Below, in pieces: positions 1-32,000 of a stretch of DNA of 32,000 bases. Source of the DNA: an uncultured Planctomycetaceae bacterium (lineage in GTDB: Bacteria; Planctomycetota; Phycisphaerae; Phycisphaerales; Zrk34); assembly GCA_964395825.1 (NCBI GenBank), contig CAYNCM010000007.1:10514-42513 (forward strand). Reading direction: 5' to 3'. The notes below the pieces were generated by a model, which did not search any database, had not been told where the DNA came from, and was given only the letters and a program-made list of their open reading frames with translations. The stretch's first letter is position 1. The number at the start of each line of letters is the position of its first letter. The position numbers and the translations under genes were made by a program.

Positions 1-1161
1 GTGGAGAACATCGAGCTGCCCGAGGAAGGCGCGCTCAAGTTCGAAGTGGACATCGAGGTCGTGCCCGAATTCGAGCTGCCCGACCTGAAGGATCTGAAAG
101 TCGAGAAGAAGGCCTACGAGATCACCGATGAACAGGTCGACGCGGAAATCGACCGCTACCGCGAAATGCAGGGCCAGCCGAAGAAGATCGAAGGCGACGT
201 CGAGCCGGGCGATTACCTCACCGCCGACGTGGAGGTGCGGACGGAAGACGGCGAGACGGCCGCTTCGCACCCCGCGCAAACGATCTACGTGCCCGGCGAA
301 AGCCGCAAGTTCAAGGGCGTGGTCGCCGGCATTCTCGTCGAAGACCTCGGTCACAAGCTCGCCGGCGTTAAGCCGGGCGACACGGTGAACCTCGAAGCGA
401 CCGGCCCCGAGCAGCACGAAAACGAAGCCCTGCGCGGCAAGAAACTCGCGATCGAAATCAGGATCAGCAGCGCCGAGCGCATGGAACCGATGCCGCTGGA
501 CAAGCTGCTCGAAATGGCCGGCTTCGAAACCGAAGACGAACTCCGCGGGCAGATTCACACCAACCTCGAACAGCGCGCCGCCGCCGAGCAGCAGCAGAAC
601 ATGCAACAGCAGGTGCTCGACGCCCTGCTGGACAAGGTCGATCTCGAGTTGCCCGAAAAGCTCAGCGACAAGCAGGCCGAGCGAACCCTCCAGCGCCGCC
701 GCATCGAAATGCTCTACCGCGGCATGAGCGAACAGGATATCGAGGAAAACCTCGCCGAGCTTCGCTCCGCCAGCCGCGACGACGCCCAGCGCGAACTCAA
801 GCAGTTCTTCATCCTCGACAAGATCGCCCACAAGTTCGACATCGAGGTCAGCGAAGCGGAAGTGAACGGCCGGGTGGCCCAGATGGCCATGCAGCGCGGT
901 CAGCGCCCTGAGCGGATGCGCGAGGAAATGGCCCGCAGCGGACAGCTCGATCAGCTCTACATCCAGCTCCGCGAACAGAAGGCCATCGAGAAACTGCTCG
1001 ACGAAGCCAAGCTCGTCGAGGTTCCCGCCGATCAGCCCGACGCCGACGACAAGCCCGACGACGCGAAGAAGAGCACCACCGGGAAGTCGTCAAAGGCCAA
1101 GACGACCCGGAAGAAGACCGCCCCGCAATCCGCGAGCAAGCAAGACGGCAAAGACGGGTAA
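1..1161 (+). CDS. tig: Trigger factor chaperone, 5'-truncated by the window edge
   Basis: The frame is open from base 1. The translation shows the trigger-factor FKBP-like middle region (GDYLTADVEV...GESRKFKGVVAGILVEDLGHKLAGVKPGD). It also shows the C-terminal arm domain (QQQVLDALLDKVDLELPEKL...FILDKIAHKFDIEVSEAEV). The ribosome-binding N-domain is absent, so the gene continues upstream. Stop TAA at 1159-1161. It ends in a Lys/Ser/Thr-rich ~50-aa tail. Confidence 0.85.
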   Translation: MENIELPEEGALKFEVDIEVVPEFELPDLKDLKVEKKAYEITDEQVDAEIDRYREMQGQPKKIEGDVEPGDYLTADVEVRTEDGETAASHPAQTIYVPGESRKFKGVVAGILVEDLGHKLAGVKPGDTVNLEATGPEQHENEALRGKKLAIEIRISSAERMEPMPLDKLLEMAGFETEDELRGQIHTNLEQRAAAEQQQNMQQQVLDALLDKVDLELPEKLSDKQAERTLQRRRIEMLYRGMSEQDIEENLAELRSASRDDAQRELKQFFILDKIAHKFDIEVSEAEVNGRVAQMAMQRGQRPERMREEMARSGQLDQLYIQLREQKAIEKLLDEAKLVEVPADQPDADDKPDDAKKSTTGKSSKAKTTRKKTAPQSASKQDGKDG

Positions 1162-1360
1162 TCGGACCAGACCACAGAAAAGGGGACATTCTACTTTATC
1201 GCTGGGCAGGACGGCAAAGGGGACCATCGAGGCGGATCACCGTGCTCTGGAATCAGCGATGTGAGAGTTTTGGCTGCATGCCTTGCCCCATCGCCACCTG
1301 ATCGGTGGGCGAAGACGTCGACGGGGCAAAGAATGATCAGGTCAGACGCAAAGCCGGGAC

Positions 1361-1720
1361 ATGCACGAGTTGTGCCCGATGCCCGAACGATCCACACGGA
1401 ATGTCGAACAACGGATGGAAGCGGTCATGTCGCTGCTGCGACGTGATGATGAGTCGGCGGTGAAGATCGCCCGACGCGTCGGCGTCAGCAAGCAGACGCT
1501 GTATCGCTGGCGGGATCAGTTTTTCGACGGCGGCAGGGCCGATTCCCGATACCCTCGATCAGGCGGTGGTGGCCCTGGCCATCGACAACTCCTGGTACGG
1601 CTACAATCGCATCGCCGTGATGTGCCGCCGCGACGGCCGGACCGTCACCGATCACCAGTGCGATGGTGTGATGAAGCGCCACGATCCATTGCACAAGCCC
1701 CGGCTTACGATTCCAGTTGA
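1361..1720 (+). mobile_element. IS3-family transposase relic (OrfA HTH plus start of OrfB, DDE core missing)
   Basis: One frame encodes an IS3/IS911-type HTH (SAVKIARRVGVSKQTLYRWRDQF). A second frame from ~1540 continues with the typical N-terminal segment of IS3 OrfB (IPDTLDQAVVALAIDNSWYGYNRIAVMCRRDGRTVTDHQCDGVMKRHDPLHKP). This is the usual two-frame IS3 layout. The reading frame dissolves after ~1710 and no integrase/DDE core follows. Confidence 0.55.
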
Positions 1721-1866
1721 AATGCGTGGCAAGACAATACCGCACACGCTGTTCGATGGTGATCTCGGTCGGCGATTCGCCCAGGGCGGCCATGATAACC
1801 GACGTGGATCGCTACTGCGCCAGCCGTCTTGGGCCTGAACCCCGAACGCTGCGCCCTGAATCCGCC

Positions 1867-2289
1867 TCACACCCACACGTTCACGAACAGGGCCGGTTCG
1901 ACCAGTTTGCCTTTCAGCTCGCCGATCGTGGTGGTCACGAACTTCACCTCGTACTCCGGGTGATTGTCCAGCCACTCGTTGATCTGCTGATCGAGGAACG
2001 CCAGGGCGTCTTCGCGCAGTTTGGCGTGGAAGGTCTTGACGTGGATCGCGCCTTTGCCGGTGACGTTGGGCGTGCGCGACCACTGCTCATCGTGGTGCTG
2101 CTTCGATCCGAAGGCCATGATCTGCGCCGGTGATGATTCGGCCTGCTCGTCCTCTTCCAGGTCGATCGCCGACAGCTCCTCCTCTTCGACCGCTTCGGCC
2201 TCCTCGGCCACCAGGTCTTCCTCGTCCAGCGGAATCGCTTCTTCCGGTTCGTTCTCGCCCATCGGCATGGGATTCAGTTTGTCGGCCAT
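1867..2289 (-). CDS. Hypothetical protein: strongly acidic N-terminal half plus a small conserved-looking C-terminal domain
   Basis: ORF 1867-2388. I chose the internal ATG at 2289 (MADKLNPMPMGENEPEE...), because the upstream in-frame stretch looks non-coding. N-terminal half is a run of E/D (EEDLVAEEAEAVEEEELSAIDLEEDEQAE). C-terminal ~70 aa is globular (IHVKTFHAKLREDALAFLDQQINEWLDNHPEYEVKFVTTTIGELKGKLVEPALFVNVWV). I recognise no family. Confidence 0.6.
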   Translation of the reverse strand: MADKLNPMPMGENEPEEAIPLDEEDLVAEEAEAVEEEELSAIDLEEDEQAESSPAQIMAFGSKQHHDEQWSRTPNVTGKGAIHVKTFHAKLREDALAFLDQQINEWLDNHPEYEVKFVTTTIGELKGKLVEPALFVNVWV

Positions 2290-2469
2290 GAGATGCTCCT
2301 CGATGACGTGCCAGGGCCGGGCATCGCCCAATGCGTCCCTGCGTGCTGTTGGCACATGATACCATCGCCCCGGCGGGGCCAACAACACCGACGATCATGA
2401 ATCGACGCGGCGATCAGCTCCGCCCGGTTCATCGCAGCGGGAGCCGGGGGTTTCAAATGGCGTATGGCA

Positions 2470-3126
2470 TCAGGACCGGGGACGGGGCGACGAGCCGGCC
2501 GACTCAGCGGCGCGTTGGCGCATGACCTGCTCAACCTGGCGGCGGCGGGTTTCCTCGAGCTGGTTGTTCGACCGCGCGATCGAGCGGCAGCGGATGATCT
2601 CATCGCGCCCGAACTGCTGGAGATTCGCCTCGTCACCCAGCCAGCCGTCCGGCGTGGGGATGAAGCCCACGGACATCAGCCACACCCGAACTTCCTCGTC
2701 GGTCGCCGAGCGGCCCTTCGACTCCCAGTGGTTGTGGCGCACGCGCTGCAGATCGAAATCGACAAGGATCGTCCGGCCGGAATGGCCGGCGGAAGCCGAT
2801 GCGGGCGGGCGGGGCGCGGGTGACGTGATTCCGCTGAAGCTGCGTGCCGTCGGGCCACCGGCCGTTGCCGGGATTGCCTCCTCGGGCGGAGCCACGTGGT
2901 TGTGTTCGTGCATGTTCACGGTGCGCGCGGGCGTGGTGGTGAACAACTCCAACCGCCGCACCAGCGACGCGGCCAGCAGCAGCACCGCCGCCAGCAGCAG
3001 GTACATCAAACCCTCGGGGCCGCTGGACAGGTTCCCGCCATCTTGCAGTGCCCCGCCCAGGATCACCGCGCCGCGATAGCCCATGTGAGCGCCGATCACC
3101 ACGAGAATGAGCGCGACAATCCGCAT
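2470..3126 (-). CDS. Hypothetical membrane protein (two predicted TM helices, Pro/Ala linker, soluble C-terminal domain)
   Basis: ORF 2470-3237. Start placed at ATG 3126 (MRIVALILVVIGAHMGY...), directly before the first hydrophobic helix. Second helix is LMYLLLAAVLLLAASLV. C-terminal domain is ILVDFDLQRVRHNHWESKGRSATDEEVRVWLMSVGFIPTPDGWLGDE. I recognise no family. Confidence 0.5.
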   Translation of the reverse strand: MRIVALILVVIGAHMGYRGAVILGGALQDGGNLSSGPEGLMYLLLAAVLLLAASLVRRLELFTTTPARTVNMHEHNHVAPPEEAIPATAGGPTARSFSGITSPAPRPPASASAGHSGRTILVDFDLQRVRHNHWESKGRSATDEEVRVWLMSVGFIPTPDGWLGDEANLQQFGRDEIIRCRSIARSNNQLEETRRRQVEQVMRQRAAESAGSSPRPRS

Positions 3127-3349
3127 GTCCACTCCGACATCGCCCCCGGTCGGTGGGGCGTGCGAACCTGTTCCGACGGCCGTCCGAACCCCATCGGACA
3201 CCCCCCACCCCAAACCGGTTCTCCTGTCGCGATGCATCGGCCATCCGGATGCGCCACTTGATCGGAAACTGCCCGCACGAACCGAATCCTGCCGAAGTTA
3301 TCGGCCCGGCGCGTTATCATGTTCCCGGTCCCGATCCGGAATCACCCCC

Positions 3350-5755
3350 ATGCGTTGTGCGATGATCGCCGCCGCCCTGCTCATCCTTGCCGGCTCGGCG
3401 TTCGCCACCGACCGCATCGACATCGAATCGTTCGATTACCGGTCCGTCGCCGCGGCCCGGTCGGCCTGGCGGCCGGTGGCGCCGAGCCCGCCGATCACCC
3501 TCATGCGCCGCAGCGCCGGCGGCGGGACCGTCGCCGTCATCCGCGCCGACCTCGGGAAACTCGAAGACCGCGCCTGTTACGACCGCAAGATCAAACTCGA
3601 CCTCAGCGCCGCTGGCCGCATCACGTTATCCGTCCATACCGATCGGCCCGAGGCGATCCGCAGCGGTACGATTTACTTCCAGTCCGGCGGGGGGTGGTAC
3701 GGCGGCTGGTTCGCCGTCGACGGCGACCAGTGGCAACCGATCACCCTCGACCGCCACGACTTCGCCCCCGAAGACGATCCCGCCGGCTGGTCGAACATCA
3801 CCGGTGTGCGCCTGTCGTTCTGGAAACAACCCGGTACGACCGGCCGCGTGACCGTCGCCGTCGACGATATTGCCGCCCGCACCGCACCGGTGCGCGTGGT
3901 GTTCGGCGATCGGTCGTCGGCCGATCCCGCCGAGGCCCGCTCGGTCAAACAGTATTGCCGCCGCGTGACCGATCTGCTGACACAAGCCGGCGTGAGGTTT
4001 GTGGTCATCAACGATACCGACGTTGAAGCCGGGGGCCTGTCCGGGGCGTCGGTCGCCATCTTCCCCCACAACCCGCACATGTCGCCAGAGGAAGTCGAGC
4101 GGACGATTCGCTTCATCGACACCGGCGGGAAGGTGATGGCGTTCTACAGCATTCCCGCGCGCCTCGCCGAGGCGATGGGCATGAAGCTCGTCGGCTGGCG
4201 TAAAGCGAAGCACGACGGCGAGCTGTCTTACGTTCGGTTCGCCGACCATGACCGTCAATTCCGGCAGGATTCGTGGAACATGCAGCAGGCGGCGCCGCTG
4301 GAGGAAGGCACGGCGGTGATCGCGCGCTGGGTGAATGCGGCCGGCCGCGGGGGTGACCCGGCGGTGCTGCGCTCGGGGCGCGGGCAGTGGATGACGCACG
4401 TGCTGACCGCCGGCGATGACGATGCCAAGCGCCGGTTCCTTGTGACGTCGATTGCGGCGCTGGCGCCGGCGCTCGGGCCGGCGCTGGCCGAAGCCGCGGT
4501 CGAGCGCGCCGCTGAACCGATCACCGGGGGCGCGGCGGCGGCACACCTCGATCGCGCCCGCGCCTCGGTTCCCGCTGGGCGGCTGGCCGAAGCAGAAGCG
4601 AAACTCGACGAGGCGGGCCAGTCGATCGCCCTGGCCCGGGCACACCTGGCGGCGGGGGGCCCACTCGATCTCCAGCGCGTGCTGACCTGGACCGACCGGG
4701 CCCGCGACGAGGCGCAACGCGCCATGATGCTCGCGTTTGCGACGTGGGACACGGACGTTCGCGGCGTGTGGTGTCACGATGCGGCGGGGGTGAAGGGCTG
4801 GTCGTGGAACCGGGCGGCCGAGCATCTGGCCGACTGCGGAATCAACGTGTTGTTCGTGAACATGCTGTGGGGCGGCCGGGCGTATTACCCGTCCGATCAC
4901 TTGCCCGCGGCGCCCGATTTACCCGAACGGGCCGACTACCTGCGCGACTGCCTCGCCGCCTGCCGGGCGCACGGCATCGAGGTGCACGTCTGGAAGGTCA
5001 ATTACAACCTGAGCGGGGCGCCGGCGGATTTCGTGGCGCGGATGCGGCGGGAAGGTCGGCTCCAGGCCGATCGGCAGGGCAACGAACTGCCGTGGTTGAG
5101 CCCGTCGCATCCGGACAACTTCGCGCTGGAGCGCAATTCGATGCTCGAAATCGTGCGGAAGTACGACGTGGCGGGTATTCACTTCGACTACATCCGCTAT
5201 CCGGGGGCGCGGGCGGACTATTCGAGCGGAGCGCGGCATCGCTTCGAGCGAGACGCCGGGATGACCGTTCGGCGCTGGCCGGGTGATGTGATCGACGGAC
5301 CGCTCGCCGATCGTTTTGCGCAGTGGCGGCAGGACCAGATCAGTCGGCTGGTCGAAGCGGTAAGCACCGAAGCGCATCGCATTCGGCCGGATGTGAAGGT
5401 GTCGGCCGCGGTGTTCGCCGAGTATCCTCGCTGTCGCTGGAACGTCGGACAGGACTGGGTGCGATGGGTCCGGCGCGGCTGGCTGGATTTCATCTGTCCG
5501 ATGAACTACACCCCGAGCGTCGATCAGCAGGCCCACTGGACGAAGCAGCAGCGCACACAGATCGGCCGGCGCATTCGGCTGTATCCGGGTGTGGGGGTGA
5601 CCGCGTCGCATTCGCAACTCGATCCGGTCGAAACCGCTGAGCAGATCATGGCGATCCGCGAAGCGGGCGGCGATGGGTTCGTGCTGTTCGAATACCGCCC
5701 GGCCACCGCGACCGATCACCTGCCGGCGCTGGGCGTCGGGCTGACGAAGCGGTAA
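3350..5755 (+). CDS. Secreted multidomain glycoside-hydrolase-like 10 (GHL10/DUF187) family protein
   Basis: ORF 3107-5755. Start moved to ATG 3350, which yields a signal peptide (MRCAMIAAALLILAGSAFATD). The C-terminal ~330 aa carry GHL10/DUF187 hallmarks: VRGVWCHD...GINVLFVNMLWGGRAYYPS...AHGIEVHVWKVNYN...LSPSHPDNFALERNSMLEIVRKYDVAGIHFDYIRYPG...FICPMNY. The N-terminal ~170 aa look like a beta-sandwich/CBM-like module, followed by a middle alpha/beta domain. Confidence 0.75.
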   Translation: MRCAMIAAALLILAGSAFATDRIDIESFDYRSVAAARSAWRPVAPSPPITLMRRSAGGGTVAVIRADLGKLEDRACYDRKIKLDLSAAGRITLSVHTDRPEAIRSGTIYFQSGGGWYGGWFAVDGDQWQPITLDRHDFAPEDDPAGWSNITGVRLSFWKQPGTTGRVTVAVDDIAARTAPVRVVFGDRSSADPAEARSVKQYCRRVTDLLTQAGVRFVVINDTDVEAGGLSGASVAIFPHNPHMSPEEVERTIRFIDTGGKVMAFYSIPARLAEAMGMKLVGWRKAKHDGELSYVRFADHDRQFRQDSWNMQQAAPLEEGTAVIARWVNAAGRGGDPAVLRSGRGQWMTHVLTAGDDDAKRRFLVTSIAALAPALGPALAEAAVERAAEPITGGAAAAHLDRARASVPAGRLAEAEAKLDEAGQSIALARAHLAAGGPLDLQRVLTWTDRARDEAQRAMMLAFATWDTDVRGVWCHDAAGVKGWSWNRAAEHLADCGINVLFVNMLWGGRAYYPSDHLPAAPDLPERADYLRDCLAACRAHGIEVHVWKVNYNLSGAPADFVARMRREGRLQADRQGNELPWLSPSHPDNFALERNSMLEIVRKYDVAGIHFDYIRYPGARADYSSGARHRFERDAGMTVRRWPGDVIDGPLADRFAQWRQDQISRLVEAVSTEAHRIRPDVKVSAAVFAEYPRCRWNVGQDWVRWVRRGWLDFICPMNYTPSVDQQAHWTKQQRTQIGRRIRLYPGVGVTASHSQLDPVETAEQIMAIREAGGDGFVLFEYRPATATDHLPALGVGLTKR

Positions 5756-5770
5756 GCGCGGTGGGGCCGA

Positions 5771-6895
5771 TCAGATGGGCTTGTCGTATATCCGCCAGGT
5801 TCTGGTGATGTCGAGTCCGGCCCGGCGGAGGCTGCCGCAGGCCAGGCCGTTCGATTCGAGCACCCACGAAAACTCCGCCGTCCGGATGCCCCAGTCGACC
5901 GCCGGCTGAGCCAGGCTGCTCATCATCAGCAGCACCAGCCCCGTGCGCTGGTAATCGGGCATGACCGTCGTCGCCAGCGCCCGCAGGTTGGTCAGCTTCC
6001 GCCGCCGGCCGAGCAGCGAGAGAAACCCGAACGGCAACAGCCGACCGTCGATCCGCCGGATCAGCGGGTTGTAATCGAGGATGTAGAACAGCGCGCCGAT
6101 CGTTTTGCCGTCGACCTCGGCGTAGGCGGTGAACTCGGGTACGATCAGGTGTCGCAGATCGCGGGCGATGTGGCGGACCTCCGATGCCGACAGCGGCACG
6201 AACCCCCACGTGTGCTCCAGCGAACGGTTGTAGATTTCCAGGTAGGTCATCACGTCGCGCAGGAAGTGCCGCCGATCCAGCGGGCGAATCATCAGGTTCG
6301 GCGTATCGAGGGCGCGGCGCACCGGCTCGCCGTACTTCTCGATCAGTCCGGGCAGCATGTCGATGTGCCCGGTGAACGCCAGAAGGTTCTGTGCCCCCGC
6401 GTAGCCGCACGCTTCGACCAGTTGCCGGTAGTACGGCTTGTGGTAGGGCATCATGAACGCCGACGGCGAGTCGAAACCTTCAACCAGCAGGCCGCACTCG
6501 TAATTCTGACTGGGATTCACCGGCCCGCGCACGGCGGTCTGCCCGCGCTCGGCCAGCCAGCGCTCGCCGGCGTCGAACAAGGCGCGGGCGCTGTCGACAT
6601 CCTCCTCGCACTCGAAGAACCCAAAGAACCCGCGCTGTTCGTTGTGCGTGTGGTTGTGGGCACGGTTGACGATCGCGCTGATCCGTCCGGTGATGCGCCC
6701 ATCGCGCTCAGCGATAAACGTCTGCGCCTCGGCCTGGTCGTAGAACGGATGCGACGCATAGCCGAGCAACTGGCGATGGCTGGCCAGAATCGGCGGGGTC
6801 CAGTGGGGATCATCGCGATACAGCCGCCAGGGCAGGTGAATGAAGCGGCGGCGGTCGGATCGGGATTGGACGGGCCGGACGGCTGGACGGGTCAT
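5771..6895 (-). CDS. GNAT-fold N-acyltransferase-like protein (~374 aa), translationally coupled to the upstream FAAL-ACP-AONS gene
   Basis: The ATG at 6893-6895 overlaps the upstream TGA at 6892-6894 (ATGA). The C-terminal half has a GNAT motif-A-like segment (VMPDYQRTGLVLLMM) and the tail SWVLESNGLACGSLRRAGL...RIYDKPI. The N-terminal half (FIHLPWRLYRDDPHWTPPIL...GFFGFFECEED...VRGPVNPSQNYECGLLVEGFD...MPYHKPYYRQLVEACGY) matches a widespread long-GNAT family of unknown substrate, as far as I can recall. Confidence 0.7.
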   Translation of the reverse strand: MTRPAVRPVQSRSDRRRFIHLPWRLYRDDPHWTPPILASHRQLLGYASHPFYDQAEAQTFIAERDGRITGRISAIVNRAHNHTHNEQRGFFGFFECEEDVDSARALFDAGERWLAERGQTAVRGPVNPSQNYECGLLVEGFDSPSAFMMPYHKPYYRQLVEACGYAGAQNLLAFTGHIDMLPGLIEKYGEPVRRALDTPNLMIRPLDRRHFLRDVMTYLEIYNRSLEHTWGFVPLSASEVRHIARDLRHLIVPEFTAYAEVDGKTIGALFYILDYNPLIRRIDGRLLPFGFLSLLGRRRKLTNLRALATTVMPDYQRTGLVLLMMSSLAQPAVDWGIRTAEFSWVLESNGLACGSLRRAGLDITRTWRIYDKPI

Positions 6896-9800
6896 GGTGT
6901 CGGTGCGTTGGCGTCGGCGGTGACGGCGGCAAGGCTCTCGGCGACGGCGTCGACCGTCTCGGCGATTTGCCCGGGCGTGTGGTCGACGGTGACAAAGAAC
7001 CGAAGCCGCGCGGCGTGTTCGGGCACGGCGGGATGGAGAATCGGCGAAACGTTGATGCCCCGCTCGGCCAGGGCAGCGGTCAATCGCAACGCGGTCAGCG
7101 AACGGCCAACCATCACCGGCACGACCGGCGTGTCAACCGGCGTGCCGATGTCGAGCCGGCGCTCGACGGCCAGGCGGCGGAACAACCCGAACCGCTCGGA
7201 CAGCGTCGCCACGCGCTGCGGTTCGGCGTGCAACAGGCGCAGGGCCGCACACGCGGCGGCGGCGTTCGGCGGCGACATGCCCACGCTGTACACGAATCCC
7301 GGGGCGGTGTATTTCAGGTATTCGACCAGCGCCTCGGAGCCGGCGATGTAACCGCCGCAACTGCCCAGCGCCTTGCTCAGCGTGCCCATCCAGATGTCCA
7401 CCTCGCGCGAATCGATGCCGAATTGCTCCGCCGAGCCTCGCCCGGTTTGACCAACCGTGCCCATGGCGTGGGCTTCGTCGACCAGCAGCAGAGCATGGTG
7501 GCGATGCTTGAGTTCGACAAAGCGCGGCAGGTCGGGCATGTCGCCGTCCATCGAGTACACGCCCTCAATCGCGATCAGCACGCGGCGATACTGCCGGCGC
7601 ACCGCGGTGAGCATTTCATCGAGCGCCCGGTAATCGTTATGGGCGAATGTCCGCCGCGCCGCGCCCGAGAGCATCGCGCCCTGGATGATGCTGTTGTGGG
7701 CCAGGGCGTCGTGGACGACCAGGTCGCGCTGGTCGAGCAGGTGGCCGATCGTGGTGACGTTCGTGGCGTGGCCGCTGACGAAGGCAAGCGCCGCGTCCAC
7801 GCCGTAGTGTTCGGCCAGCTCGCGCTCCAGTTCGCCATGCACGGTCTTCTCGCCGAACACCAGGCGACTGGCGTTGCTGCTGGTGCCGTAGCGATCAATC
7901 GCTTGCTTGGCGGCCTCGATGACCGGTTCGCAATGGGCCAGGCCGAGGTAGTCGTAACTGCAGAAGTTGATCATCGCCTGGCCGTCGATGATCTGCCGCT
8001 TCTCGGTAAGACCCTCGTGCACGCGGAAGTAGGGATTGGCCTGGCCCATCGCGCCCAGGTGGCGCTGCAGTGAGCCGTACTCGGCGAAGCGCTCGATGCG
8101 GTAGTGCTCAGGCGGAACCCTGCCGTTGCGCCGCGCGGTGCGTCGGCGGGCGTCGGACAGGTGCCGCTCGACCGCTCGGGCCAGGTCGCCGCAGGTGTAC
8201 GCCTCGGCGACCGCTTCGTCGGGCACGGGCGCGTCGAGCGTCTTTTCCAATAGCGCCACCAGTTCCAGCCGTTGCAGCGAGTCGAGGCCCAGCGCCGCCA
8301 GCGGCGTGTCGGGGTCGATGCGCCCGGCGGCCGGTCCGGCCAGCTCGCGCGCGTGACCCATCACCAGATCGAGCGCGGCGCCGGCCTGCGCGGGCTTGGA
8401 CGCCGCCCCGGTCGGCCCGGCGGGCCAGTTCAACCGCTGGGCGATCACGTTCAATTCATCGTCGGCCAGCAAACGGGCGCAGGCCCGGCGCTGCACCTTG
8501 CCGCTGGTGGTGCGCGGCACGGTGCGCCCGCGGACGAGCACCACGCCGTCGAGCGCCAGATCATGCCGTTCGGCCACGGCGCGGGTGATCGCGTCGATCA
8601 CCTCACTGAAATCATCGTGGCCGTTCCGCTCGACTTCGTGGACCAGCACGATGCGCTGGGCGCCGTCGATGTCGGCGCTGAACGCCGCGCCGTCGCCCCC
8701 GGCCAGTAAGTTGTGGCTGTTGCGGGCGGTCTGCTCGATGTCGTGGGGATAATGGTTCACCCCGCGCACGATGATCAGATCCTTCAGCCGACCGGTGCAG
8801 AACAGTTCGCCGTCACGCATCAGGCCCAGGTCGCCGGTGCGCAGGAACGGGCCATCGCCGTCCGCCAGGCGCGATTCGAACGCGCTTTGCGAATCGTGCG
8901 GCTTGTTGAAGTATCCGGCGGCGACGCTCGGGCCGGCGGTCCAGATTTCCCCGATCCGCCCGTCCGGCAGCGTTTCGTGGGTGTGGGGATCGACAATCAG
9001 CACCCGATGGTCCGGTATCGGTGGTCCGCAGGAAACCAGCCGACGCCCGGCGCCCGAGCCGGCGGCATCGTCGAACGATTCGACGCGCGGTTCGCGCCCG
9101 CCGGCGCCGGTGACCATCAGGGTCGATTCGGCCAGGCCGTAACACGGCAGAAACGCTTGACGCCTGAAACCGCAGTCGGCGAACGCCTCGGCGAAGCGTT
9201 CGAGCGTTTCGGGTCGGATGGGCTCGGCCCCGTTGAATGCGACGTTCCACGAGGACAGGTCGAGCCGCCGCCGATCTTCGGGGCTGATCTTCCGCACGCA
9301 CAGGTCGTAGATGAAGTTCGGCCCGCCGCTGATCGTGCCGCGGTATTGCGAGATCGCCCGCAACCAGCGCAGCGGCCGGGACAGAACCGACATGGGCGGC
9401 AGCACGATGCTCGGTCCGCCGACGTGAATGGTTTGCAGGATCGCCCCGATCAGGCCCATGTCGTGGTACGGCGGCAGCCAGGTGACGCCCACGCCGTCGG
9501 GCGCCGAGCCGAAGGATTGCTCAATGCACGCGGAGTTGTGGGCGAGGTTGTCGTGGGTGACGATGACGCCGCGTGGCGTACCGGTCGAGCCGGAGGTGTA
9601 TTGCAGCATCGCCGGGTCGGTCGGCGCGAGGTCGGGTTGGTGCCATCGGTCGGCCCGGTCCTCGTGGATTGCGTCGGTGGCCAGCCAGGTCAGGTCGAAG
9701 TCGTCGGCGAGATTGGCCGCGCGCTGGGCGAGGGCGTCGGTGGTCAGGGCGATGCGCGGCGCCGCATCGCGGGCGGTGGAACGGAATCGCTCGGCCATGC

Positions 9801-10122
9801 GGTTACGCCGGGGCGGATAGGTGGGCACGGCGGTGATGCCGGCGTACAGGCAGCCGAAGAAGGCGGTGATGAAATCCAGCCCCGGCGCATAGACCAGCAA
9901 CGCCCGTTCGCCCGCCAGGCCGCGCGACTGCAATTCGGCGGCGATCGCCCGGCAGCGCCGGTCCAGTTGTCCGTAGGTCAGTTCCTCCGAAGGCGTCTGC
10001 CCGTCGGTGAGCATGACAAACGCGCGCCGGTCGGCGTGGGCGTCGGCCCAGTGGCGGGCGGTCCGCACGAGATCAGGCCGGGCGGATTGGATGGGCTGGC
10101 GGCCGACGAATGGCACCGGCAA
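6892..10122 (-). CDS. Tridomain fatty acyl-AMP ligase (FAAL) - acyl carrier domain - PLP-dependent alpha-oxoamine synthase (AONS/SPT/BioF family)
   Basis: 1076 aa.
- Adenylation domain, aa 1-~565: FFGCLYAGITAVPTYPP, LQYTSGSTGTPRGV, PPYHDMGL, GEIWTAGPSVAAGY, LRTGDLG, TTSGKVQRR.
- Carrier domain: LGLDSLQRLEL, with Ser615 at codon 8278-8280.
- AONS domain, aa ~680-1065: NFCSYDYLGL, SGHATN, EGVYSMDGD, LLVDEAHAMG, and the PLP-lysine motif GTLSKALG with Lys917 at codon 7372-7374. Confidence 0.9.
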   Translation of the reverse strand: MPVPFVGRQPIQSARPDLVRTARHWADAHADRRAFVMLTDGQTPSEELTYGQLDRRCRAIAAELQSRGLAGERALLVYAPGLDFITAFFGCLYAGITAVPTYPPRRNRMAERFRSTARDAAPRIALTTDALAQRAANLADDFDLTWLATDAIHEDRADRWHQPDLAPTDPAMLQYTSGSTGTPRGVIVTHDNLAHNSACIEQSFGSAPDGVGVTWLPPYHDMGLIGAILQTIHVGGPSIVLPPMSVLSRPLRWLRAISQYRGTISGGPNFIYDLCVRKISPEDRRRLDLSSWNVAFNGAEPIRPETLERFAEAFADCGFRRQAFLPCYGLAESTLMVTGAGGREPRVESFDDAAGSGAGRRLVSCGPPIPDHRVLIVDPHTHETLPDGRIGEIWTAGPSVAAGYFNKPHDSQSAFESRLADGDGPFLRTGDLGLMRDGELFCTGRLKDLIIVRGVNHYPHDIEQTARNSHNLLAGGDGAAFSADIDGAQRIVLVHEVERNGHDDFSEVIDAITRAVAERHDLALDGVVLVRGRTVPRTTSGKVQRRACARLLADDELNVIAQRLNWPAGPTGAASKPAQAGAALDLVMGHARELAGPAAGRIDPDTPLAALGLDSLQRLELVALLEKTLDAPVPDEAVAEAYTCGDLARAVERHLSDARRRTARRNGRVPPEHYRIERFAEYGSLQRHLGAMGQANPYFRVHEGLTEKRQIIDGQAMINFCSYDYLGLAHCEPVIEAAKQAIDRYGTSSNASRLVFGEKTVHGELERELAEHYGVDAALAFVSGHATNVTTIGHLLDQRDLVVHDALAHNSIIQGAMLSGAARRTFAHNDYRALDEMLTAVRRQYRRVLIAIEGVYSMDGDMPDLPRFVELKHRHHALLLVDEAHAMGTVGQTGRGSAEQFGIDSREVDIWMGTLSKALGSCGGYIAGSEALVEYLKYTAPGFVYSVGMSPPNAAAACAALRLLHAEPQRVATLSERFGLFRRLAVERRLDIGTPVDTPVVPVMVGRSLTALRLTAALAERGINVSPILHPAVPEHAARLRFFVTVDHTPGQIAETVDAVAESLAAVTADANAPTP

Positions 10123-10269
10123 TCTCCCTGACCGTCATGCGGGGCGACAGACCGTACGCATCACCCGCCGCCGCGTTACCCATACTGTACGTCAGCGTCC
10201 CATCACGGCCAAGCGCAAAGCATTCGAACGTTCCGGTCCGCATATCCCCGATTGATCCGATGCGGTAGA

Positions 10270-11406
10270 ATGCCCGCCGTGTATCGCATTGCGCTGCGCA
10301 TGTTGTTCGCCGATAAGCTCAAGTACATCGTGCTGGTGTGCGGATTGGCTTTCGCCGTCTTGCTGATCACCCAGCAGTGCGCGATTTTCCTGGGCATTCT
10401 GATCCGCGCCACCGGGCCGCTGCAGAACATCGGCCAGGCCGATATCTGGGTCGCCGGGGAACACACCTACTACATCGACATGGTCCTGCCGATGAACGAT
10501 CGCGACCTGTACCGGGTGCGGGCGGTGCCGGGCGTGCAGTGGGCCGAGCCGTTCTTCTTCTTCAACACCATCGTGCAACTGCCCGACGGGCGTTTCACCG
10601 TGGTGCAGGTGGTGGGGGTGGATCGTCAGACGATGATTGGCCAGCCGCCAAAGGTGCTCACCGGTCGGCTGGACGATCTTCGCATCCCCGATGCGGTGCT
10701 GCTGGACAAGAAGGGCCGGCGGCGTTTGAAGGACATCCAGGTCGGCGACACGCTGCGGCTGAACGACCGCCGCGCGATGGTGGTCGGGTTCTGCAACGCC
10801 AAGAAGGGCCTGCTGTCCAAGGCGCTGATGTACACCACCTACCAGAACGCGATGCGCTTCGTGCCGCTCGGTCGACAACGCATGACCTACATTCTGGTGA
10901 AGGTGAAGGACGGCTGGGACATCGGGCAGATCTCAGCCGACATCAGTCGCATCGAGGGGATCCACGGCTGGACGGCGGACCAGATGCGCCGGCGCAACAT
11001 CGACTTCATCCTGCGGGACACGTCGGTCGGGCTGAACTTCGCGATCATGGTCGGGCTGGGCACGTTCGTGGGGCTGGTGGTGTCGATGGCCACGTTCAAC
11101 CAGTTCACCAACGACAACCTGCCGCATTACGCGGTGCTCAAGGCGATGGGGGCGCGATCGCGCACGCTGATTGGCATGGTGGTGGTCCAGTCGATGACGG
11201 TGGGGCTGATCGGTTACGGGCTGGGCGTGGGCTTGGCGGCGATCTTCACCCGCACCGTGCGCAACCAGGCCGATGAACTGGTCGCCTACATCCCCTGGCA
11301 ACTGCTGGTCGTGGCGCTGGTGCCGATGCTGCTATGCGTCAGCCTCGGAGCGTTCGTGGCGCTGAGGCGGGTGTTGCGACTCGATCCGGCGACGGTGTTC
11401 GCATGA
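10270..11406 (+). CDS. ABC exporter permease, FtsX-domain MacB/DevC type
   Basis: An N-terminal TM helix (KYIVLVCGLAFAVLLI) is followed by a ~230-aa extracytoplasmic domain. Three C-terminal TM helices carry the FtsX-like segment (HYAVLKAMGARSRTLIGMVVVQSMTVGLIGYGLGVGL). Start taken at ATG 10270; TTG 10252 is an alternative. The stop overlaps the ATPase start (ATGA at 11403-11406). Confidence 0.8.
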   Translation: MPAVYRIALRMLFADKLKYIVLVCGLAFAVLLITQQCAIFLGILIRATGPLQNIGQADIWVAGEHTYYIDMVLPMNDRDLYRVRAVPGVQWAEPFFFFNTIVQLPDGRFTVVQVVGVDRQTMIGQPPKVLTGRLDDLRIPDAVLLDKKGRRRLKDIQVGDTLRLNDRRAMVVGFCNAKKGLLSKALMYTTYQNAMRFVPLGRQRMTYILVKVKDGWDIGQISADISRIEGIHGWTADQMRRRNIDFILRDTSVGLNFAIMVGLGTFVGLVVSMATFNQFTNDNLPHYAVLKAMGARSRTLIGMVVVQSMTVGLIGYGLGVGLAAIFTRTVRNQADELVAYIPWQLLVVALVPMLLCVSLGAFVALRRVLRLDPATVFA

Positions 11407-12161
11407 ACCCGATGACCAACCATAATCCGCTGGTGCGCCTGCGCGGCGTGCACAAGACGTTCGGCGAAGGCCGCGCGGCCGTCCACGCGCTGCGCGGCGT
11501 CGACCTCGACGTCAACGCCGGGGAACTGGTCATGCTCATGGGCCCCAGCGGTTGCGGCAAGACCACGCTCATCTCCATCATCTCCGGCGTGCTCAGCCCG
11601 TCGAATGGCGAAGTCGAAGCGTTCGGCTTCCGCTGGACGAACCTCAACGAAGACCGCAAAGCCCTGCGCCGGGCGCAGTACATCGGTTACGTGTTCCAAC
11701 AGTTCCACCTGGTGCCGCAGCTTTCGGCCCTGGAGAACGTGGCCGTGCCGCTGCTGATCCGCCGGGTGAAGCGTGACGAGGCGCTGAAGCGTTCAGCCCG
11801 GGCGCTGGGCGATGTGGGCCTGGGCGATCGCCTGGACGATCCGCCTCGCCAACTCAGCGGCGGAATGCAGCAACGCGTCAGCGTGGCCCGGGCCCTGGTC
11901 GGCCGACCGCGGCTGCTGGTCTGCGATGAGCCGACCGCCAACCTCGATGCGGACAACGGCCAGGCGGTGATGGAACTGCTCCGACGGGCCAGCAAGGACA
12001 CCGATCACGCCGGCCACGCCTGCGCGGTGATCGTGGTCACCCACGACGCCCGCACCGAGGAATTCGCCGACCGCATCGAATTCATGGAAGACGGCCGCTT
12101 CGTCGCCGACGCGGTGGGCGTGCATCATGCCACCGCGAAGCCTGCCAACGAAAGCGGGTGA
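11403..12161 (+). CDS. ABC transporter ATP-binding protein (MacB/LolD/DevA-like)
   Basis: Walker A GPSGCGKTT, Q-loop FQQFHL, signature LSGGMQQRV, Walker B LLVCDEPT and the H-loop VVTHD are all present. The ATG at 11403 overlaps the permease stop. Confidence 0.9.
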   Translation: MNPMTNHNPLVRLRGVHKTFGEGRAAVHALRGVDLDVNAGELVMLMGPSGCGKTTLISIISGVLSPSNGEVEAFGFRWTNLNEDRKALRRAQYIGYVFQQFHLVPQLSALENVAVPLLIRRVKRDEALKRSARALGDVGLGDRLDDPPRQLSGGMQQRVSVARALVGRPRLLVCDEPTANLDADNGQAVMELLRRASKDTDHAGHACAVIVVTHDARTEEFADRIEFMEDGRFVADAVGVHHATAKPANESG

Positions 12162-12201
12162 CGCTGTTCGCGAACTCGGCAACCAAGACGGGAATCGGAT
12201 C

Positions 12202-13245
12202 ATGATCAAATGGCTCAGCATTCTGTTGGCGATTGGCGGCCTGGTACTCGGGCTGGTGGTGGTCATCACCACGACCACCCGCCCGCCGGAGATCGAACCG
12301 GCCGGTCCACCGTCGATCAACCCCTTCCCCCGAGGCATCGCGGCCACCGGACTCATCGAGGCGGCCAGCCGAAACCTCGAACTGGGCCCCGCCGAACCGG
12401 GAACCGTGGCCGAGGTGTTCGTGCAGGTCAACGATTCAGTCACCGACGACCAGGCGCTGTTCCGCCTGGACAGCCGCGCCCTGGAGGCCGAGCGGCTGCG
12501 CGCCGTTGCCGCCGGGAAGATCGCCCGGGCGCGGCTCGATCGGCTCCAGGCCGCGCCACGCGCCGAGGATCTCGCTCCCCTCGTCGCCGCGGTCGATCGC
12601 GCCCAGGCGAAGTACGATGACGCCAAGCGGGAATACGAACAGGCCCAACAGGTCTACGCCCAGCGGGCGGCGGGCAGCGCCGAGGTGGCCCATCGCAAGA
12701 ACGCCATGCTTGCGGCCAAGGCGGTGCTCGACCAGGCCCAGGCCGAACACGACCGCCTCGCCGCCGGCGCCTGGAAGTACGACCTGGCCGTGGCCGAGGC
12801 GTCGCTCGAAGAAGCCTACGCCGCCGTTCGGGCCATCGAAATGCGCATCGAACGCATGACCGTGCGCTCGCCGGTCGACGGCATCGTGCTGCGCCGTGAA
12901 GTCGAACCGGGCGAGTTTGTCGCGGTCGGCTCACCCACGCCGGCCATGGTGGTCGGCGACTTAAGCGCCCTGCACGTGCGGGCCCAGGTCGATGAAGAAG
13001 ACGCCGGCCAACTGGTCGAAGGCGCCGAGGCGGTCGGCATGATCCGCGGGCCCGACCGCCAGCGCGTACCGCTCGAACCACTGCGCATCGAACCCATGGC
13101 CGTGCCCAAGCAGCAACTGGCCAACTCGCCGATCGAACTGGTCGACACCCGCGTGGTCCAGGTGATCTACCGCGTCGAAGGCGACCCCGGCATCCGCCTG
13201 TACCCCGGCCAACTGATCGATGTGTTCATCAGCACCCAGCCCTAG
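12202..13245 (+). CDS. HlyD/DevB-type membrane fusion (periplasmic adaptor) protein
   Basis: Start at ATG 12202 gives an N-terminal anchor (MIKWLSILLAIGGLVLGLVVVI). A lipoyl-like half-motif follows (GTVAEVFVQVNDSVTDDQALFRLD), then a long Ala-rich coiled-coil hairpin. The second lipoyl half and beta-barrel follow (VRSPVDGIVLRREVEPGEFV...LHVRAQVDEEDAGQL). Confidence 0.8.
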   Translation: MIKWLSILLAIGGLVLGLVVVITTTTRPPEIEPAGPPSINPFPRGIAATGLIEAASRNLELGPAEPGTVAEVFVQVNDSVTDDQALFRLDSRALEAERLRAVAAGKIARARLDRLQAAPRAEDLAPLVAAVDRAQAKYDDAKREYEQAQQVYAQRAAGSAEVAHRKNAMLAAKAVLDQAQAEHDRLAAGAWKYDLAVAEASLEEAYAAVRAIEMRIERMTVRSPVDGIVLRREVEPGEFVAVGSPTPAMVVGDLSALHVRAQVDEEDAGQLVEGAEAVGMIRGPDRQRVPLEPLRIEPMAVPKQQLANSPIELVDTRVVQVIYRVEGDPGIRLYPGQLIDVFISTQP

Positions 13246-13419
13246 TACCACGTCTGCCGTTGATCTTCGGCGGGAAGTTCAGCCGCCAGCCGTAGGCGAA
13301 CGCGGTGTCGAAGCGCTCCCCCGCGGGTCGCGGCCAAAACCGATTCCCGAATCTTGGGTGCAGACACAATACCAGCGCGCCCGGCGCGACCCCGCTTGTG
13401 CCGGTCGCCCCCCGCGATG

Positions 13420-14625
13420 TCAGCCACCCGGAACCGCGACCTGCCCTGCGCCGTAGCCCAGCCGTGCGAAGGCGAACGCCCATTCTTCGCCAATGCGGTT
13501 GATCGTCGCGGCGTCGAGGCGATGGGTGTTCTTGCGGTAATCGCGCCGGGCATTGAGGTGTTGCTCGATCGCCGGCCGGGCGGGCTGGAAGTCGCCGAGG
13601 TCGAGTTTCTCGTAAATCCCCTGCAACTGGCCCAGCGGGTCGCGCTCCAGATCCTCGTAACGCAGTTCGACGAGGTGGCCGGCGGGGATCAGCCCGCGGG
13701 TGTCGAAGTAGCGATGCATGACGGTGCGGTACTGACTGAACACCTGTTCGCGGATGTCCGCGACCCAGGCGCATTGCAGGCCGAGCCGTTCGACCATTCG
13801 GCAGCGCATGCGCAGGGTGGAGGCGAACACGTCGAACGGATCGCGCTGAATGTGAATGAAGCGGGCCTCCGGAAACAGTTCGAGCAGTTGTCGAATGCGG
13901 GCGGTGTTCGCCGGATTCTTCAGCACCAGCCGCCGGCCGTCGCGGGCCTTGGTGATGGATTTGAGGTAGCGCACGAAATCGCGCTGCCACCGCGCCCGCT
14001 CCTCGTCAGTCAGTCCCTCGAACATCACCGCCCGGCGGAAGTGGGCCATGGCGTGGCGCGGGAAGTAGAAGCCGTGGTAGTATGATACGTCGCCGAGCAC
14101 GGCCATGGCGGCCTCTTCCTCGAACGGGGCGTCCATGTCCAGGGCGATCTGGTCCATCGGGCGCGTCGACGGAATCGCCCAGCCGAACAGGTAACGCAGG
14201 TACCAGCCGGCGAAGATCGACTCGGGTGCCAGGGCCTGCCACATGGACACGTATCCGAAGCGTTCATCGCGGCTGAGCAGTTCGTGCAGCCAGGTGGTGC
14301 CGCTGCGCCAGTGGCCGATGATGAAAACCGGCGGGTGCTTGATCTCGACCCGGTCGAGGGTCGGTACGAAACGCAGACGATGATCGAGCCGCGTCAACAC
14401 CCCCGCCGCCGAGTGGACACTGATCGTCATCGCCCGGCCGAACGCATCGCGACCGATCGGCCCGTACCGGTGAAGCAGCCGAATCCAGTGAACCATCGAC
14501 GTGGCGCACATCAAATGCATCAGCCCGCGACCGGGACGGATCCGATCGTCATCAGGTGGTGCGGCGGATTCGGGCGAACTGGTTCGGCACACGGCGGACA
14601 GTTTCGGTTCCGTCCGAAAAGGCAT
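13420..14625 (-). CDS. PAPS-dependent sulfotransferase family protein (start codon uncertain)
   Basis: 5'-phosphosulfate-binding loop PPVFIIGHWRSGTTWLHELL is present. The downstream 3'-PB-like region is LVLKNPANTARIRQLLELFPEARFIHIQRDPFDV. The N-terminal region has the layout of a bacterial Sulfotransfer_3-like family. The first ~35 codons abut an IS relic and may not be coding; alternative ATGs are at 14520 and 14496. Confidence 0.8.
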   Translation of the reverse strand: MPFRTEPKLSAVCRTSSPESAAPPDDDRIRPGRGLMHLMCATSMVHWIRLLHRYGPIGRDAFGRAMTISVHSAAGVLTRLDHRLRFVPTLDRVEIKHPPVFIIGHWRSGTTWLHELLSRDERFGYVSMWQALAPESIFAGWYLRYLFGWAIPSTRPMDQIALDMDAPFEEEAAMAVLGDVSYYHGFYFPRHAMAHFRRAVMFEGLTDEERARWQRDFVRYLKSITKARDGRRLVLKNPANTARIRQLLELFPEARFIHIQRDPFDVFASTLRMRCRMVERLGLQCAWVADIREQVFSQYRTVMHRYFDTRGLIPAGHLVELRYEDLERDPLGQLQGIYEKLDLGDFQPARPAIEQHLNARRDYRKNTHRLDAATINRIGEEWAFAFARLGYGAGQVAVPGG

Positions 14626-14629
14626 TGTT

Positions 14630-14779
14630 TCATTGTACCGCCAGGCGTCGATGGCGTTGGATGAATGCCATCCGGATCATGCCCGAGAAGTTCTTGGCCG
14701 TCTTCTCGAACCGACTGAACACGCGGCGGGAGTGAGCATCATCGGAGAATGGCCCTCGAGGTGCGCGAAACTTCGAGCG
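14630..14779 (-). pseudogene. IS5-family transposase C-terminal relic
   Basis: The last ~45 codons of minus ORF 14630-14827 read HSRRVFSRFEKTAKNFSGMIRMAFIQRHRRL. This matches the conserved IS5/IS427-group C-terminus (..FRRIATRYEKxAxNYLAMLxIAAIxLWL). No upstream DDE region is present. Confidence 0.45.
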
Positions 14780-14965
14780 ATCCTGGCCCTCCGTGGCCTC
14801 CCGTCTTGATGATCGTGTTGCCCACACCCATTATGACAGGAGGTCCTTTAACGCGCAAGTGCTTCTAACTGCGCTGATGGGTTAGACTTATAGCCATGTT
14901 GATGGCGTTCGGACTCATCCCCATTCCCTTCGAATGTGAGTAAACGATCAGGGAACGGTTAGGAT

Positions 14966-15020
14966 TAACCGTTTGGTAACGAAACGCTATTGGTTCTCTA
15001 ACCAAACGCTAGTAATTTGC
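14966..15020 (+). promoter_or_regulatory. Candidate Pho-box array upstream of the porin gene (11-bp phased TAAC repeats)
   Basis: Consecutive 11-mers starting at 14966: TAACCGTTTGG / TAACGAAACGC / TATTGGTTCTC / TAACCAAACGC / TAGTAATTTGC. Units 2 and 4 match at 10 of 11 positions. The last unit contains a -10-like AGTAAT. The array lies ~75 nt upstream of the porin ATG, in a lower-GC stretch. Confidence 0.5.
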
Positions 15021-15093
15021 GTCCGCCGTCGATGGGTCGGCGGCACGGAACGGGACGCTCGAAGACGGAACGCTCAGCAAAGGAGACCGGAGC

Positions 15094-16701
15094 ATGTGGG
15101 GTCAACCCGGGTTTGGAATCGAGTCGGCCATGGCGGCCGGCGGAGCGGGCGGGGGCGGCAAGCCCGGCGCGGGGCCGGTGATCTTCGCGGCAGTAGTGCT
15201 GATGTTCGCATCGCACGGCCCGGCATGGGCGGATGCCGGCTCGTCGGTCCAGGCCGCCCGCACCGAAGCGCCCGTGGCTGTGGCCGGCCTCACCGCGCCG
15301 GGCGACCGGTCGCGCGACGCGGTGATCGAGTCGTTGCAGCGCGAGATGTCGCTGTTGCGCCGCGAGGTCAGGGAGCTTCGGGCCGAGCGGAATCGCTCGT
15401 GGCTCAACGAGCGCCGGGCGGCGGAGGTCAAGGCCCTGGTGCGCCAAGTGATCGCCGACGCCGAGACCCGCGCCAGTCTGCTGGACAGCGAACTGCTGGC
15501 CGGCCACAACGGCAAGCACTTCTTTCTGGCCAGCGCCGACGGCCGGTTCCTGATGACACTTAAGGGCCAGGCCCAGGTCCGTTACATCGCCAACTTCGCC
15601 GACGACGGCGCGACCACCGCCGCCAACTTCGACGAGCAGATGACCGGCTTCCAGTTCCGGCGGCTGAAGCTGAAGTTCGCCGGCCACGCCTTCGACCCCA
15701 GGCTCAGCTACAAGATCACCCTCGCCAGCACCCGCGACCACAACGAGGTCTATCTGGAAGAAGCGTTGATCGGTTATGAACTGGCGGACAACCTGGCCCT
15801 CGCCGGCGGACGCACCAAGGCCCCGTTCCTGCGGGAAGAGCTGATCAGTTCATCGAAGCAATTGACGGTCGAGCGATCGCTGGTCAACGAATCGTTCACC
15901 GCGGGCTTCGTGGAAGGCCTGGTGGTGCGGTGGCAGCCCTGCGAAGCGGTGAAGCTGGCCGCGGCGCTGACCGACGGCGCCGGGTCGGGTGAGGAAACGG
16001 TCGCCGCGGGCGGCGCGGGGGCGGACTGGAACGCGGCGGACGTGGATTTCGCTTTGACGGCAAGGCTGGACGTGAAGCTCGCCGGCGACTGGGGCCAGTG
16101 GAAAGACACCAGCGCCGGGTCGGGCGATCAGATGGGCCTGTTCGTGGGCGCGGCGTTGCATTACCAGAAAACGGAAACGGGCTTCGATGCCACGTCGCTC
16201 ATTCCGCCGGGCGCGCCGAACCTTGCCGATGACGTGGTGCTGTGGACGGTTGACGGTTCGCTGGAGATCCTTGGCCTTGGTGTGTACGCGGCGGTGATGG
16301 GCATGCACACCGAAGCGCCGAACAACGCCGGCGTCCTGTTCGTCAGCGGTCAGCCGGAGGATCTGAATCACTACGGCTTCGTGATTCAGGCCGGCTACAT
16401 GGTCATCCCCGACACGCTGGAGCCGTTCGTGCGCTACGAGCATCTGCTGATCGACGACCAGGTGCTGCCGGCGGTGGGCGGGGTGAGCCAGGAAGACGAC
16501 CCGAACCTGCTGACGGTGGGGTTCAACTACTACGTGCACAAGCACGGGGCAAAGTTCACGGCGGATCTGGTTTACGCCTTCCAGTCGCTGGGTGGGGCGG
16601 GCGCGGCATTCGGGGTCAGCGACGGATTGGGCCTGCGGGCGGACGAGGTGGACCAGGACGGTCAACTCGCCTTGCGGGCGCAGATGCAACTGCTTTTCTA
16701 A
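15094..16701 (+). CDS. Phosphate-selective porin O/P (OprO/OprP) family outer-membrane protein with N-terminal coiled-coil extension
   Basis: AGGAG lies 7 nt before ATG 15094. The signal-like segment is PVIFAAVVLMFASHGPAWA. Porin_O_P-type strands are present: FFLASADGRFLMTLKGQAQVRYIANF, FQFRRLKLKFAGHAFDPRLSYKITL, VYLEEALIGYELADNLALAGGRTKAPF. The C-terminus ends in an aromatic residue (LRAQMQLLF). It sits next to the phoBR-pst genes. Confidence 0.8.
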   Translation: MWGQPGFGIESAMAAGGAGGGGKPGAGPVIFAAVVLMFASHGPAWADAGSSVQAARTEAPVAVAGLTAPGDRSRDAVIESLQREMSLLRREVRELRAERNRSWLNERRAAEVKALVRQVIADAETRASLLDSELLAGHNGKHFFLASADGRFLMTLKGQAQVRYIANFADDGATTAANFDEQMTGFQFRRLKLKFAGHAFDPRLSYKITLASTRDHNEVYLEEALIGYELADNLALAGGRTKAPFLREELISSSKQLTVERSLVNESFTAGFVEGLVVRWQPCEAVKLAAALTDGAGSGEETVAAGGAGADWNAADVDFALTARLDVKLAGDWGQWKDTSAGSGDQMGLFVGAALHYQKTETGFDATSLIPPGAPNLADDVVLWTVDGSLEILGLGVYAAVMGMHTEAPNNAGVLFVSGQPEDLNHYGFVIQAGYMVIPDTLEPFVRYEHLLIDDQVLPAVGGVSQEDDPNLLTVGFNYYVHKHGAKFTADLVYAFQSLGGAGAAFGVSDGLGLRADEVDQDGQLALRAQMQLLF

Positions 16702-16761
16702 CGGAAAGGGCCGATAACGCGGCGCAAACCGCGATTACTCACCGGACCATCATCTTTTCAG

Positions 16762-16798
16762 GGGCGATCAGGCATAAACGGGCCTGGTCGCCTTTTCT
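16762..16798 (+). terminator. Rho-independent terminator after the porin gene
   Basis: 11-bp stem GGCGATCAGGC (16763-16773) pairs with GCCTGGTCGCC (16782-16792), including one G-U pair. The loop is 8 nt (ATAAACGG). It is followed by TTTTCT. Confidence 0.7.
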
Positions 16799-16804
16799 AA
16801 AAAG

Positions 16805-16837
16805 TAATATATTCTTAACGGAATCTGAAACCGGTTA
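16805..16837 (+). promoter_or_regulatory. Candidate Pho box upstream of phoB (autoregulation)
   Basis: Phased 11-mers TAATATATTCT / TAACGGAATCT / GAAACCGGTTA. The middle unit matches the first pstS unit TAACGGTTTCT at 9 of 11 positions. It lies in an AT-rich patch just after the porin terminator. Confidence 0.35.
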
Positions 16838-16904
16838 GATCATCATGACGCGTCCACTGGCCAAACCCGTACGGAAGTTCACCGACATTCCGCGTGAGCC
16901 CGCC

Positions 16905-17669
16905 ATGATGAACGCGTCCAAACCGTCGCCCGCCCGGGCCCGCCGCACCCATGCCCTGTCTTCAGACGCCGCCGCCACCCGCGCGACGATCATGGTCGTC
17001 GAAGACGAGCAGGACCTGCAGGACCTGCTGCACTACAACCTGGAGCGCGAAGGCTACAACGTCGCCGCGGCCACGCGGGGCGAAGAGGCGCTTAAGTCAA
17101 TCCGCAAGAAGCGGCCGGACATGGTGCTGCTGGATCTGATGCTGCCGGGCATCGACGGGCTGGAAGTCTGCCGGGCTTTGCGGTCGGACGAAGCGACGCG
17201 CGATCTGCCGATCGTGATGCTCACCGCCAAGGGCGAAGAGGCGGACGTGGTGACGGGGCTGGAACTGGGCGCCGATGATTACATCACCAAGCCGTTCAGC
17301 CCACGGGTGCTGATCGCGCGGATCAAGGCGGTGCTGCGGCGACGGGGCGGAACGGACGGGACGGGCGAGGAAGATGAACCGTTGCGGGTGGGAACGCTGA
17401 TGGTGGACCCGGGCCGCTACGAGGTGCGGGTGGAAGACAAGGCGGTCTCGCTGACGCGGACGGAATTCGGCATCTTGCAGTTGCTGATGCGCCGGCCGGG
17501 GCGCGTGTTCACCCGCAGCCAGATCGTCTCGGAAGTGCAGGGGGCCAACGTCGCGGTGACGGATCGTTCGGTGGACGTGCACATCGTGTCGTTACGGCGT
17601 AAGCTGGGTTCGGCCGGTCAACTGATCGAGACGGTGCGGGGCGTGGGGTACCGGCTGGAGGACAGCTAG
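16905..17669 (+). CDS. phoB: Phosphate regulon response regulator, OmpR/PhoB family
   Basis: Receiver domain: IMVVEDEQDL, PDMVLLDLMLPGIDG, PIVMLTAKG. Winged-helix output: LTRTEFGILQLLMRRPGRVFTRSQI...VDVHIVSLRRKL...IETVRGVGYRL. Start is ambiguous (ATG at 16845, 16905 or 16992). I chose 16905 because the candidate Pho box and promoter overlap 16845, and 16992 would clip strand beta-1. Confidence 0.85.
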   Translation: MMNASKPSPARARRTHALSSDAAATRATIMVVEDEQDLQDLLHYNLEREGYNVAAATRGEEALKSIRKKRPDMVLLDLMLPGIDGLEVCRALRSDEATRDLPIVMLTAKGEEADVVTGLELGADDYITKPFSPRVLIARIKAVLRRRGGTDGTGEEDEPLRVGTLMVDPGRYEVRVEDKAVSLTRTEFGILQLLMRRPGRVFTRSQIVSEVQGANVAVTDRSVDVHIVSLRRKLGSAGQLIETVRGVGYRLEDS

Positions 17670-17673
17670 GCTG

Positions 17674-19500
17674 ATGGGTCGCCGCCTGATCTGGAAAGTC
17701 GCGCCCGGCTATATCGTCGTCATTGCTCTGAGCACGCTGGTGGTGGCCTACTTGGCGGGCCGCTCGGTCGGAACGTTCTTTGAACATCACGTCGACCGCG
17801 AACTGACGAGCAAGGCCCACCTGATCGCGCGTCAGGTTCGGCCGATGCTCGAACGGGCGGACGACCACGCCGTCGCCGAGTTGTGCAATGCCCTGGCGGA
17901 CGAAGCGGGGGCCCGGATCACGGTGATCGCCCCGGACGGACGGGTGCTGGGCGATACGCATGAAGATGCCCGGGGGATGGACAACCACGCCCGCCGCCCG
18001 GAAGTGATCGAGGCCATGGCCCGCGGCGAAGGGCGCAACACCCGATTCAGCGACACGCTCGAACAGCGGATGAAGTACGTGGCGATGAAGCTGGTCGGCG
18101 AGGGTGATCAACCGCTGGCGGTGGTGCGCACGGCGATGAGCACGGCGAACATGGAAGCGGCGCTGGGCAGCGTGCGGCGGCGGATCGCGATCGGCGGCGC
18201 GGTGCTGGTGGTGCTGGCGGGCCTCGTGACGATCCTCGTGTTCACCCGGTACATCAGCGGACCGCTGCGGCGACTGCAGCGGGGCGCCTACCGCTTCGCC
18301 GCCGGCGACCTCAGCGGCGGACTGCCCATGTCGGATGTCCGCGAGATCAGCGACCTGGCCGAATCACTCAACGGCATGGCCCGGCAACTCGACGAGAAAA
18401 TCCGCACCATCACACGGGAATCCACCGAACGCCAGACGGTGCTGGCGAGCATGATCGAAGGCGTGTTCGCCGTCGACGCCGAAGAACGCGTGCTGACGAT
18501 GAACGACGCGGCGGCGGACCTGTTCCAACTCGACGCGCAGGCGATCGTCGGCCGGCGCATTTTTGAGGTCGCCCGGCACAGCGAACTGCAGGAACTGGTC
18601 ACCGACACCCTGGCCAGCGACAAACCGATCGAGCGCGACCTGAGCGTGCGAACCGGCGGACGCCAGCGCCACCTGCAGGCCCACGGCGCTCCGCTGCGGG
18701 AAACGACCGGCACCAGCGCCGGGGCGGTGATCGTGGTCCACGACGTGACGCGGATTCACGAACTGGAACAGGTACGGCGGCAGTTCGTGGCCAACGTCTC
18801 GCACGAATTGAAAACGCCCATCTCGGCGATTCACGCGGCGGTGGAAACGCTGCTCGATCCACGCGGCGGGTCGGATGATGATCGCCGCCGGTTCCTGGGC
18901 ATGATCGAGCGGCAGGCGGCGAGGCTGAACGCGATCGTCGAAGACCTGCTCGCCCTGGCCCGGCTGGAACAGCAGGCCGAGGATCGCCAGATCGACCGGC
19001 GCCAGCACGAACTGCTGCCCATCCTCCGCGGGGCGGTGGAAACCTGCCAGGCCGGCGCCCAGGCGCGGGACATCAAGCTCACGGTGCGCGGCGATCCGCA
19101 CCTCAGCGCCCCGATCAACCCCACGCTGCTGAGCCAGGCGGTGGTGAACCTGCTGGACAATGCGATCAAGTATTGCGGGTCGGGCTCGTCGGTGACGGTC
19201 AAGTGCGAACGGGAGGATGGGGAGCTGATCCTCTCGGTCCGCGACGACGGGCCGGGCATCGCCGCCGAGCACCTGGGCCGGCTGTTCGAGCGGTTCTACC
19301 GGGTCGACCGCGGTCGCAGCCGGGAGCTGGGCGGGACGGGTCTGGGTCTGGCGATCGTCAAGCACGTGGCCCAGGCGCACGGGGGCCAGGTGTCGGTGAA
19401 AAGCCGGGTCGGGCGGGGTTCGACGTTCCGCATTCATTTGCCGCGCGAGAAGCGCGACGCCCAGCCGGCCACGCCGGCGGACGTGGCGACGCCATCCTGA
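17674..19500 (+). CDS. phoR: Phosphate regulon sensor histidine kinase
   Basis: It starts 4 nt after the phoB stop. Domain order is TM helix, extracytoplasmic segment, second TM, HAMP, then a PAS-like region. HisKA H-box is FVANVSHELKTPISAI. HATPase_c motifs are NLLDNAIKY, RDDGPGI and GGTGLGLAIVKH. Confidence 0.85.
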   Translation: MGRRLIWKVAPGYIVVIALSTLVVAYLAGRSVGTFFEHHVDRELTSKAHLIARQVRPMLERADDHAVAELCNALADEAGARITVIAPDGRVLGDTHEDARGMDNHARRPEVIEAMARGEGRNTRFSDTLEQRMKYVAMKLVGEGDQPLAVVRTAMSTANMEAALGSVRRRIAIGGAVLVVLAGLVTILVFTRYISGPLRRLQRGAYRFAAGDLSGGLPMSDVREISDLAESLNGMARQLDEKIRTITRESTERQTVLASMIEGVFAVDAEERVLTMNDAAADLFQLDAQAIVGRRIFEVARHSELQELVTDTLASDKPIERDLSVRTGGRQRHLQAHGAPLRETTGTSAGAVIVVHDVTRIHELEQVRRQFVANVSHELKTPISAIHAAVETLLDPRGGSDDDRRRFLGMIERQAARLNAIVEDLLALARLEQQAEDRQIDRRQHELLPILRGAVETCQAGAQARDIKLTVRGDPHLSAPINPTLLSQAVVNLLDNAIKYCGSGSSVTVKCEREDGELILSVRDDGPGIAAEHLGRLFERFYRVDRGRSRELGGTGLGLAIVKHVAQAHGGQVSVKSRVGRGSTFRIHLPREKRDAQPATPADVATPS

Positions 19501-19519
19501 AGCGGGACGGGGGCCGCGC

Positions 19520-19563
19520 TAACGGTTTCTTAACATTTCATTAACATTGCACTAATCAGCCCG
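19520..19563 (+). promoter_or_regulatory. Candidate Pho-box array upstream of pstS
   Basis: Four exactly 11-bp-phased units: TAACGGTTTCT / TAACATTTCAT / TAACATTGCAC / TAATCAGCCCG. They start at 19520, 19531, 19542 and 19553, about 50 nt upstream of the pstS ATG. The architecture is the same as PhoB/PhoP/SphR direct-repeat boxes. Confidence 0.6.
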
Positions 19564-19613
19564 CCGTACCTTGCGCGGCGACCCGACACCCCAAACACCG
19601 AAGGGAACGAGAC

Positions 19614-20741
19614 ATGAACAGGCGGCAGAGACTCTATCGAATGGGCCGGTTGACGGTGATGGTCGTGCTGACCGCCGTGGTGCTGGCCGGCTGCGGCCGG
19701 GAAGGGGGCCAGGGCGGCGATGAAAGCCAGCCCCAGGCTCGCGGGGCCGATCGCTCGGGCACCATCATCACCGGCGCCGGGGCGACGTTCCCGTATCCGC
19801 TCTACAGCAAGTGGGCCAACACCTATCACCAGCTCAACGGGACGCAACTGAACTACCAGTCGATCGGGTCGGGCGGCGGGATCGCCCAGATCAAGGCCAA
19901 GACCGTCGACTTCGGGGCGTCGGACGCGCCGCTGACCGCCGATCAGCTCGACGAGGCCGGCCTGATGCAGTTTCCCATGGCCATGGGCGGCGTGTGCCCG
20001 GTAGTCAACCTCGAAGGCATCAACGCCAACCAGTTGCAGGTTCCCGATGACGTGCTGGCCGGCATCTTCCTCGGCAAGATCACCAAGTGGAACGACCCGG
20101 CCCTGGTCGAGGCGAACCCCGGGGCCAACCTGCCCGACCGCGACATCACCGTGGTACACCGGGCGGACGGTTCGGGCACAACGTGGATCTTCACCAACTT
20201 CCTGTCGAAGATCTCGAACCCGTGGAAGAACCAGGTGGGCAACGCCAAGGCGGTAAACTGGCCCACGGGCGTGGGGGGCAAGGGCAACGAAGGGGTGGCG
20301 GCGTACGTCAGCCGCATCAAGGGCGCGATCGGTTACGTGGAATTCGCCTACGCGCTTGAGAACGACATGACCACGGTCAAGCTGCGCAACGTGGCGGGCC
20401 ACTACGTCGAGCCGACCATCGAAAGCTTCCAGGCCGCCGCGGCCAACGCCGACTGGCCCCACGCGCCGGGCTTCTACATGGTGCTGACCGGCCAGCCGGG
20501 CGAAGGAAGCTGGCCGATCACCGGCGCCACGTTCATCCTGATGTACACCGAACAGAAGGACCCGGCCCATGCGACGCAGGTGCTGGACTTCTTCGACTGG
20601 TGCTACAACCACGGCGACGAGGCGGCGGTGAAACTGCACTACGTGCCCATGCCCGACCGCGTGGTGAAACTCGTGCAGGACCGGTGGGCGAACGAGATGG
20701 CCGGGCCGAACGGCGAAAGCATCTGGCCGCCGGCCGAGTGA
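19614..20741 (+). CDS. pstS: Phosphate ABC transporter substrate-binding lipoprotein
   Basis: Lipobox VVLAGC is present. PstS hallmarks: TGAGATFPYPLYSKW, NYQSIGSGGGI, DFGASDAPL, VVHRADGSGTT. Confidence 0.9.
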   Translation: MNRRQRLYRMGRLTVMVVLTAVVLAGCGREGGQGGDESQPQARGADRSGTIITGAGATFPYPLYSKWANTYHQLNGTQLNYQSIGSGGGIAQIKAKTVDFGASDAPLTADQLDEAGLMQFPMAMGGVCPVVNLEGINANQLQVPDDVLAGIFLGKITKWNDPALVEANPGANLPDRDITVVHRADGSGTTWIFTNFLSKISNPWKNQVGNAKAVNWPTGVGGKGNEGVAAYVSRIKGAIGYVEFAYALENDMTTVKLRNVAGHYVEPTIESFQAAAANADWPHAPGFYMVLTGQPGEGSWPITGATFILMYTEQKDPAHATQVLDFFDWCYNHGDEAAVKLHYVPMPDRVVKLVQDRWANEMAGPNGESIWPPAE

Positions 20742-20790
20742 CCCGGCCGCGGTTTGTGTGAAATAGGTGAGCGTTCCAGACACCCCATCT

Positions 20791-20815
20791 GGCGCCCGTA
20801 CAATGTGCGGGCGTC
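20791..20815 (+). promoter_or_regulatory. Stable stem-loop in the pstS-pstC intergenic region
   Basis: GGCGCCCG (20791-20798) pairs with CGGGCGTC (20808-20815), including one G-U pair. The loop is 9 nt. No U-tract follows, so this is more likely an mRNA stability or processing element than a full terminator. Confidence 0.45.
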
Positions 20816-20858
20816 GGTCCGTTGAGACCGCTGTTCCGCTCGCCGCCGGGAATCGACG

Positions 20859-21842
20859 ATGACCACCACGCCCGCCCAACTTCCCGCCGCCGCTGTCGAC
20901 GGGGGGCAATTCGGCCGAAGCCGCGCCTCCCATCGCGTGGGCGACAGGGTGCTGCACGTGATCGTCATCCTGTGCGCCTTGGCGGTGTTCGGGCTGATCT
21001 TCGGCATCTTCATCCAGCTTGTGGTCGATTCGCGGTTGGCTTTGTCGACGTTCGGGCTCAAGTTCCTCTACAGCCAGGAATGGGACCCGGCGTTCGGGCA
21101 GTACGGGGCGCTGTCGAGCATCTACGGCACGCTGCTGTCGACGTTCATCGCGATGCTGATCGCGGTTCCGCTGAGTCTGGTGATCGCGCTGTTCCTGGTG
21201 GAACTGGCGCCGCCTCGGTTCAGCGCGATCGTCGGCGGGGCGATCGAGCTGCTGGCGGCGATCCCCAGCATCATCTACGGCATGTGGGGGCTGTTCGTCC
21301 TGGCGCCGTGGCTGGCCGATCACGTGCAACCGGCCATTCAAAAACACACGTTCGGCCTGCCGCTGTTTGCCGGGCCGCCCATGGGCATCGGCATGCTCAC
21401 CGCCGGCCTGGTGCTGGCGCTGATGATCCTGCCGTTCATGACGGCGATCACGCGGGACATCTTCCGCATGACGCCAGCCCACATCCGCGAATCGAGCTAC
21501 GGCATCGGCGCGACCACCTGGGAAACCGCCTGGAAGGTCACCATCCCCTTCGGTATCCGGGGCATTCTCGGCGGGGCGTTTCTGGGCCTCGGCCGGGCCC
21601 TGGGCGAGACGATGGCGGTCACCTTCGTCATCGGCAACACGCACAACATCTCGCTGAGCCTGTTCAGGCCCGGCAACACGATCAGCTCCACCCTGGCCAA
21701 CGAGTTCGCCGAGGCGTCGGACGAGCTGTACCTCAGTTCGCTGATCGCGCTGGGGCTGGTGCTGATGGTGGTGACGCTGATAGTGCAGACCGCCGCGCAG
21801 CTCTGGCTTCGCCGGATGCGTCGCAAAGCGGAGGGCAAGTGA
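20859..21842 (+). CDS. pstC: Phosphate ABC transporter permease PstC
   Basis: Multi-TM protein. PstC-type N-terminal region: FGLKFLYSQEWDP...GALSSIYGTLLSTFIAMLIAVPLSL. EAA-loop region: RESSYGIGATTWETAWKVTIP. Confidence 0.9.
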   Translation: MTTTPAQLPAAAVDGGQFGRSRASHRVGDRVLHVIVILCALAVFGLIFGIFIQLVVDSRLALSTFGLKFLYSQEWDPAFGQYGALSSIYGTLLSTFIAMLIAVPLSLVIALFLVELAPPRFSAIVGGAIELLAAIPSIIYGMWGLFVLAPWLADHVQPAIQKHTFGLPLFAGPPMGIGMLTAGLVLALMILPFMTAITRDIFRMTPAHIRESSYGIGATTWETAWKVTIPFGIRGILGGAFLGLGRALGETMAVTFVIGNTHNISLSLFRPGNTISSTLANEFAEASDELYLSSLIALGLVLMVVTLIVQTAAQLWLRRMRRKAEGK

Positions 21843-22720
21843 TGAAGCCGCGATCCCGAACGCGACGCCGCATCGTCGACATGGCGATGAAGTCGATCTC
21901 CATGATCGCCTCGCTGTTCGGCTGTTTCATGCTTAGCTGGATTCTGCTGACGGTGATCTACCGCGGGGGCAAGGCGCTGGACCTGGACTTCTTCATCGCC
22001 GCCACCCCGCCGCCGGGCGAGGCGGATGGCGGCATGGGCCCGGCGATTCTGGGCACGCTGCTGATGACGGGGATGGCCGGACTGATCGGCATTCCCATCG
22101 GGATGCTCGCCGGGGTGTACCTCGCCGAGTACGCCAGTTTCCCGCGATTCGCCAACACCGTGCGCTTCTGCACCGATCTGCTGATGGGCGTGCCGTCGAT
22201 CATCTCCGGCGTGTTCGTCTATGCGATCATGGTACGGTTCATGGGCAATTTCTCAGCCTACGCCGGCGGGGTGTCGCTGGCGATCATCATGATTCCCGTG
22301 GTCACCCGCACCACCGAAGAAATGCTCCGCATGGTGCCGGCCACGACCCGCGAAGCGGCGCTGGCGATGGGCTGCCCGCGATGGCGGATGGTGTTCAGCG
22401 TGCTGTTCCGCGCCTGTCGAGGGGGGTTGCTCACCGGCGTGCTGCTGGCCGTCGCCCGCATCAGCGGCGAAACCGCGCCCCTGCTGTTCACCAGTCTCAA
22501 CAGCCCCTACTGGATCGACTTCAGTTCGCCCGGCGGGTTCGCCGGTTCGCTCAACGGGCCCACCGCCAACCTGACCGTGTCCATCTTCAACCAGGCCATG
22601 AGCCCCTACACCAACTGGCAGCAGATGGCCTGGGGCGCAGCGCTGCTGATTACCGCCAGCGTGCTGGCCCTGACGATCGTCTCACGCTTCCTGCTCCAGC
22701 GAGGAAAGATCAGCGAATGA
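21842..22720 (+). CDS. pstA: Phosphate ABC transporter permease PstA
   Basis: The ATG at 21842 overlaps the pstC stop (TGATG). PstA-type motifs are [14 protein letters not shown] and the EAA loop [19 protein letters not shown]. Confidence 0.9.
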
Positions 22721-23592
22721 ACGCTTCGACTACCCAGACCCCAACCCCGCAGGTCGTCGTCATGGATAAGCCGCAGATCAATACCAAGCCGCCCGAGATC
22801 GCCCGGCCCAACGACGCCGACAAGCCGGCCGCCGGTGGGCAGCCGAAGGTCTCGGTCCGGAACCTCAACTTCTTCTACGGCCAATTCCATGTCGTCCACG
22901 ACCTGAACATGGACATCCTGCCCAACCAGGTCACCGCCATCATCGGGCCGTCCGGCTGCGGCAAGAGTACGTTCCTGCGCATCTTCAACCGCATCTACCA
23001 GCTCTACCGCGATCAGCGGGCCGAGGGACAACTGCTGCTGGACGGGCACAACATCCTCGATCCCAACGTGGACATCCTCGAACTGCGCCGGCGGGTGGGT
23101 ATGATCTTTCAGAAACCCAGCCCCCTGCCGATGAGCATCTTCGAAAACGTGGCGTTCGGCCTGCGGTTGCACCACCGCTACAGCCGCAGCGAACTGCACA
23201 GCCACGTCGAGGACGCCCTGAAAAGAGCCGCCCTCTGGGACGAGGTCAAGGACAAGCTCCGCCAGCCGGGACAGGCCCTGTCCGGCGGCCAGCAGCAGCG
23301 CCTGACCATCGCCCGTGCCATCGCCGTCGATCCCGACGTGCTGCTCATGGATGAGCCGTGCTCGGCCCTCGATCCCGGTTCGACCAGCCGCATCGAAGAC
23401 CTCATCCTCGAATTCAAGCAGCGCTTCACCGTCGTCATCGTCACCCACAACATGCAGCAGGCGGCGCGGGTGTCCGATTACACCGCCTTCCTTTACCGCG
23501 GCGAACTGATCGAATTCGGCCAGACCGAAAAGGTCTTCACCCGACCCGACAACAAGCAGACGGAAAACTACATCACCGGACGATTCGGTTGA
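22717..23592 (+). CDS. pstB: Phosphate ABC transporter ATP-binding protein PstB
   Basis: The ATG at 22717 overlaps the pstA stop (ATGA). Walker [10 protein letters not shown], PstB-typical [20 protein letters not shown], signature LSGGQQQRL, Walker [13 protein letters not shown] and [10 protein letters not shown] are present. Confidence 0.95.
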
Positions 23593-23695
23593 ACCAGGCC
23601 GGATCGACGAGGCGTCCCTTCCACCGGCGCGATGCACGAACGCCGCGCCGGGGATCCGGTACAATGTCACACCACCCGCTCAAAGGGCTGCGAAC

Positions 23696-24367
23696 GTGTC
23701 ACGTCACCTTTACATTCAGATCGATCGGCTGAAAAAGCAGATCCTCAAACTCGGCACGATGGTCGAGGAATCGGTTCAGGCGGCGATCGACGCGGTGCGC
23801 CGGCTCGACAAAAAGCTCGCCCAGCAGGTCGTCGACCGCGACGGCCGAATCGACGACATGGAGATCGAAGTGGAGGAAGAATGCCTGCACACGCTGGCGC
23901 TGCACCAGCCGGTGGCGCAGGATCTGCGATACGTGGTGGCGGTGTTGAAGATGAACAACGACCTGGAGCGGATCGGCGATCTGGCGGTCAGCCTGGCCGA
24001 GCGCGTGCCCCAACTGGCCGCATTGAGCGCTGGTGATCTGCCGTTCGACCTGGACACCATGGCCGACCGCGTGCAGGTGATGCTCAAGCACAGCCTCGAT
24101 GCGCTGGTCAACGTCGATGCGGAACTGGCCGAGTCGGTCATGGAAACCGATGACGTGGTCGACGATCTGCATCGCCAGATGTACCAGGAGGTCGAGCGCC
24201 GGGTGCGCGATGGGATCGACGATGTCGAGCCGCTGCTGCAGGCGATGGCGGTGTCGCGGGGCCTGGAGCGCATCGCCGACCACGCCACGAACATCGCCGA
24301 GGACGTGCTGTACATGGCCAAGGGCGACATTGTCCGCCACACCCGCGGCATCCGAAGCCAGGCGTGA
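23696..24367 (+). CDS. phoU: Phosphate signalling complex protein PhoU
   Basis: GTG start. Two PhoU repeats, each with a DxxxD/E-type motif: VVDRDGRIDDMEIEVEEECL...NNDLERIGDLA and VMETDDVVDDLHRQMYQE...SRGLERIADHATNIAE. Confidence 0.9.
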   Translation: MSRHLYIQIDRLKKQILKLGTMVEESVQAAIDAVRRLDKKLAQQVVDRDGRIDDMEIEVEEECLHTLALHQPVAQDLRYVVAVLKMNNDLERIGDLAVSLAERVPQLAALSAGDLPFDLDTMADRVQVMLKHSLDALVNVDAELAESVMETDDVVDDLHRQMYQEVERRVRDGIDDVEPLLQAMAVSRGLERIADHATNIAEDVLYMAKGDIVRHTRGIRSQA

Positions 24368-24461
24368 GATTCACGGAAAGGCCCGTCATGGTGGGGGTTG
24401 CGTTCGTGGTTAATTGGCGCGCCCGGGGACGCTGTTTTTGGATGATTTTATCTGAATTCAC

Positions 24462-24490
24462 TTGACCGGCCCGCAAGGGCGGTTCATATT
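24462..24490 (+). promoter_or_regulatory. Candidate sigma-70-type promoter for the PEP-CTERM lectin operon
   Basis: TTGACC (24462-24467), 17 nt spacer, CATATT (24485-24490). It lies in the only AT-richer patch between phoU and the lectin gene. It would give a ~210-nt GC-rich leader. Confidence 0.35.
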
Positions 24491-24708
24491 TGAACGTGAA
24501 CAGGCGCGGGCGTGCGTGGTTCCGCGCTGTCCGCCAGCGGTGGGACAAACGGCGGCGATCGGTCATTGAGAGCCGGGCGCTGCGCGAGCGGAGTGAGTTC
24601 AATGAGCCAGTCAACCGCCTGCGGGGCTTCGCCGGGTTGTGCCTGTGCGCTGGCGCCACGCCGGCAGGCGGCTGGCGCTGCCCGACCCCAGCGAGAAAGA
24701 GGGACCCG

Positions 24709-25254
24709 ATGATCCGTCCATGGATCTGCGTGACGTTGGTGGGGGTGGTCGTGTTGGTGGCGGGCGGTACGGCGCGGGCCGCGTACACCTGGCACAGTTA
24801 CAACGGTCACGCGTACACGCTGACCGAAAACTGGCTGTGGTGGGATGACGCCCAGACCGAAGCCGTCGCCGCCGGCGGGCACCTGGTCACCATTAACGAT
24901 GCGGCGGAGAACAACTGGCTCAGCCAGACGTTCAACAACGCCTATACCCGCGATCACGCCGGAGACGGCTATCACAACATTGCCTGGATCGGCTACCACC
25001 ACGACGGCGGTTCGTGGCGGTGGGTATCCGGCGAGCCGGTCACGTTCACCAGTTACTATTCCCTGTGGCCCGAAGGCGGCGAACACGCCTACATCCACTG
25101 CGACAACCATCCTTCGCCCGCCACCTGGAACGCCCACGACTTCCACGAAAGCCCGGGCGCCTATCCGCAGGGTATCATTGAAGTCATCCCCGAACCGGCG
25201 ACGGCGGCGATGCTGGCGATCGGTGGACTGATGGTCGGGCAAAGGAGACACTGA
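24709..25254 (+). CDS. Secreted C-type lectin-like domain protein with PEP-CTERM anchor
   Basis: ATG 24709 is preceded by GAGAAAGAGGGA. Signal peptide: MIRPWICVTLVGVVVLVAGGTARA. CTLD signature spacing: WDDAQTEAVAAGGHLVTINDAAENNWL...IAWIGYHHDGGSWRWVSGEPVTFTSY...WNAHDF. C-terminal PEP-CTERM: IPEPATAAMLAIGGLMVGQRRH. Confidence 0.75.
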   Translation: MIRPWICVTLVGVVVLVAGGTARAAYTWHSYNGHAYTLTENWLWWDDAQTEAVAAGGHLVTINDAAENNWLSQTFNNAYTRDHAGDGYHNIAWIGYHHDGGSWRWVSGEPVTFTSYYSLWPEGGEHAYIHCDNHPSPATWNAHDFHESPGAYPQGIIEVIPEPATAAMLAIGGLMVGQRRH

Positions 25255-25256
25255 CA

Positions 25257-26252
25257 ATGACCACTGGTTCAGCCTGGCGGTTCATCGTGGTCCTGGTGGC
25301 CGCGGTGGAATGCGTCGCAGCAGCGGCGGCGCGGGCCGATGAATTCGGCAGCGGCGCCAACGCCTTCACCCTGGACTTCGTCACCATCAGCGGCGATGCG
25401 TCGAGCGCCAACGGAACCAACATCAGCCAGTACGCCCCGGGCGAGGTCGGCCATCGCACGTTCGCAGACCCGGGCTACGACTATCGTATCGGCGTGTACG
25501 AAGTGACCAATGGACAGTGGGACGGATTTGCCAACAGCCTGGGCGTGCCCGTGACCGGAACGCCGGCCAGCGCCTACGAGGAAACCGACGACACCGCGTT
25601 CCTGCCGCTGGACCCGATGGACGAGGTGAGCTGGTACGAGGCGGCGCAGTTCGTCAACTGGCTGAACACCAGCACGGGCCATCGCGCGGCGTACAAGTTC
25701 ACCGGCACGCAGGGCCAGAGCGACTACGCCTTTGGCATCTGGTCGGAGGCTGAGGCCGCCGGCGGAACCAACCGCTACCGCCACAAGGATGCGTTCTACT
25801 TCCTGCCCACCGAAGACGAATGGGTCAAGGCGGCCTACTGGAACGGCACGACGCTTCAGGATTACGCGACAAGTTACGACGGCCTGCCCTTCGAGGCCGA
25901 CTCCGAAGCCAAGGCGCCGGGCTGGAATTTCCTGGTCACCTATAGATCGGTGGACTGGCAGATCGGCAACGGTAGCGAGGAACTCAACGGCACGCACGAC
26001 ATGATGGGCAATCTGAGCGAGGTGATGGAAAGCCCCCACCGCGGCACGACCTCGGACACCTACGCCTGGCGGGCCCTGCGCGGCGGCGACTTCGCCAGTT
26101 CCGTCCAGACGCTCGGTCTGACCTGCCGCAACGACACCCAGGCCTATCGCGAAAGTGAATACGGCGGCTTCCGCGTGGCTTCCTACGTCCCCGAACCGGC
26201 AACGGCAGCGCTGCTGGCCCTGGGCGCGGTCGTTCTGGCGCGCCGCCGGTAG
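25257..26252 (+). CDS. FGE-sulfatase (SUMF1/EgtB/PvdO)-fold protein with PEP-CTERM anchor, catalytic Cys pair absent
   Basis: AAAGGAGA lies 8 nt before ATG 25257, and the gene starts 2 nt after the lectin stop. A signal peptide is present. FGE-fold motifs: YRIGVYEVTNGQW, EVSWYEAAQFVNWLN, LPTEDEWVKAAY, HDMMGNLSEVMES, ALRGGDF, GGFRVA. C-terminal PEP-CTERM: VPEPATAALLALGAVVLARRR. Confidence 0.75.
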   Translation: MTTGSAWRFIVVLVAAVECVAAAAARADEFGSGANAFTLDFVTISGDASSANGTNISQYAPGEVGHRTFADPGYDYRIGVYEVTNGQWDGFANSLGVPVTGTPASAYEETDDTAFLPLDPMDEVSWYEAAQFVNWLNTSTGHRAAYKFTGTQGQSDYAFGIWSEAEAAGGTNRYRHKDAFYFLPTEDEWVKAAYWNGTTLQDYATSYDGLPFEADSEAKAPGWNFLVTYRSVDWQIGNGSEELNGTHDMMGNLSEVMESPHRGTTSDTYAWRALRGGDFASSVQTLGLTCRNDTQAYRESEYGGFRVASYVPEPATAALLALGAVVLARRR

Positions 26253-26541
26253 GTCGGGCTGGTGCGAATGAAGCGGCTGGGGCGTTACTCAAAGCCGACA
26301 GCAAAGAATGGATCCCATTCACGCCCACGGCGGGCGGGGATGGTCGAGTCGTGTTTTCGGGTGGCCATGGCCTGGCTGATCCGATTGGGCCCACGCATCA
26401 TCCGCCGTGGCCAGCGAACCCACCTCGAACGCCGAAACCGCCGCACCCTCAGCCTCTTCCAACCGGGCTTGCGATGGGTTCAGGATCAACGCAAACCCTC
26501 ACGCGACCAGACCCCGTACAACCGGTTCTGCTGAGTGTTGC

Positions 26542-27993
26542 TCAACACGGGCCGAGCTTCTTGATTGCGGGGTCGCGGTTGAGGACGATCTGTTCGAACA
26601 GAACGTCGGTCAGTTCCCAGCGGCGATCGGCCCAGGACGGTTCGGCCCATCGATTGCGGAAGCAGTGCGGATCGTCGGTCAGATCGTAGAATTCGCCGCG
26701 CTCGCCGGGGCCGTGCCACACAAGTAACTCCCGATCGGTCCGCAGGCCGCGCATGAGCGTCTGGTGTTCGATCAGGATCGACTGCCGCAGTCCCGCTGCC
26801 GCATCGTCCAGATTCGGCGCCAGTGATCGGCCCTGCACCGATGACGGCACCGCCAGGCCCAGCATGTCCAGCACGGTCGGCGTCAGGTCGATACTCGAGC
26901 ACATTGCCTCGCGGGACTCGCCGCCGCAGCGCTCGCCCGGACGCGTCACGATCAGCGGCACGTTGGTCACGCAATCGAAGTTGGTGCCCTTGAACATCAG
27001 GTGATGGTCGCCGAGCATCTCGCCGTGATCGGCGGTAAAAAGGATGATCGTGCGATCGAATTCGCCCGTTCGCGCCAGCACTTCGACCAGTCGCCCGACC
27101 TGCTTGTCGATCAGGCTGACCATGCCGTAGTAGTAGGCGATCACGCGTTGCCAGTCGGCGTCGCTCAGGTCGCACATGCCGATCGCTTCGTGACTGCCTT
27201 CACACGCGAAATGCTTGTGGCCGTAAACCGATGGCCAGCGATCCACCTCGTTGGGATCGAACGCCGGCAAAGGCATATCGGCCGGGTCGTACATCGTGTC
27301 AAACGGCGCCGGCGGCGTGAACGGATGATGCGGGTCGACGAACGAGGCCCACACGAAGAACGGCCGATCACCGCAGCGCCGCTCGAGCATCTTGATCGCG
27401 CGGTCCGCAATCCACGTCGTCTGGTAGTGCTGATCGGGATAAGCCGACCGCACCGTGATGTGTTGGGGGTACGTGAAACTGTGTGGATCGGCCCACACAT
27501 CGTGGCCGTGTTCGCGCAGGTACCGCTCGTACGGACCGACGCGGTTGTCTTCGGTCAGGCAGACTTCCTCGAAGCCGTACCACGGCATCTGCGCCGGCGC
27601 GGGCTGCGGGTCAATCGCCATGTCGGGCGAGGGATCGATAAGCGCCCCGCCATCGACCGGCATACGCCATTGCGGGCCGAAGTGCATCTTGCCAGCCCCG
27701 CACGTTCGGTAGCCGGCGCGACGGAGCATCTCCATCAGCGTCAACTCACTGGGGCGGAGGACCATGCCGTTCTCGCGCAGGCCGTGTACCGACGGATAGC
27801 GTCCCGTGACGATGCTTCCGCGGTTGGGTGCACAAATCGGTGCGGCGGTGAAGGCGCGGTTGAACCGCACGCCCCGCGCCGCCAGGGCGTCGATGTGCGG
27901 CGTGTGGATGACCGGGTTGCCGTAACAGCCCAGCGCATCGAGGCGCAGTTGATCGCAGGTGATCAGCAGAATGTTTGGCCGGTCGTCGTTCAT
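26542..27993 (-). CDS. Sulfatase (formylglycine-dependent, CxPxR type), no signal peptide
   Basis: Start at ATG 27993 (MNDDRPNILLITCDQLRLDALGCYGN). The active-site motif is APICAPNRGSIVTGRYPSVHG (C-A-P-N-R). Also present: GAGKMH, PFFVWASFVDPHHPF, LFTADHGEMLGDH. The upstream 100 codons of the 583-aa ORF were rejected. Confidence 0.9.
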   Translation of the reverse strand: MNDDRPNILLITCDQLRLDALGCYGNPVIHTPHIDALAARGVRFNRAFTAAPICAPNRGSIVTGRYPSVHGLRENGMVLRPSELTLMEMLRRAGYRTCGAGKMHFGPQWRMPVDGGALIDPSPDMAIDPQPAPAQMPWYGFEEVCLTEDNRVGPYERYLREHGHDVWADPHSFTYPQHITVRSAYPDQHYQTTWIADRAIKMLERRCGDRPFFVWASFVDPHHPFTPPAPFDTMYDPADMPLPAFDPNEVDRWPSVYGHKHFACEGSHEAIGMCDLSDADWQRVIAYYYGMVSLIDKQVGRLVEVLARTGEFDRTIILFTADHGEMLGDHHLMFKGTNFDCVTNVPLIVTRPGERCGGESREAMCSSIDLTPTVLDMLGLAVPSSVQGRSLAPNLDDAAAGLRQSILIEHQTLMRGLRTDRELLVWHGPGERGEFYDLTDDPHCFRNRWAEPSWADRRWELTDVLFEQIVLNRDPAIKKLGPC

Positions 27994-28894
27994 GTCGCCT
28001 TCCCCGTGCTCCCGGCGTGCGCCTTGCCCGGCCAGTACGGTTCGGGCAGTTGCGCCGGCGCGTAGGGCCCCAGGTTCTTCAGCAGATCGGCCACGCCAGG
28101 GGGATGCTGAACCATCAACCCCGCATTGGGGTCGGTCGGCCGCTCGCGTTTGCCGAAGCGCCGCCAAGTCTGCCCGTCCAGCGCCTCGGTGTAGGCGCTT
28201 CAAACGGCGGGTGCGGGTTAACGAAGCTGGACCACAGAAAGAAGGGGCTGTTTCGGTCTCGGCGTTCCAGGAACGCGCGTGATCGGTCAGCAACCCAGGC
28301 CGTCTCGTGCAGGTGCGGCGGCATCTGCGACACCTGCCGAATCGTGTCTATCTCGCGCAGCGAACCGTGGGCATCGATGAACGTGGTGCAGGCGTAGGAG
28401 TGGCGAATCATCTCCTGCCAGCGAGGCCACTCGGTTCCGTCATGGCCCGGTGCGATCTTCAACTGATGCGGACCCATGATGCGGCGCGACGGCCAGTCGA
28501 CATTCGGCCAGGTTGGAATCTCCACATCGCGGTACATTTGGAGACATTCCGTCGGCGCCACGTGTGGCGCGTGCGGGCTCCAGAAGTCGTGCCCTATGAA
28601 GAAAGGTTGATCGGATTCACCGAACCGGTCCCTCAGGTCGAGGCTGCGCAGGTGATCGTGATACTCCCGGTAGCCGTAACCGCCGTTGACCTGGCCGGGG
28701 AAGTTCTGGCCGTCGAAGCCCACATCGCGCGGCAGGCAGGATGGCGCGGCCGCTTCGAACAGACGGGGCTGCGCGGTCGCCAGCCGATCAATGTGCGGCG
28801 TCCGGCAGAGCGCGGGGCCATAGCAGCCGACAGCGCTCAGCCGCTGTTGATCGTTGAAGATGAACAGGATGTTCGGCGTGCGGTCGTCGGTCAT
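27994..28894 (-). pseudogene. Decayed sulfatase paralogue(s): mosaic of two sulfatase fragments with a frameshift
   Basis: - Fragment 1 (from 28894) has a good N-terminus, MTDDRTPNILFIFNDQQRLSAVGCYGPALCRTPHIDRLA.
- Its active-site motif is CLPRD, with Asp where the Arg of CxPxR should be.
- It lacks ~115 aa, including the GKxH region.
- It then runs PFFIGHDFWSPHAPH...WQEMIRHSYACTTFID.
- Fragment 2 (~28350 downward) restarts at a sulfatase mid-region, HETAWVADRSRAFLERRDRNSPFFLWSSFVNPHPPF.
- Fragment 2 shifts frame near 28195. Confidence 0.55.
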
Positions 28895-28939
28895 GATGGT
28901 TCACGGTTGGTTGCGGCTTCGGAGTTGCTGCCGCGTGAG

Positions 28940-31351
28940 TCAGTTGTCCGCGCTCGGCTCGACGCGGACCACCGCTTCGACGATCACCGCCGCGGTGACC
29001 GGCAGTTCGTAGTCCAGTGTCACAATGGCCTGGCCGTCCTCGATACTCGCCGCCGGCTGGAGTTCGCGGATGCCCAATGCCGCATCGATGACGGAGACTT
29101 TCAGGCTGTCGATACGCGTTGGCGTTCGGCCGTCCGGTCCATGCACGATGAACTGCCGCAGCTTCGCACGAGCACCGGTGTACGAGGCGAAATACGCCGC
29201 GTAGCGCACGTGCTGGGCGTCTTCGTCGGCGCGCAACACGTAGGATTCCACGTCTGCGTTGCTGGTGACGGTGGTTTCGTCTTCCGCCTGGTGCAGGGGG
29301 TAGTCGCGCAGGAACGGGCCGATGATCTCCATCGCTTCGCGCCCCTTGCCGAATGAGCGCGGATGGCGCGGCCGCGTGTCGCCCCAGACGGTCAGGCGGG
29401 CGCTGTGCGGCTTCCACCGATCCAGGCGGCGCGACCAGAAGTCGAGGTACCGAAACGCCACCTGCGCCACGGCATACGCGCCCGCCCCGCGAGCGCCGAG
29501 TTCCTCGGTGATCCACAGCCCCTCCACCTTGCCCGTCGCCACCCACTGGTCATAGAGCGGCTGGAGAATCTCGCGCGACCCGTGCGCGTAGTGAATCGTG
29601 ATCACATCGATCAGTTCCCACGCCTTTCGGCCCTTGAGGGTAGGAGCGCGCTCGCCCCGCACCGTGGTGTTCAGCAGCACGTCGAGGAATTCACGATTAC
29701 GCTGCTGGCGAATGCCCGACACACTGCCGCAGACGATCGGAATTCGATCTGGATCGCCGTAGATATCTTTCGACGCCGCGCGAATCGCCTCCACCGCGGG
29801 CGCCAGGTAGTACTCCACGTAGTCGACGGCGTTCGCCGGGTCACCGTTCGGCAACAGTTTGCGGATCGATTCGTTCAGCGCTTCGGCCTGGTCGCTGTCT
29901 TTCATGTGGAAGCGGTTGTAGGCATTGACCTCGTTGCCGAGTTGCCAATAGACCGTGATCGGTTTGTCGGCGAACTCGCCGGTGTTGAAATGCCGCACGG
30001 TCTGGTAGAGCACATCCTTGAAATACAGGCCATGATTATCGTTGAACACCTTGAACTCGGGGCGGGTCGGTTTGACGTTGCCAAGGGCCAACTGGATCAC
30101 ATCCACGTTGGCCGCCATCGCCTGACGGATGTGGTCGGTGACGTCGGCGACCGGCTTGCTGACGGTTCTCGTTTCGTAGTCGTCGGGATTGTAGGTGGTT
30201 TCGGCGGCGTCCTCGATCACCTGTCCGGCGGCGGCCTTGCGCACGGTCGTGGTTTCGGTGCGGTCATGGCCGGTGAAGCTGTAGTAGCGATCCTCGCCGC
30301 TGAAGTGGCCCTTCGTGGGGGCGATGCCGGTATGGTCGATGTGGGTGTAATCCGGATGGTAGCCGACGGAGTAGTGATGCGGCCAGCCGCGCACCGTGCC
30401 CAGCCAGCTTTCGAGGTCGAGGCGGTAATGCGTGCCCATGGTCGAACGCCAACTGAACACGTCGCGGCGCGGGGGCAGGGCAGGTGTGGTTTCGGCAGCG
30501 GCAACCGGGGGGCTGGCGTCGGGCGTCATGGCGGCGCTTTCGTTTCGGACGATGACGTTGTAGTTGTGCATCACCTGTTCGTCGGTCAGGGCGAGCGCGG
30601 GGTAGTGGCGAAAGATGGCGATCCGGCCGGGGAACATGCCGCCCCCGCCGACCGCTTTGGCCGCGCCAGTCTGCCCGTTGCCGCCGCCGAGGCCCGCGCC
30701 GCCATCGGACACCCAGTAGGGCATGCCCTTGCCGTTGTGGTCTTCCTGGCGAACGAGCTTGCCGTTGACGTAGAACCGGATCTTGCGATCCGCGTGATCG
30801 ACCACCGCCGCGGCCTGATTGAAACGCTTCGTGCTGTCGGCTGGCAACGGACAACTGATCGTCACCGGATTCCGCCCGAACTTGCCGATCGCCGTCAGTG
30901 TCAGCTTCGGCTGGGTCTTGTCGCTCTGGAGAACGATGGCCAGCCCCTGCCCCGCCTCGCCGGTCTCGAACAGCGTGGCGTTGCCGTCTGGATTCAGATC
31001 CCCCAGGCGATCGGGCTTGAACCACAGTTCGAACGACGAGGTGAGGAACGCGGATTTGTCTTTTCCCTTGAGCCCGCCCATCGTCGCCTTGCCCGCTGAT
31101 CCGTCGAATACCCACGCGGTTCGGATGTCGGGCAGGGCGTTGTCGACCGGCTGTACAGTCGCGCCGTGCTCGATGGTCCACGCCGGTCCGCCCGCGTCTG
31201 TCGCCTGCCACTTCGCTGCGTTGTCGCCGGGCTTCGACGCATCCCACGACACAGCACCGGGCGTGATTTGCTGCGCCGGTGCGCTGACGGCGAACGCCAG
31301 CGCGGTCAAACCCATCCAGGGCGAGTACCAGGCAAAGCGGCGGGTTTGCAT
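28940..31351 (-). CDS. Secreted LamG/concanavalin-A-like lectin domain fused to a clan GH-A-like (TIM-barrel) glycosidase domain
   Basis: GAGGAG lies 7-8 nt before ATG 31351. Signal peptide: MQTRRFAWYSPWMGLTALAFAVSAPAQQ. LamG_3-type pattern: SSFELWFKP...ATLFETGE...FNQAAAVVDHADRKIRFYVNGKLV...PGRIAIFRHYPALALTDEQV. Catalytic-type motifs are WQLGNEVNAY (Glu codon 29930-29932) and, ~142 aa later, GLWITEELG (Glu codons 29501-29506). That spacing fits an acid/base and nucleophile pair. The GH family is not assignable by eye. Confidence 0.65.
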   Translation of the reverse strand: MQTRRFAWYSPWMGLTALAFAVSAPAQQITPGAVSWDASKPGDNAAKWQATDAGGPAWTIEHGATVQPVDNALPDIRTAWVFDGSAGKATMGGLKGKDKSAFLTSSFELWFKPDRLGDLNPDGNATLFETGEAGQGLAIVLQSDKTQPKLTLTAIGKFGRNPVTISCPLPADSTKRFNQAAAVVDHADRKIRFYVNGKLVRQEDHNGKGMPYWVSDGGAGLGGGNGQTGAAKAVGGGGMFPGRIAIFRHYPALALTDEQVMHNYNVIVRNESAAMTPDASPPVAAAETTPALPPRRDVFSWRSTMGTHYRLDLESWLGTVRGWPHHYSVGYHPDYTHIDHTGIAPTKGHFSGEDRYYSFTGHDRTETTTVRKAAAGQVIEDAAETTYNPDDYETRTVSKPVADVTDHIRQAMAANVDVIQLALGNVKPTRPEFKVFNDNHGLYFKDVLYQTVRHFNTGEFADKPITVYWQLGNEVNAYNRFHMKDSDQAEALNESIRKLLPNGDPANAVDYVEYYLAPAVEAIRAASKDIYGDPDRIPIVCGSVSGIRQQRNREFLDVLLNTTVRGERAPTLKGRKAWELIDVITIHYAHGSREILQPLYDQWVATGKVEGLWITEELGARGAGAYAVAQVAFRYLDFWSRRLDRWKPHSARLTVWGDTRPRHPRSFGKGREAMEIIGPFLRDYPLHQAEDETTVTSNADVESYVLRADEDAQHVRYAAYFASYTGARAKLRQFIVHGPDGRTPTRIDSLKVSVIDAALGIRELQPAASIEDGQAIVTLDYELPVTAAVIVEAVVRVEPSADN

Positions 31352-31397
31352 ACCCAGGCTCCTCGTCATGTGGCCGCGCGATCGGCGGCGGTCGGTG

Positions 31398-32000
31398 TCA
31401 CGGACGGCTCAGGTAGATGGCGGTCGGGTTCACGAGCACGCGGTTGCATTTCAGGTTCAGGCCCTGCGCGGTCGCGGTCACCTTCACGGGGAACCGCGGC
31501 GGTTCAATGGTGTAGCTGTAGTCCACGCCTTCGCCCCGCCAGTCGCCGGTCAGGCCCCGCACCCGCAAGTCGATCGTGCCCGCGGCCAACTCCGATCCGC
31601 GGCGTGGCAATATCACCACCAGCACGCGATCGGGCGCGCCGTCGTCGTTCGGGCGTGCGCTGATCACCTGGTAATACGCCTGCGCATCGTCGGTCGCCGC
31701 GAAACGCACCGCGCGATCGGCGAAGAATGTGCCCAGCCGCGTCATCAGGTTGGCCCCGCTGCCGCGGCCGGCTCGCGTCTTCTCGCCGTACCAGAACACC
31801 TTGGCCTGGTCGGCGTTCAGATCGTCAGTCGCCACCCAGCGCAGAAAATACATGCCGCGTTCCAGCACGGTCGGGGCACCCCGCCCGCTTACGCCATGCT
31901 CCTCGGTAATCCAGAGGCCCTTGACCTTGTCCGTACGCAGATAGTCGCGCACATACTGGTGGAGCCGCTGGGTGTTCGCGTGCCTGGGCGGGGCGAGCAT
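31398..32000 (-). CDS. C-terminal part of a paralogous clan GH-A-like protein (5' end beyond the window)
   Basis: The frame is open to base 32000. It contains KVKGLWITEEHGVSGRGA, parallel to KVEGLWITEELGARGAGA of the downstream gene. A comparable C-terminal beta-rich tail follows. Stop at 31398-31400, 46 nt upstream of the next start. Confidence 0.6.
   Translation of the reverse strand: MLAPPRHANTQRLHQYVRDYLRTDKVKGLWITEEHGVSGRGAPTVLERGMYFLRWVATDDLNADQAKVFWYGEKTRAGRGSGANLMTRLGTFFADRAVRFAATDDAQAYYQVISARPNDDGAPDRVLVVILPRRGSELAAGTIDLRVRGLTGDWRGEGVDYSYTIEPPRFPVKVTATAQGLNLKCNRVLVNPTAIYLSRP

Follow-up and report, generated by a model that had tools for sequence, protein, structure and literature searches.

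The locus described here raises the question of what is made by a single polypeptide that joins a fatty acyl-AMP ligase (FAAL), a carrier domain and an alpha-oxoamine synthase (AONS). The gene for this fusion protein lies on the minus strand (6892..10122) of the analysed stretch of DNA, the 32-kb window, which comes from an uncultured Planctomycetaceae bacterium. We consider it likely, from the sequence and its relatives, that the fusion protein combines the opening steps of bacterial ceramide synthesis in one polypeptide, as a covalent version of the separate proteins AasR, AcpR and Spt.

The open reading frame of the fusion begins with a TTG start codon and encodes 1076 amino acids. The true start may differ by a few codons, because alignments with homologues begin at about residue 16; the database copy of the protein (P0001) starts two codons later and has 1074 amino acids. 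Pfam and NCBIfam searches divide the translation into domains, with Pfam matches above the gathering score for AMP-binding (residues 23-405, E 3.7e-67), AMP-dom_DIP2-like (448-561) and PP-binding (591-651; PF00550, E 3.5e-11), followed by Aminotran_1_2 (717-1059; PF00155, E 7.9e-46, 157.3 bits, cut-off 19.7). These E-values rule out a chance open reading frame. The characteristic motifs are found at residues 173-186 (LQYTSGSTGTPRGV), 429-433 (TGDLG), 540-546 (SGKVQRR), 611-616 (LGLDSL) and 913-920 (GTLSKALG). By reading-frame arithmetic, the codons of Ser615 and Lys917 are located at 8278-8280 and 7372-7374, respectively, and both residues are invariant in 18 homologues. An earlier note on this DNA had described a FAAL-type adenylation domain, a carrier domain with its serine in LGLDSL and a full AONS domain with its Schiff-base lysine in GTLSKALG, and all three are borne out by the domain matches and motif positions, the first also by structure matches. 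The architecture is common to all 120 homologues among the matches listed. Full-text literature searches for a biochemical characterisation of a FAAL-carrier-AONS fusion found none.

The adenylation domain (residues 23-561; 8440..10056, minus strand) contains the core motifs of adenylate-forming enzymes (A3 TSGSTG, A8 TGD, A10 Lys), with core residues that are invariant in the 18 homologues. Its assignment to the FAAL type is supported by profile and structure comparisons. The top NCBIfam models are FAAL subfamilies, which score ahead of acyl-CoA ligase models, although the subfamily cut-offs are missed (409.5 against 775 for PRK05850, 372 against 600 for PRK09192). The closest solved structures are FAALs as well, namely 7r7e (539 bits) and the Legionella FAAL 3kxw (422 bits), with further matches to FadD23 and FadD32 (about 290-310 bits) and to the E. 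coli FAAL 3pbk (254 bits). The FAAL-specific insertion, which the earlier note had proposed to look for, is present but short. The segment from YGLAE to SCG comprises 39 residues in the fusion, compared with 25 in E. coli FadD and 51-52 in EcFAAL and a related locus (L010), so that the insertion exceeds FadD by 14 residues instead of about 26 and falls about 12 residues below the usual length.

The carrier domain (residues 591-651; 8170..8352, minus strand) has Ser615 as the predicted phosphopantetheine attachment site. Within LGLDSL, the residues L611, G612, D614, S615 and L616 are listed as invariant in the 18 homologues, and L613 is not. With the separate ACP encoded in the E. coli spt cluster, the domain shares 25% identity. 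Its fusion to the ligase is the one feature that suggests that the acyl-AMP would be handed to the carrier and not to CoA.

In the AONS domain (residues 717-1059; 6946..7974, minus strand), the equivalents of the SPT residues His159, Asp231, His234, Thr262, Ser264, Lys265 and Arg390 are kept. Of these, His159, Asp231, His234, Thr262, Lys265 and Arg390, which comprise the Schiff-base lysine and residues that bind PLP or the substrate carboxylate, are also kept in five other fusions inspected and are invariant in the 18 homologues. The equivalent of SPT Arg378 is not conserved, which is uninformative since this position varies among SPTs too. The residue preceding the Schiff-base lysine is Ser in the fusion and in bacterial SPTs, Thr in SPTLC2, and Gly in BioF and Kbl, and may be taken as a weak hint at serine use. 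Among solved structures, the best match is the SPT of S. multivorum (215 bits), and identities to reference AONS enzymes are only 30-37%, with 29% for the AONS of Legionella lytica. The domain fails the curated Spt equivalogs NF047599, NF047600 and NF047603 (260 against 500, 300 against 640 and 202 against 670), whereas the controls E. coli spt and Sphingomonas SPT reach 600 against 500 and 833 against 670, respectively; the Spt-like enzyme of Rubrobacter likewise stays below its cut-off (444 against 640). The curated cut-offs for BioF, Kbl and CqsA are missed by the AONS domain as well. In a small neighbour-joining tree built without ALAS or CqsA, the AONS domains of the fusions are monophyletic in 100 of 100 bootstraps and form a clade that is sister to human SPTLC2 in 90, groups with the whole SPT set in 21, and joins BioF in 4 and Kbl in none. 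Clustering with BioF or Kbl, which the earlier note had named as an argument against a long-chain product, is not seen in this tree.

The gene downstream of the fusion (5771..6895, minus strand) encodes a protein of 374 amino acids that, judged by full-length homology and a tandem-GNAT fold model, is a putative N-acyltransferase of the bCerS/YghO family. Its start overlaps the stop of the fusion gene by 4 nt (ATGA), and the two genes are translationally coupled in one operon. The partner protein aligns over its full length with the N-acetyltransferase of the Sphingomonas parapaucimobilis spt cluster (29.5% over 383 columns, E 6e-61), and matches E. coli YghO at 32% and a Rubrobacter homologue at 35%. 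In S. parapaucimobilis, lptF-lptG adjoin this gene, and spt is 6 kb away. The gene order LptF-LptG-x-NAT matches Swit_3905, Swit_3906 and Swit_3908, and Swit_3908 is given in a supplement as the orthologue of the Caulobacter bCerS CC_1154 (PMC11324152). It is through this sphingomonad orthologue that the partner is likened to CC_1154.

Other members of the family are also found with AONS genes. The AONS gene of the cluster adjoining E. coli yghO, which scores above the curated Spt cut-off, carries the RefSeq name spt, and the Rubrobacter homologue is a member of an AONS-NAT-reductase trio. To our knowledge, the function of the bCerS/YghO family is proven in Caulobacter only, and a literature search on yghO found no functional paper. 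A PDB search with the 374 residues of the partner gave no matches. The predicted structure (pLDDT 81.7) has a tandem-GNAT fold like that of amine N-acetyltransferases, a model compatible with 3-ketosphinganine or sphinganine as the amine to be N-acylated. No additional domain could be recognised in the GNAT-family proteins of greater length (529-638 aa), which therefore provide no Rosetta-stone link.

Taken together, the two genes suggest the following pathway. The FAAL domain would adenylate a free long-chain fatty acid and load the acyl chain onto the phosphopantetheine arm borne by Ser615 of the neighbouring carrier, with no CoA intermediate. The PLP enzyme would form an external aldimine at Lys917 with a small amino acid, the likeliest candidate being L-serine. 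Decarboxylative Claisen attack on the carrier thioester would then release the holo-carrier and a 2-amino-3-keto long-chain base similar to 3-ketosphinganine. The coupled tandem-GNAT partner would N-acylate this base to a lipid of the 3-oxo-ceramide type, which a ketoreductase from elsewhere in the genome would reduce, either a CerR-like enzyme, as encoded in relatives, or a classical SDR of the kind found in Nostocaceae. Finally, a divergently encoded exporter of the DevCAB type may carry the lipid outward. The chain length, the amino acid, the product, the order of events and the part played by the exporter are the elements of this scheme that we infer. Activation, tethering and condensation in cis to a 2-amino-3-keto long-chain base had been proposed in the earlier note, and the proposal gains support from the intact catalytic sets, the separation of the AONS domain from BioF and Kbl, and the ceramide-type gene partners. 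The description of the synthase as self-contained is too strong, because its carrier has to be activated by a phosphopantetheinyl transferase and the protein works in a pathway with the coupled N-acyltransferase.

The closest parallel is the pathway of Caulobacter crescentus, where Spt prefers acyl-AcpR, the product of the acyl-ACP synthetase AasR (PMC9386255, PMC11324152). The set consists of AasR (CC_1165), AcpR (CC_1163), Spt (CC_1162), bCerS (CC_1154) and CerR (CC_1164) (PMC9386255, PMC11324152). In both cases, a dedicated carrier is charged with a fatty acid by an AMP-forming enzyme, the acyl-carrier is condensed with an amino acid by a PLP-dependent AONS, and an acyltransferase of the bCerS type and a reductase come next. 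However, the first three activities reside on separate proteins in Caulobacter and on one polypeptide here, and the window lacks a linked cerR. The AONS domain shares only 30-32% identity with the proteobacterial Spts compared, those of Sphingomonas and of the E. coli cluster, and the FAAL domain is nearer to PKS-loading FAALs (50%) than to the AasR-type enzyme of E. coli (35%). The E. coli cluster (yghO, FAAL-epimerase-ACP-spt, lptG lptF) and that of S. parapaucimobilis share the protein families, including a YghO/bCerS-type N-acyltransferase, and have a lipid exporter nearby. They differ in that the genes are unfused, the exporter is an LptFG paralogue instead of DevCAB, and the AONS passes the Spt models.

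The architecture as such is not new. Milano et al. catalogued it in 2013 as A-CP-PLP2 (AOS), with examples from Blastopirellula marina (A3ZWL3), Microscilla marina (A1ZVW4) and Synechococcus PCC 7002 (B1XHP8), and named SPT as the closest structural template for the A-CP-AOS proteins (PMC3870968). The domain layout of these proteins is identical to that of the fusion, and Blastopirellula is also among the taxa recovered here. The catalogue lists product and cluster type as unknown and does not connect these proteins with bCerS, CerR or ceramide synthesis (PMC3870968). The novelty is thus smaller than the earlier note took it to be. The chemistry, too, is established in Caulobacter, where it is divided among AasR, AcpR and Spt, and the note had itself described these activities as sitting on separate proteins in sphingolipid pathways. 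The identical architecture assigned to a known natural-product pathway, which the note had named as counter-evidence, is present in this catalogue without such an assignment.

Condensation in cis by an AONS is known from natural product assembly lines. In PigH/RedN of prodiginine synthesis, the AONS takes the acyl group from an adjacent carrier and thereby releases the chain (PMC3870968). These termini act on polyketide or pyrrolyl intermediates and come with KS, AT, MT or extra carrier domains, whereas the fusion lacks any extension module and its FAAL would load a simple fatty acid. SxtA of saxitoxin synthesis, which shares these differences from the fusion, releases its chain in the same manner. 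The N-terminal 660 residues of the fusion resemble FAAL-ACP loading didomains (7r7e, 3kxw), with about 50% identity to 7r7e, and are the same didomain as in PRK05691. In the fusion, however, the didomain is followed by an AONS and not by a ketosynthase or condensation domain.

The fusion family is large, with more than 600 matches and at least 80 confirmed species genomes, and is common in Planctomycetes as well as in several further phyla. In several phyla the gene is found among those expected for ceramide synthesis. The order is fusion-PAP2-ABC-ABC2-bCerS-like-CerR-like in Tepidisphaeraceae and CerR-like-fusion-bCerS-like in Gemmatimonadota, while in Rokubacteria the fusion is divergent from CerR-like and bCerS-like genes, and in Nostocaceae it is followed by an SDR gene. 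A CerR-like gene adjoins the fusion in Tepidisphaeraceae, Gemmatimonadota, Rokubacteria, Bryobacteraceae and one further related locus (L001), and lipid-exporter genes also recur beside it in other phyla. Of 80 species loci, nevertheless, only about 14 have a bCerS-like or CerR-like gene no more than 10 kb from the fusion, and in most Pirellulales the fusion stands alone among housekeeping genes. A search of the 32-kb window for a CerR-like reductase or a PAP2 gene found neither. We know of no demonstration of sphingolipids in cultured Planctomycetes. Spt-like genes have been reported in 138 Planctomycetota MAGs from the Black Sea (PMC11334938).

On the other side of the fusion operon, a divergent intergenic region (10123..10251), in which no sigma-70-like site was found, separates it from genes for a DevC-like permease (10252-11406), a DevA-like ATPase (11334-12161) and a DevB/HlyD-like adaptor (12127-13245), all on the plus strand and assigned by Pfam and NCBIfam. 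The DevCAB-like trio (10252..13245) probably encodes a lipid exporter. It is divergent from the fusion in the closest relatives too, at 62-89% identity, and the layout of operon and exporter is kept in three related loci (L004, L005 and L006). Scans for promoters, terminators, Rfam families and tRNAs gave nothing of note. Next to the trio lies a gene for a sulfotransferase (13420..14625, minus strand; Sulfotransfer_3, Pfam E 8e-34). It was rejected as an established component of the system, being absent from all 86 related loci, with closest homologues in unrelated contexts. Sulfatases are also encoded in the window. A complete Pho cluster is located about 5 kb from the fusion operon, with the sulfotransferase and DevCAB genes between the two.

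A role of the lipid in phosphate starvation may follow from this position of the operon near the Pho cluster, with a lipid-type sulfotransferase and an exporter in the gap. As a conjecture that we would give only a small chance, the fusion family rather than stand-alone Spt could be the main sphingolipid-type entry in Planctomycetota and poorly cultured phyla, fed by free fatty acids, and could here lead to a phosphorus-free, possibly sulfated ceramide-like lipid under phosphate starvation. This would make the orphan sulfated 1-deoxyceramides of anoxic seawater accessible to genetics.

If the assignment to ceramide synthesis is correct, one gene would mark sphingoid-base capacity in Planctomycetota, Gemmatimonadota, Acidobacteriota, Rokubacteria, some cyanobacteria and others. 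The fusion scores poorly in proteobacterial and Bacteroidetes Spt searches and is annotated as BioF or generically as 'aminotransferase'. Its recognition could help to name the producers of orphan ceramides and 1-deoxyceramides in environmental lipidomes. The natural fusion would also be Rosetta-stone evidence that the acyl-carrier, and not acyl-CoA, is the native substrate route of bacterial Spt-type enzymes, and would offer a compact one-protein catalyst that converts free fatty acids and an amino acid to long-chain amino-ketones.

Alternatively, the product could be a long-chain amino-ketone or amino-alcohol other than a membrane ceramide, such as a signal of the CqsA/LqsA type, an alanine-derived 1-deoxy base or a vitroprocine-like metabolite, which the GNAT would N-acetylate or otherwise tailor. 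We regard this as rather unlikely, though it has several points in its favour. The FAAL-carrier half is most like PKS/NRPS loading didomains (565 bits for PRK05691, 539 for 7r7e), the AONS clade falls outside all curated Spt models, the contexts of the fusion differ between phyla (for example, with radical SAM/SPASM in Desulfobulbaceae), and the Black Sea is rich in 1-deoxyceramides (PMC11334938). However, the CqsA/LqsA model NF005526 gives the AONS domain just 155 bits where 428 are required, and the partner belongs to the bCerS family and is no small GNAT. PAP2 and CerR-like genes recur beside the fusion, the surroundings in Pirellulales are conserved housekeeping genes and no variable biosynthetic island, and the family extends over more than 600 species genomes, all of which speaks against this reading.

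The use of cysteate or another sulfonated amino acid, which would lead to a capnine-type sulfonolipid base, appears very improbable. It is brought to mind by the sulfotransferase and sulfatases in the window, and by Legionella lytica, where a FAAL-carrier didomain is fused to a phosphosulfolactate synthase and encoded beside a stand-alone AONS and a phosphosulfolactate phosphatase. The Legionella AONS, however, is the most distant of the references (29% identity) and has Ala, not Ser, before the lysine, and the solved cysteate-C-fatty acyltransferase 28eh matches the AONS domain worse than SPT does (152 against 215 bits). Moreover, no cysteate or sulfolactate genes were found in the window, and the sulfotransferase is not kept with the fusion in related loci. 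Finally, a role in biotin synthesis, in which a BioF fused to a pimelate-activating domain would produce 8-amino-7-oxononanoate, is hardly credible, even though many database copies bear the name 8-amino-7-oxononanoate synthase and TIGR00858 (bioF) is the best-scoring NCBIfam model for the AONS domain, as the score of 370 bits is below the cut-off of 426.45, the model is generic (bona fide SPTs score 321-334), the tree and the Ser before the lysine speak against BioF, no bio genes are present in the window, the partner is a bCerS-type acyltransferase, and the adenylation domain matches long-chain FAALs.

The open reading frame at 6892-10122 (reverse strand) proved real on ORF calling and translation, and its earlier interpretation as a fused long-chain amino-ketone synthase is supported, narrowed to a predicted fused AasR-AcpR-Spt-like enzyme of a ceramide-type pathway. 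Pfam places an AMP-binding domain (residues 23-405), a FAAL/DIP2-type C-terminal subdomain (448-561), a PP-binding domain (591-651) and an Aminotran_1_2 domain (717-1059) in the protein, all far above threshold. The motifs quoted in the earlier note were all found in the translation. With a TTG start, the codon of the carrier serine falls at 8278-8280 and that of the Schiff-base lysine at 7372-7374, as the note gave them; in the database copy, the start lies two codons downstream of this TTG. Aligned homologues (18, from several phyla) show no variation at the residues of adenylation motifs A3, A8 and A10, at the carrier D-S-L or at the PLP-site S-K, nor at the His, Asp, His and Arg residues that bind PLP and the carboxylate of the amino acid. 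The PLP-site residues also match the catalytic positions of Sphingomonas SPT when the two are aligned.

For the N-terminal half, FAAL subfamily models top the NCBIfam ranking, none of them reaching its curated cut-off. In the PDB comparison, the best matches of this half are all FAALs, headed by the PKS FAAL 7r7e (539 bits, ~50% identity) and including Legionella FAAL, FadD23, FadD32 and E. coli FAAL. The insertion that sets FAALs apart from acyl-CoA ligases is present and ~12 residues shorter than in the relatives. The PRK05691 alignment spans residues 18-662, and the first 660 residues thus resemble a FAAL-carrier loading didomain of PKS/NRPS type.

The AONS domain belongs to a distinct clade. 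It is 30-37% identical to each of the reference AONS sequences assembled. Among solved structures, the nearest by sequence is S. multivorum SPT (215 bits), followed by human SPTLC2 (205), with ThAOS and Kbl close behind (203-204 bits). The domain scores below every curated equivalog cut-off (three Spt models, bioF, Kbl, ALAS and CqsA). The Spt enzymes of E. coli and Sphingomonas do pass when run against the same models, which calibrates the comparison; by these scores the domain falls outside the curated Spt families. As the bioF model gives true SPTs 321-334 bits, bioF as the top match carries little weight. In a bootstrapped NJ tree with reference AONS sequences, the AONS domains taken from 16 fusions, which represent nine lineages, form a single clade (100/100); this clade joins SPTLC2 in 90/100 replicates, the whole SPT set in only 21/100, BioF in 4/100 and Kbl in 0/100. 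The firm clustering with BioF or Kbl that would speak against a long-chain enzyme is thus absent. Immediately before the catalytic Lys, the fusions have Ser, like bacterial SPTs and the broad-specificity ThAOS; SPTLC2 has Thr there, and BioF and Kbl have Gly. This Ser may be taken as a weak hint of an SPT-type enzyme.

It is the neighbouring genes that decide the reading as a ceramide-type enzyme. The partner gene at 5771-6895 overlaps the fusion stop codon via ATGA and encodes a 374-aa protein of a large, well conserved family, with a marginal GNAT match in Pfam. Its structure model (pLDDT 81.7) is a tandem GNAT, and its best fold matches share this tandem-GNAT build; several amine N-acetyltransferases are among them, such as glucosamine N-acetyltransferase and MshD. 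By tblastn against plasmid records, the family takes in E. coli YghO, a Rubrobacter gene placed between AONS and reductase genes, and the N-acetyltransferase of the Sphingomonas parapaucimobilis sphingolipid cluster (29.5-35% identity over the full length, E ~1e-61 to 1e-82). The latter cluster runs CerR-like, ACP, SPT, ..., LptF, LptG, desaturase, N-acetyltransferase, and its last four genes are in the same order as Swit_3905/3906/3908, where Swit_3905 and Swit_3906 are the LptF2 and LptG2 orthologues and Swit_3908 is the orthologue of Caulobacter CC_1154, the bacterial ceramide synthase (bCerS; PMC11324152 supplement). The partner is a predicted bCerS-family protein, tied to CC_1154 through synteny and homology rather than direct comparison with the Caulobacter protein.

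The architecture search proposed in the earlier note found the fusion layout in 120/120 of the protein matches listed. A species scan (one genome per species) gave >600 matches, of which 80 were kept; essentially all of these are fusions, full-length where the contig permits. The majority come from Planctomycetota (Pirellulales, Thermoguttaceae, Tepidisphaeraceae, Phycisphaerales, Isosphaeraceae), and others from Acidobacteriota, Gemmatimonadota, Rokubacteria, Desulfobacterota, Betaproteobacteria, Lentisphaerae and Nostocaceae. The fusion of a Betaproteobacteria MAG pairs with a Phycisphaerales fusion (L032/L041) in 100/100 replicates of the NJ tree of AONS domains, and a Sideroxyarcus sequence is among the closest listed database matches of the window protein, which suggests that the fusion has passed horizontally between phyla.

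The gene neighbourhood differs by lineage. The closest relatives (61-64% identity) have retained the coupled bCerS-like gene as well as the divergent exporter genes devC-devA-devB, which lie at 10252-13245 (forward strand) in the window. All three Tepidisphaeraceae loci carry fusion, PAP2, ABC ATPase, ABC-2 permease, bCerS-like and CerR-like genes. In Gemmatimonadota, a CerR-like gene lies immediately upstream of the fusion in 3/3 loci, and a bCerS-like gene downstream, with PAP2 in between, in both contigs that reach past the fusion. Rokubacteria have bCerS-like and CerR-like genes divergent from the fusion, and Bryobacteraceae PAP2 and CerR-like genes next to it. The CerR-like proteins are 31% identical to a Sphingomonas CerR-like protein over the full length of the latter. 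Of the 80 loci kept from the >600 species matches, ~14 have a gene of bCerS-like or CerR-like type no more than 10 kb from the fusion. The recurrent set of a predicted 3-keto-producing AONS, a bCerS-family N-acyltransferase, a ketoreductase, a PAP2 head-group-type enzyme and a lipid exporter matches the components of Caulobacter ceramide synthesis and export (PMC11324152).

Other surroundings are also found. Two Nostocaceae loci have a classical SDR gene within 1 kb downstream (L064 13182-14021, overlapping the fusion end; L066 14113-14985), analogous to the eukaryotic 3-ketosphinganine reductase type rather than CerR. In Desulfobulbaceae and a deltaproteobacterial MAG, a radical SAM/SPASM gene directly follows the fusion (L045 13394-14338; its homologue in L069, 13505-14452) and is itself followed by the ABC-2 permease gene of an exporter. 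In Pirellulales, the fusion stands alone amid housekeeping genes (KsgA, enolase, BamB-like). In these planctomycetes, the gene found most often beside the fusion is convergent with it on its downstream side and encodes a ~400-450-aa protein (L002 14091-15497 and 15 other Pirellulales-type loci); the L002 product matches PF07585 (BBP7, putative beta-barrel porin).

Cis supply of an AONS by a neighbouring carrier is known from SxtA. It also occurs in PigH and RedN, and a 2013 catalogue already lists the exact A-CP-AOS layout from Blastopirellula marina, Microscilla marina and Synechococcus PCC 7002; it names SPT as the nearest template and gives both the product and the type of cluster as unknown (PMC3870968). 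A Black Sea study reported Spt-like genes in 138 Planctomycetota MAGs without mention of the fusion (PMC11334938), and full-text literature searches found no biochemical characterisation of a FAAL-carrier-AONS fusion. Caulobacter Spt favours acyl-AcpR, the product of the dedicated acyl-ACP synthetase AasR (PMC9386255), and the aasR-cerR-acpR-spt order is mirrored by FAAL-epimerase-ACP-spt adjoining yghO in E. coli. In both, acyl loading, carrier and Spt are on separate genes, whereas the window protein fuses the three activities. Since its FAAL resembles PKS-loading FAALs more than it does the AasR-type enzyme of E. coli, and its AONS forms a separate clade, the fusion was probably assembled independently and not by merging the proteobacterial trio. 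Pathway logic and architecture were already known; the functional assignment of this large clade and its part in the lipids of Planctomycetota are predictions.

Of 5426 complete E. coli genomes, 4068 carry the unfused cluster with its lptG/lptF paralogues (NZ_MG591698.1, 5488-21425) at >=80% coverage. Its AONS is named spt in RefSeq and passes NF047599 (600 against a cut-off of 500); a literature search found no paper on the product of the cluster. The Legionella lytica plasmid pLlyPCM2298_1 (7857-12728) encodes a 970-aa protein in which phosphosulfolactate synthase is fused to a FAAL-carrier didomain that shares 36-39% identity with that of the window protein; the flanking genes are for a stand-alone AONS and for 2-phosphosulfolactate phosphatase. 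This locus looks like a sulfonolipid-type variation on the FAAL-carrier/AONS theme.

Serine is favoured as the amino-acid substrate, because the PAP2 partners need a C1 hydroxyl and because of the S-K motif; alanine is plausible in view of environmental 1-deoxyceramides. No reductase gene was found within the 32-kb window. A Sulfotransfer_3 gene (Pfam; 13420-14625, reverse strand) lies 3.3 kb from the fusion operon, and a complete phosphate-starvation cluster (15094-24367; phosphate-selective porin O/P, phoB-like, phoR-like, pstS, pstCA, pstB, phoU) ~5 kb from it, which raises the idea of a phosphorus-free sulfated lipid. This product has a low probability, since the sulfotransferase is not conserved beside the fusion among the related loci. 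Among distant homologues of the sulfotransferase, some bear the name of the mycobacterial lipid sulfotransferase Stf3 and many are archaeal (Thermoplasmatota).

Between the trigger factor and GHL10 genes, a small ORF with a transposase-type HTH (1361-1720) and an adjacent unassigned ORF (together 1361-2133, forward strand) are probably an IS remnant. The region 24490-31369 holds surface- and glycan-related genes typical of Planctomycetota-like genomes, for a C-type lectin domain protein, a sulfatase, a Laminin_G_3 protein and an FGE-sulfatase protein with a terminal PEP-CTERM motif.

Follow-up and report, generated by a model that had tools for sequence, protein, structure and literature searches.

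A planctomycete two-gene operon as a probable compact variant of the bacterial ceramide pathway

Two overlapping genes on the minus strand of the window (the whole 32-kb stretch of DNA that was analysed) are predicted to form an operon for the synthesis of a ceramide-type lipid, i.e., an N-acylated long-chain amino-ketone or amino-alcohol, with an estimated probability of about 70%. Most likely, the operon is a compact variant of the known bacterial ceramide pathway. Its upstream gene (6892..10122, minus strand) encodes a 1076-aa fusion of a fatty acyl-AMP ligase (FAAL), an acyl carrier (ACP) and an alpha-oxoamine synthase (AONS) domain, which would be the single-polypeptide equivalent of AasR, AcpR and Spt. 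The downstream gene (5771..6895, minus strand) encodes a predicted 374-aa tandem-GNAT N-acyltransferase of the YghO/bCerS family, belonging to a clade of FAAL-linked paralogues.

We infer the chemistry of the individual steps, the use of serine, the acyl donor and the role of the exporter as follows. In the 1076-aa protein, the FAAL domain would adenylate a free fatty acid, and Ser615 of the in-cis carrier domain would receive the acyl group. The PLP domain (Lys917) would condense this thioester and an amino acid, L-serine being the most probable one, under loss of CO2 to yield a 3-keto long-chain base. The free amine of this base would be N-acylated by the GNAT protein, with either acyl-CoA or acyl-ACP as the donor, to give a 3-oxo-ceramide-like lipid. 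CerR would lie outside the module, being either encoded elsewhere or dispensed with, in which case the ketone would be kept. Finally, a divergently encoded, DevBCA/MacB-like tripartite ABC pump would probably extract the lipid from the inner membrane.

The assignment of the fusion protein was based on Pfam, NCBIfam and homology to the E. coli sphingolipid cluster. Pfam analysis revealed an AMP-binding domain at residues 23-405 (PF00501, E 3.7e-67) and a DIP2-like C-terminal AMP domain at residues 448-561 (PF23024), which together make up the fatty acyl-AMP ligase domain (residues 23-561; 8440..10056, minus strand). They are followed by a PP-binding acyl carrier domain (residues 591-651; 8170..8352, minus strand; PF00550, E 3.5e-11) and by an Aminotran_1_2 domain corresponding to the Spt-like alpha-oxoamine synthase (residues 717-1059; 6946..7974, minus strand; PF00155, E 7.9e-46). 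This four-domain architecture was common to all of the best 120 database relatives of the fusion. As read from the sequence, the catalytic motifs are intact, with the predicted phosphopantetheine serine, Ser615, lying in GLDSL (codon 8278-8280) and the PLP lysine of the AONS domain, Lys917, in GTLSKAL (codon 7372-7374). The FAAL domain shares 34% identity with its counterpart in the E. coli sphingolipid cluster over 535 residues (E 2e-74) and the AONS domain 34% with E. coli Spt (E 8e-55), while the carrier domain gave a weak match to the ACP of that cluster, spanning the DSL region. The best NCBIfam models for the FAAL domain were fatty-acid--AMP ligases, every one of them scoring under its cut-off. 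A limited literature search found no described FAAL-ACP-Spt fusion.

The 374-aa protein aligned with E. coli YghO over its full length (32% identity, 379 aligned residues, E 3e-65). In an 11-sequence alignment, 38 columns show no variation across YghO and the planctomycete members, and the window GNAT conforms in every one of them, including E340, E346 and N348 within the EFSWVLESN motif. YghO is listed as the orthologue of Caulobacter CC_1154 (PMC9386255); other papers name CC_1154 cerS or bcerS and describe CC_1154/CCNA_01212 as the Caulobacter ceramide synthase, which acylates 3-ketosphinganine. By sequence homology, the 374-aa protein is thus a homologue of the bacterial ceramide synthase, tied to CC_1154 through E. 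coli YghO, and the suggestion of an earlier note on this DNA that the GNAT might be of the bCerS type was borne out. In NCBIfam, neither the window GNAT nor E. coli YghO is matched by any model, and therefore no curated family was usable for assignment. The family comprises more than 4,000 relatives, which are named at the source only as 'GNAT family N-acetyltransferase' or 'hypothetical protein'; an aminotransferase domain was found in none of the best 120 relatives of the GNAT.

The two genes are joined by an ATGA start/stop overlap (6892..6895, minus strand), the junction reading GACACC-ATGA-CCCGTC on the minus strand, where the 374-aa ORF has its ATG at 6895-6893 and the 1076-aa ORF its TGA at 6894-6892. 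This ATG is the real start of the GNAT, because the alignment of the homologues begins at residues 1-5. Overlaps of 4 nt are frequent at operon junctions, and the ATGA taken singly therefore carries little weight; the same overlap was kept in three independent relatives, whose GNATs are 72% (L007) and 65% (L095 and L096) identical to that of the window. Coordinates and junction letters confirm the overlap that the earlier note had described. Its further claim of 'obligate' co-expression at fixed stoichiometry was an over-reading, as the overlap indicates only co-transcription and possible translational coupling.

For the analysis of gene context, genome contigs were scanned with the GNAT as a single sequence, giving 6 loci, and a GNAT tree was calculated from 88 family loci. 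In this tree, the GNATs linked to the FAAL fusion form one clade (bootstrap 96/100), and the fusion gene lies upstream on the same strand in all 13 members for which sufficient flanking DNA was available. The linkage thus holds in the survey of relatives that the earlier note had proposed. In a reverse search via the fusion protein, covering nine distinct loci, a YghO-like GNAT was located within 10 kb in five, and these five include more than one GNAT subclade. About three quarters of the sampled GNAT-family members with adequate flanks adjoin no AONS gene. The Kimura distance to E. coli YghO was 1.54 for the FAAL-linked clade versus 1.34 for other planctomycete clades, and because of this greater distance the FAAL-linked clade may be a functionally shifted paralogue. 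As side observations, two clusters related to that of the window, L097 and L099, additionally encode large PKS/PUFA-type synthases, and LPG_synthase_C is found in some related clusters as a separate gene outside the GNAT family.

The lack of a keto-reductase near the pair, already remarked upon in the earlier note, was found to extend to the whole 32-kb window, where no CerR-like reductase or SDR was detected. Among the closest relatives of the window, no CerR-like SDR lies beside the pair in L095 and L096. Most other members of the window's GNAT clade adjoin CerR-like extended SDRs, as is the case in canonical ceramide clusters, and a CerR-like SDR adjoins the pair in the majority of relatives beyond the subclade of the window. 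In the reverse search, a clear CerR-like SDR was adjacent in five of the nine distinct fusion loci and a weaker SDR in two more. The restriction to two genes is therefore a trait of the window's subclade; the earlier proposal of a lipid made from just two genes would apply to this subclade and not to the system overall.

Divergently from the lipid operon, three exporter genes are encoded on the plus strand. The first is a DevC/MacB-type ABC permease (10252..11406) with MacB_PCD and FtsX domains according to Pfam and DevC as the best NCBIfam match (E 6e-26, under the cut-off); its true start is likely the ATG at 10270. It is followed by a DevA/LolD-like ABC ATPase (11334..12161; Pfam, with the DevA family as the best NCBIfam match) and an HlyD-family membrane-fusion (periplasmic adaptor) protein (12127..13245; Pfam HlyD_3 and HlyD_D23, NCBIfam). 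All scores stayed under the NCBIfam Dev cut-offs (DevC 91.3 vs 290, DevA 203 vs 295.8, DevB 54 vs 129), and the likeness of the exporter to DevBCA is one of architecture only. The intergenic region between the lipid and the exporter operon (10123..10269) is the presumed site of both promoters, a role assigned from its position only, because a consensus promoter/terminator scan of 5500-10400 gave nothing useful. The divergent permease gene is also present in L007, L095 and L096, and the HlyD protein is kept in L007 and L095. The five-gene module, with HlyD protein, ABC ATPase and permease facing fusion and GNAT divergently, recurs in L007, L095 and L096 with differing outer flanks. Carbohydrate- and sulfate-related genes (GHL10, sulfotransferase, sulfatase) lie in the neighbourhood. 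GHL10 or the sulfotransferase as part of the unit was rejected, since the flanks differ in relatives and GHL10 is not conserved.

The amino-acid substrate of the AONS domain would most probably be L-serine. In a PDB search, the best solved relatives of the domain were the Sphingobacterium SPT structures 3a2b/8guh (E 6e-64, 220 bits), with BioF/Kbl and human SPTLC2 next at 204-206 bits, so that the lead of SPT is narrow and these matches barely separate SPT from Kbl/BioF. In NCBIfam, the domain scored higher with the BioF model (366.8 vs a cut-off of 426) than with the Spt models NF047600 (298.9 vs 640), NF047599 (260.9 vs 500) and NF047603 (201 vs 670), failing the cut-off in each case. The SPT-type PLP-lysine motif is G-T-F-S-K-S (PMC10196870), the S-K of which is present in GTLSKAL and is a weak discriminator. 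Since the solved SPT senses the serine hydroxyl mainly via water molecules and the PLP phosphate (PMC10196870), sequence cannot decide serine specificity. Deriving it from active-site residues was dropped in view of this water-mediated reading and of profile scores that fail to separate SPT from BioF/Kbl.

The alternative that survives best retains the same chemistry with an amino acid other than serine (e.g., glycine, alanine or cysteate), where the ketone would be kept and the product would be a non-sphingoid N-acyl alpha-amino-ketone lipid or signal, exported by the DevBCA-like pump, and not a membrane ceramide. We consider this unlikely. The failure of the AONS domain at every Spt equivalog cut-off and its near-equidistance from SPT, Kbl and BioF structures would fit such a substrate, as would a GNAT clade that forms a distinct paralogue and lies at a greater distance from YghO than the other clades of planctomycetes do, the lack of CerR in the window, L095 and L096, and the conservation of a dedicated efflux-type exporter with the pair. 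However, an SPT still leads the solved matches, the PLP motif contains the S-K of the SPT type, GNATs of sister members in the same clade adjoin CerR-like SDRs, and many Planctomycetota MAGs have been counted as carrying Spt-like genes (PMC11334938).

A Pfam profile search, as recommended in the earlier note, did return a GNAT match for the 374-aa protein, but a marginal one (Acetyltransf_1, PF00583, 23 bits vs a cut-off of 20.7, E 1e-4), where no single stretch passes; the Pfam-recognisable acyl-CoA-type domain is C-terminal (residues 259-355). From the AF2 model (pLDDT 81, pTM 0.82), in contrast, the predicted tandem-GNAT fold is clear. Residues 122-155 are family-specific and highly conserved, and are without a confident AF2 model. 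Searching PDB chains with the GNAT sequence gave no match even at E 10. Foldseek matched the model to tandem-GNAT enzymes of known structure with E-values from 1e-13 to 1e-10 (best 2.7e-13), including 2wpw, 7q3a, 5kf1 and 1ozp, with a TM-score of about 0.55-0.63 and 10-13% identity.

With a glucosamine N-acetyltransferase, mycothiol synthase and Eis among the closest solved folds, the GNAT might be an acetyl or short-chain transferase, or might use an unrelated acceptor, for example an amino sugar, a polysaccharide or a small molecule, sharing only the operon with the fusion. The occurrence of most GNAT-family members in contexts without an AONS gene would be compatible with this, as would GHL10, sulfotransferase and sulfatase in the neighbourhood. 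Yet the low identity of the structural matches compares with a YghO sequence match at E 3e-65, linkage to the fusion is clade-specific and holds in all 13 judgeable members, the ATGA overlap is conserved and the flanking GHL10 is not, which makes this function very improbable. That the GNAT is an aminoacyl-tRNA-dependent transferase of the FemX or MprF-C-terminal type, placing an amino acid onto a lipid amine or head group, is hardly credible: Foldseek also matches FemX and aminoacyl-tRNA-dependent peptide synthases and some related clusters contain an LPG_synthase_C gene, but those matches are weaker than the ones to acyl-CoA-dependent tandem GNATs, sequence homology favours YghO/bCerS, and LPG_synthase_C of the relatives is a separate gene from a different family.

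The synthesis of ceramide in bacteria has been elucidated only recently; it requires five genes, each of them separate, in Caulobacter and in E. coli. The ceramide-type reading of the window would place four of the five pathway activities in two overlapping genes, a minimal, portable unit that could be expressed heterologously to probe the order of the pathway steps, the use of acyl donors and the range of substrates. For Planctomycetota, sphingolipid production has been predicted from metagenomic surveys, and the window locus would provide these predictions with a concrete gene architecture. Tying the GNAT family to YghO/bCerS would improve the annotation of that family. The presence of the reductase in sister clusters and its absence from the window's subclade constitute a natural experiment on whether 3-oxo-ceramides can be end products. 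A more far-reaching proposal, which we put forward tentatively and regard as rather doubtful, is that the FAAL-linked GNAT clade, as a functionally shifted bCerS paralogue, and the FAAL-ACP-AONS protein form a self-contained two-enzyme factory for a 3-keto N-acyl alpha-amino-ketone lipid, possibly with a non-serine head, with DevBCA-like export. If true, the product would represent a class of envelope or secreted lipids so far undescribed in planctomycetes and not an ordinary ceramide.

Caulobacter crescentus and B-type strains of E. coli make ceramide by a five-gene pathway (AasR, AcpR, Spt, bCerS, CerR). All four of the cytoplasmic activities have homologues in the window (FAAL 34%, Spt 34%, YghO 32%, carrier domain), and the proposed order is the same, namely base synthesis followed by N-acylation and then reduction. 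In the E. coli cluster (L089), fatty acyl-AMP ligase, NAD-epimerase (CerR), ACP, spt and a divergent yghO are separate genes, whereas in the window a single chain of 1076 aa unites three of the proteins and the GNAT gene overlaps the fusion gene instead of being distant or divergent. The clade of the window GNAT is, moreover, separate and specific to planctomycetes, the locus is without CerR, and its transporter is a DevBCA/MacB-type pump and not a set of LptF/G paralogues. The megasynthase (PKS)-fed AOS route is alike in being non-canonical, with a carrier-bound acyl chain that feeds an AOS to form sphingoid bases; in the window, however, the acyl chain would be taken up by FAAL and not be PKS-built, the AOS is fused to its loading domains, and the N-acyltransferase is in the operon. 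With the solved tandem GNATs (CBG, 2wpw; MAB_4324, 7q3a; Clostridium glucosamine N-acetyltransferase, 5kf1; MshD, 1ozp), the window protein has two GNAT domains per chain in common, but its proposed substrates are lipids and the identity is just 10-13%. DevBCA, the cyanobacterial heterocyst-glycolipid exporter, transports a lipid whose synthesis is encoded in a cluster nearby. The exporter of the window differs from DevBCA and the MacAB pumps in gene order and scores well under the curated cut-offs, but has the same three components, i.e., an FtsX/MacB_PCD permease, a separate ATPase and an HlyD adaptor.

Upstream of the GNAT gene on the minus strand lies the 1076-aa fusion protein (6892–10122), in which Pfam recognised four domains (AMP-binding, DIP2-like C-terminal AMP domain, PP-binding and Aminotran_1_2). 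The top NCBIfam models were fatty-acid–AMP ligases for its first half and BioF, Kbl and Spt (serine palmitoyltransferase) for its last third, all below curated cut-offs, and both the carrier serine Ser615 (GLDSL) and the PLP lysine Lys917 (GTLSKAL) were present. In the sphingolipid cluster of E. coli strain R10, spt, an ACP, an NAD-dependent epimerase (the keto-reductase CerR) and a fatty acyl-AMP ligase lie on the same strand, with yghO divergent. The fusion matched the ligase of this cluster (34% identity, 535 residues, E 2e-74), its Spt (34% identity, 360 residues, E 8e-55) and, weakly, its ACP across the DSL motif (E 4e-5). Because its parts match these three proteins, the fusion is, judged by sequence, the one-chain equivalent of AasR, AcpR and Spt, which co-occur in Rhodobacteria and are jointly required for 3-oxo-sphinganine formation in E. 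coli (PMC9386255). The architecture is abundant among database proteins, being found in 120/120 of the best fusion relatives (about 1070–1210 residues, 49–64% identity); the few source-named ones came from Sedimentisphaerales, Planctomycetaceae, Thermogutta and one Sideroxyarcus MAG. This last, betaproteobacterial protein (P0126, full length, 56% identity, 4-kb contig) is explained by horizontal transfer or by misbinning.

For the 374-aa GNAT (5771–6895, minus strand), profiles yielded little information: the Pfam check proposed in the earlier note placed Acetyltransf_1 barely above its cut-off (23 bits vs 20.7, residues 259–355), and searches of NCBIfam profiles and PDB sequences gave no match. 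The family is very large (>4,225 database relatives), its best 120 members sharing ~46–72% identity at mostly 366–385 residues, and the few source-named ones among these were mostly Planctomycetota. An AlphaFold2 model built on 37 family relatives (pLDDT 81, pTM 0.82) was matched by Foldseek to solved tandem-GNAT enzymes (E 1e-13 to 1e-10, TM about 0.55–0.63), namely clavulanate CBG (2wpw), MAB_4324 (7q3a), a glucosamine N-acetyltransferase (5kf1) and mycothiol synthase (1ozp), which makes the predicted fold a clearer assignment than the profile. The sole low-confidence stretch of the model (pLDDT <50), residues 125–153 (about nt 6437–6523), falls on the family's best-conserved motif, RGPxNPSxNYxxGLLxxGFDxPPxF, which is partly retained in E. 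coli YghO and may form a loop that binds substrate or membrane and becomes ordered on doing so.

The decisive clue to identity was a tie in the literature: E. coli yghO is listed as orthologue ("aca") of Caulobacter CC_1154 (PMC9386255), CC_1154 is named cerS (PMC11324152), and the bacterial ceramide synthase is bcerS, CCNA_01212 (PMC9393093), a cytoplasmic acyltransferase whose substrate is 3-ketosphinganine and whose product, oxidised ceramide, is then reduced by CerR in the periplasm (PMC11087976). The GNAT aligned end to end with YghO (32% identity, 51% positives, E 3e-65), bearing out the previously suspected bCerS-type identity, and in an 11-sequence alignment including YghO and five planctomycete subclades it carried 38/38 invariant columns, among them the EFSWVLESN motif (E340, E346, N348). 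Given this full-length match and the complete set of invariant columns, the protein is by homology a member of the YghO/bCerS family, its Caulobacter tie running via E. coli YghO.

The minus-strand junction reads GACACC ATGA CCCGTC: the fusion ORF (1076 codons, start at or near 10122) terminates with TGA at 6894–6892, and the GNAT ORF (374 codons, end at 5771) opens with ATG at 6895–6893, as the earlier note had claimed. This ATG is the true start, since the relatives' alignments begin at the first residues of the window protein. A 4-nt gene overlap is by itself commonplace; what gives this one weight is that L007, L095 and L096, three independent relatives, share it. It supports co-transcription and possibly reflects translational coupling, but not the obligate fixed stoichiometry proposed in the earlier note.

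Synteny among relatives was surveyed in both directions. When 88 loci encoding GNAT family members were searched for the fusion, the FAAL-linked GNATs formed a single clade in a neighbour-joining tree; a tree that included three more loci and used E. coli YghO as outgroup gave this clade 16 members and 96/100 bootstrap support. The fusion was found upstream on the same strand in 13/13 members with enough upstream DNA (L008, L009 and L020, with only about 1.5 kb each, were left out of the count). The GNAT directly overlaps the fusion in the window, L001 (identical to the window), L007, L095 and L096. Eight loci (L058, L043, L028, L019, L082, L076, L060, L010) share the order fusion, ABC ATPase, ABC-2 permease, conserved 324-aa protein, GNAT and convergent SDR, and in L091 (Sedimentisphaerales) the order is fusion, GNAT, convergent SDR. 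Among nine distinct loci retrieved via fusion relatives, a YghO-like GNAT lay ≤10 kb from the fusion in five, those of L093, L097 and L099 belonging to other subclades, as they are only 34–39% identical to the window's. A clear CerR-like SDR adjoined the fusion in five of the nine and a weaker SDR in two more; L092 had neither GNAT nor SDR. The relatives' SDRs shared 24–28% full-length identity (E 1e-16 to 1e-24) and an NCBIfam match pattern with E. coli CerR. As both surveys recovered fusion, GNAT and SDR together, the predicted Spt-like/bCerS-like/CerR-like triad is widespread in Planctomycetota, which fits the 138 Black Sea Planctomycetota MAGs encoding Spt-like proteins (PMC11334938).

Related clusters carried further genes. 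The 324-aa protein (L058 9012–9986; also L043, L028, L019, L010, L060, L082, L076 and L093), absent from the window, shows the highest conservation of any gene in the Pirellulales-type clusters (71–83% identity); no Pfam family was assigned, and its only matches were weak ones to surface-carbohydrate biosynthesis and BFO_1060 glycosyltransferase models and to Epimerase_2. It may be a lipid glycosyltransferase. An LPG_synthase_C gene (MprF C-terminal type) following the CerR-like SDR (L058 12225–13340, L008, L009, L020) hints at lipid aminoacylation. In another clade (L002–L006, L013, L026, L049, L066, L067, L070), a beta-ketoacyl synthase gene comes after the bCerS-like GNAT, and at least L005 and L066 also have a divergent SDR of clear CerR type ahead of the GNAT; no AONS gene occurred within the sequence examined, up to 8–10 kb. 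Larger fusion clusters (L097 317–18667, L099 8598–23255) add a 2,200–2,500-aa PUFA/PKS-type synthase (NMO-KS-AT-ACP-KR), and L097 also a PS-DH protein, a PPTase, a B12-radical-SAM enzyme and a PAP2 phosphatase, which suggests sphingoid-type lipids with unusual chains. Database proteins P0003, P0004, P0007 and P0008 (600–650 aa, long contigs) represent two GNAT-family copies, joined or adjacent in tandem, and therefore show that paralogues coexist in one genome; the related truncated matches P0010 and P0011 are labelled Thermoguttaceae.

A five-gene module characterises the subclade made up of the window and its nearest relatives: a plus-strand exporter operon of DevC/MacB-type permease (10252–11406), ABC ATPase (11334–12161) and HlyD adaptor (12127–13245) diverges from the overlapping fusion and GNAT genes. 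The module is the conserved unit rather than the wider neighbourhood, since the outer flanks vary: downstream, the window has a convergent GHL10-domain gene whose end lies 15 bp from the stop of the GNAT, and L095/L096 have a TrmB-like gene. A short HTH/transposase-type ORF (1361–1720, plus strand) between the trigger-factor and GHL10 genes may represent a relic insertion sequence close to the module edge. The reported absence of a nearby CerR-like keto-reductase extended to all 32 kb, where tblastn with E. coli CerR and the L058 SDR detected no CerR-like gene and Pfam scans of the larger ORFs no SDR; neither was one found beside the pair in L095/L096.

About 2 kb past the exporter operon, a phosphate-starvation-type gene set (15094–24367) encodes a phosphate-selective porin O/P, a response regulator, a PAS/HAMP histidine kinase, a Pst-type permease, a PstB-like ABC ATPase and PhoU. 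Because of this proximity, and because Caulobacter is reported to produce a glycosphingolipid when phosphate is limiting, phosphate regulation of the lipid operon is worth testing. Three sulfate-related genes were also present: a sulfotransferase directly after the exporter operon (13420–14625, minus strand; no NCBIfam match), an FGE-sulfatase-domain protein with a PEP-CTERM tail (25257–26252, plus strand) and a sulfatase (26542–28293, minus strand).

The strongest rival to a ceramide-type product assumes the same chemistry with a non-serine substrate and/or a retained ketone. It is favoured by the AONS domain scoring below the NCBIfam Spt cut-offs, by the greater distance to YghO of the FAAL-linked GNAT clade compared with other planctomycete clades (1.54 vs 1.34) and by an efflux-type pump in place of the reductase in the window-type module. 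The best solved relative of the PLP domain was Sphingobacterium SPT (220 bits), followed by Kbl/BioF enzymes and human SPTLC2 (204–206 bits); residues are uninformative on serine use, since solved SPT contacts the serine hydroxyl through water molecules and the PLP phosphate (PMC10196870). An unrelated acetyltransferase is disfavoured by the strict clade-specific linkage to the fusion, and an aminoacyl-tRNA-dependent transferase by the homology to YghO.

The analysis shows homology, fold and synteny, and we infer each chemical step of a ceramide-type route. The FAAL domain would adenylate a fatty acid and load the Ser615-phosphopantetheine, the PLP domain would condense the acyl-thioester with an amino acid, most likely serine, to a 3-keto long-chain base, the bCerS-family GNAT would N-acylate this base, and the pump would extract the lipid product, keto reduction occurring elsewhere or being absent. 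In the literature searched, we found no published description of a FAAL-ACP-Spt-like fusion, and likewise none of this fusion paired with a dedicated bCerS paralogue and a DevBCA-like pump; a 2013 survey had noted assembly-line proteins of Planctomycetes with embedded PLP domains.

DevBCA is the cyanobacterial heterocyst-glycolipid exporter. The top NCBIfam models for the window permease and ATPase were DevC and DevA, with scores well below cut-offs; the likeness would be one of function, not of family membership. A locus without CerR is chemically coherent, because reduction by the periplasmic CerR follows N-acylation in Caulobacter, where oxidised ceramide builds up in a cerR mutant (PMC11087976). 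The pathway type is already known, and we regard the locus as a probable variant of the bacterial ceramide-type pathway.
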